In this document: positions 1 through 64,000 of the stretch, in pieces | How the letters are laid out: every line of letters begins with the position of its first letter | Position numbering within the stretch: position 1 is the stretch's first letter | Assembly: GCA_039028615.1 (NCBI GenBank) | Contig: JBCCHT010000013.1 | Coordinates: forward strand, 128,001 to 192,000 | Origin: Myxococcota bacterium | GTDB lineage: Bacteria > Myxococcota_A > Polyangia > Nannocystales > Nannocystaceae | Reading direction: 5' to 3' | DNA: 64,000 nt | Position numbers and translations under genes: made by a program | The notes under the pieces: model-generated | What the model was told of the DNA's origin: nothing | What the model saw: the letters and a program-made list of their open reading frames with translations, nothing else | Database searches by the model: none

Positions 1-159
1 CTACCATTGAACGATCCCCGACCAGGTCGTTCGTCGTTGCGTCTGGGTGCCGGAAGATGCGCAAAGCCGAAGGCAGTGTCAAGCGTTATTGGGTGTGAAA
101 ACTCCGGCCTTGGTTTCGGGCCCGTTTGCCGGTCGATCCACTAGCGGTACCCTGCCGCC

Positions 160-2016
160 ATGTCGACTCGCGTGAAAACCGCAGATCGCGCTTCTCGTGG
201 CCGTCGCTCGCTCCTGGTGGCGTTGGCGACGATCGGACTGGCTTCGGTTCCCGCGTGCCGAGGCGGCGCGCCGTCGGGCCAGGAGGACGGCGGCAAGCAA
301 GCTCCGGCCGCTGCGGATTCGAAGAAGGTCGACGACCCCGCCGTCGCCGACGGTGCGCGCAGCATGCCCGCCGTCGAGGCCGAGCCGCCCCGCGTCGCGG
401 TGGGCACACAAGGAGCCGTCTCCAGCGCCGAGGCCAACGCGTCTCGGATCGGCGTGGAGGTCCTGAAAAAGGGAGGCAACGCCGTCGATGCGGCGGTGGC
501 CGTGGGGTTTGCCCTGGCGGTGACGCATCCGTCGGCGGGCAACTTGGGCGGCGGTGGCTTCCTGGTGGTGCGCTTGGCCGACGGCAAGACGGCGGCGATC
601 GACTACCGGGAGGAAGCGCCCGGGGCTGCGTCGCGCGACATGTACCTCGACGCCAAGGGCGAGCCGAGCAACGAGCGCTTGCTGGGGCCCAAGGCGGCCG
701 GCATTCCGGGCACGGTGGCCGGCCTGGCCAAGGCCCACGAGCGCTTCGGTACGCTGCCCTGGAAGGACTTGGTCGAGCCCGCGGTGCGCTTGGCCAAGGA
801 CGGGCACACCCTCGATTCGTTCCACGCCAAGGACCTGTCGTCCGGCTCGGGGCGCATGATCAAGGCGGGCTTCAAGGACTCCGCGGCGTACTACCTCAAG
901 GCCGACGGCACCGAGTACGCGGAGGGAGACACCTGGGTCCAACCCGAGCTCGCACAGACCCTGCAGGCCATCGCCGACGGCGGTCCCCGGGCGTTTTACG
1001 AGGGGCCGCTGGCCGAGCGGATGGCGGCCGAGGTCAGCAAGGCGGGCGGCATCTGGAAGGCCGCGGACCTCAAGGCCTACGACGCGGAAGAGCGCGAGCC
1101 GATCGCGTTCGACTATCGCGGCCACCAAGTGATCACGATGCCTCCGCCCTCCGCGGGCGGCATCGTACTGCGGCAGCTGCTGGCCGCGTCGGAGTCGATG
1201 AACCTGCAGCAGCACCCCTGGCGCGGGCTCGACGAGGTGCACCTGTTCACCGAGGCCATGCGCCGCACCTATGCCGACCGCAACATGCTGCTGGGCGACC
1301 CGGGCTTCGTCGAGCTGCCCATGGACTCGCTGCTCGACACCAAGTACGTCGCCAAGCGCATGTCGGACATCGATCCGAACAAGGCGACGCCCTCGGACGA
1401 GGTCGGGGCCGGGCTGCCCGTGGGGCGCGAGTCCGAAGAGACGACGCACTTTTCCGTCGTCGACGGCCAGGGCAACGCGGTCTCGAACACGTACACGCTC
1501 AACCTCGGCTTCGGGGCGAAGTTCGTGGTGCCGGGCACGGGCGTGCTGCTCAACAACGAGATGGACGACTTCTCGGTCAAGCCGGGCTCGGCCAACATCT
1601 TCGGCCTGGTCCAGGGGGAGCCCAACAAGATCGAGCCGGGTAAGCGCATGCTCAGCTCGATGACCCCCACCATCGTCGTGCACGAGGGCGAGCTTCGGGC
1701 GGTGGTCGGTACGCCGGGCGGCCCGACCATCACCACCACCGTGGCCACCATCATTCGCGGGATGATCGACTACGACCTCACCCTCGATCAGGCCATCGCC
1801 TCGCCCCGCGTGCATCACCAGTGGAAGCCGGACCAGATCTGGGCCGAGGATCGCCTCGACGACGCGGTGGAGACCGGGCTGCAGGGCAAGGGGCACGGCC
1901 TCCGCACCCGCGGGGGCATGGGCCACGCCAACTGCATCGAGGTCGACCCGAAGACCAAGGGCTTCGTGGCGGTGGCCGACGTCGAGCGCGACGGCGGAGC
2001 CGCGGTTGCCTACTGA
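160..2016 (+). CDS. ggt: Gamma-glutamyltransferase (lipoprotein)
   Basis: GGNAVDAAVAVGFALAV...GNLGGGGF, IDYREEAP, catalytic Thr in EETTHFSVVD, LLNNEMDDFS, PGKRMLSSMTP, GTPGG; N-terminal signal ending VPAC. Confidence 0.95.
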   Translation: MSTRVKTADRASRGRRSLLVALATIGLASVPACRGGAPSGQEDGGKQAPAAADSKKVDDPAVADGARSMPAVEAEPPRVAVGTQGAVSSAEANASRIGVEVLKKGGNAVDAAVAVGFALAVTHPSAGNLGGGGFLVVRLADGKTAAIDYREEAPGAASRDMYLDAKGEPSNERLLGPKAAGIPGTVAGLAKAHERFGTLPWKDLVEPAVRLAKDGHTLDSFHAKDLSSGSGRMIKAGFKDSAAYYLKADGTEYAEGDTWVQPELAQTLQAIADGGPRAFYEGPLAERMAAEVSKAGGIWKAADLKAYDAEEREPIAFDYRGHQVITMPPPSAGGIVLRQLLAASESMNLQQHPWRGLDEVHLFTEAMRRTYADRNMLLGDPGFVELPMDSLLDTKYVAKRMSDIDPNKATPSDEVGAGLPVGRESEETTHFSVVDGQGNAVSNTYTLNLGFGAKFVVPGTGVLLNNEMDDFSVKPGSANIFGLVQGEPNKIEPGKRMLSSMTPTIVVHEGELRAVVGTPGGPTITTTVATIIRGMIDYDLTLDQAIASPRVHHQWKPDQIWAEDRLDDAVETGLQGKGHGLRTRGGMGHANCIEVDPKTKGFVAVADVERDGGAAVAY

Positions 2017-2035
2017 CAACGGGACACCTGCAAGG

Positions 2036-2746
2036 ATGGACGCGAAGATGACCGGTGCGACCGTCGTCCTGTTCGATATCGACGGAACCCTGCTCACCGC
2101 CAAGGGAGCGGGGCGTCGAGCCATGGAAGAGGGCTTTGCCGCGGTGATCGGCAGCAGCCACGGCTTGGCGTCGATCCGCTTCGCGGGCGGCACGGACCCC
2201 GCGATCGTGCGCGAGGGGCTGGAGGCGATGGGGCAGGCGGTGGACGACCGCCGGATCGACGCCGTCATCGAGGCCTATCTCGAGCGCCTGCCTCCGCAGC
2301 TCGAGGCGGCTCCGCCCGTCGTGCTGCCTGGGGTGCTCGCGATGCTCGATCGGCTGGAGCCCATGACCGACGTCGCCATCGGGATCGGCACGGGCAACGT
2401 GGAGGCCGGGGCACGGGCCAAGCTGCGGGCGGCCGGGCTCGATGAGCGCTTCGGGTTCGGCGGCTTCGGGTCCGACCACCACCTGCGGGCCGAGCTGTTG
2501 CGGGCGGGCGCACGCCGAGGGGCGGCCGCGTTGCAGCGCTCCGAGTCCGAGTGCGCGGTCCTGGTCATCGGCGATACGCCCAAGGACGTCGCCGCGGCGC
2601 ATGCCATCGGGGCCCGCTGCATGGCCGTCGCCACCTCCTACTACGACGCCGACGCGCTCCGAGCCACGGGAGCCGACCTGGTCGTGGAGGATCTCGAGCA
2701 GCCCGAGGCCATGGCCTGGCTGCATGACCAGATCCGGGCCGCCTGA
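2036..2746 (+). CDS. HAD-superfamily hydrolase (phosphoglycolate phosphatase-like)
   Basis: Motif I LFDIDGTL, TGN, motif IV IGDTPKD; start could be 2036 or 2048. Confidence 0.9.
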   Translation: MDAKMTGATVVLFDIDGTLLTAKGAGRRAMEEGFAAVIGSSHGLASIRFAGGTDPAIVREGLEAMGQAVDDRRIDAVIEAYLERLPPQLEAAPPVVLPGVLAMLDRLEPMTDVAIGIGTGNVEAGARAKLRAAGLDERFGFGGFGSDHHLRAELLRAGARRGAAALQRSESECAVLVIGDTPKDVAAAHAIGARCMAVATSYYDADALRATGADLVVEDLEQPEAMAWLHDQIRAA

Positions 2747-2857
2747 CGAAAAACGCTCGCGATCCCAAACCTTTGGGTCGATCATACGGACTGCGTGCGG
2801 CGTGCGCAGACCGCGATTAGCTCGATTCGAGTCGCCGTTCGTTAGGGGGCCTCGGCG

Positions 2858-4036
2858 ATGGAGCGTATTGGCGAATACCTGGTGTCTCGTCTCATCGGTG
2901 AGGGTGGGATGGGGAAGGTCTATGAGGCGGAGGAGCGGCTTTCGAAGCGCAAGGTCGCGCTGAAGGTGCTGCGACCCGAGCTGGCCCGCAACGAGGACGG
3001 CCGCCGGCTGTTCCTCAACGAGATGACGATCTTGGCGCATCTCGACCACGCCAACGTGGTGCGGTGCCTGGCCTGTACCGAGGTCGACGGCGACCTGGTG
3101 ATGGCGCTCGAGTACCTCGAAGGGCCCACCTTGCGGCAGGTGCTGTCGGATCGCGGGCGGATCTCGTGGACCGAGGCGGCCGCCATCGTGGTGCAGATCG
3201 CCGCCGGTCTGGGCGCGGCCCATCGCCAGGCGCCGCCCATCGTGCATCGCGACCTCAAGCCCGAAAATGTCATCGTGCTGCCCGACGGGCGGGTCAAGGT
3301 GATGGACTTCGGCATCGCCAAGGTGCTCGAGGCCATGCGCAAGGGCACCACGCAGTCGGTGGGCACCTTGCAGTACATGAGCCCGGAGCAGATCGACGCG
3401 GGCGAGATCGGGCCCGCCACCGACCTGTATGCGCTGGGGCTGGTGTTCTACGAGCTGCTCAGCGGGCAGCCGCCGTTTTGCTCCGCCTCGCCGCGAGAGC
3501 TGCTCAACCTGCAGTGCACCGAGCCGCCGCCGCCCTTGCCCGATGATGTCCGCAAGGGCTTGCCGCGAGGTGTCGAGCGCTTGGTGTTTGCGTTGCTGCA
3601 AAAGGACCCGAAGGATCGGCCGGAGTCGGCCGACGATGTGATCGAGACGCTCGAGCCCTTCGCCGCGGCCGAGCTGGATCTGGGCGTGGGCATACCGGCG
3701 GGCGGCAGCACGTCGAAGTCGCCATCGAGCTCGGGGGCCCGCGCGTCGTCCTCGGGGCGCGCGGCCGTCGATACCGATCTACCTTCGCCGGCCGAGGCGG
3801 GGGCAGGCAGCACCCCCTCGCCCGTGGCCCGGCCCCCGGTGGCGGCGGCGGACACCATCGGCCTCATCGAGCGCGCCAGCGGACCGAGGCAAATCTCGGG
3901 CTCCATGGCGCTGGTCATCATCGTGGTGCTCTCGGCGATGGCGGGGCTGGTCACCTATCTCGTGCGCACGGGCGAGGCCTCGGGCGCGCCGATCGACTCC
4001 AGCGCGGTCACGGCGGTGGCCCAGCCCGGGCGGTGA
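2858..4036 (+). CDS. Hanks-type Ser/Thr protein kinase with C-terminal TM helix
   Basis: GEGGMGKVY, VALK, HRDLKPEN, DFG, YMSPEQ, DLYALG all intact; hydrophobic MALVIIVVLSAMAGLVTYLV followed by a short tail. Confidence 0.95.
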   Translation: MERIGEYLVSRLIGEGGMGKVYEAEERLSKRKVALKVLRPELARNEDGRRLFLNEMTILAHLDHANVVRCLACTEVDGDLVMALEYLEGPTLRQVLSDRGRISWTEAAAIVVQIAAGLGAAHRQAPPIVHRDLKPENVIVLPDGRVKVMDFGIAKVLEAMRKGTTQSVGTLQYMSPEQIDAGEIGPATDLYALGLVFYELLSGQPPFCSASPRELLNLQCTEPPPPLPDDVRKGLPRGVERLVFALLQKDPKDRPESADDVIETLEPFAAAELDLGVGIPAGGSTSKSPSSSGARASSSGRAAVDTDLPSPAEAGAGSTPSPVARPPVAAADTIGLIERASGPRQISGSMALVIIVVLSAMAGLVTYLVRTGEASGAPIDSSAVTAVAQPGR

Positions 4037-4043
4037 GCCAGTC

Positions 4044-7000
4044 GTGACGGACCCGTCCAACTCCTCGACCTCAGAAGAGACTGCGCCCGCCCAGGCAGTG
4101 AAAGAGCGGCGAGACGTCGGGCGGGCTTCGTGCTCGACCCTCGTCGATGGCTCGGAGCTATGGCGGTGGTCCGACCCGGCAGACCCGGCGGTGGTTCGGA
4201 TCGGGGCCTGGGAGGGGCTCGGGGGGTTCACGAAATCCGGCGTCGACCAGCAGGGCGCCTGGCAGTGGCGACCCGCGGCGGCGCAGCGACTCGACGCCTG
4301 GCTTCGCGAAGGACCGCATGCGTGGGCCGAGGTTCGATCGGTGGTCGTCGCGGTGGTCGAGCGCCTGCAGTGGTGCGAAGCCCGGGCGTTGTTCCCCGGG
4401 CCGCTGGATCCGGCCGAGGTCGTGCTCGACGAAGCGGGCGAGGACGTCGTGTTGCGGGCCGACGCGATGCTGCGGTCGCTGTGTGGAGACACGGCCGCGG
4501 AGACGACGGGCAGCCCCGGGCTCTCGCGTTGGGTGCCGCCCGAGCAGGCCAACGGCGAGCCGTGGGACAACGCCGCGAATCGCTACGTGGTGGGCCTGGT
4601 GCTGTACCGCGCGCTGTGTGGGCATCATCCGTTTTCTGGGCAGGGGCTGCGCCGTGGGCTGCAGCAGCAAGCCCAGCAGGGGGCGGCGCCGTTCCCCGAC
4701 GAGGTCGCACGCGAGGTGCCGCCGGGGTTGCAGTCGCTTTGTCTGCAGCTGCTCGAGCCGCAGGTGTCCGGTCGGCCCGCGTCGGCGAAGGCGGTCGCGC
4801 AGCGCCTCGAGTCGCTCGAGTCGCCGCCAGCCGCCAGCCCGCCCGAGCGCCCGCGTACGCCGAACGTCACCCAGGCTCCCGTGGCGGTCGTTCGAGCCAA
4901 GAAACCGGCGACGCCCAGTCCTCCGCGTGCGGCGTCGGCCGGCCACCGTGGCGATCGCTGGTGGCGACGCGTCGGCATCGTGGCTCCGCTGGTCGGTGGG
5001 GCTGCGCTCGCGCTGGGCATGAGCACGTTCGTCGAACCGCCGGCCCCGGCCGCCCCGCCACCCCAGGTGGGAGACGCTGCCCCGCTGACGCTGGACCAGA
5101 CCTCCGCGGACGATTGCGCCGCCTGTCACCCGCGCCAGGTCGCGCAGTGGAGTCAGTCGGTCATGGCTCATGCCGCGCGCAGCCCGATGTTCCAGGCGCT
5201 CGAGATCCTGATCCAAGAGCAGGTCGGTCGTAGCTTCGATTGCCCCGAGGGCGCGGGCGCGCTGCGGAGCGTGGACCCGCGCACCGCCTGTCGCGAGCCC
5301 AACGAAGGGCGGGCCATCACCGGTTCCGGCGGCGAGCTGTGGTGCGTCAACTGCCACGCCGCGGGCGAGAACCTCAAACCGGTCATGCCCGCGTGGGACG
5401 GCCGCGCGCGCAACTCTGCCAGTCGTCGTCCGCTTCGTGACCTGCTGCCCGATTCGGCGATGGAGGGCATCTCCTGCGCCGTCTGCCACACCACGCACGG
5501 TCCGGTGCGCCCGGGCGACGAAGAACTGGGGCGCTACGAGGGCAACCCGGGCTGGGTCTCGTTCATCACGGGCGATCGGTTTTCGTCGCGACCGGAGGAC
5601 CGACGCGGGCTCTTCGGCATCGCCAACAGCGGCTACTCGCTCGACCCTGGGGTGCTGATCGCCGGGCCGGGCGATGACGACCGTGTGCCCGGAGGGGCCC
5701 ATCGACGCACGCCGCCCGAGACCCGGGAGTACCTGCGTCGCAGCGAGTTCTGCGGGGCGTGCCACGACGTGCGCCTGTTCGGGACCGACGTCGTGGGGGC
5801 GCGCGATCGGGGCGAGCACTTCAAGCGCCTGCGCAATGCCTACTCGGAGTGGGACGCCTGGGCCACGGCCGAGCGCCGGGCGGGGCGGCAGCCCGCGTCC
5901 TGCCAGGATTGCCACATGAGCGAATTCCCGGGCCTGTGCGTGCCCGATGGCGACGGCCTCGGGGCATCGTTCATCGATCCCGGCGCCACTGCGCTGTTGC
6001 GGGCGTGCCCGCCCGGAACCCACTTCGAGTCGCGACAGCCCGGCGACTACCCCAAGGGCCGGGCCTCCATCGCGTCCGACGAGGCGACGATCACCACCCA
6101 CTACTTCTCGGGCGTCGATGCTCCGCTGACTCCCGGCATGGTCGAGGAGCTGATCGAAGACCCGCGCCTCGACGAGACCGGCGTGCCGCGGGGGCTCAGC
6201 CCGCGACGCGACATCCTGCTGGGCCGAACCTTCCGCTTCGAGGTGCGCGGGGCCGAGGCTCGTGGGGGGCTGCTCACCATCCCCGTCGAGCTCGAGAACG
6301 AAAACGCCGGGCACCGGGTCCCGGCCGGCTTCTCCCAGGAGCGCGAGATCTGGGTGCACCTGAGGGTGACCGACGCCGAGGGACGGCTCGTCTACGAAGT
6401 GGGGCGGGTCGATCGCGGCGACGAGGACCTGCACGACAAGCAGTTCGTGCGCGTCAACGTCGATGATCGCTTGGTCGATGCCCAGGGCCAGCCGCAAGGC
6501 GTGTTCGGGGCCGACGTTCGCGACGGGCCCGACGTGCCGCAGTGGAGCCCCTCGCCCCGCCTGGGCGGCTCGCGGTTCCGCGGCAAGGGCCTCATCAACC
6601 TGCAAAACGGGTTCTTGCGCTGTGTGACCTGCATCGGGCGGATCGACGCGTCCGGGCGCTGCCAGCCCTTGCCGGGGCAGGGCAACTTCCGCGCCGATCG
6701 CTTTGCCGACGGCCAATACGACCTCGATACGGGGGAGTGCGGCTCGAACCTCGTGGGTGACGAAGCGTTGTTCGAGATTTACTTCCCGGTCGGCGCTCTC
6801 GATGCCACCCGCGGAGGCACGCGGGGCCCGGATGCGATCATCGACACCCGCTCGGCGCCGCCGGGCGTGCCGCTGCGCTACGCCTACGAGCTTCCCACCA
6901 ACGGCGCCTCGGGTCCGTTCACCGTCGATGCGCGGCTGATGTTCCGGGCCTTCCCTCCGTTTCTGGTGCGAGCGTTCGCCGACTACGAGGCGATTCAAGA

Positions 7001-7100
7001 CGCGCGAGGCAACCGACCCAGCGGGCCCCTGGTGACCCACGATATGCTCGAACGGCTCGAAGTGGTCGAGCTGAATCGGGTGCGCGTGACCCTTCCATGA
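4044..7100 (+). CDS. Pseudokinase domain + TM + multiheme (5x CxxCH) cytochrome c
   Basis: Kinase C-lobe remnants (WVPPEQANGEP, YVVGLVLYRALCGHHPF, RPASA) with no HRD or DFG; TM VGIVAPLVGGAALALGM; CAACH, CVNCH, CAVCH, CGACH, CQDCH; C-terminal NAGHRVPAG...IWVHLRVTD segment typical of multiheme c families. Confidence 0.85.
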   Translation: MTDPSNSSTSEETAPAQAVKERRDVGRASCSTLVDGSELWRWSDPADPAVVRIGAWEGLGGFTKSGVDQQGAWQWRPAAAQRLDAWLREGPHAWAEVRSVVVAVVERLQWCEARALFPGPLDPAEVVLDEAGEDVVLRADAMLRSLCGDTAAETTGSPGLSRWVPPEQANGEPWDNAANRYVVGLVLYRALCGHHPFSGQGLRRGLQQQAQQGAAPFPDEVAREVPPGLQSLCLQLLEPQVSGRPASAKAVAQRLESLESPPAASPPERPRTPNVTQAPVAVVRAKKPATPSPPRAASAGHRGDRWWRRVGIVAPLVGGAALALGMSTFVEPPAPAAPPPQVGDAAPLTLDQTSADDCAACHPRQVAQWSQSVMAHAARSPMFQALEILIQEQVGRSFDCPEGAGALRSVDPRTACREPNEGRAITGSGGELWCVNCHAAGENLKPVMPAWDGRARNSASRRPLRDLLPDSAMEGISCAVCHTTHGPVRPGDEELGRYEGNPGWVSFITGDRFSSRPEDRRGLFGIANSGYSLDPGVLIAGPGDDDRVPGGAHRRTPPETREYLRRSEFCGACHDVRLFGTDVVGARDRGEHFKRLRNAYSEWDAWATAERRAGRQPASCQDCHMSEFPGLCVPDGDGLGASFIDPGATALLRACPPGTHFESRQPGDYPKGRASIASDEATITTHYFSGVDAPLTPGMVEELIEDPRLDETGVPRGLSPRRDILLGRTFRFEVRGAEARGGLLTIPVELENENAGHRVPAGFSQEREIWVHLRVTDAEGRLVYEVGRVDRGDEDLHDKQFVRVNVDDRLVDAQGQPQGVFGADVRDGPDVPQWSPSPRLGGSRFRGKGLINLQNGFLRCVTCIGRIDASGRCQPLPGQGNFRADRFADGQYDLDTGECGSNLVGDEALFEIYFPVGALDATRGGTRGPDAIIDTRSAPPGVPLRYAYELPTNGASGPFTVDARLMFRAFPPFLVRAFADYEAIQDARGNRPSGPLVTHDMLERLEVVELNRVRVTLP

Positions 7101-9418
7101 ACGACGCTTGGTCCGAGGTCTGGCGGGCGCCCGTATTGCGGGCGCTCGACGATCCGGCCCGACGAGCCCTGAGCGCGGCCGGTCGGATCCGAGACCTGCC
7201 GCCGGGGCATCGGATCTTCACCGAGCGCGATCCGGCCGACGCCCTGTACGTGGTGCTCGAGGGCAGCGTGGAGCTTCGGGCCCAGCGGCGTGGCGACGAG
7301 GCGGTGTCGCGACTGCGCACCGCGAGAGGGGGCGATACCTTCGGCGAGGAGGCGCTCGGCGGCGCAGGCTCGCGGCGGGGGCAGGCCTGGACCGAGGACG
7401 CGACGCGCGTGGCCGAGCTGCCCGCGGCCTTGTTTCTGCGCGGGGTGGGGCGCAGTGGAGGCGCGCCCCTGGCCGAGCGAGAGCTGCGAAGGCTGCGGCG
7501 CAACGCCACGGGAGACCTTCTGCGCACGATGGCGGCCACCCGCACGCTGGCCGAGGCCGAGCTCGATCGGGTGATCGATGCCGTCGTGCCCGAGACGCGC
7601 TCGCGCGGCGCCATCATCTACGCCCAGGGAGACCCCGCCGATGGCCTGTGGCTGGTGGTGGACGGGTTGGTGCAGCTCCAGACGGAGACCGACGACAAGA
7701 TCCACGTGCAGGCCTACCTGACCCGGGGCGACGGCTTCGGCGACCAGGAATCGCTGTCGGGCGACACGCGATCCGCCGCGGCGGTGGCGATGGGGGAGAC
7801 CCGGTTGCTGCGCTTGCCCGCATCGGTGCTTCGTAGCCTCGTCGACCGCAATCCGGGCCTGGTCGATGCGATGCGGCGTATCGCCCAGGCTCGCGAGCAG
7901 CGGCAGGTGGAGGCGGTGGGCGGTGCGGCGGCGCGCTCGACCCAACACGTGTTCAAGGACCTGTACCGCATGCAGATGGCCCGCTCGCTGCTGGTCATCG
8001 ACCAGGAATCCTGCGTGCGTTGTGGCCACTGCGCGTGGACCTGCGAGTCGCTGTATGGCGTGTCTCGTTTGGTGCGGCGGGGAGACAAGATCCTCACGCC
8101 GATGGGGGAGGGCGGGGACGCGTTGCACAGCCTGCTGGTGCCCAACTCCTGCCAGCACTGCAAGAACCCGGTGTGCATGATCGACTGCCCCACGGGCGCG
8201 ATCGGTCGTGACCTCGAGGGGGAGGTCTTCATTCGCGACGCGCTGTGCACGGGATGCGGCAACTGTGCCAAGGCGTGCCCCTGGGAGAACATCCGCATGG
8301 CGCCACGGCCCACGGCACCACGTCGCGAGGATCCGGTCGAGGCGTTGTCGGCCGAGCTGGCGACCAAGTGCGATCTGTGTCGCGGCTACGAGGCGCCCGG
8401 GTGCGTGCAGGCCTGTCCCACGGGCTCGCTGGTGCGACTCGACCCGAGCCGCGACGTGGCCGAGGTGGCCGCGGTGCTGGGCACGGGGGCGTCGGCGTCG
8501 GACGACACTCCCGCGATGGCCGGCCGGGCGCGGGTGCACGGGGTGGTGCGGGGCCTCGGTGTCGTGGTCGGCCTCGGTCTCGGCGCGACCGGGCTGCGGC
8601 TGCAGCAGGTCGGCACCTGGGTCCCCGGGCAAGACCAGGGGCTCGTCGCAGGAATCGTGGCGGCGGTCGGCATGCTCGGTTTGCTCTCCTACGCCGCGCC
8701 CAAGCGCATCTCGGGCCTGTGGATGAAGCGTCGGCGCAAGACCAGCGCCGCGCGTCGCCTGGCCGCGCAGTCCGAGGGCCAGACCGAGACGCGCCCCGTG
8801 CCTCGCTCCAAGGTTCGCGGCTGGCTCAGCCTGCACGCGGTGCTCGGCATGCTCACCATGGCTGCGGTGCTCGGGCACGCCGGCCTCCGGGTGCCCAACA
8901 ACCCCGCGGGAAGCCTCGTGGTCGCCTTTTGGGCGGTCTCGGTGCTCGGGATCTTCGGTGCCGTGGTCTATCGCGTGGTGCCCCGTCGCCTCGCTCGGCT
9001 GGAGCGCCGCGGTGACCTCCCCGAGGATCTGAAGGCCGAGCGCCAAGCCCTGCTCGATCGACTCTTCGTGCGGGCCAGCGGTCGCGACGACCTGGTCAAG
9101 ACGATCGCCAGCCGGGTGCTGGTGCCCTATGCCCGCGCCCCGCTGGGACCCTTGCGGCTGCTCGCCTCGGGGCGAAGCCTGGCCGAGGAGCGAGCACGCC
9201 TGACCGTTCGCATCGACACCATGCGGCAGGGCAGGGGCGATGCCCGCCTCGGCGGCCTGGACGAGCTGGTGACCATCGCGGTGCAGCTGCGGGCACTGCC
9301 CTTGCGTCGCGGGTTGACGGCGGGTCTGCGGGGATGGCTGCCGCTGCACATCGTGGTGTCGGCGGTGGCCTTGGCTTTGCTCGGTGTCCATGTGGCGCTG
9401 ATGCTGGGGGGACCGTGA
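7097..9418 (+). CDS. Tandem cNMP-binding domains + DmsB/NrfC-type 4x[4Fe-4S] domain + di-heme b membrane domain
   Basis: Two CAP-ED-like repeats (IFTERDPADALYVVLEGSV..FGEEAL; IYAQGDPADGLWLVVDG..FGDQES); CVRCGHCAWTC, CQHCKNPVCMIDCP, CTGCGNCAKACP, CDLCRGYEAPGCVQACP; two TM helices with H-x13-H; ATGA overlap with the upstream gene. Confidence 0.88.
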   Translation: MNDAWSEVWRAPVLRALDDPARRALSAAGRIRDLPPGHRIFTERDPADALYVVLEGSVELRAQRRGDEAVSRLRTARGGDTFGEEALGGAGSRRGQAWTEDATRVAELPAALFLRGVGRSGGAPLAERELRRLRRNATGDLLRTMAATRTLAEAELDRVIDAVVPETRSRGAIIYAQGDPADGLWLVVDGLVQLQTETDDKIHVQAYLTRGDGFGDQESLSGDTRSAAAVAMGETRLLRLPASVLRSLVDRNPGLVDAMRRIAQAREQRQVEAVGGAAARSTQHVFKDLYRMQMARSLLVIDQESCVRCGHCAWTCESLYGVSRLVRRGDKILTPMGEGGDALHSLLVPNSCQHCKNPVCMIDCPTGAIGRDLEGEVFIRDALCTGCGNCAKACPWENIRMAPRPTAPRREDPVEALSAELATKCDLCRGYEAPGCVQACPTGSLVRLDPSRDVAEVAAVLGTGASASDDTPAMAGRARVHGVVRGLGVVVGLGLGATGLRLQQVGTWVPGQDQGLVAGIVAAVGMLGLLSYAAPKRISGLWMKRRRKTSAARRLAAQSEGQTETRPVPRSKVRGWLSLHAVLGMLTMAAVLGHAGLRVPNNPAGSLVVAFWAVSVLGIFGAVVYRVVPRRLARLERRGDLPEDLKAERQALLDRLFVRASGRDDLVKTIASRVLVPYARAPLGPLRLLASGRSLAEERARLTVRIDTMRQGRGDARLGGLDELVTIAVQLRALPLRRGLTAGLRGWLPLHIVVSAVALALLGVHVALMLGGP

Positions 9419-11496
9419 GCGAGCCGTCGCCGCCCTCCGAGGGCATGTTCTCGGCGCCCGCGTCCAGCGTAGGGCGGCGTCGGACCGCGCCTCGGGCCGA
9501 GCACACGAGCGACGTGCTGCGCTTCCGTGGCGTGTTGGTGGCGGCCGTGGGCGCAGCGTTGGCCATCGTGGCGGCGGTGGTGGGCAGCGTCGATCCGGTG
9601 CGCAGTCGATCTCCGGGGCCCTTGTCTCGCCCCCACGTCGCGGCGCAGCTGAGCTGTGCGAGCTGCCACGTGGACGAACAACCGATCGTGGACCAGTGCG
9701 TCGGGTGCCATGGTCCGCACCCCTCGGTGCGACCGGGTCATCGACGCCTGGCGCAGGCAGGCACCCTACGCTGCTACGACTGCCATGCGGTCCATGTCGA
9801 CAACGGCGGCGTGGCGTTCACGCCCGAGGGCGCCGTGTGGCGCTATGGCCCGGGGTCCGAGCAGCGCGTCCCGGACCTGCCGGGGCCCAGCGAGCTGGCG
9901 AAGGAACAGCGCGTGCCCGTGGTGCCCTTGGCTCGTTGCGCCCGCTGCCATCGCACCAACGCCCCGCTCGATCCGATGGGGCGCTGCGCCATCGGGTCCG
10001 ACGAGCAACTCGGGGAGGCGCGCCCCACCGTGTGCTTCGACGAACATCGAGCCTTTGCCACCGACGCGTTTTCCGGGGGCGAAGCGGTCTACGAGCGCTC
10101 CCGGCTGTGGGCGGTCGCCCGCGAGGCGGTCGCCCGAGTGCCCGTGCTGCCCCCACCGAAACGCGAAGGCCCCGGCTCCTGGTGGTGGCTCTTGCTCGCA
10201 GGCGGCGTCGGTCTGCTGTCCTGGGGCATGGTGCGGATCGGGGCTCGGTGGTTCGGGCGCCGGACAACCTCCACCACGACCACCCCGGTCGAGCCCCCCA
10301 AGATCCGCCGACTCCCGCAGATCGACACCACGACGTGCATTGGCTGCCACGCCTGCGTCGATGCCTGCCCCTACGACGTGCTCGAGGTCCGCAGCTTCGT
10401 GGCCCACGTCGTGCGCCCCGACGATTGCTGCGGGCTGACCCTGTGCGAGCAACGCTGCCCCAACGGCTCGCTGGTGATCACCGATGGCGAGCCCATCGAA
10501 GACCGCCCCCGCGTCGACGAGCACCTCCAGTCCATCGACACGCCTGGGGTCTTCGTGGCCGGCGACCTCACCGGGCTGCCGCTCATCCGCAACGCGATCA
10601 ACCAGGGCTCGCAGGCGGCCGCGGCCGCGATCGAGAGCCTCCGCGGCGAGCCCCGGTCCGGCGATGCGGAGCGGCTCGACCTGCTGATCGTGGGCTCGGG
10701 CCCGGCCGGGCTCAGCGCGTCCTTGGCCGCGACCGAAGCCAACCTGAAGTACGCCACCCTCGAGCAGGGCAGCGTGGCCGAGAGCATCCAGTCGTTCCCG
10801 CGCGGCAAGCTCGTGTTCGATCAGCCCCTGGGGCTGCCGCTCGAGGGCGATCTGTGGCTGCGCGAGTCGACCAAAGAAGAGCTGCTGGGGCAGTGGCGCC
10901 GCATCATTCGCGCCCGCGGGCTGGCCATCCACGAGCACACCCGCGTGGTCTCCATCGATGCGCGGCCCGGCGAGCATCCCTCGTTCGAGATCGAGGCCAG
11001 CACCCACGAGGGCCCACGGCAGTGGCGAGCGCGTCGGGTGATCCTCGCGCTCGGCCGCCGCGGGACGCCGCGCAAGCTCGCCGTGTCCATCCCCGAGGCG
11101 GTGGCGTCCCGGGTGCACTACAGCATGGCCGACGCCCGCAGCTTCGCCGGCCAGCGGGTGGTGGTGGTGGGGCTCGGTGACGTGGCCATGGAGGCCGCGG
11201 TGGCGCTGGCGCGACAGCCCGGCACCACCGTCACGATCTCGTATCGGGGCGACGACTTCCGCCGCGGCAAGGGGCGCAACATCGAGCAGGTCCAGCGCCT
11301 GGTGGCAGCGGAGCGCATCGACCTACGCCTGGGCACCGAGGTCCAGGCGGTGACCGAAGACGCCGTGACCCTCAGCCACGCGGACGGGCCCGTCGAGCTG
11401 CCCTGGGACACGCTGCTGGTCATGATCGGCTCCAAGGCGCCTTGGGCCTTTCTGGAAGCGGCAGGGGTCCGACGCGGCCGCGCGCCGTCGCTTTGA
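9415..11496 (+). CDS. Tetraheme cytochrome c + TM + 2x[4Fe-4S] ferredoxin + TrxR/FNR-like FAD/NADPH oxidoreductase
   Basis: SPGPLSRPH..CASCH, CVGCH, CYDCH, CARCH; TM WWWLLLAGGVGLLSWG; CIGCHACVDACP / CCGLTLCEQRCP; TPGVFVAGD, GSGPAG, GLGDVA, SYRG; GTG start overlaps upstream TGA. Confidence 0.88.
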   Translation: MSEPSPPSEGMFSAPASSVGRRRTAPRAEHTSDVLRFRGVLVAAVGAALAIVAAVVGSVDPVRSRSPGPLSRPHVAAQLSCASCHVDEQPIVDQCVGCHGPHPSVRPGHRRLAQAGTLRCYDCHAVHVDNGGVAFTPEGAVWRYGPGSEQRVPDLPGPSELAKEQRVPVVPLARCARCHRTNAPLDPMGRCAIGSDEQLGEARPTVCFDEHRAFATDAFSGGEAVYERSRLWAVAREAVARVPVLPPPKREGPGSWWWLLLAGGVGLLSWGMVRIGARWFGRRTTSTTTTPVEPPKIRRLPQIDTTTCIGCHACVDACPYDVLEVRSFVAHVVRPDDCCGLTLCEQRCPNGSLVITDGEPIEDRPRVDEHLQSIDTPGVFVAGDLTGLPLIRNAINQGSQAAAAAIESLRGEPRSGDAERLDLLIVGSGPAGLSASLAATEANLKYATLEQGSVAESIQSFPRGKLVFDQPLGLPLEGDLWLRESTKEELLGQWRRIIRARGLAIHEHTRVVSIDARPGEHPSFEIEASTHEGPRQWRARRVILALGRRGTPRKLAVSIPEAVASRVHYSMADARSFAGQRVVVVGLGDVAMEAAVALARQPGTTVTISYRGDDFRRGKGRNIEQVQRLVAAERIDLRLGTEVQAVTEDAVTLSHADGPVELPWDTLLVMIGSKAPWAFLEAAGVRRGRAPSL

Positions 11497-11638
11497 CGGG
11501 CCCCGAAGTCCGGTCGACGCCGTGCCTCCAGCTGGCGTAAAATGCGCAAACGCTTGGTGTCGCAGGCCCGTCAGATCGACGGTGCTCGTCGTGCGTATCG
11601 ACCTCCGGGCGCGTTTGTTGCGCAAGGGAGTCGTCACC

Positions 11639-13147
11639 ATGAAGCTCGGGACCGTCGCGTTGCTCTCCACCTTGGGGATGGCCCTCACCAGTATGAGCGT
11701 GTGGGCCCTGACCCCGCCGACGGGCGGCCAATCGGGTTCTCCGGCCCCGCAAACGGCTGCCGCGGCGGTCCGGCCCTCCACCGGGGGCGGCGGAGGGGGC
11801 AGCTTGCTCGCCGATCTCGTGGGGGGCTCCGACGGCGCGACCTTCACCTCGGGCTCGACCCTCATGCTCGAGGGGCGCCTGGGTCATCCCACCGTCGATG
11901 GCGCCCGCGACAACGAGACCTTCCTGATGCTCAACGTGGCCGCGGCCGCCGAGGAGCTGGCCTCGACGCCAGCCCCGGTCAACCTCTCCATCGTCATCGA
12001 TCGCTCCCGCTCGATGGAGGGTCGACGCCTCGACAATGCTCTGTCCGCCGCACGGGGCATGATTCGCCGCCTTCGCGATGGCGACACGGTCAGCGTCGTC
12101 ACCTACAACACCGACACCTCGGTGGTGGTCCCGGCCACCGTGCTCGACCGCCGCACCCGCGAGAGCGTGCTGTTCTCGTTGCGTGGCGTCGAGGCCCGCG
12201 GCCATACCTGCATCTCCTGCGGCATCGAGACCGGCCTCGACACCATGGGCCAGCGCCCCGGGGTCTCCCGCATGCTGCTGCTCAGCGACGGCGAGGCCAA
12301 CTCGGGCATTCGCGACGTGCCGGGCTTCCGCACCCTGGCCGAGAAGGCCCGCAGCCGCGAGGTCGCCATCAGCTCCATCGGCGTCGACGTCGACTACAAC
12401 GAGCGAGTCATGTTCGCGGTGGCCCAAAGCTCCAACGGCCGCCACTACTTCGTGGAGAACGAGGCCGGGCTACCTCGCATCTTCGACGAAGAGCTCGACA
12501 GTCTGGTCCGCACGGTAGCCAACCGGGCCGAGGTCGAGGTCGACCTGGCGCCGGGCGTGGAGGTCCTCGAGGTGCTCGACCGCAGCTTCACCCGCGATGG
12601 CAACCGAGTCTTTGTGCCCTTTGGTGCCTTCGCGATGGGGGACACCAAGACCCTGCTCATGCGGGTGAGGGTCCCTCGCGGTCAGTCGGGCGACCTGCCC
12701 GTGGCCGAGGTGAAGATGCGCTACGAAGACCTCACCCGGTCTCGCCCCGGTCTTTGCGAGGGCTCGCTCATCGCCCAGCGCACCGACGATCCGGCGAAGG
12801 CCGATCCCCTCGATCCGATCGTCGAGGCCCGGCTGGCGCGGGCCGAGACCGGCGCCGCGCTGCGTCGCGCCAACGAGCTGTTCAACGAGGGCGACATCGA
12901 AGGGGCCCGACGCACGCTGGGCAGCAGCACCGGTCGCATTCAGAAGCGCCGTCGGGCCAGCCGCAACAAGGCGAAGAAGGCGGATCAGCCCCTGCTCGAC
13001 CAGGACTTCGAGCGTCAGCTCAGCACGCTCGAGCAAGCGCAGAAGGGCTTCGAGGAGGCGGCCTCCGAGGCCGCGCCGACCAGCAGTCGCCGCGGCAAGG
13101 CCCAGGTGCGGAGCAACGCCAGCTCTCTGGACGAACTCGGCCTGTAG
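11639..13147 (+). CDS. Secreted VWA-domain protein (YfbK / Ca-activated chloride channel homolog-like)
   Basis: Signal peptide; MIDAS VIDRSRSM, T, LLSDGEAN; SD-like AAGGGAG upstream of ATG 11639. Confidence 0.88.
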   Translation: MKLGTVALLSTLGMALTSMSVWALTPPTGGQSGSPAPQTAAAAVRPSTGGGGGGSLLADLVGGSDGATFTSGSTLMLEGRLGHPTVDGARDNETFLMLNVAAAAEELASTPAPVNLSIVIDRSRSMEGRRLDNALSAARGMIRRLRDGDTVSVVTYNTDTSVVVPATVLDRRTRESVLFSLRGVEARGHTCISCGIETGLDTMGQRPGVSRMLLLSDGEANSGIRDVPGFRTLAEKARSREVAISSIGVDVDYNERVMFAVAQSSNGRHYFVENEAGLPRIFDEELDSLVRTVANRAEVEVDLAPGVEVLEVLDRSFTRDGNRVFVPFGAFAMGDTKTLLMRVRVPRGQSGDLPVAEVKMRYEDLTRSRPGLCEGSLIAQRTDDPAKADPLDPIVEARLARAETGAALRRANELFNEGDIEGARRTLGSSTGRIQKRRRASRNKAKKADQPLLDQDFERQLSTLEQAQKGFEEAASEAAPTSSRRGKAQVRSNASSLDELGL

Positions 13148-13318
13148 CGGCCGGGTGCTCACGGTGCCGCGGCGGAGCGAGCGGCCGCGGTTCGGATGGT
13201 AGGCGACTGTGGGCGAGGGGACGGGCCGCCGTCTGAACACGGACGAGCCTCACGCACGGATTTGTCGCGCTTGCCCTGGTCTTTGGGCCAGGGGCAGGTA
13301 TCATCGTGCGCCCGAACC

Positions 13319-13777
13319 ATGCAGGTCGCAGTCGGAAAAGACGTCGAAGCAGTCTGTCGCAAGTGTGGCGAGGTCTGGCACGTCATCGTAGCCGTCGAGA
13401 CGGGCAAGATCATGAAGGTCCAATGCAAGCAATGCATGGCCTATCACCGCTACAAGCCCCCCGAGGGTGAGGCCCGGGTCGATGCCGCCCCGCGCCGCCG
13501 CGCCGCGTCGAGCTCCACCGCCACCAAGAAGAAGACGACTCGGAAGAAGACGGCGAAGAAGAAGGCGAAGAAGTCGCCCTACGACGAGCCGCTGACCGAG
13601 CCCGATCTTTCGCGGCCGATTCGGCCCTACAACATGAACGATCGCTACCAGCCGGGTGATCGCGTGCAGCACCGCAAGTTCGGCGAGGGCGTGGTCGAGA
13701 TCATCACCGGCCAGGGCAAGATGAACGTCTTCTTCGAGGACGGCCGCAAGACCTTGGCCCACGACCGGGGCGGCTAG
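13319..13777 (+). CDS. Zn-ribbon + Lys-rich linker + PcrA/UvrD C-terminal Tudor-like domain protein
   Basis: CRKC...CKQC; KKKTTRKKTAKKKAKK; YQPGDRVQHRKFGEGVV...VFFEDGRKTL. Confidence 0.75.
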   Translation: MQVAVGKDVEAVCRKCGEVWHVIVAVETGKIMKVQCKQCMAYHRYKPPEGEARVDAAPRRRAASSSTATKKKTTRKKTAKKKAKKSPYDEPLTEPDLSRPIRPYNMNDRYQPGDRVQHRKFGEGVVEIITGQGKMNVFFEDGRKTLAHDRGG

Positions 13778-13858
13778 TCGCCTCAGCTCGTCTCATCGTT
13801 GCCGCCGTCGGGCCCGTCGTGACCCGCGGCGGCTTCGCAATTGGCCTCGGGGCGTCGC

Positions 13859-14980
13859 CTACGGGTACTGGGCCCGCAGGTCCAGGGCGTCGAAGTAGCC
13901 GTCGCAGAAGCTGCCGGCCGCCTTGCGGCAGTTGGCCTCGACACGAATGGTGCGGGTGCCCGCGGGGACGATCCGGGACTCGTCGAATTGCGTCCACGCG
14001 TTCGTCGACGTCCAGTCCATGGTCCACGTCTCGAGGTTCGCTCCGCCGCCGTCGCGGTAGAAGATGCGGAAGCGGATCTCGTCGTTGTTGAATTCGAGCG
14101 AGCGAGCGAAGCCGCTGAAGGCAAAGCGCATGGCCCCCGCATCGATGGTGGCCGCCCACGCGTCGGCGGCCACGTCCTGTCGTAGCCGGAACGCTTCGTT
14201 GTTGGGGCCCCCGGCGGCCACGATGAAGTTCGAGCCTTCCTGCGGGGTGAGCCAGCCTCCCGTGGTCCAGCCCCCGACCACCGCGGTCCAACTCAGCGGG
14301 GGCTCGCCTCCGTCCTCCCCGCCGGGGTTGGCCAGCAAGTTGCCGCTCTGGCCCTGTCCGCCGCCGCTGAGGGGCCGCTCGGCGTCGCTGGCCGCGTCGT
14401 AGGACACGGCGACCATGCCGTCGTAAAGGCCCAGATCCTGCGGGCTGAAGCGAACCTCCAGCGTGCACTCCTCCCCCGGATCGAGGGTCTCGCCACACGA
14501 GCCTCCGTTGCCGGGGTAGCTGCCCCCGTTGAAGTCGAAGTCGGCGCCCGTGGTCGAGCCCGACATGCCCGTCGCCGTCCCGTCGCCACCGTTGGTCACG
14601 GTGAACACGTGGAGTTCTTGCTGCTGGATCGGCACGTTGCCGAAATCGAAGACCGAGCCGTCGGAAATCTCGAGGGCGGCGGCCCCTGGATCGTCTCCGG
14701 TGCCCACGGTGGTGTCTTCGCCGGGGCCCGTGTCGGGATCGGTGGTCGCGGGCGGGGGGTCGTCGTCGTTACCCGTGCCTGCGGGGGCAGTGGAGGAACC
14801 GTCATTGCCGGGGGTGTCGCTCGTGGCCATCCCCATGCTGGTCGCGCTCGAAGTCGCTCCGTCCGAAGTACTGCCGACCGGGTCGCCCACGGTATTGGCC
14901 GCGGCTGTGCCCGCCCCATCCGCGTTGAGCTGACACGCCATCAATGGAAGCAGCAAGCATGTCCCGCAATACAGTCGCAT
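13859..14980 (-). CDS. Lipoprotein: Ser/Thr/Gly linker + choice-of-anchor D (Ig-like) + FBA/galactose-binding-like domain
   Basis: Lipobox LMAC; FDFGNV...FTVTNGG...CGETLDPGEECTLEVRFSP; NLLANPGGEDG...W...VPAGTRTIRV. Confidence 0.75.
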   Translation of the reverse strand: MRLYCGTCLLLPLMACQLNADGAGTAAANTVGDPVGSTSDGATSSATSMGMATSDTPGNDGSSTAPAGTGNDDDPPPATTDPDTGPGEDTTVGTGDDPGAAALEISDGSVFDFGNVPIQQQELHVFTVTNGGDGTATGMSGSTTGADFDFNGGSYPGNGGSCGETLDPGEECTLEVRFSPQDLGLYDGMVAVSYDAASDAERPLSGGGQGQSGNLLANPGGEDGGEPPLSWTAVVGGWTTGGWLTPQEGSNFIVAAGGPNNEAFRLRQDVAADAWAATIDAGAMRFAFSGFARSLEFNNDEIRFRIFYRDGGGANLETWTMDWTSTNAWTQFDESRIVPAGTRTIRVEANCRKAAGSFCDGYFDALDLRAQYP

Positions 14981-15084
14981 CTAGCCATGAACGTACCATG
15001 GCCGGCCGTCGGATGGCCCTGCGCGGCCCATCCGTGGCTCGATTGTCGACGCGGGTGACGAAATTCGAGTGGGCCAGCTCGACG

Positions 15085-15396
15085 CTAGGACTTGCTGCCG
15101 CCACGACATGGCGGTGAGTCGGGGATCTGCTCCCCCCGGTCGGACCATTGCTTGCGGGTATAGGCGTGGATCGACAGTGCGTGCACGCTGCCCGCGAGTT
15201 CGTCGGCCAGGGCCGCGTTGATTTTGCGGTGGCGGCGCACGAGCGGCACACCATCGAAGCCGTCGGCGACGATGAGGACCTTGAAGTGGCTCTCGGTCGC
15301 CGGCCCGCTGTGCATGTGGCTCTCGTTGATCACCTCGAGGGCGGCGGGCGCCAGGGCGTCCACGAGCTTGTCGTAGATCTGCTGCTGCATCGACAT
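15085..15396 (-). CDS. bolA: BolA family protein
   Basis: LEVINESHMH, ESHFKVLIV, RHRKIN, VHALSIH, SPPCRGG. Confidence 0.95.
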   Translation of the reverse strand: MSMQQQIYDKLVDALAPAALEVINESHMHSGPATESHFKVLIVADGFDGVPLVRRHRKINAALADELAGSVHALSIHAYTRKQWSDRGEQIPDSPPCRGGSKS

Positions 15397-15409
15397 GGGG
15401 CGCCGTTCC

Positions 15410-17677
<2,268 letters not shown>

Positions 17678-17881
17678 GGGCGGTCCCCAGTCGCGTCCTG
17701 ACCGACCGGTAGGCAGTGCGACTTCCGGGCCTATACCATAGGTCAGAGGCTCTGGCCCGGGTTTGTTCCGCGAATCGGCGCTCGCTCGCAGCTAGCGCCG
17801 AACTGGCAGTGGAGCTACTGTGAAAGAGATTGCCGACCATGGCGTGACCGCGCAGCATGCGCCAAGTACGATGAACCACCT

Positions 17882-19303
17882 GTGCCGGACCTCCTGCTGA
17901 TCAGCGATTTGCACCTGGGATCGCACCTGCGGCCTCGCATGCGAGGCGAGTGGGTGCACCTGGCGTCGCGCATCGAAGAGAGCTTCCCGCGCTTCGTGGA
18001 TCACTACCTCCGCGGCGGCCAGTGGCAGCTGATCATCAACGGGGATTTCATCGACTTCTGGAACGTGGATCTACCCGATCACGCGGGGGAGACGGGCGAG
18101 TCGCTGGCCGTCCGCCAGCTGCATGCCGTGTTCGATGCCCATCCCCGCGTCGAGGATGCGCTGGCCCGCTACCTCAAGTCGGGCTCGGGCATCGTGTTCG
18201 TGGCGGGCAATCACGACGCGGAGCTGCTGTACGCGGGCGTTCGCGAGGCGCTGGTCGAGCGCCTCGAGGGGGCCATGGACGACGATGACGACGACGGAGA
18301 CGCCAGCGCGACCCGGACGGGCATGGTGCGGCTCGATGCGATGCCCCCGGGTCGCATCCGCTTCGTGCGGTGGTTTCTGCGCGAGGAGGGCGGCGCCTGG
18401 ATCGAACACGGGCACAAGTTCGACGCCTCGTGTGCCACTCCGGCCGCGCTTTCGCCCACGCGGGGCGGAGCCTTGGTGCAGACGGTGGCCGAGGTCGCCA
18501 CGCGGCACTTCTCCAACCTGACGCCCGAGATCGACTACGACGTCGCCGACAAGTTCTCGGGCATGGACTATGTCCGCTGGGCGCTGGCTCGGGGCTGGCG
18601 GTTCCTCGTGCGGGTGGTGCTGCTGTATCTGCGCATGATGGGGCGGGTTCTGCAGTGGTGGGCGGCGACCGGTCGGGTCGACGAGGCCGCCCAGCGGACC
18701 CACGACGAGCGCATGGCCAAAGTGGCCGCCAACGCGGGGCTCCAGATGAGTGCCCTGACCGCGCTGGAGAACATGGCCCCGCCGCCCAGCGTGACCACCG
18801 TGGGCGGCTTTCTCACCGTGACCGCGCTGGACTACTTGCTGTCCATCTTCTTGCCCACGCCCATCTTGATGCTCGTGGCGGTGCTGTTCGGCGCCTCGGC
18901 GCTGTGGGGCTTGCTCGGCGGTTTGGCGATGACCGCCTGCCTCGTGACCTGGATCCAACGCGCCCGCAAGCCTCGCGATGTCGCGCGGGACATGGCCGAA
19001 GTGGCGGCGGGCGTGGGCCATGTGACCCAGGTGCCGCTGGTCTTGATGGGCCATAGCCACCGCGGCGAGCTCGAGCGGCAAGGGGACGTCATCTATGCCA
19101 ACAGCGGCAGCTGGCTCGATGGATCCCACCTCGTGGTGAGGCGCGATCGCGAGAGTGGTCGGCTGGTCGAAGTCGAGCTGCGACAGTGGCGCAATGGGGG
19201 GATCACCCGCGTGGACGCAATGGATGTACCGCACCCTGCAACGGCGTCCGTCGCCGAGGAGGCCGCCGTAGAGACCCTCGATCCGGTGGCTCGGGCGGGG
19301 TGA
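17882..19303 (+). CDS. Calcineurin-like metallophosphoesterase with inserted TM helices
   Basis: ISDLHLG, NGDFID, GNHD, EHGH, MGHSH, YANSGSW. Confidence 0.85.
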   Translation: MPDLLLISDLHLGSHLRPRMRGEWVHLASRIEESFPRFVDHYLRGGQWQLIINGDFIDFWNVDLPDHAGETGESLAVRQLHAVFDAHPRVEDALARYLKSGSGIVFVAGNHDAELLYAGVREALVERLEGAMDDDDDDGDASATRTGMVRLDAMPPGRIRFVRWFLREEGGAWIEHGHKFDASCATPAALSPTRGGALVQTVAEVATRHFSNLTPEIDYDVADKFSGMDYVRWALARGWRFLVRVVLLYLRMMGRVLQWWAATGRVDEAAQRTHDERMAKVAANAGLQMSALTALENMAPPPSVTTVGGFLTVTALDYLLSIFLPTPILMLVAVLFGASALWGLLGGLAMTACLVTWIQRARKPRDVARDMAEVAAGVGHVTQVPLVLMGHSHRGELERQGDVIYANSGSWLDGSHLVVRRDRESGRLVEVELRQWRNGGITRVDAMDVPHPATASVAEEAAVETLDPVARAG

Positions 19304-19360
19304 CGGACTGCCCGCGGTTGTGCGATGGTCGGGGTCCAATCCGGGAGACTCTGAGTCGAC

Positions 19361-19735
19361 GTGACGGGCAACGCGAAGAAGATCTTGGTCATCGAGGACG
19401 ACGCGTCCGTACGCACCCTGCTGTCGAAATCGCTGCGCGCCAAAGGCTACGACGTCGAGACCTGCGATGACGGCCTCGACGGCCTGACGCGGCTCGAGAG
19501 CACGCGGCCGGACCTCATCATCGTCGACATCATGATGCCGCGGCTCGACGGGATGACCTTCGTCAAGGCGATCAAGGGCAACCAGGCCACGCAGCCGATT
19601 CCCATCGTGTTCCTGACCGCGAACAACGATCCCAAGACGATGATCGCGGGCATCAACCTCGGCGCCCGGTACTACGTCACCAAGCCGTTCCAGCTCGACG
19701 ACCTGCTCGGCAAGGTGAAAAAAGCGATCGGCTGA
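19361..19735 (+). CDS. Single-domain response regulator (CheY-like)
   Basis: VIEDD, VDIMMPRLDG, FLTA, YVTKPF. Confidence 0.95.
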   Translation: MTGNAKKILVIEDDASVRTLLSKSLRAKGYDVETCDDGLDGLTRLESTRPDLIIVDIMMPRLDGMTFVKAIKGNQATQPIPIVFLTANNDPKTMIAGINLGARYYVTKPFQLDDLLGKVKKAIG

Positions 19736-19743
19736 CGCCGGGC

Positions 19744-21297
19744 TCAGGCGCGGCTGAGCAGCGGTGACCGCGAAAACGGCGACTTCGCGGGCGCGGCCAC
19801 CATGCCCGCCGCGATGGTGCCGGCGGCGAACTCCCCCTCGAGCCCGAGGCCGGGCAGGGTGAGGCGACCGGCGAAGTGCAGGTTCTTGATGCCCGAGCCG
19901 TGGGGCAGCACGCCGACCCCCAGGCTGGGTTCACCGTCGACCCCGTAGATGGCGGTCATCGGCAACTGCATGGCGGTGCCGGGCGGCAGGTCGGAGCGGG
20001 GGCGGCCGCGACCGTTTTCCGCTTCGCGACCGTCGTGGGGCGAGTGCAGCAGGCTCAGGTGCTCGCGGCAGAAGGGCAGCACCCCGCGGGCATCGAGCTC
20101 CTCGAGGATGCGCTCGCGCAGCGTGGACAGGTCCTCGCGCGGCGCGATGATGCGGGTGATGGACAGGCGACGGTGTCCCTCCCGCGAGCCCGGGCTCATG
20201 CGCAGATAGGTGTGGCCCACGCCGTGGGCGGCCCAGGTGGCACGGGAGGCCGAGTCGGCGGGCGTGATGGGATGGTCGGGCGCGGGCACGCAGATGGCGG
20301 TGCCGGCCAAGGCGGGAGACAGCCCCCGCTCGTCGATCTCCGCGTGCATCACGAACCGATAGGCCACGGGCATGATCGCCTGCGCGGTGGTGGCCAGCGG
20401 CTTGGGAATGTACTCGGGCGCGAGCATCCCCTCGACCAGGCGGCGGGGCTCGGTGGCCACGATCATGTGGCCGCAGCCGTAGTGGTCGCGCTTGCCCAGC
20501 AAGCTCAGGCCCACCACCTTGCCGCGCTTGATGCGAAGCTCGGCGACCCGTAGGTCGGGCTTGATCTCGCCCGAGTGCAGCTCGATACGCTGGAGCAGGG
20601 CCTTGCGGATCTGGGGGAGCCCCTTGGGCACGTCGCCCGGGCCCCGGGCCCACAACCCGGCCAGCCGCAGGCGCGCCGCCTTGCCGAGCTGTACCGGGCT
20701 CAGGTGCTGCAGCCAGGGCTCGATGGCCCGCGTGGCGTCGCGCAGCGGGTGGTCGGTGGCCAGCGGCTCGAGCTCGTCGACGTCGCGGGCGGGCAGCTGG
20801 CTCTCGACGCGGGACAGGAAGCGACGGCTCCAGAACCCATCGGCCACCAGCGCGTTGTCGCTGGTGAGCAGTTGGTCGAGCATGTCGTCGGTGGCGGAGA
20901 TCCAGCGGTCGCGCAGGGCCCAGGCCTCGCTCACCGGGTCGTCGGGCCACTCTCGCGCCGTCTCTTGGGCGAAGCGACCCAGGGGCGGCTGCACGTCGAG
21001 GCGCTGGCCGGGCAGCACCCAGTGCACCATGCCGTCGATGAGCCCGTGGTCGCGGCGAATCTGCTGCCACAGCCCCAGCTCTTGAAACACGCGATGCACG
21101 GCCGGCGTGCCCATGTGAACCACGGGCGCGGTGTCCAGCGGCATCACCAGGTTGCCCAGGCGCACGCTGCCCTCGGCCGGCCCGTGCGGCATGACCAGCA
21201 CCCGCTTGTTGCGGCGCGCCACCAGGGCGGCCGCCACCAACCCGGCCACGTCTTGGCCGATGACGACGAGGTCGTAGTGGTTGGTGGTCTGCGCCAA
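19744..21297 (-). CDS. Phytoene desaturase-like FAD-dependent oxidoreductase fold protein
   Basis: N-terminal YDLVVIGQDVAGLVAAALVA (degenerate dinucleotide motif); C-terminal IKNLHFAG...PGLGLEG; TTG start. Confidence 0.65.
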   Translation of the reverse strand: MAQTTNHYDLVVIGQDVAGLVAAALVARRNKRVLVMPHGPAEGSVRLGNLVMPLDTAPVVHMGTPAVHRVFQELGLWQQIRRDHGLIDGMVHWVLPGQRLDVQPPLGRFAQETAREWPDDPVSEAWALRDRWISATDDMLDQLLTSDNALVADGFWSRRFLSRVESQLPARDVDELEPLATDHPLRDATRAIEPWLQHLSPVQLGKAARLRLAGLWARGPGDVPKGLPQIRKALLQRIELHSGEIKPDLRVAELRIKRGKVVGLSLLGKRDHYGCGHMIVATEPRRLVEGMLAPEYIPKPLATTAQAIMPVAYRFVMHAEIDERGLSPALAGTAICVPAPDHPITPADSASRATWAAHGVGHTYLRMSPGSREGHRRLSITRIIAPREDLSTLRERILEELDARGVLPFCREHLSLLHSPHDGREAENGRGRPRSDLPPGTAMQLPMTAIYGVDGEPSLGVGVLPHGSGIKNLHFAGRLTLPGLGLEGEFAAGTIAAGMVAAPAKSPFSRSPLLSRA

Positions 21298-21311
21298 TGA
21301 ACGATCCGGCT

Positions 21312-22376
21312 TCAGGAAATGAAGGTCACGGCGGGGGCATCGGCCCCACGCGAGACCACGCGGCCCACCCGGTGGCTGGGCTCGTCGACGGACTGCAACG
21401 CGGCTTCCACCGCGTCGATTCCATCGGGGTCGACGGCGAGCAGCATCCCGATGCCGCAGTTGAAGGTGCGCCGCATCTCGTCCTCATCGACGCCCTGAGC
21501 GGCAATGGCGCCAAAGATCGGCGGTCGTTCGATCTCGCGGAGATCCAGCTCCATGCCCATGGCGTCGGGCAGCACGCGCGGCGGGTTCTCGATCAGCCCG
21601 CCGCCCGTGATGTGAGCCGCCGCGTGCAGCGGGCTGCCGGGCAGACCGGTGATGGCGGCAAAGGCCCGGGCGTAGATCCGCGTGGGCACGAGCAAGGCGT
21701 CGGCCACCGACTGGCCGTTTGCGCCCGGCAGCGGGTCGTCGAAGCTCAGGCCGGCGTGCTTGGGGTCGAGCAGCGCCTTGCGGGCCAGGCTGTAGCCGTT
21801 GGAGTGCAGCCCGGAGGAGGGCAGGGCGAGCACGATGTCGCCTTCGCGCACGCGCTCGGGGCCCAACACGGCCGAACGCTCGACCACGCCCACCGCGAAG
21901 GCGGCCAGATCATAGTGGTCTTCGGCGTACATGCCGGGGAGCTCGGCCGTCTCGCCGCCCAGCAGGGCGCAGCTCGACTGCTGGCACCCCTCGACGATCC
22001 CGGCCACCAGGGCCTCGATGCGGTGGGGGCGGAGCTGGTCGCAGGCGATGTAATCCAGCAAGAACAAGGGCTTGGCCCCGCACACGAGCAGGTCGTTCAC
22101 GCTCATCGCCACCAGGTCGATCCCGACCGTGTCGTGGCGATCGGTGGCGATCGACACGAGCAGCTTGGTGCCGACCCCGTCCGTGCAGGAGACCAGCAGC
22201 GGCTCCTTCATGCCCGGGGGCAGGCCCATCATCCCGGCGAAGCCGCCGATGTCCGAGACCTGCTCTGGTCGCCGGGTCTTGGCGACCATGGCCGAGATCC
22301 GCCGTACGGCCTCGTTTCCGGCCTCGATGTCGACCCCTGCGTCTCGGTAGGAAAGGCCCTCGTCCTCGTCCGCCAT
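21312..22376 (-). CDS. purM: Phosphoribosylformylglycinamidine cyclo-ligase (AIR synthetase)
   Basis: SYRDAGVDIEAGN, IGGFAG, TDGVGTK, GIDLVAMSVND, GGETAELPG, SSGLHSNGYSL, HITGGG, RTFNCGIG. Confidence 0.97.
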   Translation of the reverse strand: MADEDEGLSYRDAGVDIEAGNEAVRRISAMVAKTRRPEQVSDIGGFAGMMGLPPGMKEPLLVSCTDGVGTKLLVSIATDRHDTVGIDLVAMSVNDLLVCGAKPLFLLDYIACDQLRPHRIEALVAGIVEGCQQSSCALLGGETAELPGMYAEDHYDLAAFAVGVVERSAVLGPERVREGDIVLALPSSGLHSNGYSLARKALLDPKHAGLSFDDPLPGANGQSVADALLVPTRIYARAFAAITGLPGSPLHAAAHITGGGLIENPPRVLPDAMGMELDLREIERPPIFGAIAAQGVDEDEMRRTFNCGIGMLLAVDPDGIDAVEAALQSVDEPSHRVGRVVSRGADAPAVTFIS

Positions 22377-22568
22377 GTTCGCCGTGTCTCCTGCCGCGTC
22401 AACGGCTTCACACCGGCCGCGAACGGCCGAGCTTCCGCCGCTTTGGGCGGTTCGCCAGTTGGGCTTGGGCCCAATAGCAGGCCCCGGGGGCCGCCGTCCA
22501 CGCTTCTGGTGGCCCGCGTCTCGCGCCCTGCCCATGGCCGCCGATTTGGGCTAGAACCCGCCTCGAAC

Positions 22569-23495
22569 ATGGCCTGGTGGCGACGCAAAAAAGACGCCCT
22601 CGAGAAGGACGCGACCAAGTCCAAGACCTCGGTTCCCAAGGGATTGTGGTCCAAGTGCGAGTCCTGCGGTGAAATCACCTACACCCAGGAACTCATCGCC
22701 AACCTCCGAGTCTGCCCGGTGTGCCAACACCACGCGCCGATGCCGACCGCGGAGCGAATCGCGGCGACCATCGACGAGGGCACTTGGGAGGTCCTCGACG
22801 AGGATCTGCGCTCGGGCGACCCCCTGGAGTTCGTGGACTCCAAGCCCTACGCGGAGCGCTTGGTCAAAGCCCATCGCAACGCCGGCCCGGCCGATGCCTT
22901 CGTGTCCGGCCTGGGCGACATCGACGGGGTTCCGGTCAGCGCGGGCTTCTTCGCCTTCGAGTTCATGGGCGGCTCCATGGGCTCGGTGGTGGGGGAAAAG
23001 TGCACCCGGGTGTTCGAGCGAGCTCTCGAGCACGAGCGCCCCGCCATCGTGTTCTCGGCCTCGGGCGGCGCCCGCATGCAGGAGGGCGTGCTCTCCTTGA
23101 TGCAGATGGCCAAGACCTCGGCCGCCCGCGGTCGCCTGCGCGACAAGGGGCTGCCCTATATCTCCGTGGTCCTGCACCCCACCACGGGTGGCGTGGCGGC
23201 GAGCTTCTCGATGCTCGGTGACATCATCATCGCCGAGCCCAAGGCGCTGGTCGGCTTCGCCGGACCTCGCGTCATCCAGCAGACCATCGGCCAGGACCTG
23301 CCGAAGGGCTTCCAGCGGGCCGAGTTCCTGCTCGAGCACGGCATGCTCGACCGCATCGTGCCCCGGCTCGAGATGGTCGAGCAGCTGGGCACGCTGCTGC
23401 GGCTGCTCCAGGGCGCGCCTCCGCGTCCGCCGAGGCCCGACGAGCCGAGCAGCTCGACCTCGACCGGCCAGGCTCCAATCGAGCGCGCGCCGTGA
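22569..23495 (+). CDS. accD: Acetyl-CoA carboxylase carboxyltransferase beta subunit
   Basis: PKGLWSKCESC..VCPVC Zn finger, FMGGSMGSVVGEK, SGGARMQEG, PTTGGVAASF, GFAGPRVI. Confidence 0.97.
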   Translation: MAWWRRKKDALEKDATKSKTSVPKGLWSKCESCGEITYTQELIANLRVCPVCQHHAPMPTAERIAATIDEGTWEVLDEDLRSGDPLEFVDSKPYAERLVKAHRNAGPADAFVSGLGDIDGVPVSAGFFAFEFMGGSMGSVVGEKCTRVFERALEHERPAIVFSASGGARMQEGVLSLMQMAKTSAARGRLRDKGLPYISVVLHPTTGGVAASFSMLGDIIIAEPKALVGFAGPRVIQQTIGQDLPKGFQRAEFLLEHGMLDRIVPRLEMVEQLGTLLRLLQGAPPRPPRPDEPSSSTSTGQAPIERAP

Positions 23496-23505
23496 GCCAC
23501 GCTCC

Positions 23506-24726
23506 GTGAGCGACACGGCCGCTTGGGAGGCGCTGTTTGCCCGCCGCACGTTTGGCGTGCGGCTGGGGCTGTCGATCGTTCAAGGGGTCTTCGAGGCCTT
23601 GGGGCGACCGGGGCAGGGGACCCCGGCCATCCACATCGTGGGCACCAACGGCAAGGGCTCCACGGCCGCGCTGATGGAGCACGCCCTACGAAGCCGGGGC
23701 TGGCGCACGGGGCTGTACACCAGCCCGCACCTGCACCGCGTGGGTGAGCGGGTGCGGCTCGACGGCGAGCCGGTCTCCGACGAGCGACTCGAGCGGCATG
23801 TCGATCGCGTGCTGGCCACCGAGCCCGGGCTCTCGCTGGAGCGGCCGCTGTCATTCTTCGAGGTGCTCACCCTGGCCGCGCTGGACCTGATGGCCCAGGC
23901 CCCGGTCGACATCGCGATCGTGGAGGCCGGCCTCGGGGGGCGCCTGGATGCCACCCGCGTCGTGGATGCACGGGCGGTGGCGGTGGCTTCGATCGCGCGG
24001 GACCACGAGGCCATGCTCGGCTCGACGCTCACCGCCATCGCGACGGAAAAAGCGGCCGTGCTGCGACGGGGGGTGCCGACGTTCAGTGCGGCCCAAGACC
24101 CCGAGGCGGCGGCCGTGTTGGAGCGGCGAGCGACCGAGGTGGGCAGTGAGCTCCACTGGGTGTCGCCGCTGCCCGAGGCGCCGCGGGGGCTACCCGGCGT
24201 GCATCAGCGGGCCAACGCCGCGGTGGCGCTGGCGACCGCGCAGGTCTTCGAGCCCACGCTGACCGCGGCCGACCTCGACGGGGTGACCTGGCCCGGTCGG
24301 CTCGAGCCCATGGCGACCGGCGGCGGCACGCTGGTCTTCGACGTGGCCCACAACCCGGCCGGCATTCGAGCGATGGTCGACGCGGTGCGGCAAGGCGCGG
24401 TGGCGATGCCGGGCTTGGTGGTGTTCGGCTGCCAGGCGGACAAGGACGCCGCCGCGATGGTCGAGACCCTGGCCGAGTTGGGGCAGCAGCGCTGGTGGGT
24501 GAACCCCACGCCCACCGATGTGCCGCCCTCGCTGCCGTCGGAGCACTGGCCGCGGCGCTTCGAGGCCGCGCTCGATCCGGCCCTCGTCGATGGCATCGCG
24601 GCACACCTGGCGCGAGGCGAGACGGTGCTCGTGTGCGGCTCGCACCGCGTCGTCGGCAGCCTTCGTGGCTGGGCCCGCGGAGCGGACCGCCCGCCGGAGC
24701 CGAGCGATCCGCGCCCGACCGGGTAG
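23506..24726 (+). CDS. folC: Dihydrofolate synthase / folylpolyglutamate synthase
   Basis: HIVGTNGKGST, YTSPHL, EAGLGGRLDAT, WPGRLE, DVAHNP, CGS; follows accD. Confidence 0.95.
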   Translation: MSDTAAWEALFARRTFGVRLGLSIVQGVFEALGRPGQGTPAIHIVGTNGKGSTAALMEHALRSRGWRTGLYTSPHLHRVGERVRLDGEPVSDERLERHVDRVLATEPGLSLERPLSFFEVLTLAALDLMAQAPVDIAIVEAGLGGRLDATRVVDARAVAVASIARDHEAMLGSTLTAIATEKAAVLRRGVPTFSAAQDPEAAAVLERRATEVGSELHWVSPLPEAPRGLPGVHQRANAAVALATAQVFEPTLTAADLDGVTWPGRLEPMATGGGTLVFDVAHNPAGIRAMVDAVRQGAVAMPGLVVFGCQADKDAAAMVETLAELGQQRWWVNPTPTDVPPSLPSEHWPRRFEAALDPALVDGIAAHLARGETVLVCGSHRVVGSLRGWARGADRPPEPSDPRPTG

Positions 24727-24807
24727 GGCGCGGCGCGGCCCGAGAGCGCGGGCGCGATGCGGCGGATCTTTGGATAAGCCCCGCGCGCCCGGCTATTCTG
24801 TGCAGCG

Positions 24808-25656
24808 ATGGGATCTCGGATGAATGCCGTCTCGTTGTTGGCGCTCGGCCTCGGCCTGGGTAGTGCCATTCCCGATGCCGAGGCGGCCCCGTCCACCCCT
24901 CCGCCTCCGAATGCGCGGAACAACACTCCGCCGCCGCCGGGCAACTCGAGCGCGAATCCGTTCTTGCCCACGCAGCCGGGGTCCACGGGCGGGACCGCTC
25001 GGAGCCCGTCGCCGAGCCCCACGCCTCCGCCGCCCACCGCCCCGCCGCCTCCGAGCGGCAACCAGCCGCCCCCGGGAGTCGACGGCCCCCAGACCGAGCT
25101 CGAGCCGCCGCCTCCGCCCCAGGATCTCTCGCATACGTGGGGCTACTCGAAGTCGTCGTCGCTCAAGCCCCGCTACGTGCGGGCCAACGATCCGACTCTC
25201 GCCGCGCCGAATCCCGTCGGCTTCTATTCGGGGGTCTCGCTTCAGGGCAACCACGTCCCGCCGCTCCCGGCGAAGAAGCTCGGCCAGACGCCGGCCAAAA
25301 TGACGTGGACCGGCTTCGAGCGCACCGAGACCGGCTCTCGGGTGTTCTTCCAGCTCTCGGCCGAAGCCGCCCACGAGCTGAACACCTCCAAGAACGGGCT
25401 CGTGCTCAAGCTTCGGATTCGCAACACGCGGGTCAACGTCAAGAACAACCGCCGACGCCTGGATCTGCGCTACTTCAAGACGCCCGTCCGCGAGGTCAAG
25501 GTCCGCCACAAGGGCCGCGACACGGTGGCCACGATCCACCTCAAGCGCACGGCGAGTCCCTCGGTCCGCATCATCGACAGCAACGCCGGCTACAAGCTGC
25601 TGGTGGTCGACTTCACGCATGCCGGACCCGAGCGTCCGTCTCCGCCCGCGTCCTAG
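24808..25656 (+). CDS. Secreted Pro-rich protein with C-terminal AMIN-like domain
   Basis: Signal peptide, long PPP linker, WTGFE..GSRVFFQLS...NNRRRLDLRYFKTPV beta-rich domain. Confidence 0.7.
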   Translation: MGSRMNAVSLLALGLGLGSAIPDAEAAPSTPPPPNARNNTPPPPGNSSANPFLPTQPGSTGGTARSPSPSPTPPPPTAPPPPSGNQPPPGVDGPQTELEPPPPPQDLSHTWGYSKSSSLKPRYVRANDPTLAAPNPVGFYSGVSLQGNHVPPLPAKKLGQTPAKMTWTGFERTETGSRVFFQLSAEAAHELNTSKNGLVLKLRIRNTRVNVKNNRRRLDLRYFKTPVREVKVRHKGRDTVATIHLKRTASPSVRIIDSNAGYKLLVVDFTHAGPERPSPPAS

Positions 25657-25784
25657 CCGAGCACGACGCCTCGCGATCGACGAGCCCGCTTCGCATCAGC
25701 GAGGTCGGGGCGTCGTTGCGTGCGATCGATGATCGACGAGCATCGTGCGCCCGCCATCACGACACCCGGTGGCGACAGAGGCGA

Positions 25785-26375
25785 CTAGCGCCCGTCGTCG
25801 TCGGCTTGGTTGTTGCGCCACAGGCCCGCGACCAGCGTGCCGACGGCTGCCACCGCGCCGATGACCGGGGTGCCCAGCAGCGGTCCCGCGGCCGCCATAC
25901 CGAGCGCAGCGAGGGCCCAGCGGTGCCGCGCGATGCGAGCGATGCGAGCGTTGCGAGCCAGCCCCGCAATGACCACGGCGAGCTGTGCTTCCTCTTCCGG
26001 GGCTAAAGGCTTTGCTTGAAGCCTTGCGGGTAAGTGCTGGTGATTCTGAAACAAAAGTCGAGTGGCGATGTGGTTGAGCCGCGACAGCTCGGCGTCGGGC
26101 CGGGGCTCGGTGGCCATGACGAAGGGCAGGGCCAAGGTGCGGATCCGAGGGTTGTAGATCCGGGCGCGGGACAACGAGGTGACCGCTTCGGCGATGAGGC
26201 TGCGGGCCTGGTTGGCGCGCCAGCGTCGGTCGCCGTTGTCGTTGGTGTCCTCGAGACACAGCAACGCCATCGCCAAGGCATCGGCGGCGGCTTCGAGATG
26301 AGGGCGGGCCCGGGCGTCGGCGCCCACGTCGCGATACGCGTGGTCGAGCCGAAGGGTATGGGGCAGCGCGGTCAT
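25785..26375 (-). CDS. Hypothetical protein with C-terminal hydrophobic hairpin
   Basis: Protein-like ORF filling the gap between convergent genes; C-terminal WALAALGMAAAGPLLGTPVIGAVAAVGTLVAGLW. Confidence 0.55.
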   Translation of the reverse strand: MTALPHTLRLDHAYRDVGADARARPHLEAAADALAMALLCLEDTNDNGDRRWRANQARSLIAEAVTSLSRARIYNPRIRTLALPFVMATEPRPDAELSRLNHIATRLLFQNHQHLPARLQAKPLAPEEEAQLAVVIAGLARNARIARIARHRWALAALGMAAAGPLLGTPVIGAVAAVGTLVAGLWRNNQADDDGR

Positions 26376-26530
26376 CGAATGAACTTGGGGTGAACGGGCC
26401 CACCGCGTGACAGGCCTCATTACTCAAGTTAGGTGATGAAACTGCCTGCGGCCACCGTTGGGGTGACCGTTTCGACGCCCAAAAGTGGCCGCTGATTCTC
26501 TCGTTGTCGGGTCAATCGACCCGGTCGGGT

Positions 26531-27436
26531 CTAAGTGTCGTCTTCAGACCCCGGCGACGGCGGCGTGGACTGCCGCTCCTGCGCCTTGGCTTCGTTCCAG
26601 AAGCCGTCGAGGACCTCGAGACCCGCCGTCGAAGGATCGATCGACTTCTCGTGGCAACGCTGCATGACGCCCGCAAAACGTCGCTCGAACTTGGCGTTGG
26701 CCGAGCGCAGCGCGTCCTCGGCTTCGATGCCCAGCTTTTGTCCCACGCGAACCATGACGAACAGGAGATCGCCGAACTCCTCGGCCACCTGCTCCGGCGT
26801 CCCTTCGGCGCGGGCCTGCTCGAGCTCGTCCCACTCTTCGCGCACCTTGGCCAGCGCGCCGTCGATCGTCGGCCAGTCGAAGCCGATGTGGGCCGCCTTG
26901 TCTTGCAGTCGCCACGCGCGTTGCAGCGCGGGCAGTCCCTTGGGCACGCCGCCCAGGGGATCGGCCGGACCGTCGCTGCCGCGCTCGGCCTCCTTGATCG
27001 CCGCCCATTGGCGCGCGACCTCGTCCGCGGAGAGTGCGCGCTGTTCCTCGGTGCCGAACACGTGGGGGTGTCGGCGCAGCATCTTGGAGCGAATCGCCTC
27101 GATGACGCCCTCGAGATCGAAGTGCCCCTGTCGCTCCCGCAGCGCCGACTGGAACACCACCTGGAACAAGAGATCGCCCAGCTCGGTGCGATGGGCGCCA
27201 GGGTCGTGCATCGCCTCGAGAACTTCATGCGCCTCCTCGAGCAAATAGGGGCGCAGGGTGTCGAGGGTCTGGGCCTTGTCCCAGGGACAGCCGTGTTCGG
27301 GATCGAGCAGCCGGTCCATCAGGTCGCGGAGCCCGTCCATGCCGTCGCGAAGGCCCGCCTCACGATAATCGGGCACGGTCACCTCGGGCGTGGAAGCGGC
27401 CGTCGACGGCGGAGCGGAGCGGGGCGCGTCGGTCAT
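26531..27436 (-). CDS. mazG: Nucleoside triphosphate pyrophosphohydrolase MazG
   Basis: GCPWDKAQT, EEAHEV, ELGDLLFQVVF, RRHPHVF, GFDW, EEFGDLLF, ANAKFERRF. Confidence 0.95.
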   Translation of the reverse strand: MTDAPRSAPPSTAASTPEVTVPDYREAGLRDGMDGLRDLMDRLLDPEHGCPWDKAQTLDTLRPYLLEEAHEVLEAMHDPGAHRTELGDLLFQVVFQSALRERQGHFDLEGVIEAIRSKMLRRHPHVFGTEEQRALSADEVARQWAAIKEAERGSDGPADPLGGVPKGLPALQRAWRLQDKAAHIGFDWPTIDGALAKVREEWDELEQARAEGTPEQVAEEFGDLLFVMVRVGQKLGIEAEDALRSANAKFERRFAGVMQRCHEKSIDPSTAGLEVLDGFWNEAKAQERQSTPPSPGSEDDT

Positions 27437-27470
27437 GACGGGCGGCTTCTACCACGGCGTCGCTGGGGCA

Positions 27471-28622
27471 ATGAGCCCCAACGAGCGTTCAATGCGCGGA
27501 TGGAGCGTGCTACCGTCGAAGGGCGGACGCGGGCCTTTGTGCGGCGTCCCGAAGCCCCCCGATTTGTCTGCCCACGAAAAGCTCACCTTCGACGAGCGAG
27601 ACCCTCTGCAGCTCATGCTCCAGGCGGTCGTAGGCCCCGACGGAGCGGCCGCGACCCTGGAGCGAGACACGGGAACCAAGCTCCATGTCCGCGGCAGCGA
27701 GGTCATGGTCGACGGCCCCGAGGCGCCGCTGGTCGCTCGACTCCTTCGCCAACTGTACGGGCTGGCGCGCGCCGGTCACCCCGTGGAGGCCAGCGACGTC
27801 GGTCGTGCGCTCGAGGTGCTGCGCCACAGCGCCGACGTCGAGCTCCGCGAGGTCTTCCAGGACGTCATCTTGGTCCGACCCGCCGACGGCCGCGGCATCA
27901 TGCCGCGAAGCCTGGCCCAAAAGCGCTACGTCAGCGCCATGCGGACCCATACGCTGAGCTTCGGCGTAGGCCCGGCCGGTACTGGCAAGACCTACCTGGC
28001 CGTCGCCATGGCGGCCCGGGCCCTGGCCGACAAGCAGGTCCGCCGCATCATCCTGTCCCGCCCCGCCATCGAAGCGGGCGAGCGTCTCGGGTTCTTGCCC
28101 GGCACGCTCGAGGACAAGATCAGCCCCTATCTGCGGCCGCTATACGACGCGCTGTACGAGATGTTCGCGCCCGAGAAGGTCATGCGGATGCTCGAGCAGC
28201 GGGTCCTCGAGATTGCCCCGCTGGCCTACATGCGCGGCCGGACGCTCAACGATGCGTTCGTCATCCTCGACGAGGCGCAGAACACCACCCGGGAGCAGAT
28301 GAAGATGTTCCTGACCCGGATCGGCGCCAATACCAAGGCGGTGGTCACGGGCGACCCCTCGCAGGTCGACCTCGGCTCGGGGCAGCGCAGCGGTCTTTCA
28401 CACGCGCTCCGGTTGCTGCGCAACGTCGACGCGGTCTCGATCTGCCGCTTCACCAAGACCGACGTCATGCGCCACCCGCTGGTGCAGGCGATCATCGAGG
28501 CCTACGACGAAGACGACGCGCGGCGTCGGTCCAATGGCCACCGCGCCGCGCACGACAACGGTGACGGCAAGCGGCGGCGCGAGGCCGAGCATGCGCCCGC
28601 TCGCCATCCCGAGACACGCTGA
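27471..28622 (+). CDS. phoH: PhoH-family ATPase (YbeZ-like); start uncertain (27471-27564)
   Basis: GPAGTGKTYLA, RPAIEAGERLGFLPG, IAPLAYMRGRTL, ILDEAQN, TGDPSQVDL, DVMRHPLV. Confidence 0.93.
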   Translation: MSPNERSMRGWSVLPSKGGRGPLCGVPKPPDLSAHEKLTFDERDPLQLMLQAVVGPDGAAATLERDTGTKLHVRGSEVMVDGPEAPLVARLLRQLYGLARAGHPVEASDVGRALEVLRHSADVELREVFQDVILVRPADGRGIMPRSLAQKRYVSAMRTHTLSFGVGPAGTGKTYLAVAMAARALADKQVRRIILSRPAIEAGERLGFLPGTLEDKISPYLRPLYDALYEMFAPEKVMRMLEQRVLEIAPLAYMRGRTLNDAFVILDEAQNTTREQMKMFLTRIGANTKAVVTGDPSQVDLGSGQRSGLSHALRLLRNVDAVSICRFTKTDVMRHPLVQAIIEAYDEDDARRRSNGHRAAHDNGDGKRRREAEHAPARHPETR

Positions 28623-28628
28623 CGCCGT

Positions 28629-29600
28629 TCAGCCGCGGCGTGCCGCTTCGCGGGCCCCGTCGCGCACGGGGGTGGTGCCGACGAAGCGCTGCACCGCCGC
28701 GTACGCGTTGTCCTGGAAGGCCTCGTTGCCGAGGTCCTCGAATAGGGGCGTTTGCTCGACGAGCGGGCCGCTGGTGGTGTTGCCCGCGCTCGCATAGAAC
28801 CCGCCGCTCTTGTACGTGCTCGGATCGGCGAGCACCTCGAGGTAGCGCCGCGCCCCCACGTCGATCCCGTGCGCACGGCCGAAGGCGGTGAGCATGGGGA
28901 ACGCCACGTACTTGTAGAGAAAGCGCAAGGCGGCGGGGAGCTGGTCGGGCCCGTTGGTCCCGCGGGTGGCCCCGGGGCTGACGGTCACGAAGCGCAGCTG
29001 GGGGTGACGCCGGGCCATGGCCGACATCCACATCGTGCCCACGTACTTCACCACGCCGTACGCGGCCATCGCATCGAGGCCGTCGAACCACGAGCCGTTG
29101 ACGATGGAGGCGAACTCCTGCTCCGAGGACGAGCGCAGGTCGGGGGCCGGGATGCGCATATAGGGCACGCCGCGGGTGGCCTCGGTGCCCGCAAACAGGA
29201 CGGTCGAGGAGACCTTGCCCTTGTGCAGGAGCGCTTCGGTCAGCGCGACGTGGCCGAGCACGTTGAACGCGAACAGCTCGAGCACGCCGTCGGCGGTGGT
29301 GCTCATGGCGTTGGGGCCTCCGGCCCCGCCCGCGTTCAGGAGCACCGCGTCCACGGGCTCGGGGAGGACCTCCGCGGCCGCCCGGGCCGACTCGAGGTCG
29401 TTGAGATCGAAGATGAGTAGCTCGAAGATCGAGCGGCCGGTCGCGTCCTCGAGGCTCCGCTTGGCCTCGCGTGCTCGCTGCTCGTTACGGGCGCCGAGAT
29501 AGATCTTGGTGATCGAGGGGTCGAGCGCGAGCTGGCGTGCGGCTTCTTTGCCGAGGCCCGCGTTCGCTCCGGTGATGAGGACGGTCTTGATGGTGGCCAT
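28629..29600 (-). CDS. SDR-family NAD(P)-dependent oxidoreductase
   Basis: ITGANAGLGKEAA, LNAG, YGVVK (YxxxK), VSPG. Confidence 0.9.
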   Translation of the reverse strand: MATIKTVLITGANAGLGKEAARQLALDPSITKIYLGARNEQRAREAKRSLEDATGRSIFELLIFDLNDLESARAAAEVLPEPVDAVLLNAGGAGGPNAMSTTADGVLELFAFNVLGHVALTEALLHKGKVSSTVLFAGTEATRGVPYMRIPAPDLRSSSEQEFASIVNGSWFDGLDAMAAYGVVKYVGTMWMSAMARRHPQLRFVTVSPGATRGTNGPDQLPAALRFLYKYVAFPMLTAFGRAHGIDVGARRYLEVLADPSTYKSGGFYASAGNTTSGPLVEQTPLFEDLGNEAFQDNAYAAVQRFVGTTPVRDGAREAARRG

Positions 29601-30013
29601 GGGCTGCTCCGGGTTTCGAGACGCTCCATGCTCCGGGGCGGTTACGACGGGGGCGTGGTCGCTCGCGTCCCAGCATCGTTGCGCTCATGCGACGGTCGGT
29701 TCTGGGCCGGCACCGGGCGCAGACCGATCGCTACGCGGGTCGTGTCTGGAGTCTCGCAAAGTGCCGTCGACGACGGCCCGTGGTTTGCTCGTCGCGGCGT
29801 ACCGCCGGGTCTCGGGGGCTCGGGGAGCGAGGGGCAGGCCGCGTGAGCCCACCGACACGGCGAAAAATCGCGTGATCCCGACGCATTGAGCGACTCGCCG
29901 GAGGCGCATCGCGGGCGGCCCCGGGTGGGGTTAGGCTCCTCGGCCCGCCGCCACTCGTACTCCGCGAGGGCAGGCCCCAAACCGACCTTCGCCCGAACAG
30001 GCCCACCGCTTTC

Positions 30014-31747
30014 ATGTCCCGTCGCCCCAAGGCCAACGCTGCTCCCCCGAGCGACCCCGATCCCGTGCTCGACGTCATGGTGCGCGAGCTGGCCCGATCG
30101 ATGGAGGGCTACGACGTGCCGGGAAACCCTCGGCCGTACTTCATGAGCTACTCGATGCGTCGGCTGCAGAAGCTGCGTCTGGGGGCGGCCTACGGCTCGC
30201 TCGTCCGCTCGCGGCAGGCCCAGCGCGCGCGCACCTATTGCGAGGTGCGGGTCGGTGACAAGCGCTTCGACAACGTGATGGACGCGGGGCTCGACGTCGA
30301 CGCCCACGACCGCGAGAGCGCCGACTGGGTCGCTGCCCCCGACGATCTCGATCCGGTCGCGCTGCAGGTGTCGCTGTGGAAGCTGGGCCAGGTCAAGTTC
30401 GACGAGGCGCTCGAGGACTACTACGACCACAAAAAGGCGATGGTCAGCGAGTACCTGCGCGACGAGGTCGAGGCGCTGACCCCCGAGCCCCCGCTCGAGC
30501 ACCGCGAGACGCTGCACGACGACCCGCTACCGCGCGAGGCGTGGGAGTCGATGCTCTGCGAGGCTTCGCGGGCCTTCTTGAAGCACCCCGAGTTCCATGA
30601 CCCCACCATCAGCCTCAGCGTCAACCGCGTGCAGCGGTGGATGGCCTCGACCGAGGGCACACGGGTCATCACCGAGAACTTCTACGCGCAGCTCGACGTG
30701 GGCGGCTGGATCCTCACCGACGATGGCGTCTATGTGGATGCCGCGCGCTCGGTCTACGCCCGGAGCGTGGAGGCGGTGCCCGATGCGGCGGGACTGACCG
30801 CGATGGTCGAGCAGGTGCTGGCCGACCTGGCCGCGCTGCGCAAGGCCGGTTCCCCCGGGGCGTTCATCGGTCCCGCACTGCTGGCGGGGCAGGCCGCGAG
30901 CACGCTCTTTCACGAGGCGCTGGGCCACCGACTCGAAGGCGATCGCCTGGTGGCCCGCGGCGAGACCCGAACCTTTGCTCACAAGCTGGGCGAGACCATC
31001 CTGCCCGCCGGGCTCGATGTGTACGACGACCCCACCGCGACGCTGGACGACGGGACTCCGGTGTGGGGGGGCTATCGCGTCGACGACGAGGGCGTTCCCG
31101 CCCAGCGGGCGCGGTTGGTCGCGGACGGCAAGCTGCGAGGGTTTTTGCACGGGCGCACGCCGACCCGGCACAGCGGTCGCTCCAACGGCCACGGGCGCCA
31201 CGAGGGGATCTCGGCCCCGATGTCGCGGATGGCTCACTTGGTGGTCGAAGGCCGGCCCGAGGAGTCCTTGACGTGGGAGGCACTGGAAGAGCGTTTGGTG
31301 GAGCTGGCCAAGGCGCAGGGGCGCACCGAGGCGATGATCATCAGCCGGATCCACGGCGGTGAGACCTCGACCGGCGCCTACGATTTCCAGGTCTTCAAGG
31401 GGGAGCCGGCCGAGGTCTTCATCCTCGACGTGGAGAGCCGGAAACGTCGCCGCGTTCGCGACGTAGAGCTCATTGGGACGCCGTTGGCCGCCCTGCAGCG
31501 GGTGGTGGCGTTCGGCGGGTCCACCGGTTCCGACCGCGGCCACTGCTACGCGGAGAGTGGCTCCATTCCGGTGAGCGGACGCTGTCCGGCGCTGTTGTTG
31601 TCGGAGATCGAGCTCCAGCAGCACAGCAGCAGCGGGTTCCACGAGCCGCTATTGCCGCCTCCGTTCGCGGACGACGGCAGTCGCGGGCGGACCACCGACG
31701 AGCACAAGCGGGGCCGTCGTCGGCGCCGCAAGAACAAAGGGGGATGA
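30014..31747 (+). CDS. tldD: TldD/PmbA family metalloprotease
   Basis: LFHEALGHRLEGD, DDPT, DDEGVPAQ, SNGHGR, C-terminal GHC..ESGSIPVSG. Confidence 0.85.
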   Translation: MSRRPKANAAPPSDPDPVLDVMVRELARSMEGYDVPGNPRPYFMSYSMRRLQKLRLGAAYGSLVRSRQAQRARTYCEVRVGDKRFDNVMDAGLDVDAHDRESADWVAAPDDLDPVALQVSLWKLGQVKFDEALEDYYDHKKAMVSEYLRDEVEALTPEPPLEHRETLHDDPLPREAWESMLCEASRAFLKHPEFHDPTISLSVNRVQRWMASTEGTRVITENFYAQLDVGGWILTDDGVYVDAARSVYARSVEAVPDAAGLTAMVEQVLADLAALRKAGSPGAFIGPALLAGQAASTLFHEALGHRLEGDRLVARGETRTFAHKLGETILPAGLDVYDDPTATLDDGTPVWGGYRVDDEGVPAQRARLVADGKLRGFLHGRTPTRHSGRSNGHGRHEGISAPMSRMAHLVVEGRPEESLTWEALEERLVELAKAQGRTEAMIISRIHGGETSTGAYDFQVFKGEPAEVFILDVESRKRRRVRDVELIGTPLAALQRVVAFGGSTGSDRGHCYAESGSIPVSGRCPALLLSEIELQQHSSSGFHEPLLPPPFADDGSRGRTTDEHKRGRRRRRKNKGG

Positions 31748-31781
31748 ACTCCCGCGGCCGCTGGCCGCTATACTCCGGCGC

Positions 31782-33623
31782 GTGACGACGGGGAACCGGC
31801 CCGGTCTCGAGAGCATCGCGCAAGTCCGCGAGTGGTTGCTCGGCAAGCGCACGGGTTCCACGTGGCGCATCCACGCCGCGACCGACGACTCGATCGAGGT
31901 CGCGCGGAGCCGAGCGTCGGTGACCATCGTCCCTCCGGGCCGGCCTCGACCCGAGCGCTTCGATCACCTGCTGGTCGTGGGCGAGCGCGGGCAGCTGGCG
32001 TCGGCCCTGCAAGAACTCGACGATCCGCGGGTGCGGCTTTTGGGGCTGCCCTGCGCCGAAGAGGTCTTGGTGCGGGTGCTCGAGTCGGCGCTGGAATCGG
32101 CCGAGACCTTTGCGCGCGCTCGGGTGACCGATCAGCTGCTCGACGTGGGCATGGCGCTCAACGCCGAGCGAGACCCGGCGCGAGTGCTCCAGCTCATCCT
32201 CCAGCACGCGCGCTCGATCACCGGGGCCGACGCAGGCTCGATCTACCTCGTCGACGACAAGGGCGAGCGCCTGAGCTTCGAGTTCGCGATCAACGACTCG
32301 GTCGAGGCCGACGTGTTCAGCTCGCGCACGATGCCCGTGGACGAGGGCTCGATCGTGGGTGCGTGCGTGCTGAGCCGTAAGGCCATCCGTAGCGCCGACC
32401 TCTACGAGGCCGAGAGCCAGCACGACCGCAGCTTCGACCAGCGCTTCGGCTACCAGACCCGCTCGATGATCACCGCGCCGATGATCAACCCCGGCGGACG
32501 GGTGCTCGCGGTCATCCAGCTCATCAACGCCAAGCTCGGCACGGCCCCGCTGCGCGACCCCAAGGACTTCGAGGAGCGCGTGCGTCCGTTCTCCGCCGAA
32601 GACGAGCGGCTGTGCGCATCGCTGGCCGCTCAGGCCGCGGTGGCGCTGGAAAACGCCCGCTTGCACGCCGAGATCCAGTCGCTGTTCGAGGGCTTCGTGC
32701 GGGCGAGCGTGCATGCCATCGAGCAGCGAGACCCGACCACGAGCGGTCATAGCCAGCGGGTCGCCGACCTCACGGTGGCGCTGGCCCGCACCGCGGACCG
32801 CACGGTGAACGGGCCCTACGCGGACATTCGTTTCTCCCCCGAGCAGCTGCGGGAGATCGAGTACGCGGGCCTGCTGCACGATTTCGGCAAGGTCGGCGTG
32901 CGCGAGGAGGTCTTGGTCAAGGCCAAGAAGCTCTATCCGGCCCAGCTCGAGCAAGTTCAGTCGCGCTTCGCCCACATGCGGACCGCGCTCGAGGTCCAGC
33001 GCTTGCGCGAGCTGTTGGCCTGCCATCGCGGGGGGCGACCCGAGGACCCGGCCATCGATCGCGAGCACGAAGCCCGCGTGCGCGAGCTGGCACGGATGAT
33101 GGACGTCATCACCGAGGCCAACGAGCCCACCGTGCTGCCCACCGACGTGTCGTCGCAGCTGGCCGTCATCGCGGGGCACGAGTTCTGCGACGCGGCGGGC
33201 CATCAGCACGCGCTGCTGCAAGGCGATGAACTCGACGCGCTGCTCATTCGCCGCGGCAGCCTCACCGATGCGGAGCGGATCGAGATCCAGCACCACGTCA
33301 CCCACACCTACGACTTCTTGGTGCGCATCCCGTGGACGGCGAGCCTGGCCAAGGTCCCCGAGATCGCGGCCAAGCACCACGAGTACCTCGACGGCAGCGG
33401 CTACCCGTCGCGCCTGCCCGAGCCCGACATCCCCTTGCAGGCCCGCATGATGACGGTGGCCGACATCTTCGATGCGCTCACCGCTGCCGATCGCCCGTAC
33501 AAGAAGGCGGTCCCCGTGCCGCTGGCGCTCGACATCCTGAGCGCCGAGCAGAAGGCGGGCAAGATCGACCCGCAAGTCCTGGCCTTGTTCATCGAGGCCA
33601 AGCTCTACGAAAGCAAGCCCTGA
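31782..33623 (+). CDS. GAF + HD-GYP cyclic dinucleotide phosphodiesterase
   Basis: GAF (ADAGSIYL, YQTRSMITAPM, VIQLINA); TSGHSQRV, LLHDFGKVG, HHEYLDGSGYP, ADIFDALT..RPYKK. Confidence 0.93.
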   Translation: MTTGNRPGLESIAQVREWLLGKRTGSTWRIHAATDDSIEVARSRASVTIVPPGRPRPERFDHLLVVGERGQLASALQELDDPRVRLLGLPCAEEVLVRVLESALESAETFARARVTDQLLDVGMALNAERDPARVLQLILQHARSITGADAGSIYLVDDKGERLSFEFAINDSVEADVFSSRTMPVDEGSIVGACVLSRKAIRSADLYEAESQHDRSFDQRFGYQTRSMITAPMINPGGRVLAVIQLINAKLGTAPLRDPKDFEERVRPFSAEDERLCASLAAQAAVALENARLHAEIQSLFEGFVRASVHAIEQRDPTTSGHSQRVADLTVALARTADRTVNGPYADIRFSPEQLREIEYAGLLHDFGKVGVREEVLVKAKKLYPAQLEQVQSRFAHMRTALEVQRLRELLACHRGGRPEDPAIDREHEARVRELARMMDVITEANEPTVLPTDVSSQLAVIAGHEFCDAAGHQHALLQGDELDALLIRRGSLTDAERIEIQHHVTHTYDFLVRIPWTASLAKVPEIAAKHHEYLDGSGYPSRLPEPDIPLQARMMTVADIFDALTAADRPYKKAVPVPLALDILSAEQKAGKIDPQVLALFIEAKLYESKP

Positions 33624-34105
33624 TGAACCCCAGAATCGACGTGTCGCCCGACAAGGATCGATGGCCCGACCGCGCGGTGGTGCGGCAGCTGGCCCGGCGC
33701 CTGCGCAAGGCGGCCCGGGCGATGGGATGTGACAACGAGGAGCTCGAGGGGCTGACCCTGCGCATCGTGGGCGACGGAGAGATGACCGCGCTCAAAGAGA
33801 CGCACTTCGGGGTCGCCGAGGCCACCGACATCCTCTCGTTTCCCGCGGGCGAGGCCATTCCGGGCGAGGACGAGTTCGCCCCGGGCTTGGGAGAGTTGGT
33901 GCTCAACCGCGAGGCGGTGACCCGGCAGGCGACCCGTCCCGGAACGCAGGGCTGGCTCGACGAGGCGACCTCGCTGAGCATCCACGGGGTGGCACATCTT
34001 CTGGGGCACGACCACGGGGAGCGTCGCGAGGCTCGGCGCATGAAGGCCACCGAGCGACGCGGTCATCGGGCGGTGGGGCTGCCCTGCGTCCGTCCCTACG
34101 GCTGA
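33623..34105 (+). CDS. ybeY: rRNA maturation endoribonuclease YbeY
   Basis: ATDILSFP, LGELVL, IHGVAHLLGHDH; TGATG overlap with the upstream gene. Confidence 0.92.
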   Translation: MNPRIDVSPDKDRWPDRAVVRQLARRLRKAARAMGCDNEELEGLTLRIVGDGEMTALKETHFGVAEATDILSFPAGEAIPGEDEFAPGLGELVLNREAVTRQATRPGTQGWLDEATSLSIHGVAHLLGHDHGERREARRMKATERRGHRAVGLPCVRPYG

Positions 34106-34117
34106 ACGGAGGCGCCG

Positions 34118-35062
34118 ATGTCCAGCGACAAGGTCGTTCCCACCATCGTCGTGCACGGCGGGGCCGGGCTCGTGGCCGACGAGTTTCACGAGGCCGTGGT
34201 CGCGGGCGTGCAGGCGGCCGCCGAAGCAGGGCGCGAGCAGCTGCAGGCCGGTCGAGGCTGCGAAGCGGCGGTCGTAGCCGCGGTGCGCGTGCTCGAAGAC
34301 GTCGAGGTCACCAACGCGGGGCGTGGCGCCTGCATGAACGCGCGCGGTCAGTTCGAGGTCGACGCCAGCCTCATGCGCTCGCGCGACGGGGCCATGGGGG
34401 CCATCGCCGCGGTACCCGACCTGGCGGATGCGATCGTGGTGGCCCAGGCGGTGATGGAGCACTGCCCGCATCACTTGCTCGCCGGTCCGGGCGCGGTCGA
34501 TTTTGCCCGGCAGCACGGCGTGGGCACCTTCTCTCGTGACGCGATGTGGACCGCCAAGGCCCAAGCCCGCTTCGAGGCCGCGCGCGACGGGGTGGGGCAG
34601 AGCGTCGGTCAAGCCGACACCGTGGGCGCGGTGGCCATCGACGCGCAGGGGCACCTGTGTGTCGGCTGCTCCACGGGCGGCGTATTGCTCAAGACCCCGG
34701 GCCGCGTCGGCGACAGCCCCCTGGTGGGCCCCGGCTTCTTCGCCTCGAAGACGCTGGGCGCCGCCTGTGCCACCGGGGTGGGGGAGGCCATCATGAGTCA
34801 CGTCGCCTCGTTTGCCGTCCTGCAACGGAGCGCCCAGGGCATGGACCCTCGCGAGGCGGCGGCGCAGGTGTGTGCCGAAGTCGCCGCAGAGCCGATGGGC
34901 GACGCGACCGCCACCTGTGGGATCATCCTGCTGACCCCAACTGGGCAGCTCGGACTGGCCCACGCCAGTCCACATATGAGCTGGGCGATGGCCCGGGGCA
35001 CGGATCCGGTCGAGGCGGGCCTGCAGCAGCCCCTTGCCCCGCCCACGCGCGGCCGCCTATAA
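34118..35062 (+). CDS. Isoaspartyl peptidase / L-asparaginase (Ntn hydrolase)
   Basis: VVHGGAG, LED...NAGRGA, DTVGAVA, STGG..KTPGRVGDSP, ATGVGE. Confidence 0.92.
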   Translation: MSSDKVVPTIVVHGGAGLVADEFHEAVVAGVQAAAEAGREQLQAGRGCEAAVVAAVRVLEDVEVTNAGRGACMNARGQFEVDASLMRSRDGAMGAIAAVPDLADAIVVAQAVMEHCPHHLLAGPGAVDFARQHGVGTFSRDAMWTAKAQARFEAARDGVGQSVGQADTVGAVAIDAQGHLCVGCSTGGVLLKTPGRVGDSPLVGPGFFASKTLGAACATGVGEAIMSHVASFAVLQRSAQGMDPREAAAQVCAEVAAEPMGDATATCGIILLTPTGQLGLAHASPHMSWAMARGTDPVEAGLQQPLAPPTRGRL

Positions 35063-35069
35063 GCCAAGG

Positions 35070-36347
35070 GTGACCCTGCACTGGGCCATTGCGGGCATCT
35101 TGGCCCAACCGGCGGTCTCCACTGCCGTGGCGCACTACGACGCGGCCCCCAGCCAGGGGACGCAGACCGGCCGCCTGGTGTTTCCGCCCGACCATCGGGG
35201 CACGGTCACCGTGCGCGACGCCTCGGGCAACGCGGTGGCCCAGGTCTCCCTCGGACGGCGCGTGATGGTGGAGCTCCCCGCGGGCAGCTACGCGCTGCAC
35301 GACGCCGACGATCGCAAGGTCGGTGAGCTCGAGGTCGAGGCGGGGCAGGTCCAGGGCGTCGAGCTTCCCGAAGCGTGGGCCGTGCCCGAGGCCGAACACG
35401 CCGCGCCGACGCCGGTCGAGACGCCGAAGAATCAACCCGCGGTGACCACCGGGCGGCTCGGCCCCGTCACGCCCGAGGCCGAGCGCGAGGTCGAGCTCGT
35501 TCGCCGCCGTCGCTGGAAACGCTGGGCCTCGCCGCTGCTGTCGGCGGTCGCCCCGGGCGGCGGTCAGGCGCTCAACGGGCAGCCGGGACGTGGATTGGCC
35601 GTGTTCACGGGCACGCTGGGCATGGTGCTGGGCACGGTGGCGCTGTGGGCCGCCCGCGACCCCGCCGAAGGGGCGACCCCCGGGGACCCGGGACGCGGCG
35701 CCCCCGAAGAAGTGACGCGCCTGGCCGGCTTCACCGGTCTCGTCTCCGCCGCGGGCTTGCTGTACATCGGCCAGATCCTCGACGCCCACGCGCAGGCGGT
35801 CGATCGCCGCGGTCCCAAGCCCTGGCGGCGCCACCAGATGGCCTTCGAGGTCTCGCGCTTCACCACCGTGGCCTTCGCCCCCGGGCAGCCCGCCTACGAC
35901 CTGTACTCCGACTGGTCGCTGGCGCTGATGGGGCAGCTCGTGCCGCGGGTGACCTTTGGGCTGTCGGACGCGAGCATCAAGTACTCGCGTAATCGGCAGT
36001 CGCTCACCGTGCAGGCGGGGGTGCGGACCGCCTATCGCTTCTTCGATCGCCGCCGGGTGTGGCTGGCGGTGGGCGGCGGCGCCTTGTTCCAGGGCACCCG
36101 CGCCGACGACCTGCCCGTGCCGCTGGCCGAGGGCCCCGACTCCTTCGCCACCGAGAGCGAGCGGGCCTACACCATCGTGCCCTACGTGCACTTCGACGCC
36201 CGCTTGTTCCTGCTCGACCGCTGGTCGCTCGGGCTCATGCCGCGGGTGAGCCTGCCGCTGCTGCCGCGCCGCTTCGCCCGGGGCCGCGTGCTGCCCCGCT
36301 ACGCGGCGACCTTCGAACTCGGGGCCAACGTGGGGGTGTATTTCTGA
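35070..36347 (+). CDS. Putative outer-membrane protein (DUF5683-like segment + C-terminal beta strands)
   Basis: LLSAVAPGGGQALNGQPGRG motif; amphipathic strands ending FELGANVGVYF (terminal Phe). Confidence 0.6.
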   Translation: MTLHWAIAGILAQPAVSTAVAHYDAAPSQGTQTGRLVFPPDHRGTVTVRDASGNAVAQVSLGRRVMVELPAGSYALHDADDRKVGELEVEAGQVQGVELPEAWAVPEAEHAAPTPVETPKNQPAVTTGRLGPVTPEAEREVELVRRRRWKRWASPLLSAVAPGGGQALNGQPGRGLAVFTGTLGMVLGTVALWAARDPAEGATPGDPGRGAPEEVTRLAGFTGLVSAAGLLYIGQILDAHAQAVDRRGPKPWRRHQMAFEVSRFTTVAFAPGQPAYDLYSDWSLALMGQLVPRVTFGLSDASIKYSRNRQSLTVQAGVRTAYRFFDRRRVWLAVGGGALFQGTRADDLPVPLAEGPDSFATESERAYTIVPYVHFDARLFLLDRWSLGLMPRVSLPLLPRRFARGRVLPRYAATFELGANVGVYF

Positions 36348-37174
36348 TGCGCCGCTGCGGGAAACTCCACGCGTTCGCGCTTTTGGTGGCCACCGTGGGC
36401 TGTGCCCTGGGCTTCCGCGGCGAGGCACCGTTCACGGGCGAGCATGCGCTCGACACCACCGACGAGCTTCGAATCGAGCTGCCCGACACGCCGCTGACCG
36501 TGCTGGCGTGTGCCGCCGACGATGTGGAGGCGTGTCCGCCCGTGCTTTCGTACGACGGCTCGTGGCTGTCGGTGGCGGGCACTCGCGCCGACGCCCGGGA
36601 CCAGGCCGCCACGCCCGTGCTGCGCTTCGAACGCGCCGATGGCTACGCGCTGTTGCGGGCCGACGTGCCGCTTTCGGTGGTGGGCATCGTCGATCTCGAG
36701 ATGGGCGAGCTGCGCCTGCCCGACGATCGCCATCTCGATCTGCGCACGGGGGTCGGCGACGTCTCCGTCCGCGGCACCGAGGCCACCGTGATCGTGGACG
36801 CCGAGATCGGAGACGTGGAGATCCGAGGGGCCGACGAAGGCCTGGCCGTGCGCACGGGGCAGGGCAACCTGGACGTTCAGACGCCAGGGCACGCCGATCT
36901 CGGCACGGGCTCGGGGCACGTGGAGGTCACCCAGACCGGTGCGCCCCGCGACCTGTTGGTGTCCACCGGGCAGGGGGACATCACCGTCACCCTGGCCAGC
37001 GATGCCGACATCGATCTCGAGATCCGAACCAACGGGCGCATTTCCGTGCGGACGCCGAGCATTACGACGGTGACCTCGGGCCAGTTCGCTCGCCGCAACG
37101 GCAATGGCTCCATCCGGATCGAGCTGAGCAGCCCGCGCGGCGACGTCGAGGTCCGCGGCGTTGATCCCGGCTGA
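36347..37174 (+). CDS. DUF4097-family beta-strand-repeat lipoprotein
   Basis: Lipobox TVGC; repeated TGVGDVSV / TGQGNLDV / TGSGHVEV / TGQGDITV / SPRGDVEV. Confidence 0.8.
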   Translation: MRRCGKLHAFALLVATVGCALGFRGEAPFTGEHALDTTDELRIELPDTPLTVLACAADDVEACPPVLSYDGSWLSVAGTRADARDQAATPVLRFERADGYALLRADVPLSVVGIVDLEMGELRLPDDRHLDLRTGVGDVSVRGTEATVIVDAEIGDVEIRGADEGLAVRTGQGNLDVQTPGHADLGTGSGHVEVTQTGAPRDLLVSTGQGDITVTLASDADIDLEIRTNGRISVRTPSITTVTSGQFARRNGNGSIRIELSSPRGDVEVRGVDPG

Positions 37175-37200
37175 GGCTCGTGCTAATGCCCTCCTCCCAC

Positions 37201-37284
37201 GCCAGAGTGGCGAAATTGGTAGACGCAGCGGACTCAAAATCCGCCGGGGGTGACTCCATGCCGGTTCGAGTCCGGCCTCTGGTA
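37201..37284 (+). tRNA. tRNA-Leu (CAA); CCA not encoded
   Basis: Acceptor stem GCCAGAG/CTCTGGT-A; D-arm GTGGCGAAATTGGTAGACGC; anticodon arm GCGGA-CTCAAAA-TCCGC; long variable arm; T-arm GCCGG-TTCGAGT-CCGGC. Confidence 0.97.
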
Positions 37285-37287
37285 CTG

Positions 37288-37336
37288 CCCGCTTCGGGAG
37301 CCCGAGCAGGGCGCCCGAAGCGGGGGTTCTTCTCTC
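37288..37336 (+). terminator. Probable intrinsic terminator after tRNA-Leu
   Basis: 11-bp stem CCCGCTTCGGG (37288-37298) / CCCGAAGCGGG (37314-37324) followed by pyrimidine tract TTCTTCTCT. Confidence 0.6.
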
Positions 37337-37430
37337 CTCCGCGCGCCGCGCTACCGTGCATGACGGGTCGGTCGACCTCATACTGTGTAGCGATGCCGCC
37401 GCGTCCCAACGGAGCTTCAGCGTGATCACC

Positions 37431-38039
37431 ATGGACAGCTCGCAGCTGGGCGGTCACCTGCTCGTCGCGGTGCCGCAGCTGCTCGATCCCAACTTCCGTC
37501 GCTCGGTGGTGTTGTTGCTGGAGCACAACGAGGACGGCGCGCTGGGCCTGGTGCTCAACAACCCGCTGCCCAACACCGTGGCTGATGTCGCGCGGGGGCT
37601 CGACCTCCAGTGGGAGGGCGACGAGGAGGCCACGGTACGCCTGGGTGGGCCCGTGGAGCCCATGCGGGGCTGGATCCTCCACGACCAAGCCCAGTGGGAC
37701 TCCACCGCCGACGAGGTGCTGCCCGGCGTCTGGCTCACCACCTCGCTGGAGCCGGTGACCCGAGCCGGCAACCACGTCGTGGGGGCCGAGGGCAGCGAGG
37801 TGCTGTTCCTGCTCGGCTATGCCGGGTGGGCCACCTCCCAGCTCGAGGGCGAGATTGCAGCGGGCAGCTGGATGCCCGTGCCCATCAATACGGCGGGCGA
37901 CCCCACCGGGTACGGCGTTCATCCGCGTTGGGTGTTCGAAGCCGAGCCCGAGGACATGTGGGCCGAAGCGCTGCGGTCCCTCGGCGTCGATCCTGGGCGC
38001 CTCGCCCGCGGCTCCGTCGGCGCGTCGTCGTTCCAGTAG
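37431..38039 (+). CDS. YqgE/AlgH family protein
   Basis: LLVAVPQLLDPNFRRSVVLL.EH..DGALGLVLN, GGPV, LGYAGW...QLEGEI..GSW. Confidence 0.93.
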   Translation: MDSSQLGGHLLVAVPQLLDPNFRRSVVLLLEHNEDGALGLVLNNPLPNTVADVARGLDLQWEGDEEATVRLGGPVEPMRGWILHDQAQWDSTADEVLPGVWLTTSLEPVTRAGNHVVGAEGSEVLFLLGYAGWATSQLEGEIAAGSWMPVPINTAGDPTGYGVHPRWVFEAEPEDMWAEALRSLGVDPGRLARGSVGASSFQ

Positions 38040-38212
38040 GTTCGTCGGGGTCGTGCTCTAGGGCGCTCGGCGGAATCGTCGAATCGAGCTTCGATCCCGC
38101 GAGCACGGTCACGCCGGCGAGGGCGCGAGAGTCGAAACATAAGGAATTGCCGACTAGACGCGCTTGGTAGGTATCTGTACGCTCGAACGGGTTCTCTGCC
38201 CGGGGTCGTACC

Positions 38213-39751
38213 GTGATGCGCCATACAGCTCTGTCCACTTCAGTAGTTTCTCTCCTCGCGTTAGCGAGCGGCACGGCCGTTGCCGCCGAGGTCCCGACGC
38301 ACCCGATCAACCCGGACGCTCCCTGGGCGCTCGAGCTCGAGGACGAGCTGAGCAAGCCGCTGGTCGAGCAGTGGTACGGCAAGCAGGTTCGCCAGGAGTG
38401 GGAAAAGATCGAGCCGCACTGGCAGGGCAACCAGCTGCTGACCCGCGACAGCTTCGACGAGGACATGCTCGAGGGGCTCGACGTCCCGCCCGTGCCGGCC
38501 ATGAACTACGAGGCCGCGCCCGGCGTGGTGTACGTGGCGATGGACGGGGTCACCCTGCGTCCGAACTGCGGCAACGGGGACTCGGCCCACTCGGCGCTCA
38601 ACTGCTCCCCGCTGGTCGACGCCGAGGTCACCTTCGCGCCCTTCGGGGCCCAGGCCGCGGCCGAGTTCCAGCAGCTGCGCAGCTACTACGAGCCCTTCGA
38701 CCTGGTCATGACCAGCTCGCGCCCCCCCGACTGGATTCCGTACACGATGACGGTCATCGGTGGCTCGGCCAACCAGGTGGGCCTGCAGGGCGCCTGCGGT
38801 GTGGCCAACGTGGCTTGTGACGGCCTCAAGCGGAACCACGTGTCGCTCAACTTCCCGCAGTCGTGCAACGGCATGGCCGAGACGGCGGGCCAGGAGACGG
38901 CGCACAACTGGGGCCTCGAGCACACCGACAACCCCAACGACATCCTCTACCCGTTCAACAACGGCGGGAACAAGAGCTTCGTCGACAACTGCATGGACAT
39001 CAGCCACGCCACGGGCGACGGCAACACGGCCTGCGGCTACATCCACGAGCTGTACTGCCCCGCGGGCGCGGGTGAGCAGCAGAACTCCTTCGCCGAGATG
39101 CTCGGCGTGTTCGGTCCGGTCGCGGTGGACGACAGCCCGCCCGAGATCATCTCGGTCTTCCCCGGCGACGGGGCGGTCATCGGCACCGAGGAGGAGTTCA
39201 CCATCACCGCCTCCATCGACGAAAACTCGAACATGGTCGCGGTGAAGTGGACGTGGCTCGAGGGGCTTCCCGAGGGCACCGACGAGTACACCCGCTGCAC
39301 CAACGGCGTGTGCACGACCGACTTCAACCCGGGCGTCAGCTTCACCGCCAGCGAGATCAACTGGGACTTCCTCACCCTGTCCCAGGCCCCGATCGGCACC
39401 TACTCGTTCCAGATCGAGGCGCTCGACGCCTACGGTGGCTACGACAGCCGCACCATCACCATCGAGGTGGTCGAGGGCAGCGGCAGCGTCGGCGGCAACC
39501 AAGAGGGCGGTGGCCTCGACGAGAGCGGGGAAGAAGGCGGAGCGACCGACGGTGACAACCCGGGCGGGACCGCGGCCGAGGATGGCGACGACGGAGCCAC
39601 GGGCCCGACCGTCGGCCTCGACGGCGGCGACGGAGGCGGTGGCGGAAGCACGGGTGGCTGTCGCATCGACGAGCCCGAGCCGACCCGCTGGTCCTGGGCC
39701 GGCCTGCTCGGCCTGGGCGTGCTGCTGATGGGTCGTCGCCGACGCGCCTGA
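38213..39751 (+). CDS. Secreted matrixin/metzincin-like protein with Ig-like domain and MYXO-CTERM anchor
   Basis: Signal peptide; QETAHNWGLEH; Ig-like PPEIISVFPGDG..; Gly/acidic linker; GGC..WAGLLGLGVLLMGRRRRA. Confidence 0.8.
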   Translation: MMRHTALSTSVVSLLALASGTAVAAEVPTHPINPDAPWALELEDELSKPLVEQWYGKQVRQEWEKIEPHWQGNQLLTRDSFDEDMLEGLDVPPVPAMNYEAAPGVVYVAMDGVTLRPNCGNGDSAHSALNCSPLVDAEVTFAPFGAQAAAEFQQLRSYYEPFDLVMTSSRPPDWIPYTMTVIGGSANQVGLQGACGVANVACDGLKRNHVSLNFPQSCNGMAETAGQETAHNWGLEHTDNPNDILYPFNNGGNKSFVDNCMDISHATGDGNTACGYIHELYCPAGAGEQQNSFAEMLGVFGPVAVDDSPPEIISVFPGDGAVIGTEEEFTITASIDENSNMVAVKWTWLEGLPEGTDEYTRCTNGVCTTDFNPGVSFTASEINWDFLTLSQAPIGTYSFQIEALDAYGGYDSRTITIEVVEGSGSVGGNQEGGGLDESGEEGGATDGDNPGGTAAEDGDDGATGPTVGLDGGDGGGGGSTGGCRIDEPEPTRWSWAGLLGLGVLLMGRRRRA

Positions 39752-39826
39752 GCGCGACCGGTCGCACCGAGGGCGGCGTGCAGCGTGGCTGCATGGCCGC
39801 CCTCTTCAATTCCCGAGCCCGAGCCG

Positions 39827-40378
39827 CTACGGCGAGAACTCGTTCCAGGCCACGGCGAGCACCCGCTGGGTGCCTACGAGAGCCAGCGCCTCGAGCGGAG
39901 CGTCGTGCAGCGTGACGTGGACGGTGGAGCGTCCGCCGAGGTTGTAGCCGACCAGCTCGAGTCGACGCGCTTCAGGGTCGCAGTCGACGAACACCACGGT
40001 GTCGGTCGAGCCGTACTCGTCGGTGCGCTTGCCCTTGGGCCCCGCGTTCCAGCGGCTGGGGTCCCAGGACGAAAGCTCGGAGAACTGACGGTTTTCCGCC
40101 GTGCGCCAGGCCGTGCCCACGGGGCGGGGCAGCAGGCGATCGAGCTTCTTGGCCGACAGCGAGGCATAGACCACGTTCTCGTCGCGGCCGAAGGTGCGGC
40201 GGACCAGCGGGGCGCAGGTGCGGGGGGGCTCGGCGTCGCGGCCTTCGCTGACGTCCACCACCACGACGCCCAAGGCGCGGGCGCCCGCGTGGGCGGGCGG
40301 CGTGGGGCCGAGCATGAGCGCCCCGGCGAGGCCGAGACCGCAGGCGAGGGCGGGCGCGAGTCGGAAGGGCAGGCTCAT
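39827..40378 (-). CDS. Hypothetical secreted protein
   Basis: MSLPFRLAPALACGLGLAGALML..AHA signal peptide; ATGA overlap with the upstream CDS. Confidence 0.65.
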   Translation of the reverse strand: MSLPFRLAPALACGLGLAGALMLGPTPPAHAGARALGVVVVDVSEGRDAEPPRTCAPLVRRTFGRDENVVYASLSAKKLDRLLPRPVGTAWRTAENRQFSELSSWDPSRWNAGPKGKRTDEYGSTDTVVFVDCDPEARRLELVGYNLGGRSTVHVTLHDAPLEALALVGTQRVLAVAWNEFSP

Positions 40379-41181
40379 GGGCTCCTCGTGTTCACCAGCG
40401 GCACCAAAGTCTCGGCGAAGTCGGGCACGCCTTCGCCTCGGGCCTTCAGCGGGAAGGGACTGCCCGGTCCACCGCCGCGCACCTGGGAGTGCATGACCTC
40501 GTGCAGGCCGGCTTCGTCGCGTCGCAGCAGGGCCATGACCTGCACGCCCTTGCCCCGTCGCTTGCCGGACGAAAGCTCCCGCGGCGCGGTGAACCACAGC
40601 ACCAGGGTGGAGCCCGCACCGGACTCGGCGGAGGGGTCGACAGCGTCCTTGGTCCAGGCCGGATCGGCCAGCATCTTCGCGCGAACTTCGGCGTCGCCAC
40701 CGAGCCAGCGCTCGAGCGCGTTGCGTCGGGCATCGGTGAGCGCTCTCGTTCCTTCAGGCGGGGCCGGAGGCTCCACGTCGGGGCGGCTTTGCACCGAGGG
40801 CTCGAACACCAGCGGCGTCGCCCCGAGCTCGGCTTCGAGGCGCTTGTGCAGCTTGGTCAGCTTCTTCATCTGCGAGCTGAGCAGCTCGCCTTCGTGCATC
40901 ACCACCAGCTCGAGGTTGGGCGCGCCCGAGGGCAGGGCAGGGAGCACTGCGGCCGCCTTGGCAGGGGGCGTGGGCTCGCCTTCGTCGGCCGGCTTGGGCG
41001 GCGTTTCTTTGCCCGGTGAAGGCTCTTGGGGGCCCTTTGTCGCGGGTGTGTCCGCCTTCGCGGGGGCGGTCTTGGCGGGCGCCTCGTCCTTGCTCGCGGG
41101 CGGCTTGCCGTCACACGCCCAAAGCCCCGCTGGCACGATCGCCAGCACCCATGTCCGAAGCCGACCGTGGATCATTCGCAT
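40375..41181 (-). CDS. Hypothetical lipoprotein
   Basis: Lipobox LWAC followed by Pro/Ala/Lys linker and a globular domain. Confidence 0.7.
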   Translation of the reverse strand: MRMIHGRLRTWVLAIVPAGLWACDGKPPASKDEAPAKTAPAKADTPATKGPQEPSPGKETPPKPADEGEPTPPAKAAAVLPALPSGAPNLELVVMHEGELLSSQMKKLTKLHKRLEAELGATPLVFEPSVQSRPDVEPPAPPEGTRALTDARRNALERWLGGDAEVRAKMLADPAWTKDAVDPSAESGAGSTLVLWFTAPRELSSGKRRGKGVQVMALLRRDEAGLHEVMHSQVRGGGPGSPFPLKARGEGVPDFAETLVPLVNTRSP

Positions 41182-41186
41182 CGTCG

Positions 41187-41585
41187 TCAGGAAGTGGAAG
41201 AAGACGAACGCCGGGCCCCCAGCGCATACACGCCGATCGCAGCCCAGCCCGCCATGAAGCACAGCCCACCCAGCGGCGTGATGGCACCCAGCCATCGCGG
41301 CCCGCCGAGCACCATCAGGTACAGCGTGCCGCTGAAGATGACGATGCCCACGGGCAGCAGCGTGGCCGCGACCCCGAGCGCGCGGCTCGAGCCGCGGGCC
41401 CACAGACCCAGCGCCACGAGCAACACGGCGTGGAGCTGCTGGTAGTGCGCGCCCGTCTGCCAGATCTCGAGGTCACGGGCGGTGACCGCATCGCGCAGGC
41501 CGTGCGCTCCGAAGGCTCCTGCGGCCACGCCCAGCAGGCCGAGGACCGCCCCCAAAATGATGCTGCGGCGATCGACCGGGTTCAT
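41187..41585 (-). CDS. DUF423 (YgdD/TMEM256) small membrane protein
   Basis: GVAAGAFGAHGL, WQTGAHYQQLHA, IFSGTLY, LGAITPLGG. Confidence 0.92.
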   Translation of the reverse strand: MNPVDRRSIILGAVLGLLGVAAGAFGAHGLRDAVTARDLEIWQTGAHYQQLHAVLLVALGLWARGSSRALGVAATLLPVGIVIFSGTLYLMVLGGPRWLGAITPLGGLCFMAGWAAIGVYALGARRSSSSTS

Positions 41586-42481
41586 GGCGCACCACCCTGC
41601 GCGACTCGGCCGTGACGCTCGTCGAGCTGGCCGCGCAGCCACTTGGCGAAGTCTTCCTCTTTGCCGTCGCCATGGATCACGCGATAGCGGACCATGCTGG
41701 CGAAGGAATCGGAGGCAATCTCTTCGATGAAGGAGTCGATGTCCTCGATGTCCTTGCCGAGGAACTCCCACTTCTTGCGGAGCATGTCGGCGAACTGCGG
41801 GCCGGTGTACTCCTTGCGCTTGGGCTTGCGCTTGGCGACCGTCTTGGTCGGCTTCTTGACCGGCTTGGGCAGCACCTTGCGAGGCGGCGAGACGAAGCGG
41901 AGCTCGCTGCCTTCCACGATGCGCAGGGCCTCGAGGATGCTCAGCCGTCGGGCGTGTTCCTCGGCCTGACGCAGCGCCTCGGGGTCGGCGGGCGGAGCCG
42001 GGCGCCCCTCGAGCTCGGCGAGCCGCGACTGGTACCAGCTGGCCGCGAGCACCGATTCCTCTTCGGAGATGACGACGCGGTCGGCGGGCTCGTCGTTGCG
42101 CATGGGCGCGGCGATGCGCTCGATGAACTCGCGGGCGCTCTGCACTCCGTCGGGGTCGCGCTCGAGCAGTAGCTGTAGCTTGTCGGCGGTTGCGGCTCCG
42201 TCGCGCTCGATGTCGTCGTGCACGAAGGTGTGCTCGCTGCGACGCACGGCGGCGATCAACGCCTCGATCTTTTCCTGTTCGCTCTTGTCGGCGGACAGCT
42301 GCTCGGAGTGCATGCCCCGGGCCTCCTCGGTGGCGTCGAGGATCCGCGGGTTGGGGGCTCCGCAGGCGGCGGCGAGCCCGAGCAGGCACAGCGCGGCCAG
42401 GCCCGGTTTGGCGGTCGTGCGCGCAAACACGGACCGCAGACCTCCCCTTGCCCGGGGGGCGGTGGCGCGGCGTCCGATCAT
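41582..42481 (-). CDS. Lipoprotein with two tandem DUF5329-like domains
   Basis: LAAAC lipobox; two repeats of IEALI..V..S...F / A.ML..K...I...FIE.IAS.S..S...Y.V...W. Confidence 0.7.
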   Translation of the reverse strand: MIGRRATAPRARGGLRSVFARTTAKPGLAALCLLGLAAACGAPNPRILDATEEARGMHSEQLSADKSEQEKIEALIAAVRRSEHTFVHDDIERDGAATADKLQLLLERDPDGVQSAREFIERIAAPMRNDEPADRVVISEEESVLAASWYQSRLAELEGRPAPPADPEALRQAEEHARRLSILEALRIVEGSELRFVSPPRKVLPKPVKKPTKTVAKRKPKRKEYTGPQFADMLRKKWEFLGKDIEDIDSFIEEIASDSFASMVRYRVIHGDGKEEDFAKWLRGQLDERHGRVAQGGAP

Positions 42482-42500
42482 TCGTTACTAGGCTACCACC

Positions 42501-43916
42501 GTGCCCCGCGATGCACACCCGCTCGACATGTTCGAGGAACGTGCGGCATCCGACCCCGCCCTGACCCCGTTGGCCGAGCGGATGCGGCCCCGCTCGCTCG
42601 AGGAGATGGTGGGCCAACGGCATTTGCTGGGCCCGGGGAGGCTGCTGCGTCGACAAATCGAGGGCGGCCGCATCCCGAGCATGATCTTGTGGGGGTCTCC
42701 CGGAACGGGAAAAACGACGCTGGCGCGCCTGCTCGCGGGCCGGCACGGAGCCGCGTTCGAGGTGCTGTCCGCCGTGAGCGCGGGGGTGCGAGACATTCGG
42801 GCCGTCGTCGAGCGAGCCCGCGATCGTCGACGTCACGAATCACGAACCACGGTGTTGTTCGTCGACGAGATCCACCGCTTCAACCGCGCCCAGCAGGATG
42901 CGCTGTTGCCTCACGTCGAAGCGGGCATCTGTCGGCTCGTGGGGGCCACCACGGAAAACCCCAGCTTCGAGGTCAACGCGGCGTTGCTGTCGCGGGCTCG
43001 GGTGTTCCAGCTGCGGCCCCTCGAGATCGGCGACCTGGTCACGCTGCTGCGTCGGGCGCTGACGGATACCGAGCGCGGACTCGGTCGCGCCGACATCGAG
43101 ATCGACGACGGCTTGCTCGCGGCCATCGGCAACACCGCCAGCGGTGATGCGCGCCGAGCCTTGTCCGCTCTCGAGGCCGTGGTCGACCTGCTGCCCCCAG
43201 GCGAGACCAAACTGACCCGCGAGCTCGCAGCCGAAGCGCTCGGCGGTCAGCCGCTTCGCTACGACAAGGATGGCGAAGAGCACTACAACGTCATCTCCGC
43301 CTTCATCAAGAGCATGCGGGCGAGCGATGCCGACGCCTCGATGTACTGGCTCGCGCGCATGGTCGAGTCGGGCGAGGACCTGCGCTTCATGGCGCGGCGC
43401 CTGGTCATCTTCGCGAGCGAAGACATCGGCAACGCCGAGCCGCAGGCGCTGGTGGTGGCTCGGGCCGCGGCCGAAGCGGTGCACATGGTCGGCATGCCCG
43501 AAGCGGTGCTGCACCTGAGCCAAGCCACGCAGTTCATGGCGCTCGCGCCCAAGAGCAACTCGGCGCTGCGGGCCTATGCCGCGGCGCGCAAGGACGTGAA
43601 ACGTTACGGGGCGCTGCCCGTGCCGCTGGTCATTCGCAACGCGGTCACCGACCTGATGAAGGACGTGCAGTACGGCGTGGGCTATCGCTATCCGCACGAC
43701 CTCGGCAGCGGCGTCGACGACCAGCACGTCAGCTATCTGCCCGATGCCATCGTGCGTCGTCGCGAGGCCGAGTCGTTCACGCCTTACGTCGAGCCCAGCG
43801 ATCGCGGCTGGGAGGGCCGGGCCGCGCGTCGACTCGCCGAGCGTCGCCAAGGTTCGTCGGGCGACAACCAAGAGGCAGAGACGGGCGAGTCCGAAGACCC
43901 GCCCGACCCGGCATGA
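42501..43916 (+). CDS. rarA: Replication-associated recombination protein A (MgsA/RarA)
   Basis: PLAERMRP, WGSPGTGKTT, FVDEIHRFN, GATTENP, YDKDGEEHYNVISAFIKSMR, ASEDIGNA, APKSN. Confidence 0.97.
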   Translation: MPRDAHPLDMFEERAASDPALTPLAERMRPRSLEEMVGQRHLLGPGRLLRRQIEGGRIPSMILWGSPGTGKTTLARLLAGRHGAAFEVLSAVSAGVRDIRAVVERARDRRRHESRTTVLFVDEIHRFNRAQQDALLPHVEAGICRLVGATTENPSFEVNAALLSRARVFQLRPLEIGDLVTLLRRALTDTERGLGRADIEIDDGLLAAIGNTASGDARRALSALEAVVDLLPPGETKLTRELAAEALGGQPLRYDKDGEEHYNVISAFIKSMRASDADASMYWLARMVESGEDLRFMARRLVIFASEDIGNAEPQALVVARAAAEAVHMVGMPEAVLHLSQATQFMALAPKSNSALRAYAAARKDVKRYGALPVPLVIRNAVTDLMKDVQYGVGYRYPHDLGSGVDDQHVSYLPDAIVRRREAESFTPYVEPSDRGWEGRAARRLAERRQGSSGDNQEAETGESEDPPDPA

Positions 43917-44003
43917 AGGGTTGTTGGTCGCTCCACCGAGTCATGGCGATGAAAACGCCATGACCGCGCGAGCTCGAAGAGGCGAGCCCGCGTCGCGCGA
44001 GGC

Positions 44004-44126
44004 CTAGCTCTGGCCGGCGCGGTCGCGACGGGCCTGCTCGGCCCGTCGAGCCATGCGCTCCTTGAGACGGCGCTGGCGCTTGCGACGGAGCATCTTGAGG
44101 GTGCGGCGGTTGTCTCCCTTGCCCAT
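44004..44126 (-). CDS. 40-aa basic small protein, THX/bS22-like candidate ribosomal protein (not in ORF track)
   Basis: Manual translation MGKGDNRRTLKMLRRKRQRRLKERMARRAEQARRDRAGQS*; 17/40 Arg+Lys; mostly G/C-ending codons; sits cleanly between rarA and pdxJ. Confidence 0.65.
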   Translation of the reverse strand: MGKGDNRRTLKMLRRKRQRRLKERMARRAEQARRDRAGQS

Positions 44127-44189
44127 GGAGCGGTTTTTCGCCGATGCGTGGCTTGGAATCAAGCCCCTGGTCGGCTAGATGCCCCACAA

Positions 44190-44954
44190 ATGGTCCGCCT
44201 CAGCGTCAACATCAACAAGATCGCGACTCTGCGGAATTCCCGCATCCCGCCCGAGGACCACGCGGAGTATTCGGGCGTCCCCAGCATGGAGCGGGCCCTG
44301 CGGGTGTGTCTCGACGCGGGCGCGCCCGGCATCACCGTCCATCCGCGCGAGGACCAGCGGCACATCACCCCCGCCGACGTGCGGCTCGTGGCCGGGCAGC
44401 TGGCCCCGCTGCGCGACACGGTGGAGTTCAACATCGAAGGCGATCCGCGCCCCGACCTGCTGGCGCTCGCGCACGAGGTGAAGCCGCATCAGCTCACATT
44501 GGTGCCGGTCCGGCCCGGCGAGGTCACCAGCGAGGCGGGATGGCCCGCGGATACGCCGCGGGCCGAACTGGGCCAGATCATCGCCGACGCCCAAGCGGCG
44601 GGCATGCGCGTCAGCGTGTTCATCGACGCCAAGGCCGACGCCGTGCGCTGGGCCGCGGGCATGGGGGCCGACCGGATCGAGCTGTACACCGAGCCCTACG
44701 CCGCTGCGTGTCGGCTCGGGGCGGACGCGGCACGAGCGTCGATGGAGCGGTTCCGAGAGGCGGCGCGGTTGGCCCATGAACTCGGGCTGGGGATCAACGC
44801 CGGACACGACCTCGACCTCGACAACCTCGTGCTCTTTCGCGACCTGCCGCACCTCGACGAGGTGTCGATCGGCCACGCGATCATGGCCGAGGCGGTGTTC
44901 GACGGCCTCGGTACGGTGGTCCGTCGCTATCTCGAACTGCTCGCGTCGGCATGA
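44190..44954 (+). CDS. pdxJ: Pyridoxine 5'-phosphate synthase
   Basis: LSVNINKIATLRNSR, GITVHPREDQRHI, FNIEG, TLVP, IELYT, NAGHDL, EVSIGHA. Confidence 0.97.
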   Translation: MVRLSVNINKIATLRNSRIPPEDHAEYSGVPSMERALRVCLDAGAPGITVHPREDQRHITPADVRLVAGQLAPLRDTVEFNIEGDPRPDLLALAHEVKPHQLTLVPVRPGEVTSEAGWPADTPRAELGQIIADAQAAGMRVSVFIDAKADAVRWAAGMGADRIELYTEPYAAACRLGADAARASMERFREAARLAHELGLGINAGHDLDLDNLVLFRDLPHLDEVSIGHAIMAEAVFDGLGTVVRRYLELLASA

Positions 44955-45103
44955 GCCCGAAAAAGGCGCAGACGCCCGGGCAAAACGGCGGGAAAACCGG
45001 GGGGCCAGGCCGCCGGGCGCAGGTCCCGAGGCGGTCCCTTCGGGGTGTTGGGGCCCGTGCGGGCGCTGGACAAAGAGCGAGCGGGTAGGGGACCCTGGCC
45101 AGC

Positions 45104-46084
45104 ATGTCGCGCAGGTGCAGCGCCGTCGCGGTGGGGCTGTCGATCTCGCTGGTCACGGCCAGCGGGGCGGCTGCTGCGACGCGCACCGCCGATGCCACCG
45201 GCCCGGCTGCGCAGGCGCCCGAGAACCTCGGCACCGTCATTTCGGAGGCCGACGCGCATGAGCACGCCGGGCGCTACGCCGACGCCGCGCGTCGCTACGC
45301 CGACGCGTACGCGATGACCTCCAACTCCAACCAGTACCGGGGCACCGACGTGGCGCTGCAGACGGTCCTGGCGTCGGCCAAGGCCTACCGCAGTGCCTTC
45401 GATGCCTCGGACGACGACTACACGTTCGCGGTCGAGTCCAAGGCCCTGCTCGACGCCGTGGTGGCGGAATGGACGGCGATGGGGCAACCGGTGCCGGACG
45501 CCATCCGCAAGGAGCTCGAGTGGGCGGAGGCTCGGATCGCCGAAAAACCCCCGGACCCGGTGGTGGTGCCGCCGACCGAGCCCGAACCGGAACCGGAGCC
45601 GGAGCCCGCCTCCGAACCGGAACCGGAGCCCGAGCCCCAGATCGAGGCCGAGCCGGAGCCCGAACCCGAACCAGAGCCCGATCACTCGCGCCGGGACGTG
45701 GGCATCGCGCTGACCGGCCTCGGCCTGGCCAGCACCATCGGCGGCATCGTGTCGGTGGCGGTGGGCGTGCCCGTCCGGGGCGCGGCCCAGGACTACCGCA
45801 CCGAGGTCCTCCAAAGCCCCCAGTTCACCGCATTGAGCGCCCGCGACCAGGACACGGCGACCTCGGCCCTGCAGACCTACGTCGAGACCGAGACGCGGCG
45901 CGGGGTCATCCTGATGGGGGTCGGCGGGGCGGCCATCGGCGTCGGCGTGACCGGCATCGTCGTCGGCAGCATCATCTTGGCCCGCAGCGGTCGTCGCTCG
46001 GCCCCCGGAGCCCGGGCTCGCCTCTCGCCCCGCGTGGCGATGGGGCGGGGTTCGGCCACGATGGGGCTTCGGCTCCGCTTTTGA
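45104..46084 (+). CDS. Secreted/membrane protein: TPR-like helices + (EP)n linker + Gly-rich hydrophobic segments
   Basis: AGRYADAARRYADAY helix; EPEPEP linker; two Gly-rich hydrophobic stretches; terminal MGLRLRF. Confidence 0.7.
   Translation: MSRRCSAVAVGLSISLVTASGAAAATRTADATGPAAQAPENLGTVISEADAHEHAGRYADAARRYADAYAMTSNSNQYRGTDVALQTVLASAKAYRSAFDASDDDYTFAVESKALLDAVVAEWTAMGQPVPDAIRKELEWAEARIAEKPPDPVVVPPTEPEPEPEPEPASEPEPEPEPQIEAEPEPEPEPEPDHSRRDVGIALTGLGLASTIGGIVSVAVGVPVRGAAQDYRTEVLQSPQFTALSARDQDTATSALQTYVETETRRGVILMGVGGAAIGVGVTGIVVGSIILARSGRRSAPGARARLSPRVAMGRGSATMGLRLRF
45577..45682 (+). repeat. Coding hexanucleotide-type repeat (GARCCS)n encoding a Glu-Pro linker
   Basis: gagcccgaaccggaaccggagccggagccc... 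with synonymous variation. Confidence 0.8.
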
Positions 46085-46096
46085 ACGAGGACGCGC

Positions 46097-47824
46097 GTGA
46101 GCTCTTCCTCCCGTCTCGAAGTCTATCCCGGTCGGCTCAACGATGGCCTCGTCATCGATGGCCGCTACCGGGTGCTCCGCGAGATCGGGCGCGGCGGCAT
46201 GGGGGCGGTGTACGAGGTCGAGCAGATCAAGCTGGAGAAGCGGGTCGCGCTCAAGGTGCTCCAGGCGGGCCGGGCCGACAGCGAAGGCGGCGAGGAGGAC
46301 AACAGCCTCAAGCGCTTCGTCCGTGAGGCCCGGGCCGCCTCCGCCATCAAGCACCGCAACGTCGTCGACATCATCGACTTCGGCGACTTCACCGACGGCT
46401 CGGCGTACTACGTCATGGAGCTTTTACGGGGCAAGGACCTGTCCTCGGTGCTCAAGCGCGAGCAGAGCCTGTCCTGGCCGCGCGCCAAGGTGTTGCTGCG
46501 CCAGGTCCTGAGCGCGCTGGCGGCCGCCCACGAGCAGAGCATCATCCACCGCGACATCAAGCCCGCCAACATCATGCTGCTCGACGAGCCGGACGAGTTC
46601 GGCAACGAGTGGATCAAGGTGTTGGACTTCGGCATCGCCAAGGTCCAGGACACGGGACGCGATGCCCAGGCGCTGACCGGCACCTCCGAGCTGCTCGGTA
46701 CGGCGGCGTACATGGGCCCCGAGGTCGCGCGAGGCGAGCGAGCCTGCCATCGCACCGACCTGTACGCGGTGGGCGTGGTGGCCTTCGAACTGCTGACGGG
46801 CACCGTGCCCTTCACCGCGGCCAATACCTTCCAGGTCCTGCTGCGGCACATCAACGACCAGCCGCCGCGGCCCTCCGAGTACAACGACACGCTCACGCCG
46901 GCCATCGACGCGTTCATCCTGCACTCGCTCGCCAAGCAGACCGAGGACCGCTACGTGGATGCCAGCGCCATGCTGGAGCGGCTCGACGCCATCGACGACG
47001 AGGGCATGATGGCCGGGCCCATCCCCGCGCTGCCCAAGGCGAGCGCGCCAGCCGTGTCCGCCCCCGTTCCGGTCGCACCTCGCCCGACGCCGCAGAAGAC
47101 CGACCTGTACCAGCACAGCGTGCCGCTCCCGAGCGGCCTGCGACCGCCGTCGGAGGTGCTCACCGAGGCGCTCTCGTCCACCGAGCTCGAGACGGCCGCG
47201 ATCTCGCCCGAGGACAGCTCTCGGCGTTCACGGTGGCCGCTGGTGGCGTTTTTTGTCGTGGCCGTGCTGCTGGCCATCGGGGTGACCCGAATGCTGAGCA
47301 CCGATGCCGCGGCCGAGCCGAAGACGGAGCCCGCACCCGCTTCGGCTACGCCGGTCGAGCCTGGGCCCGATGAGCCCGGCGCATCGGCCCATGCGGCAGC
47401 AGCAGACGTCGCGGGCAGCACGGGCGCCGTCGAGGCGGCGGGGGAGGGATCCAGCGGAGGGGAAGCCACCGCCGACTCGAGCACGGGCGCCCCAAACCCC
47501 GAGCCCGACGCGAGCACGGAGACGGGCGAGGCTCCACCGGTCGAGCCCACCCCAGCCAAAAAATGCACCTCGATCGCCTGCCGTCAGCGCAGTGCGGTGA
47601 AGCGAATCCGCGGCTCCATTCGCCGCCGCTGTCGATCGCTGGCCACCGGGGGCTCGGTGAAGGTCAAGCTCACCGTCGGCACCGCGGGGGAAGTGCTCAT
47701 GCCCCGAGCGCTCGCGCCCCACGATCGCTCCGCCCTGGGCAAGTGCGTCATCGAAGCGGTCGCCAAGGGGCGCTTCCCCGCCTCCAACCAGCTTCGGACC
47801 CTCAACCTGGAGTTCCGGCCATGA
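46097..47824 (+). CDS. Ser/Thr protein kinase with TM helix and C-terminal TonB-C/AgmX-like domain
   Basis: GRGGMGAVY, VALK, HRDIKPAN, DFG, YMGPE; TM WPLVAFFVVAVLLAIGV; C-terminal VKVKLTVGTAGEV...LGKCVIEAVAKGRFP. Confidence 0.93.
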   Translation: MSSSSRLEVYPGRLNDGLVIDGRYRVLREIGRGGMGAVYEVEQIKLEKRVALKVLQAGRADSEGGEEDNSLKRFVREARAASAIKHRNVVDIIDFGDFTDGSAYYVMELLRGKDLSSVLKREQSLSWPRAKVLLRQVLSALAAAHEQSIIHRDIKPANIMLLDEPDEFGNEWIKVLDFGIAKVQDTGRDAQALTGTSELLGTAAYMGPEVARGERACHRTDLYAVGVVAFELLTGTVPFTAANTFQVLLRHINDQPPRPSEYNDTLTPAIDAFILHSLAKQTEDRYVDASAMLERLDAIDDEGMMAGPIPALPKASAPAVSAPVPVAPRPTPQKTDLYQHSVPLPSGLRPPSEVLTEALSSTELETAAISPEDSSRRSRWPLVAFFVVAVLLAIGVTRMLSTDAAAEPKTEPAPASATPVEPGPDEPGASAHAAAADVAGSTGAVEAAGEGSSGGEATADSSTGAPNPEPDASTETGEAPPVEPTPAKKCTSIACRQRSAVKRIRGSIRRRCRSLATGGSVKVKLTVGTAGEVLMPRALAPHDRSALGKCVIEAVAKGRFPASNQLRTLNLEFRP

Positions 47825-49206
47825 ATCTGCACCCGTCTCGCCCGTCGATGAGGGTCCTGCTCGCGCCGCTGTTGGTGGCGGGGCTGGCATGTGGCCCCAG
47901 CACCTACGAGATCGCGGTCTCCGGGTCCTCGGGAGGGCCGCCGACGGCGGGGACCGAGCCGTCTGCGATGAGCACGGGGCCGACCTCGACCACCCGCGGC
48001 GACACGGACCCCTCGGACACGACCGAGACCACCGTGGCCGCCGACTCGGGCAGCAGCGGGGGCGACTGCGTGAGCCAAGACGACGGGGGGTGGTGGCGGA
48101 CCGAGTGGACTCGCCGACGCCTGCTCGAGATCGACACCACGGTCTTCGACGCGGCCGTCACCGACTTGCCCGTGCTGCTCCGGCTCGACTCGGAGGGGCT
48201 CGGCCCCTCGTGGTCGGAGCGATCCGGCGCCGACCTGCGCTTCCGGGCCGAAGGCGACGTCGAGGTGTCCTACGAAATCGACGACGTCGATTCCGACGGG
48301 AACCTGGCGGTGTGGTTGTCGATTTCCGAGCTCGACCCGGCGGCGGGCTCGATGCCGGTCTGGATGTACTACGGCAATCCGCAGGCCGAGGCCCCCGATG
48401 GCGCCGAAGCGGTCTGGAGCGGACACATCAGCGTGCATCACCTGGGCACCGACCTCGAGGACTCGGCCGAGGACCACACCGGTCGCTCCAACTGGGAGCC
48501 GGAGGTCTGCGACGGCAAGTGTGGCCCCCGGATCGGCGTCGCGCGGCGCTTCGACCCCGAGCAGCTGCACGAGGTCATCTTCGACGGCCACCAAGACTAC
48601 GACCTGGGCGTCTCGCCCTACGAGCCCGCGGTCATGGAGTTCACCATCAGCCTGTGGATGCGGGCCGCTTCGCTGGCCGAGTACCCCTGGGGCGGGCTGG
48701 TGGCCAAGGGCGACGACACCTGGCGGCTGCAGGCCAGCAGCTTCCCCGACGCGCCAAAGCTCGACGAGCGCATCACCTTCGGCTACGACTGCAACCCGAT
48801 CCAGACCGCCTGCACGGGGGCGCCGATCGACATGGCCGGCAACGCCAACCTCGTCTCCAACGTCGCGGTCGACGACAACCAATGGCATCACGTCGCCACG
48901 ACCGTCGAGATCATCGACGAGCCGGTGCCGTTGCCCATCGAGTACATCCCCGACGTCCGAATCCGCATCTACATCGATGGGATCGAGGCCGCAACGCCGC
49001 AGGAAGTGTTCGGGTTCCTGCTCCCCGAGGACGATCAACCAGTTCGCCTCGGCCACAACATCAGCGCGGCCAATCGCTGGCAGGGGGACCTCGACGAGGT
49101 CCGCTTCGAGGCCCGGGCCCGCAGCGCGGCCGAGATCGCGGCCGACTACGCCACCGTCGTCAACGAGCACGTGGCCATCGGGGAGGAGGACGTCCTGTGT
49201 CGCTGA
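47821..49206 (+). CDS. Lipoprotein with DUF2341 + LamG-like domains
   Basis: Lipobox GLAC; WW..W..RR; DLRF...YEID...VW...WMYYGNP; FTISLW, WHHVA, IYIDG, GDLDEVR. Confidence 0.85.
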   Translation: MNLHPSRPSMRVLLAPLLVAGLACGPSTYEIAVSGSSGGPPTAGTEPSAMSTGPTSTTRGDTDPSDTTETTVAADSGSSGGDCVSQDDGGWWRTEWTRRRLLEIDTTVFDAAVTDLPVLLRLDSEGLGPSWSERSGADLRFRAEGDVEVSYEIDDVDSDGNLAVWLSISELDPAAGSMPVWMYYGNPQAEAPDGAEAVWSGHISVHHLGTDLEDSAEDHTGRSNWEPEVCDGKCGPRIGVARRFDPEQLHEVIFDGHQDYDLGVSPYEPAVMEFTISLWMRAASLAEYPWGGLVAKGDDTWRLQASSFPDAPKLDERITFGYDCNPIQTACTGAPIDMAGNANLVSNVAVDDNQWHHVATTVEIIDEPVPLPIEYIPDVRIRIYIDGIEAATPQEVFGFLLPEDDQPVRLGHNISAANRWQGDLDEVRFEARARSAAEIAADYATVVNEHVAIGEEDVLCR

Positions 49207-50654
49207 GCCACGCGCGCGCGGGCGCGACGTCCTTGCTGCTGCTGGCGCTGGGATGCCCCACGCCCAAGCCCGTGCTCCCCCAGACCGGAGCCGGGGGCAC
49301 GGCCGACACCACCGACTCCGGCGTCGCCTCCTCGTCATCGACGGGGGCGGGGCCCGAGACGAGCGCGGACACGACCTCGACTGGGGCCGTCGACTCGAGC
49401 ACCACGACCGACCCCGACCCGAGCACCACCGGAGGCACCGACGAGACCGGCAGCACCGACGAGTCGTCCTCGAGCGGCGGTCGGCCGGTCTGCGAGCTGC
49501 CGGACATGGGCTGCACCCCCGCCTCGGCCGAGCCGTGGTGGGACGCGGGCTGGGCCTATCGTCGTCGCATCGAGGTCCTCTCACCGCTCGCGGGGCCGCT
49601 CGACGATGCGGTCGTGGCCATCCGCCTGGACGAAGACTTCGAGCTGGCCTGCGCCGAGTTCTCCGATCCGGCCGACGACCTGCGCTTCGTCGACGGGGCG
49701 GGCCAGCTGCTGTCGCACGAGGTCGAGCGCTGGGAGGCAGGGGAGGGCGCGCTCGTATGGGTTCGCCTGCCCACCCTCCAGGCCGGCGCCAATGACGTGT
49801 GGCTCTACTACGGCGGCGACGCGGCTCCGCCCACGGGAGACGTCTGGCCCGCCTCGCTGTCGCTGCACTCGGTCATGCACTTCGCCGATGACCTCGAGGG
49901 CTCCGGGGGCACGCCCGGGGGCGCGCCCAAGGTCGCGGGCGACCTGTTCTTCATCCCCGGCGTCCTCGGATCTTCGATTCACTTCGAGGACATCCTGATC
50001 AACCGCCGGGTCGAACTGACCAACTCCCAGGCCATCGACGATGCGATCATCGCCGCGGGCGAGTTCACCGTCAGCGCCTGGATCCGCCCGTATCCCGACA
50101 TCGCCGCGCCCAGCCCCTTCAAGAACGTCGTTGGCCGAGGCGACGGTACGTGGGCGCTGTCCGTGTTCGATTCCGAGGGTGCCTTCGACTCGCAGCCCCC
50201 GACCGCCACCTCGTTCTTCACCCACTGCGACGGGATTTCCTTCGATCCCACCGAGTGCGACCCCTCGGTCAACTTCAACAGCAACCATCTGTTGGTGGGC
50301 AGCGTGCCCGTGGTCGAGCACCAGGTGCTCGCCAACTGGCACCACGTGGCCGCGGTCTTCCAGGCCGCGGAGGGGGACGTCCATCAAAAGGACCTGTACG
50401 TCGACGGCCAGCTCGACGCCACGTTCACCGGGCTCCTGCCGCTGGAAGCCGCCGTGTTCGAGTCGCACTCCGTGCCGGTCACCATCGGCACCGGGCCCGA
50501 TGATCCCGACCAGGCGATGTTCCACGGTGAAATCGACGAATTCCACCTCGCATCGATCGCGTGGAGCCCCGAGCGGATCGAAGCCGAGTACGAATTGACT
50601 CGAGAGCCCGGCTCGGAGCCTCGCGTGATCCTCTCGGCGACGCAGTGCCAGTAG
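49197..50654 (+). CDS. Lipoprotein with DUF2341 + LamG-like domains (paralog of the upstream gene)
   Basis: Lipobox ALGC; WWDAGWAYRR; DDLRF..HEVERW..VWVRLP..WLYYG; FTVSAW, WHHVAAV, LYVDG, GEIDEF. Confidence 0.85.
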   Translation: MSLSHARAGATSLLLLALGCPTPKPVLPQTGAGGTADTTDSGVASSSSTGAGPETSADTTSTGAVDSSTTTDPDPSTTGGTDETGSTDESSSSGGRPVCELPDMGCTPASAEPWWDAGWAYRRRIEVLSPLAGPLDDAVVAIRLDEDFELACAEFSDPADDLRFVDGAGQLLSHEVERWEAGEGALVWVRLPTLQAGANDVWLYYGGDAAPPTGDVWPASLSLHSVMHFADDLEGSGGTPGGAPKVAGDLFFIPGVLGSSIHFEDILINRRVELTNSQAIDDAIIAAGEFTVSAWIRPYPDIAAPSPFKNVVGRGDGTWALSVFDSEGAFDSQPPTATSFFTHCDGISFDPTECDPSVNFNSNHLLVGSVPVVEHQVLANWHHVAAVFQAAEGDVHQKDLYVDGQLDATFTGLLPLEAAVFESHSVPVTIGTGPDDPDQAMFHGEIDEFHLASIAWSPERIEAEYELTREPGSEPRVILSATQCQ

Positions 50655-50779
50655 CCTGCCTCTGTGTGCCCGTATTCACAGGGCGTCGAACTTTGTCCTA
50701 TTGAACGTGAATACGTTGAAGAGGGGGGCGTCGGGGTATGCACCGAGCTGGGCGTCGCCGGCTCGGCACGAGGTCCCGC

Positions 50780-51463
50780 ATGCCCACTCTTCGATCCTTC
50801 GCCCGTATCAGCTGCGCTGCCGTCCTCGGACTGGCTGCCGCCGCGTGCTCGTACCCCTTCGCCGTGTCTCCCGGACTCGCCGAGAAGACCGAGGAAATCC
50901 CCGTCGTCAAGCTCGACCGCAAGTCGTGGAACGTCGGGGCCTACGAAGTCCGCGAGATTCGGCGAGGATGGGAGAAGTCCGGGGGGATTTCCATCGGCCC
51001 CGTCTCGGGCAATCAGAAGCAGCGCGACTTCTCGTTTCAGGTAAACCACAGCGGCACCATTCTGCAGGTGCGCTGCGAGCTGAGCTCGGGCTCGAGCGCC
51101 ATCGCTGGCTTCACCGTCAGCGACGGCGAGCAGATGACCTGTGACCTCAACCCCTCCGATGCCTCTGCCGCGTGGAAGGTCATCATCGTGGCTCGTGGCA
51201 CCCGCAACGCCTCCGGGCGGCTGCAGCAGGGCGACAACGAGATGCCCATCGTCTCGGCGCACGGCAGCGGCCACAGTCAATCTCGCGGCTATCTCATCCG
51301 CCAGGAGGGTGATGTCGCCGCCGCCGACGTGCGCGTCGCCACCCGTCGCGTATGGGTCCCCAAAGAAGGCGAGACCAGCTTCAAGGTCGCCTACGTCGGG
51401 GCCGCGGTCACCCTCATGCTCTTCGAGGAGCTGGCCGAGTCCTCGAACCCCTCCTCGTCCTGA
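50780..51463 (+). CDS. Hypothetical lipoprotein
   Basis: Signal with AAAC lipobox; beta-rich mature part. Confidence 0.7.
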   Translation: MPTLRSFARISCAAVLGLAAAACSYPFAVSPGLAEKTEEIPVVKLDRKSWNVGAYEVREIRRGWEKSGGISIGPVSGNQKQRDFSFQVNHSGTILQVRCELSSGSSAIAGFTVSDGEQMTCDLNPSDASAAWKVIIVARGTRNASGRLQQGDNEMPIVSAHGSGHSQSRGYLIRQEGDVAAADVRVATRRVWVPKEGETSFKVAYVGAAVTLMLFEELAESSNPSSS

Positions 51464-51472
51464 AATCGCCCC

Positions 51473-53620
51473 TCAGGGAGCGTTGGGCCCCGCGTCGAGG
51501 CGATCGAGCACGAACGCCAGCGTATCGACCTCGGCGTCGATGCGGTCGCCCACGCGGGGCGAGCCACCGTGGCCTGCCCCTCGTTCGATGCGAAGCAGCG
51601 CATCGGCCCCCGCGTGCTGCATCGCCGCCACGTACTTGCGCGCGTGCATCGGGTCCACGCGGTCGTCGTTGTCCGCCGAGAGCATCAGCAGCGCGGGATA
51701 GTGCCTCTGCGGCCGGACCTTGTGCAGCGGCGAGTAGCCCCACAGCCACCCGAACTGCTCCGGATCCTCCGCCGACCCGTACTCTCCGATCCACGTCGGC
51801 CCGCTGCCGAAGCGATGGAAGCGAATCATGTCGAGCAGCGGCACCGCGCACACCACCGCCCCGAACAGCTCGGGTCGCTGAGTCGACACCGCGCCCACCA
51901 GCAGCCCGCCGTTGGAGCCCCCACGAATCGCCAGCCGTGACGCCTGCGTATAGCCCTCGGCCTGCAGGTACTCCGCCGCCGCGATGAAATCGTCGAACGT
52001 GTTCTGCTTGTTCGCCCGTCGCCCTGCGTCGTGCCACGCCTCGCCGTACTCACCTCCGCCGCGCAGGTTGGGCATCGCCCACACCCCGCCGCGGCCGGCC
52101 CACACCGCCGCCGTGGCCGAGAAGCTCGGCTGCAGCGACACCCCGAAGCCCCCGTAGCCCGTCAGTATGGTGGGGCGGTTGCCGTCCAAAACCACATCGT
52201 CGCGATGCAGCACGAACATGCTGACCGGCGTGCCGTCCCGCGACTCCACGCTGACCTGATGAAGCTCGAGGTGCTCGTCGACCGGCACATCGATCGCCTC
52301 CCAGGTCCTCAGCGTCCCGCTGTCCATCGACAGCGACCCCACCTGTGGCGCGCGGTTCATCGCCCCGTGGTGCACGTACACCACATCCGATTCCGCTCGC
52401 CCCGAGATGGCCGAAATGCTGGTGAACCCGTCGAAGTCGACCTCGTGCACCGCGGCCCCGGACAGCTCGCGAATCTCCAGCGAAGAGCTCGCCTTCTTCA
52501 AGTAGCGAAGCAGCAGCCGTCCGCCGAATACCCCGGCCGATTCCAGCGTGCCGTCTTGCTGTGCCACCACCGTTCGCCAGTGCTCCGGGCTCGGTTGGTC
52601 GGGGTCGACCTCGACCACCCGAAACCGGGGCGCATCGTGGTCGGTGAGGACGAAGTAGCGCCCCTCATGGCTCGACACCGACGCCAGCGCATCGTGCCCG
52701 ACGAACAGGGGGCGCCACGGGACCGCCTCGGTCGTTGCCTCGCGCAGATACACATCCGTCGCCGACCACCCGTGCTGCACGTGAAGCGCCCACGTGCGCC
52801 CCTCGTCGAGCGACTCGACCCCGACGAACGTCGCGGCGTCACCCAAGGGCCCGTAGATGACCTCGTCCTGCGACACTGGAGTCCCGAGCACATGAACCCG
52901 AACCTCGGCGTGTCGGGGCAGCTCGGGCGCGGGGATCGACGGGTCATCGGGCAGCCCCGTATACGCAAACGACCGTCCATCGGCCGCCCAAGCCGCTGCC
53001 GCATAGCGTGCCCCCGCGATCCGATCTGCTCGATCACGCCCCGTATCGACCTCTCGAATGCGTAGCTCGGCCGCGTCGGCCCCATCGAAGCTCCGTAGGT
53101 ACGCCACCAGGCGACCATCGGGGCTCGGCACGAACGCACGCACGCTGATTCGACCGTGCGAGTCCAGCTGCAGCGGATCGAGCACGACCCGCTCGCGCCC
53201 GTCGTCCTCCCGCACGTACCACACCGCATGGTCGTGGCCGGCGGAGCGGCGGGCGAAGAACAACCGCGAGCCGCGATGGACGGGCACTGAAATCGAGTCC
53301 ACGTCGATCAGTGCGCGTAGCTGCTGCGCCAGCTGTTGTCGACGGGGGAGTGCGCTCAGGTCGGCTCGGGCATACTGGTCCTGCGCGTCCATCCACGCCT
53401 GGACCTCGGGTTCATCCACCTCCTCGAGCCATCGATAGGGGTCCGCGACGTCGACCCCATGCATTCGGTCGACGACGTTCTCGCGACGGGTGGAGGGGGG
53501 ACCCTGCCTTCGCACTGCGGCGCATTCATCGACCTCCTTGGTCTCGGCCGTGGGGGGCGTGCAGCTGCCGATTCCAGCCAGCATTGCGGTGAGCATGAGG
53601 CATCGATCGGCGGAACTCAT
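51473..53620 (-). CDS. Prolyl oligopeptidase (S9A)
   Basis: VADPYRWLE, GYGGF, NLRGGGEYG, GGSNGG (catalytic Ser), DDRV (Asp), AGHG (His). Confidence 0.95.
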   Translation of the reverse strand: MSSADRCLMLTAMLAGIGSCTPPTAETKEVDECAAVRRQGPPSTRRENVVDRMHGVDVADPYRWLEEVDEPEVQAWMDAQDQYARADLSALPRRQQLAQQLRALIDVDSISVPVHRGSRLFFARRSAGHDHAVWYVREDDGRERVVLDPLQLDSHGRISVRAFVPSPDGRLVAYLRSFDGADAAELRIREVDTGRDRADRIAGARYAAAAWAADGRSFAYTGLPDDPSIPAPELPRHAEVRVHVLGTPVSQDEVIYGPLGDAATFVGVESLDEGRTWALHVQHGWSATDVYLREATTEAVPWRPLFVGHDALASVSSHEGRYFVLTDHDAPRFRVVEVDPDQPSPEHWRTVVAQQDGTLESAGVFGGRLLLRYLKKASSSLEIRELSGAAVHEVDFDGFTSISAISGRAESDVVYVHHGAMNRAPQVGSLSMDSGTLRTWEAIDVPVDEHLELHQVSVESRDGTPVSMFVLHRDDVVLDGNRPTILTGYGGFGVSLQPSFSATAAVWAGRGGVWAMPNLRGGGEYGEAWHDAGRRANKQNTFDDFIAAAEYLQAEGYTQASRLAIRGGSNGGLLVGAVSTQRPELFGAVVCAVPLLDMIRFHRFGSGPTWIGEYGSAEDPEQFGWLWGYSPLHKVRPQRHYPALLMLSADNDDRVDPMHARKYVAAMQHAGADALLRIERGAGHGGSPRVGDRIDAEVDTLAFVLDRLDAGPNAP

Positions 53621-53827
53621 CGGCGTTAGGGTAGCGGGTCGGGGGGGATTCGTCCTGTTGGTGGGGGGCGAAAACCTTGGGCGAAGGCGGGGCTGGGGAG
53701 CAAATGTGCAGGGCGTAGGGTGTGGTTGCGGGGCGTTTTTTCGCTTAGCGGAGGGGCGAGAATGTTCGGGCAGAGGTGCGAGATTTAGTTTGGCGATGGC
53801 TTGGAATGCTTGGCGAAGGGTCGAGAA

Positions 53828-53981
53828 TGTTCGAACGGGAGGCTTGCCTGTTGACGGCTGGAACCCTCCCCGGACGTGCTCGGCGGCCGTTGCAACTGGG
53901 TGTTTCTCGAAGGTAGTCGGCGGCCGCCTCCGCGCGACCGGGCCCCCTCCATCCTGCGCGGCTTCGCTTCAGCCCTCCCCG
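53828..53981 (+). repeat. 154-bp non-coding repeat, copy 1
   Basis: tgttcgaac...gcctgttgacggctggaaccctccccggacgtgctcggcggccg...ggcttcgcttcagccctccccg; 6 mismatches to copy 2 by manual alignment. Confidence 0.95.
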
Positions 53982-54102
53982 AACTCGAAGTCCCGTTCGA
54001 ACGGTGGTGTGGGTCCTGCTTGGGTGGGGCTGGTTTTACGTGGGGGGTTGAAGAGGTCGGTGCCTGGTGGAGGAGGGGGGACTTGGAGGTGCGCTTGCGG
54101 AG

Positions 54103-54256
54103 TGTTCGAACAGCGGGCTCGCCTGTTGACGGCTGGAACCCTCCCCGGACGTGCTCGGCGGCCGTTGCAACTGGGTGTTTCTCGAAGGTAGTCGGCGGCC
54201 GCCTCCGCGCGACCGGGCCCCCTCCATCCTACTCGGCTTCGCTTCAGCCCTCCCCG
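54103..54256 (+). repeat. 154-bp non-coding repeat, copy 2 (direct, 275-bp period)
   Basis: Near-identical to 53828-53981. Confidence 0.95.
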
Positions 54257-54424
54257 CGGCACTGGCTCCCGAGCGGGCGGTTGTGTCATGAGGTGCTCGG
54301 GGGGCGTCGTTGAATTTTTGGGGCGTCGTGGGTGGGGAGCCGGTCGGAACTCGGGAATGAGGCAGTTTGGATTGAGACCTCTGCGAGGAGCGCCGGTGTA
54401 GGGGGCGGCGCCGTGCTAACGTCG

Positions 54425-55138
54425 ATGACGGTGGTTGGGATTCGGGATGGGGCGGTGGTCGTGGTGAGCGTCGTTGTTGGGGTGAGTGGGTGCGGGTCCG
54501 AGGGACCACCAAATCTGATGCCGCAGTCGCCTTATTGCGAACCGGAGGAAGTCGTCGTCGAACTCGATGAGCAGACTCCGCTGGCAGTCAGCCCGCGCGA
54601 TGTGCTCGACCGCGTCTCGGGAACGATGGAGGGGGAACTCGTTTGGTCCGGGGGCGGGGAGGGGGTTGAACTCGGGTTGAGTACCGAGGCGTCGACTTCG
54701 CCGATGACGCTCGAGGTCACCTACGAAGGCGGCTCGATGATTTTCCTCGATCAGGAATTGGTCGAGCCGGAAGGGCAGGTCAATGAAGTCGCAGTGACAT
54801 GTCCGGACCGATTGACCATCGAAGTCGTCGTGTCGTTGACCGCATCGGACGGAACATTGGCGGAGGCATGGACCTCATCGCTCATTGTCGACGCCGATCC
54901 CCAAACGGGCGCCCCCTCCGACCCGAGCCTGGCTGTCGACACCCCCTTCGCGTCACTGCACGGGACCCTGTCCGTGACGGAAATCGAACCCGACACCTGG
55001 TCGGTCTCAAACAACCTCCGCATACAGGCGGCCTTCTCCACTGGCAGTTCGTCCGGACATCTCCAAGTCGCCGTAACCGACCCGGAGGGCACCGTACGAC
55101 TAGCAGAACTCGGTTCCTGGCAAACCCTGCCCCCGTGA
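54425..55138 (+). CDS. Orphan acidic lipoprotein bracketed by the repeats
   Basis: VVVVSVVVGVSGC lipobox; beta-rich acidic mature domain; more A/T-ending codons than typical genes in the window. Confidence 0.7.
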   Translation: MTVVGIRDGAVVVVSVVVGVSGCGSEGPPNLMPQSPYCEPEEVVVELDEQTPLAVSPRDVLDRVSGTMEGELVWSGGGEGVELGLSTEASTSPMTLEVTYEGGSMIFLDQELVEPEGQVNEVAVTCPDRLTIEVVVSLTASDGTLAEAWTSSLIVDADPQTGAPSDPSLAVDTPFASLHGTLSVTEIEPDTWSVSNNLRIQAAFSTGSSSGHLQVAVTDPEGTVRLAELGSWQTLPP

Positions 55139-55174
55139 CAGTGCCCCCAGAGAGCCTCCCCGCGAACTCACCAA

Positions 55175-55240
55175 GAGCACACTCGCGAAGGCTTCCAGCC
55201 ACGACTCGGAGTAGGCACGCGAGCCCTCCGTTCAACACTC
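55175..55240 (-). repeat. Decayed partial copy of the repeat's 5' end
   Basis: Minus strand gagtgttgaacggagggctcgc...ggctggaagccttcgcgagtgtgctc versus copy 2 gagtgttcgaacagcgggctcgc...ggctggaaccctccccggacgtgctc. Confidence 0.55.
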
Positions 55241-55294
55241 CAACCCACCACCCAACCCACATCCGCACCTCCCCTCGAACGGAAGCCGAAGCCC

Positions 55295-55448
55295 CGGGGA
55301 GGGCTGAAGCGAAGCCGCGTAGGATGGAGGGGGCCCGGTCGCGCGGAGGCGGCCGCCGACTACCTTCGAGAAACACTCGCGTGTCTCGGCCGCCGAGCAC
55401 GTCCGGGGAGGGTTCCAGCCGTCAACAGGCGAGTCTCCCGTTCGAACA
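55295..55448 (-). repeat. 154-bp non-coding repeat, copy 3 (inverted)
   Basis: Reverse complement aligns ungapped to copy 1 with ~10 mismatches, 7 of them in one 10-nt patch. Confidence 0.95.
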
Positions 55449-55642
55449 TCCTCAACCGCTCGCAAAGCACTCCAACCCATCACCCAAGCCAGCCCCGCGC
55501 CTCCCTCCGACCCAAGAGCAGCACCCCGCGAAGGCCTAAAGCAAAGCCACGACGAACAACGACGCCGTTTCCACCTCAAACAGACGAGCCCGTCACTCGA
55601 CCACATTCCACCACGTGCCTCAGCAAGAACCGCCAGCAGACC

Positions 55643-57352
55643 TCAACTCTCGAGCTCCGCCAAAATCCCCTCAACCCGAACCTGCTCCCGCCGCCTCCCC
55701 GGCACCAACTCCAAGTACCGCCGATAGTGCACCCGAGCCTGCTCCGGATTCCCCAGCTCCCGCTCGATATCCCCAAGCAATCGATGCAACTGCCCGAGAT
55801 CCGGCGCCAACGCCAACGCCACCTGAGCCGACCACCGCGCCCGCTCCGGCAACCCCCGCCCCAGCATCACCCGTGCATGGTCAATCGCATCGATCGCCTC
55901 CTGATAGTCCCGATACTCCTCACTGTAGAGCAGCGGATCCGCCGGGAGGTCATCGAGCGGCGCTGAAGGCCCATCGTTGCGCCCCAGCGTGCGGGAAAGG
56001 TCGATCGCCTGAAAGCGCCCCAGCGTCGAGGGCCCCTCGGCCACCCACATGACCATCGCCGTCGCATCGACCACCACCGAGTGCGTCGTGGCCATGTTCT
56101 CGAGCGCGTTGCGATTGCCCAGCCCGAGCTCCTGCTCGCCCTTGCCCCGCCGGTCTCGAAGCACGGCCACCGCCCGGTTCGCGTCGATGGGCTCCCCCGT
56201 GGTCAGCAGCTCCTCGAGCCGGTCGTAGCGATAGCCCGACGAGGTGTAGCGCCGCACCCAGTCGTTCTGCAGGTCGCTCTCGAACGCCTCGTCCACCATG
56301 TGGTCGGTCGCCCAGACGATGTTCTCGTCCTCGCCCCGCACCACACGACGGTTCTCCCGGTCCCGCGGCGCCGCCTCGAGCACCAGCGCCTTGCGCCGCA
56401 TGCCGTCGCCGATGAGCACGATGCCCGAGCTGCGCAGCTCGGCCTCGCGAATGATCTCGACGGCGCGGTCGAGGGTGTCGGCCTGCTCGAGCACGGTGCG
56501 GAGCACCAGGGGCAGGGGAGCGCCTTCCTCGGGCGGATCGTCGGTGCGCGCCGGATCCAAGGCGACGAAGATGCCCCGCGCATTGATCCCGGTGACGACG
56601 CCCATGAGGCCGGACCACCCCACGGAGGCGAAGGGGTAGCGACCGTCGGGATGATGGAAGGTCACCAGGCGGTCGGCCTCGAAGTCGCGGCCGAGGTCGA
56701 AGCTCAGGGTGCGGCCGATGATGAGGTTGCCCGGCTCGCCCGTGGAGGTGCGCTTGGGGGCGGCGGCGAACATCGTGCCACCGAGCAGGACGTCGTCGAG
56801 GCGCTGCCCGAGCCCGTACACGCACTGGTACAGGAACATGCGGTGGTAGCTGCTGATCCGGTCGTCCTCGTCGGCGGGGAGGGCTTCGGCCATGGCGGCC
56901 AGCTCCTGCCGATGTTCTTCGTCGAGGTATCGATCGGCGCCGCGATAGTCCCAGCGCAGCACCATGGCGGCGGTCCATTGTTCGAGCCAGGCGGCGTAGC
57001 GTCGCTCGAGCATGTCGCGGACGCGATCGTCGAGCTGGCGGAAGAGGCGCTCGGTGAGCCGGCCGCGGGCGTCGCCGAGCTCGACCGGCGAGCCCTCGAG
57101 GTGCAGGCGCCACAGGCGTCCGTCGCGGTCGAGCCAGGAGCGGCCGTAGTTGAGGCGGCGACCGGTGGGGTCGACCTCGAACTCGTAGCGCGGGACCTCG
57201 ACCTGAGGGGCTTCGAGCTCGGTGTAGCTGAGGTAGCCGGAGTACGACAACGCGATGAGCACGAACCCGATCCCCACCAACACCGCGGCGGCGCGGAGGA
57301 GGGCGAAGACGGGGCGACCGGCCGCCCGTGGGGTCGAGGAGAATCGCGCCAT
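55643..57352 (-). CDS. Peptidase C45 / AAT-like Ntn-hydrolase fold protein with N-terminal TM and C-terminal TPR; probably catalytically altered
   Basis: LEGSPVELG..G.L, FASVGWSGLMGVVTGINARGI, RTVLEQADTL, SSGYRYDRL, LGLGNRNAL, TTHSVV; TPR LHRLLGDIERELGNPEQARVHYRRYLEL. Confidence 0.8.
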   Translation of the reverse strand: MARFSSTPRAAGRPVFALLRAAAVLVGIGFVLIALSYSGYLSYTELEAPQVEVPRYEFEVDPTGRRLNYGRSWLDRDGRLWRLHLEGSPVELGDARGRLTERLFRQLDDRVRDMLERRYAAWLEQWTAAMVLRWDYRGADRYLDEEHRQELAAMAEALPADEDDRISSYHRMFLYQCVYGLGQRLDDVLLGGTMFAAAPKRTSTGEPGNLIIGRTLSFDLGRDFEADRLVTFHHPDGRYPFASVGWSGLMGVVTGINARGIFVALDPARTDDPPEEGAPLPLVLRTVLEQADTLDRAVEIIREAELRSSGIVLIGDGMRRKALVLEAAPRDRENRRVVRGEDENIVWATDHMVDEAFESDLQNDWVRRYTSSGYRYDRLEELLTTGEPIDANRAVAVLRDRRGKGEQELGLGNRNALENMATTHSVVVDATAMVMWVAEGPSTLGRFQAIDLSRTLGRNDGPSAPLDDLPADPLLYSEEYRDYQEAIDAIDHARVMLGRGLPERARWSAQVALALAPDLGQLHRLLGDIERELGNPEQARVHYRRYLELVPGRRREQVRVEGILAELES

Positions 57353-57407
57353 GGCGAATGCGGCGGGTATACCTCAGGGTCGAGGACTACCGTATACTCC
57401 GCGCCCG

Positions 57408-58109
57408 ATGCCCATGCGTGCACGCACGATGAGCGGTTGGCTCCTGGCGGGGGCGGTCGTTTGGGGCGTGGCCTGTGAGCCCGAGCGCCCGCCCGCACCC
57501 GAGCGGACTGCGGCTCCCAGCGATCCCAAGGCGGCCCCCGAAGCCGAATCCGAGGCCTTCCTCGAGCCGGGCGCTGCGCCCGCGGTGCTGACCTTTGCGG
57601 GCGACCGCGGGGCCTTCTCCGACAAGGGCAAGGTCGAGGACGTCCCCGAGGAGGCGCGTGGCCTGGTCCGCGTATCGCTGCTCGAGGGACCCCGTGCCCC
57701 GGCGGGCACCGTCTGGGTCACGAACCTGCGCGAGCCCGAAGAGGACGGCCGCTTTCGCCTCCGCACGGTTCCCCGCGACCTGTTCGAAGAGCTGGCGCTG
57801 GGCCAGGGGCGCAGCAGCGAGGTGGCGCTGCCCGAGGGGCTCGAGGCGCCCGAGCAGGTCGCCGTGGCCGACGGGGTCATCGTCTACAAGACGGCGTGGT
57901 GTGGCGTCTGCAAGAAGGTCGAGTCGTACCTGAAGCGCAAGGGCGTCGACTACGAGGCCAAGGACATCGAAAAAGACCGCAGCGCGGCGGCGGAGCTGCA
58001 GGCCAAGGCGAAGACGCAGGGCGTGAAGACGGGCAGCGTGCCCATCATCGACGTGGGCGGTCAGCTCATCGTGGGCTTCGACCGCGCTCGCCTCGAAAAG
58101 CTGCTGTAG
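57408..58109 (+). CDS. Lipoprotein with C-terminal glutaredoxin (NrdH-like) domain
   Basis: Lipobox GVAC; YKTAWCGVCKK, KDIEKD, SVPIIDVGG..IVGFD. Confidence 0.88.
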   Translation: MPMRARTMSGWLLAGAVVWGVACEPERPPAPERTAAPSDPKAAPEAESEAFLEPGAAPAVLTFAGDRGAFSDKGKVEDVPEEARGLVRVSLLEGPRAPAGTVWVTNLREPEEDGRFRLRTVPRDLFEELALGQGRSSEVALPEGLEAPEQVAVADGVIVYKTAWCGVCKKVESYLKRKGVDYEAKDIEKDRSAAAELQAKAKTQGVKTGSVPIIDVGGQLIVGFDRARLEKLL

Positions 58110-58113
58110 GCCC

Positions 58114-58154
58114 AACAAAAATCTCCCACGCCGTCGGACGCGGCGCGGGAGATT
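58114..58154 (-). terminator. Intrinsic terminator of the minus-strand operon ending in the dsbD-like gene
   Basis: Minus strand AATCTCCCGCGCCG-loop-CGGCGTGGGAGATT followed by TTTGTT, between convergent genes. Confidence 0.7.
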
Positions 58155-58181
58155 GAGCGAGCAGAGGCCGAGTGTGGCCGG

Positions 58182-59501
58182 CTACTCGATGGGATCGACC
58201 TGCTCGAGGAAGACCTCGGCGTCGACGAAGGTCTTGAAGTGCACGGGCGCGGCGGGCATGGCCTCGCCCTCGCGCAGGGCCTCGAAGTGGCCGCTGAGCT
58301 TTACGTCCTTGGGGTAGACGAGCACGCTGGGCAGGGTGGCGCTACCAAAGGCATCTTGCATGGTGCCGTGGTCGTCGGTGCCCTCGGTGACGTCGACCTT
58401 GATGAGGTGGAAGCGCGTGGAGAGGATGGGCTCGACCGCCTCGTCGTGGAAGGTGGCCAGCTCCATCTCTTTGCAGGGCAGGCACCAGCTGGCGGCAAAG
58501 TCGATGAGGATGGGCTTGCCGTCGGTCTCGGCCTGCTGGATCTGGGTCTCGAGCTCGGCGATGGTGGTGACCCGGTTCCAGTCGGCGGGCGGCACGTAGA
58601 CGAGGTTGTTGACCGCGACGATCGAGCCGAAGACGGTGAGCGCCACCGCGATGGCCTTGCGGAAGCGTTCGCCCGCGGGGCCGTGGAAGGACAGGTGAAT
58701 GGCACCCAGGCCCACGCCCGCGAGCACGACGGTGAGCGCGACCCAGAAGCCCCAGCTGGGGTCGAGGATGAAGTTCTCGAGCGCGGTCGACAGCGGACGC
58801 AGGAACCACAGCGCCATGACGATGAGCATCACGCCGAAGAAACTCTTGATGTACTCCATCCACGCGCCCGGGCGGAACAGGCTCGCGCCCAGGGCCACCG
58901 CGAAGAACAGGGTGCCCATGCCCAGCGCGTAGACGAACAGCAGCGAGCCGCCGTAGAAGATGCCGCTGCCCTCGGCCGAGGCCTTGGCGATGACGGCCAG
59001 CAGCGACAGCAGCACGGGCCCGGTGCAGGGCGCCGAGATGAAGCCGGAGACCAAGCCCATCAAGAACGCACCCAAGGGCCCGGTACCCCCCACCGAGTTG
59101 AGCTTGCCCTGAATGCTGGTGGGCAGCTGCAGGTCGAAGGCGCCGAACATGCTCGCGGACAGGGCCACGAGCAACAGGGCGATGGGCACGACGACGTAGG
59201 GGTTGGCCAGCCACGCTCCGAAGGCGCCACCCGTCAGTGCGACGACGATGCCGAGCGAGGTGTACAGCGTGGCCATGCCCAGCACGTAGGACGTGGCGAG
59301 AAACAGCGCGCGCGCCCGCGGGACGTTCTCGGCCCCGAACACGGCGACGGTGACGGGGATGAGCGGAAAGACGCAGGGCGTCAGGTCGACGAGCACGCCA
59401 TAGGCAAAAGCCCAGGCGTAGGCCCCCAAGCCGCCGCCCGCGAAGTCGGGTTCCATCGAGGCGAGAAGACCGGGGAGGGAGAGGCTGCTGAGCAATTCCA
59501 T
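58182..59501 (-). CDS. dsbD: DsbD/CcdA-type thiol:disulfide interchange membrane protein with thioredoxin domain
   Basis: LTPCVFPLIP, SAPCTGPVL, PGAWME, IDFAASWCLPCKEME; no N-terminal DsbD-alpha domain apparent. Confidence 0.88.
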   Translation of the reverse strand: MELLSSLSLPGLLASMEPDFAGGGLGAYAWAFAYGVLVDLTPCVFPLIPVTVAVFGAENVPRARALFLATSYVLGMATLYTSLGIVVALTGGAFGAWLANPYVVVPIALLLVALSASMFGAFDLQLPTSIQGKLNSVGGTGPLGAFLMGLVSGFISAPCTGPVLLSLLAVIAKASAEGSGIFYGGSLLFVYALGMGTLFFAVALGASLFRPGAWMEYIKSFFGVMLIVMALWFLRPLSTALENFILDPSWGFWVALTVVLAGVGLGAIHLSFHGPAGERFRKAIAVALTVFGSIVAVNNLVYVPPADWNRVTTIAELETQIQQAETDGKPILIDFAASWCLPCKEMELATFHDEAVEPILSTRFHLIKVDVTEGTDDHGTMQDAFGSATLPSVLVYPKDVKLSGHFEALREGEAMPAAPVHFKTFVDAEVFLEQVDPIE

Positions 59502-59579
59502 GGGGGGCCAGTGCGTGCGAAAGACGGCTTCGATGGAGTCAACGGGATGAGGTGGCGGATCGTTAGCCCTGCGCGGAAC

Positions 59580-61433
59580 TCACGGAGCAGAAGCTCCCAC
59601 ACAATGGCCGGCGTCCTGCAACTCCGCAAGATCTCTCGCGGATAGCGCACCACAGCAGGTGTCGTCGTCGAGGGTCCGGATCATCTCGTCGAGCAGGGCC
59701 CGAGGGAGCCCATGACAGCATGCGGGGCGCAGATCCTCGCGGCAAATGGGCATGACCTGGCAGCGGCCCTCGTGAGGGTCCAGGCAGGCCACACGCAGCG
59801 AGGGATTGAGATCCGTGTAGTCCAGGACGGTATCGGTGCCGGCCAGCAGCGCTGTGCCCAGGAGGCCATCGGGCTCGAGCGCGCTGGGATTGACGTCCCG
59901 GCGCAGGGCGAGCACGAGCGGGTGGTCGGCGGGCATGATCGTGGTGGGAATCCACCGAGCGGGGCGCGGCCCGGACGCGTTCGGCTGAAGAGTTCCCTCA
60001 CCGAGGACGGCCAGCGAGGTGCCGCTGGGGTCGTTGGCGTGATTTTCGCCGTCATCGTCGTCGCGCTGCGAGGAGTAGGGCGGCGAGGTGGTGCGGATGT
60101 CGTCGCCGCCGCTGCTGGCGGCCCGCGTGTATCGAACGCACTGGAGGGCGAGGGCGTCGCGGCGATCCTGGGCGCGCAGGCAGGGTTCGTCGGCTTGGCT
60201 CCGGGTGGCCCCTGGCACCAGGGCGAGGCTCCGCACCCGCAGCCGCGTGAGCGGGGTGTCTTCGCCGGCCGAGGGCCAGCCGGCGAAGTGCAGCACGCCA
60301 TCGTCGGTGCCGATGCGACAGACCCGAAGCTCGCTGTCGACCTCGGTCAATGGACTCAAGGTCTCGGGGCACTCCTCGAGGGTGCTGGGGTCGCCGAACA
60401 TTCGGGTCGCGCTGTCGGAGAAAAGCACGAGCCCGGGCACGCCCGTGGCCACCACGAGGCTGGCCGACTCACCGCCGAGCGTGGGGTCGGTGGCGTCGGT
60501 GCAGACCTCCGAGATGGCCGCCTCCGGCCCGCTCCGTAGGCCGCAACGACCCGCACCAAAGGGGTCGTCGGTCGAGGGGGCATAGGCCAGACCGCACGGG
60601 GGAATCGCGACGCAGGCGTCCATCACCATGCGCGAGCTCTGCAGGGGAATCTCGTTGGCGCTGGTGCTGAAGTCGAAACCGTCGACTTCGCACTCGCCTT
60701 CGTCGACCAGGCATCGATCGGTGAGCTCTCGGCCGAGCAAGCTGCCGGGAAACTGCAAGGGGAGGAAGGCGCGGCCCTGGTCGGCCAAGATGGCTTCGCT
60801 GCCCGGAAACTCGGTGTACAGCGTGACCGTGGCCGGGTCTTCGTCGGGGCGCGGCGGCACGGGCGTTCGAATGGCGACGGCAAAGTTGCGCAGCAGGTTG
60901 CCGCCCATGATCCCGCCGGGCTCGACCGTCTGCCGTTGGTTGCCTGCCGTCCACGACCAGCCTTCCTGATCGGGGGCGCGCACCAGCGGCAAATTGCGGA
61001 AGCGAAACCGCGTCACCGCGGCCGCTCGGTCCTCGTCGCTGACGTCCTCGGCGAGCAGGCGGGCGGCGGGGCGCACCTCGAGGCAGTCGGCGGCTTCGAT
61101 GCGCGAGCCGGTGGCGTCGGGATCACGAATGGCGCTGAGGGTGGCGAGCGAGTCCACCAGCATCATCTGGCAGGCGCGATCGCCCGAGGCGTCGCAGCCC
61201 CCGGAGAGTCCCGAGCACCCGTCGTCCACGAAGGCGAGGCGGGGCAGGGGAGACTGGTCGCCCGAGGCCAAGGCCATGGCGCGACCAAACTCGCCTTCGG
61301 TTTCGATCGGGTCGGCACCGCAGCCGAGCGCGAGCGTGGCGAGCAGGCTCGGGCCGAGCACGCGTCGCCACGGCCTGAATCTCAGGCCGTGGATCGACTC
61401 GGCCTCGGGCCGGGGGCTTGCTGCTGCCCGCAC
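59580..61433 (-). CDS. Cys-rich lipoprotein with two degenerate retropepsin-like lobes
   Basis: LALGC lipobox; MLVDSL..GGIMGGNLLRNFAV and LVVATG..DGLLGTALL....VLDY; start uncertain (61433-61478). Confidence 0.6.
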   Translation of the reverse strand: MRAAASPRPEAESIHGLRFRPWRRVLGPSLLATLALGCGADPIETEGEFGRAMALASGDQSPLPRLAFVDDGCSGLSGGCDASGDRACQMMLVDSLATLSAIRDPDATGSRIEAADCLEVRPAARLLAEDVSDEDRAAAVTRFRFRNLPLVRAPDQEGWSWTAGNQRQTVEPGGIMGGNLLRNFAVAIRTPVPPRPDEDPATVTLYTEFPGSEAILADQGRAFLPLQFPGSLLGRELTDRCLVDEGECEVDGFDFSTSANEIPLQSSRMVMDACVAIPPCGLAYAPSTDDPFGAGRCGLRSGPEAAISEVCTDATDPTLGGESASLVVATGVPGLVLFSDSATRMFGDPSTLEECPETLSPLTEVDSELRVCRIGTDDGVLHFAGWPSAGEDTPLTRLRVRSLALVPGATRSQADEPCLRAQDRRDALALQCVRYTRAASSGGDDIRTTSPPYSSQRDDDDGENHANDPSGTSLAVLGEGTLQPNASGPRPARWIPTTIMPADHPLVLALRRDVNPSALEPDGLLGTALLAGTDTVLDYTDLNPSLRVACLDPHEGRCQVMPICREDLRPACCHGLPRALLDEMIRTLDDDTCCGALSARDLAELQDAGHCVGASAP

Positions 61434-61489
61434 GTGGCGATGGTAGCAGCCCCTGGCGCGAGGCCGGAGGAGGAGCAAACGAGGCGGTC

Positions 61490-62098
61490 TCAGCCTTCGT
61501 CGGCGTCGAGGTCAGCGAGCTTCTTGTTCAGGGTGGTGATGACTTCGTCCATCCCGCCCTTTTTGTACAGCTTGTTGATCTCGTACTTGTAGTTCTTCGC
61601 GAGGCTGACGCCCTCGGTGATGATGTCGCGCACGTGCCAGTGGCCGTCGACCTTGTGCATCACGTAGTCGATCTCGACGACTTTGACCTCACCTTGCTTG
61701 TCGGTGAAGGTGACGCGGGTGTCGACCTTGGTGGCTTTTTTGCGGACGTGCTCTTCGATGTACTCGACCTTGCCGCGATCCTTGGCGTCGATGCGCTTGA
61801 GGTAGTTCTTGCGGATCAGCTGGGTGAGCAGGGCCTTGAACTCGTCGCAGCGCTCGGCGCAGCGCTCGTCGTACTTCTTGGGGCCGCCCAGCGCGGCCTT
61901 GGCGATCCAGTCGTAGTCGAGCAATCCATCGACCTTGGCCTGGACGGCGGAGCTGTCGGCGTTGGCGTCGACCAGGGTCGTGACCTCGCCGTGGGAAGTC
62001 TCGAAGGCCTGGAGCGCGCCCGCGCCACCTTCGGCCAGAGCGATGGAGGGCATCAGCAGCGCGCAGCTGAGGGAAAGAGCGGCGATGGTCTTGCGCAT
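61490..62098 (-). CDS. mlaC: MlaC/Ttg2D family periplasmic binding protein
   Basis: Signal peptide; LLDYDWIAKAALG, F..LL..LIRKNY, IDYVMHK..GHWHVRDIITEGVSLAKNYK. Confidence 0.88.
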   Translation of the reverse strand: MRKTIAALSLSCALLMPSIALAEGGAGALQAFETSHGEVTTLVDANADSSAVQAKVDGLLDYDWIAKAALGGPKKYDERCAERCDEFKALLTQLIRKNYLKRIDAKDRGKVEYIEEHVRKKATKVDTRVTFTDKQGEVKVVEIDYVMHKVDGHWHVRDIITEGVSLAKNYKYEINKLYKKGGMDEVITTLNKKLADLDADEG

Positions 62099-62220
62099 GT
62101 CGATGAGCTTTCTGAAAACCGGCGTGCGGGGGAGTCGGCTACGAAGCGGCGACTCGGGGCATCTGACGGCCCCTCCCTGCGCAGTATTCACGGAGCCGGA
62201 GCATACCCGAGTGCCCGTGA

Positions 62221-64000
62221 TCACGGCGCAGACCCGGCCGAGGCCGAAGAAGACGCTGTTTTGGGTTTCTGGGGCGCTGCCGGGGATCGCGCGATGAGCG
62301 GAGTCCCGGTCGCGCGCGCGAGACGAGCCACCGCTTCGTTGTGCGCATGAATCGCTTCCGCCTCCTCGAAGCGTTTCTGGTACCAGTTTTTGAGGATTCG
62401 CAGCAGCTCGTTGGTGTTGCCGCCGTCGCTGACGGTGTCGCGCTGCTCGAGGGAGATCACCAGCTGCCAGTTGAGCTCGGTGGCCCGGCGCGCCAGGTCG
62501 ATGCGGTGGTCGGCCTCGACGACGTCTTGGTACGCGATGGTCACGTCTTGGCCGAGGTACAGCTCGGCGGCCTCGCGCTGGTACTCCTGCATGCGCAGCT
62601 CGGCGCGGGCCTTTTGCAGGTCGAAGGCGCTGTTGTGAAAGTCCCAGCGCCAACGCAGCGCGAGCGCAGCGGTGACTCGCGAGTAGTTGAAGTTGTCCTG
62701 GTAGTAGATCTGGTTCATCTCGCGGTCGACCGCGTTCGAGAACGCAAAGCCGACGCCCACGGCGAGGCCGAGATCGGGCAGGAACGCCGCGCGGGCGAGT
62801 TTTTCTTGGGCCTCGCGAGCCTCGACTCCCGCGCGGGCCATGTGGGCCTCGGGTCGCTCGCGAATGGCAATGCGCTTGTACTCCTCGAGCGACTTGCGGC
62901 CGCCCTCGAGCACGAAGGGCTCCAGGTGGTCCTCGCGGACGTCGAAGCCCGCGGGCGCGGCACTGCCCGCGAGGTCCCACAACGCCGCCAGGGCCAGTGC
63001 CTCGGCCCGCAGCGCTTCGCGCATGAGCCCCTCGACCTCGACCTCGGCCAGCTGCACGCGCAGCAGGTCGTTGGGGTCGCGATCGGGGTTGGTGTCGTCG
63101 GGATCGGCGTCCCAGTCCTCTTCGTCTCCGCCCCCGCCCAGGTCGCCCTCGACGCGCGCCAGGGCCTTGTCGACGACCTCTTTGGCATCACGGAGGATCA
63201 CCTGGCTCTCGCGCGCCAGCATGAGCGTGGTGTGGGCCTGCAAGACGAGCTTGATCGTTTCTTGCTGGGTCTGGAGCTTCTCGAGCTCGGCCAGGGCCAG
63301 CCCCGCCTTGGCGAGCCGCTTGGCGTTGCGGATCTTGCCGAAGGTGAAGATGGGAAAGACCGCCTTGGCGTCGAAGGCCACCCGCACACCCGCCCGGCCG
63401 AGCTGGGTGAAGTAGCCCTGCACGGTGTTGAGGTCGAGGTTGGGGTCGGCCCCGGAGCGGCACCACTGGAACTGGAAGTCGTCGTAGCTCGGCGCGCCCA
63501 CGGCCCCCGTGCCGTCGAGGGAGACCCGCAGGTCGTCGCACTCGACGTTGGCCCCCGGCGACAGCGTGGTGACCGTCTCGATGATGGGCAACCACAGGAA
63601 CTTCGCCTTGCGGACCTGCGCCTTCATGGCGTCGACCTTGGCGTCGGCGGCATCGATGAGCGGGTTGGTCAGCGCGTAGCGGAGGATCTGGTCGTGGCTG
63701 AGCCGCGGGACCCCGGCCGGGCGCGGGCCGTAGGGGTCGAGCCGGTCGGCGGCGGGGAGCGCAAACGCGGAGCCGCGCGCGAGGCCCTCGACCTGCGCGG
63801 GGTCGGGGGTGGCCGCTGTGGGTTGGGGCACATCCTCGGCCGGTCGCGGGGCGGGCTTGGGAGGGTCGGGCTCGGCGGTGGCGGCGGGCTCGGTCGGGCC
63901 GACCTCGGGCGCTGCGTGCACGGAGGTGCCCAGCAACGAGACCGTTGCCACCAAGGCCGCGAGGCGAGCCGTGGCGGCGCACGAGCGCAGACGATGCGGC
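62221..64000 (-). CDS. TolC-family outer membrane protein (frame open to the window end, probably 5'-truncated)
   Basis: ALTNPLI..A, FPIFTFGK, A..ERPE, A.AAFLPDL, helical repeats ending HNEAVARLARATG; no in-frame stop from 63954 to 64000. Confidence 0.85.
   Translation of the reverse strand, partial: PHRLRSCAATARLAALVATVSLLGTSVHAAPEVGPTEPAATAEPDPPKPAPRPAEDVPQPTAATPDPAQVEGLARGSAFALPAADRLDPYGPRPAGVPRLSHDQILRYALTNPLIDAADAKVDAMKAQVRKAKFLWLPIIETVTTLSPGANVECDDLRVSLDGTGAVGAPSYDDFQFQWCRSGADPNLDLNTVQGYFTQLGRAGVRVAFDAKAVFPIFTFGKIRNAKRLAKAGLALAELEKLQTQQETIKLVLQAHTTLMLARESQVILRDAKEVVDKALARVEGDLGGGGDEEDWDADPDDTNPDRDPNDLLRVQLAEVEVEGLMREALRAEALALAALWDLAGSAAPAGFDVREDHLEPFVLEGGRKSLEEYKRIAIRERPEAHMARAGVEAREAQEKLARAAFLPDLGLAVGVGFAFSNAVDREMNQIYYQDNFNYSRVTAALALRWRWDFHNSAFDLQKARAELRMQEYQREAAELYLGQDVTIAYQDVVEADHRIDLARRATELNWQLVISLEQRDTVSDGGNTNELLRILKNWYQKRFEEAEAIHAHNEAVARLARATGTPLIARSPAAPQKPKTASSSASAGSAP

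Follow-up and report, generated by a model that had tools for sequence, protein, structure and literature searches.

Four co-oriented genes, here termed G1 to G4, lie on the forward strand of the 64-kb window, i.e. the whole stretch of DNA that was analysed. G1 (2858-4036) encodes a Hanks-type Ser/Thr kinase, G2 (4044-7100) a pseudokinase linked via a transmembrane (TM) helix to a pentaheme and β-sandwich region, G3 (7097-9418) two cNMP-binding domains, a four-cluster ferredoxin and a five-helix TM domain with four His residues, and G4 (9415-11496) a TM helix, a tetraheme domain, a second TM helix, a 2[4Fe-4S] ferredoxin and a flavoprotein, in that order. The ORF and junction coordinates bear out the arrangement proposed in a first-pass annotation: a 7-nt gap separates the G1 stop codon (4034-4036) from the GTG start of G2 (4044), G2 and G3 overlap by ATGA (7097-7100), and G3 and G4 by GTGA (9415-9418). 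The start of G4 is ambiguous (GTG 9415 or ATG 9445), and a longer frame from ATG 9334 would overlap G3 by 85 nt. A possible accessory gene on the same strand (11639-13147) encodes a secreted VWA-domain protein (E 6e-17), with a signal-peptide-like N terminus if its start is ATG 11639; it is separated from G4 by a 142-nt spacer containing a promoter-like site (11514-11543). A homologue is present in 39 of the 58 loci with enough sequence, in 30 of them immediately 3' of G4.

G1 comprises a Pkinase domain (~2879-3625; Pfam, E 7e-55) and a single C-terminal TM helix (residues 351-369; 3908-3964). Its G-loop, VALK, HRD, DFG and SPE motifs are canonical in all 14 sequences compared so that, as judged by motif, G1 has the G-loop, VAIK Lys, HRD, DFG and APE elements expected of an active Hanks-type Ser/Thr kinase. 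The cytoplasmic part of G2 (~4146-4823), by contrast, gives only a weak match to the C-lobe of Pkinase (E 1.6e-4, under the Pfam cut-off), and the G-loop, Lys, HRD and DFG are absent from all 12 rows that align across these motifs, the 13th row (L029) being a fragment with nothing aligned there; G2 is therefore assigned as a pseudokinase.

Redox domains and their nearest relatives

Beyond its TM helix (4977-5033), G2 continues into a predicted periplasmic pentaheme and β-sandwich region (5064-7097), in which five CxxCH motifs (residues 358, 434, 478, 570 and 620; 5115 to 5918) are invariant in 24 sequences. No other protein of the cluster is as conserved as G2 (56-75% identity). A sequence-level search of solved structures returned no significant match for it, but the predicted model (pLDDT 73.5, pTM 0.78) places its pentaheme domain close to cytochrome c552 of T. 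tepidum, 5ze8, both by Foldseek (E 7e-8) and by VIA (Z 12.4, rmsd 4.0, 348/385 residues aligned). G2 shares five CxxCH motifs followed by a β-sandwich with the family that includes T. tepidum c552, ExtKL/MccSep, GSU2801 and the cable-bacteria PHCs, as described in the parts of the sources available (PMC11976967; bioRxiv 10.1101/2025.11.18.688581). It differs in being membrane-anchored, fused to a pseudokinase, ~290 residues longer than c552, with eight further invariant Cys including a CxxC, and in having no selenocysteine codon.

The family resemblance raises the question of whether G2 relays electrons or uses them. MccSep/ExtKL, whose pentaheme has been compared with the c552 fold, is described in the available part of the report as a polysulfide reductase (bioRxiv 10.1101/2025.11.18.688581), and G2 has a faint ExtKL match (NCBIfam, E 3e-4). 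The cluster could thus encode a complete NAD(P)H-dependent periplasmic reductase with G2 as catalytic terminal enzyme, e.g. for sulfur or nitrogen species, a reading with which the conservation, additional length and additional Cys of G2 also fit. We consider it quite unlikely, given that G2 has neither a selenocysteine codon nor a sequence-level match to any solved enzyme, and that it has a further five His, invariant or nearly so (H36, H213, H346, H417 and H432, alignment A2 numbering), which could make all the G2 hemes bis-His, leaving no open site; T. tepidum c552 itself is without an assigned function in the text available (PMC11976967). The earlier statement that the locus holds no catalytic subunit stands as regards a molybdopterin or hydrogenase partner, but is not safe in general, since the pentaheme c552 family has a catalytic member.

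G3 opens with tandem cNMP-binding domains (~7118-7882; Pfam, two stretches, E 8e-31). The phosphate-binding cassette of such domains consists of Gly-Glu/Asp followed by Arg-x-Ala. Invariant residues are G83, E84, R93 and A97 in CNB-A, and G215, R225 and A229 in CNB-B, where a consensus Asp follows G215, so both domains appear from their sequences to carry the cassette. By sequence profile and fold, residues 1-270 resemble the tandem CNB region of PKA/PKG regulatory subunits, and here too a Ser/Thr kinase is encoded alongside; by contrast with those proteins, no inhibitor segment was seen N-terminal of CNB-A, and the output is an Fe-S/heme module.

The Fe-S part (~7991-8446) scores above the Fer4_11 cut-off in 18/18 members and, as in NrfC/NrfD, DmsB/DmsC, HybA, DsrO and HycB, is a four-cluster domain joined to a membrane module. 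It matches the NrfC model (E 7e-19) and HycB4 (7qv7_B, E 2e-20) but falls far under the NCBIfam equivalog cut-offs (TIGR03149, 68 bits versus 378; TIGR02951, 55 versus 214), so that G3 would belong with the NrfC/DmsB ferredoxins at the domain level only. It differs from NrfC/NrfD-type systems in being cytoplasmic, lacking a Tat signal and following cNMP domains, and in its fused anchor, which is unrelated to NrfD. The G3 model is of low confidence across the Fe-S part (pLDDT < 50).

In the membrane domain (~8546-9409), the model has five helices, with invariant His pairs on the third (H580/H594; codons 8834 and 8876) and fifth (H751/H765; codons 9347 and 9389). The two residues of each pair are 14 apart in 18 sequences, and two b-type hemes are predicted solely from these pairs. 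In every representative checked (n=20) the membrane domain follows the cNMP/Fer4 module or is a fragment. Its designation as a NOX/ferric-reductase-type domain finds no backing at family level: matches to Ferric_reduct, Ni_hydr_CYTB and DUF4405 are all sub-threshold and occur in 4, 5 and 7 of 18 members, respectively, the best PF01794 (Ferric_reduct) match in the family having E 0.024, under the cut-off. An ESM Atlas match (score 0.84) gives a lead to the ferric-reductase-like label, and both structure-match lists for G3 were filled by cNMP-domain matches.

NOX5 is Ca-regulated via a fused regulatory domain, and the His-pair spacing in NOX is 13/12. The likeness of the G1–G4 set to NOX, FRO and MsrQ lies in the proposed route from cytoplasmic NAD(P)H via flavin and two stacked b hemes to the outside, in the position of the His pairs, which are on TM helices three and five, and in fused regulatory domains. 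By contrast with these enzymes, G3 has five rather than six predicted TM helices and a 14/14 spacing, the flavoprotein is of the two-Rossmann TrxR/YpdA type and on a separate polypeptide rather than FNR-type, and six Fe-S clusters and nine c hemes would be interposed.

In G4 a periplasmic tetraheme domain (~9655-9951; Cytochrom_c3_2/Paired_CXXCH) sits between hydrophobic helices TM1 (9529-9585) and TM2 (~10180-10242), and is followed by a 2[4Fe-4S] ferredoxin (10315-10473; Fer4) and a FAD/NAD(P)H domain (10543-11475; Pyr_redox_3, E 1.4e-29). Four CxxCH motifs, four further His and eight ferredoxin Cys are invariant in 17 sequences. A fifth CxxCH string, at residue 335, belongs to the ferredoxin motif CxxCxxCxxxCP and its His is not conserved, leaving four hemes in G4 and nine in G2 and G4 together; no other ORF in any frame of the window has two or more CxxCH. 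Together with 16 invariant Cys in G3 (18 sequences), the G4 ferredoxin Cys provide enough ligands for six clusters. Thus, on domains and conserved ligands, the full inventory previously listed (kinase, pseudokinase, two cNMP domains, FAD domain, six clusters, four membrane His and nine hemes) is retained.

The nearest solved relatives of the G4 flavoprotein are 7a76 (E 2e-18) and 3ab1 (E 3e-15), together with 7a7b. Of the TrxR/FNR-like label given to it before, the TrxR/YpdA part holds and the FNR part does not: matches are to Pyr_redox_3 and Pyr_redox_2, both passing the Pfam cut-offs as for TrxR-type ferredoxin-NADP reductases and YpdA (Bdr), and no FNR-type family is among the matches listed for G4. 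A redox-active CxxC is absent, as in FNR and YpdA. It is, however, far from YpdA itself (TIGR04018, 122 bits versus a cut-off of 340), and differs from both groups in that the C-terminal GD motif is relocated ahead of GxGxxG and in its fusion to a ferredoxin, a TM helix and a tetraheme.

Conservation in Polyangia and the ptd gene set

Counting loci at one genome per species, G2 lies directly upstream of G3 in 64/67 and G4 directly downstream in 59/66, while a kinase is found within 10 kb in 48/53 and is missing in five. The pseudokinase and pentaheme are encoded in a single frame in 58/59 loci, as are the G4 cytochrome and flavoprotein in 65/68. Conservation within the Polyangia is strong, with synteny spanning at least three named families, and the recurrence of the cluster, with the same fusions, across dozens of species genomes argues that it is more than a chance grouping. 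Carriers include the named strains Enhygromyxa salina, Plesiocystis pacifica, Minicystis rosea, Chondromyces apiculatus and Polyangium species; the relatives reached by sequence searches were from Myxococcota only. The genome studied has a second, paralogous cluster in which all four genes are kept in a changed order. Two loci, L041 and L069, have G3–G4 with no adjacent G1 and G2; taken with the five lacking a kinase, they indicate that the signalling and pentaheme parts are not obligatory for a G3–G4 core. In a distant relative within the phylum, from an independent lineage (L087), FHA domains are fused to a G4-like protein, which on its domain content would be a second tie to phospho-signalling and, if redox chemistry is indeed coupled to signalling, suggests that the coupling arose more than once.

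No characterised match to this architecture was found, in line with the first-pass annotation, but an unfused set with the same modules had already been named: ptdABCDEFG, the function of which is called "completely unknown" in the available part of a 2024 preprint (bioRxiv 10.1101/2023.11.21.568154). There, PtdA is a pentaheme with a C-terminal β-sandwich, related to T. tepidum c552, PtdB a porin, PtdC a FAD/NAD(P) oxidoreductase, PtdD a tetraheme, PtdE a cNMP/4Fe-4S protein, PtdF a ferric-reductase-like membrane protein and PtdG a decaheme; the hosts listed are Alpha- and Gammaproteobacteria, Nitrospirales and Planctomycetes, from marine MAGs, with no Myxococcota among them. Five of the seven modules have counterparts here, in three polypeptides, a correspondence based on architecture and the shared 5ze8 link rather than on sequence comparison. 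PtdA corresponds to G2 (five invariant CxxCH and the 5ze8 fold match), PtdC and PtdD both to G4 (Pyr_redox_3; four CxxCH between two TM helices), and PtdE and PtdF both to G3, the ferric-reductase-like label of which is sub-threshold only. The PtdG decaheme has no counterpart in the window (fewer than two CxxCH outside G2/G4), and the flanking ORFs scanned gave no match to a porin family, although Pfam easily misses β-barrels. The Ser/Thr kinase and the pseudokinase are additions, the preprint, in the part available, listing no kinase among PtdA–PtdG. By analogy, the cluster would be a fused, kinase-linked variant of an uncharacterised ptd-type set.

A candidate electron path with a probable link to signalling

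Maturation of c-type heme domains requires the periplasm. The topology check gave the expected result, with the c-heme domains predicted outside and the FAD/Fe-S domains, which have no export signal in G4, inside. Set beside the observed domain content, ligand conservation, fusions and synteny, it leaves about an even chance that G1–G4 specify a single redox module embedded in the membrane, a myxobacterial version of the ptd-type set with its parts fused. In such a module the cytoplasmic half of G4 would take electrons from NAD(P)H and pass them via FAD and two [4Fe-4S] clusters to the four-cluster ferredoxin of G3. The membrane would be crossed via the two putative b hemes on TM3 and TM5 of G3, and electrons would then reach the G4 tetraheme, tethered beside G3 by its two TM helices, and finally the c552-like pentaheme of G2, for delivery to a periplasmic acceptor or to a substrate reduced by G2 itself. 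This NAD(P)H-to-periplasm path is plausible from the sequences, from which we also infer cofactor loading, complex formation, the order and direction of transfer, a preference for NADPH, and cNMP/kinase gating.

The reverse direction is very unlikely in our view, i.e. that the periplasmic cytochromes collect electrons from outside or from the periplasm, and the chain delivers them to cytoplasmic ferredoxin or NAD(P)+. Reversibility is a property of TrxR-type ferredoxin-NADP reductases, and Chen et al. are said to have reported in 2019 that T. tepidum c552 is low-potential, both of which would suit inward flow. However, NAD(P)+ reduction from c-type hemes needs an energy input for which no coupling module is present, and the named isolates presumably belong to aerobic heterotroph groups.

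When the G3 membrane domain, with two hemes, was modelled together with the first 260 residues of G4, the predicted complex scored 0.54 (runs 0.56, 0.51 and 0.54, with a contact agreement of at least 85%; partner pLDDT at least 71), compared with 0.00 for the best of three controls. Of 157 solved complexes, 116 attained the mark used, as did 2 of 215 mismatched pairs, with only 18 of the solved complexes and both of these mismatches passing at 0.60 or below, counts that are a rough guide for G3/G4, which had its own alignments and included hemes. The prediction thus weakly supports a G3–G4 complex. That weakness, like the differing position and orientation of the kinase gene between lineages, would suit the view that the genes are mere neighbours with separate functions and no common complex. 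We regard this as extremely improbable in the light of the tight synteny, the translational coupling in the window, the fusions that join periplasmic and cytoplasmic redox modules in single polypeptides, and the retention of all four genes after duplication.

Three signalling parts are proposed for the module: the Fe-S/heme-b subunit has a tandem cNMP sensor of the PKA-R-like kind, the pentaheme subunit has a catalytically dead kinase domain at its cytoplasmic end, and an active, membrane-anchored Ser/Thr kinase is encoded alongside. Since these are built into the redox module, electron flow is probably coupled with phospho- or cNMP-signalling, in one or both directions. Alternatively, kinase signalling rather than bulk electron export could be the main output: the periplasmic hemes would report redox state or a ligand via the G2 TM helix to the pseudokinase, which would activate or inhibit G1 allosterically, and the NAD(P)H/Fe-S chain would only poise or reset the sensor. 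The near-constant fusion of pseudokinase to pentaheme, the membrane-anchored active kinase near most clusters, the cNMP sensors on G3 and the FHA phosphothreonine readers that stand in place of these parts in the distant relative all favour such a receptor, as does the common role of pseudokinases as allosteric partners of kinases, described in the available part of bioRxiv 10.1101/2025.01.12.632604. We nonetheless think it unlikely, because fifteen predicted redox centres and a flavoprotein far exceed the needs of known heme sensors, because L041 and L069 retain G3–G4 with neither kinase nor G2, and because the same redox modules occur in the kinase-free PtdA–PtdG list of the preprint.

The pseudokinase wired via one TM helix to a pentaheme may point to kinase/cNMP-controlled electron export, a possibility that we raise tentatively and with some doubt; either the kinase/pseudokinase pair would read the redox state outside, or phosphorylation and cNMP binding would switch a 15-centre wire on and off. 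If so, a receptor-kinase-like protein, G2, would for the first time be found to have a multiheme ectodomain, and the module would be the first transmembrane redox chain under eukaryote-like signalling control.

Should the chain work as proposed, the Polyangia, large-genome soil and marine myxobacteria, would possess a dedicated route for electrons from NAD(P)H to the periplasm. The conserved fusions of the PtdE counterpart with that of PtdF and of the PtdD counterpart with that of PtdC, modules which are separate proteins in the available part of the ptd preprint, support, but do not prove, the proposal that the members of each pair work together. The kinase, pseudokinase, FHA and cNMP parts offer experimental handles on regulation that are lacking in the marine MAGs, and, since named strains carry the cluster, the function of the ptd-type family is open to genetics and biochemistry.

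Conservation and layout of the cluster

The association of G1–G4, the four plus-strand genes at 2858–11496, is retained across many genomes. Relatives of G3 were confirmed at 265 loci by a pattern scan that took one genome for each species, and the best 80 were kept; a myxobacterial taxon (Nannocystaceae, Polyangiaceae, Kofleriaceae and others) appears in the titles of 69 of these, the remaining 11 naming Deltaproteobacteria or a proteobacterium only. Gene neighbours were located by local tblastn in those of the best 80 of 265 loci with enough flanking sequence. Among these, G2 immediately precedes G3, in the same orientation, in 64 of 67 (the exceptions being loci L041, L065 and L069) and G4 directly downstream in 59 of 66, with six of the other seven still having G4, either displaced by 1–5 kb or with its matches split. 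A kinase lies ≤10 kb from G3 in 48 of 53 (upstream and co-oriented in 44, upstream and inverted in four), none being found within 10 kb in L037, L039, L041, L054 and L060. These counts bear out the first-pass annotation, which had taken the four genes as a unit. The fusions are similarly stable: the pseudokinase and cytochrome of G2 share one frame in 58 of 59 loci, and the cytochrome and flavoprotein of G4 in 65 of 68. In L041 and L069 the G3–G4 core is present without G1 and G2.

The G3 membrane domain was detected at E ≤ 1e-10 in 16 of 401 sampled genomes of the phylum, counting the source genome itself; leaving the latter aside, it occurs in 2 of 4 genomes of family f1, 12 of 29 of f2 and one genome of f41, and in the same sample was not found in, e.g. 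families f20 (0/34) and f23 (0/29). The source genome has a second, paralogous cluster (contig 25, locus L085 ~5900–14100, minus strand), in the order G2–G3–G4–kinase and with 44–60% identity.

The window has a G+C content of ~70%, and each of the genes is a long frame on the plus strand: G1 (2858–4036, 392 residues), G2 (4044–7100, 1018 residues), G3 (7097–9418, 773 residues) and G4 (9334/9415–11496). The junctions are as previously described, i.e. 7 nt between the G1 stop and G2, then ATGA (7097–7100) and GTGA (9415–9418) overlaps. The start of G4 may be GTG 9415 or ATG 9445, as homologues align only from residue 61 of the protein P0004 onward. Terminator-like sites within the cluster are not in excess (4, with 3.2 expected from shuffled sequence).

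G1 is a Hanks-type kinase (Pkinase, E 7e-55) with a single C-terminal transmembrane (TM) helix, and its kinase motifs are complete in all 14 sequences compared. The kinase likeness of G2 is a weak match confined to the C-lobe; the G-loop, Lys, HRD and DFG elements are missing in all 12 rows aligned there (a 13th, from L029, is a fragment), with the P+1/APE and αF regions of the fold being retained. Judged by its sequence, G2 is thus a conserved pseudokinase rather than a decayed gene.

The flanking genes vary in their attachment to the cluster. Those encoding a γ-glutamyltranspeptidase and a HAD hydrolase (160–2746, plus strand), upstream of it, are kept in only 10–11 close relatives. A gene for a secreted VWA-domain protein (11639–13147, plus strand) begins 142 nt after G4, with a promoter-like site in the gap; 39 of 58 related loci have a homologue, which adjoins G4 in 30 of the 58 and in Enhygromyxa-type loci lies next to the inverted kinase. 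This protein may be a fifth member of the system. Further along, at 15410–17677 on the minus strand, is encoded a 755-residue HdrD/GlpC-like protein with two CCG domains and Fer4 motifs, which probably reflects local synteny and lies outside the system, because its conservation near the cluster is limited to 10 closely related loci.

The redox proteins

The first-pass annotation correctly counted nine hemes c, six [4Fe-4S] clusters, four membrane His residues, two cNMP domains, one kinase and one pseudokinase. Five of the hemes belong to G2, in which a single TM helix (residues 312–330) is followed by a 680-residue outer domain with five CxxCH motifs. All five are invariant in 24 sequences, and so are a GAGHRVPAGFSQERE block and another eight Cys, two of which form a CxxC. 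Past the heme motifs, in the β-rich part (residues 860–899, window 6621–6741), are four invariant Cys, i.e. C520/C523 (the CxxC), C533 and C559 in the numbering of A2, the alignment of the G2 periplasmic part; these may be disulfide partners or metal ligands.

By sequence, G2 matched no solved chain (best E 1.5). The one clear solved match of the outer-domain model (pLDDT 73.5, pTM 0.78) is the pentaheme cytochrome c552 of Thermochromatium tepidum (5ze8), with a Foldseek E of 7e-8 and a VIA Z of 12.4 (rmsd 4.0, 348/385 residues aligned), the next VIA row (Z 9.3) covering the β-sandwich only. PMC11976967 groups c552 in a pentaheme family with Geobacter ExtKL, GSU2801 and cable-bacteria pentahemes, and assigns it no clear role; a preprint (bioRxiv 10.1101/2025.11.18.688581) shows ExtKL/MccSep to be a selenocysteine-dependent polysulfide reductase, which it compares with c552. 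Because the c552 family includes this reductase, the G2 outer domain may, by analogy, be either an electron relay or an enzyme; the G2 frame has no in-frame TGA. ESM Atlas leads for the domain (0.94–0.95) are to clusters of 540–785-residue multiheme proteins of Pseudomonadota, Acidobacteriota and Planctomycetota.

G3 comprises two cNMP-binding domains and a four-cluster Fer4_11 domain, and ends in a helical membrane domain. Across 18 homologues (48–74% identity), the 16 Cys of the four cluster motifs are invariant, as are the cNMP cassette residues (G83, E84, R93 and A97; G215, R225 and A229) and four His residues, H580/H594 and H751/H765, each pair being 14 residues apart, the first on predicted helix 3 and the second on helix 5. 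The paired cNMP domains resemble those of PKA/PKG regulatory subunits. The linker between the two (residues 130–140, window 7484–7516) has a conserved RxLRRxATRD stretch, which resembles a basic kinase substrate or pseudosubstrate site and may simply belong to a helix.

For the full-length G3 model, the matches listed among solved structures (Foldseek pdb, VIA pdb_via_wide) are all to cNMP domains. Di-heme membrane families score below threshold throughout: of 18 members, seven match DUF4405, five Ni_hydr_CYTB and four Ferric_reduct. ESM Atlas leads for the membrane domain are a 'ferric reductase like' cluster (0.84) and a Planctomycetota cluster (TM 0.52), of which 19% of members have Pyr_redox_3; among 1.84 billion representatives, the matches listed are of identical architecture or fragments only. 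The protein P0271 was considered as a non-myxobacterial form lacking the cNMP domains, a reading rejected since its relatives are 720-residue cNMP–Fer4–membrane proteins, those named being from Polyangiaceae, Labilithrix and Polyangiales; a metagenome scan with P0271 gave a single weak match, which is unrelated.

G4 has an N-terminal TM helix, four CxxCH motifs, a second hydrophobic stretch (~283–303, under the hydropathy threshold and placed by eye), a 2[4Fe-4S] ferredoxin and a Pyr_redox_3/Pyr_redox_2 flavoprotein. The four CxxCH motifs, eight ferredoxin Cys and H41, H76, H94 and H178 (numbering of A3, the G4 alignment) are invariant in 17 sequences; a fifth CxxCH string, at residue 335, lies within the ferredoxin motif and has a His that is not conserved in homologues. 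The nearest solved relatives of the flavoprotein are YpdA/Bdr and TrxR-type ferredoxin-NADP reductases (7a76, 7a7b, 3ab1). In all 17 homologues the GD motif (PGxxxAGDxTGxPLIxNAIxQG, window 10543–10608) precedes GxGxxG (10678–10720) rather than being C-terminal, and the last 48 positions of the Pfam GIDA profile match residues 392–439. From this order we infer that the TrxR/YpdA fold has apparently been circularly permuted, which would bring the ferredoxin beside the flavin. Two invariant Arg, R578 and R584 of A3, follow the second Rossmann strand; they resemble the TrxR site for the 2'-phosphate of NADPH, a candidate mark of NADPH preference.

Two assignments to known classes were rejected. 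Membership of the NOX enzymes is at odds with a flavoprotein that is TrxR-type, without an FNR-type family among its matches; the two His pairs do lie on the third and fifth TM helices, as in that superfamily, and the best Ferric_reduct match has an E of 0.024. A molybdoenzyme or hydrogenase anchor module would call for a catalytic partner; the first-pass annotation had reported none in the locus, and none is present there or in the flanks.

Relation to ptd and to variant loci

The view that the architecture is without precedent stands in part: the literature search found no characterised comparable system, but a similar, uncharacterised gene set has already been named. The sole related description found is that of the ptdABCDEFG operon (bioRxiv 10.1101/2023.11.21.568154). 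That preprint lists PtdA as a pentaheme protein with a β-sandwich, PtdB as a porin, PtdC as an FAD/NAD(P) oxidoreductase, PtdD as a periplasmic tetraheme, PtdE as a cNMP-binding protein with 4Fe-4S clusters, PtdF as a ferric-reductase-like membrane protein and PtdG as a decaheme. It records these genes from saline habitats, in Alpha- and Gammaproteobacteria, Nitrospirales and Planctomycetes, and calls their function 'completely unknown'. Going by those descriptions, five of the seven modules pair one to one with parts of G2, G3 and G4; by contrast, the window has no decaheme, no porin was seen in its flanks, and G1 and the pseudokinase are additions. The link rests on architecture and a common c552 relative, since the Ptd proteins were compared by description. 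In the main text of a preprint atlas of bacterial Ser/Thr kinases (bioRxiv 10.1101/2025.01.12.632604), the words 'cytochrome' and 'heme' are absent. The cluster is real and strongly conserved; it is a variant, specific to its lineage and with fused modules and a linked kinase, of a gene set noticed before and never characterised.

Variants occur within the phylum. In L047, ~4 kb is inserted between the G3 and G4 genes (12240–16001, plus strand), encoding a 650-residue protein without a Pfam family, a SurA-like chaperone and a POTRA protein; L056 and L078 are similar by spacing, and the insert may point to a component of the outer membrane or envelope in some Polyangiaceae. In L087, a distant relative from another family, the order is an octaheme protein (306 residues), a G3-like protein (30% identity, architecture as in G3), an FHA/cytochrome/flavoprotein fusion, and a further cytochrome with at least nine CxxCH and a lipoprotein-like N terminus, cut by the contig end. 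The fusion (P0387, L087 1069–5046, minus strand, 1325 residues) has at least three N-terminal FHA domains, a TM helix, seven CxxCH, another TM helix, a ferredoxin and a flavoprotein. FHA domains bind phosphothreonine; therefore, with FHA domains in L087 and a kinase and pseudokinase in the window, two different Ser/Thr-signalling parts are attached to one redox core in different lineages.

Proposed electron path and its regulation

Since c-type hemes are matured in the periplasm, the domains bearing them must lie there; the Fe-S and flavin parts have no export signal and must be cytoplasmic. Electrons cannot pass along a single TM helix, so the G3 helical bundle is the only candidate transmembrane conduit; its two His pairs are the ligand pattern classically seen for two stacked b hemes. 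On the most economical reading, the path would then run from NAD(P)H to FAD and 2[4Fe-4S], all in G4, through 4[4Fe-4S] and two hemes b within G3, to the four hemes c of G4 and the five of G2, and from there to an acceptor or substrate, with G4 clamping G3 from both membrane sides.

A complex prediction for the G3 membrane domain, with riding hemes, and the N-terminal 260 residues of G4 fits such a clamp and lends it weak support. Its runs agree in ≥85% of contacts, with a partner pLDDT of ≥71; the score is 0.54 (best of three controls, 0.00), to be read against a mark that 116 of 157 solved complexes attain, as do 2 of 215 mismatched pairs; just 18 of the 157, and both of the passing mismatches, attain it with scores ≤0.60, a calibration that is only rough here because own alignments and riding hemes were used.

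The electron-wire mechanism of the first-pass annotation is thus a reasonable hypothesis. That a PKA/PKG-like cNMP module accompanies a kinase and pseudokinase, or FHA domains, argues that electron flow and signalling are probably coupled, with control that could run in either direction.
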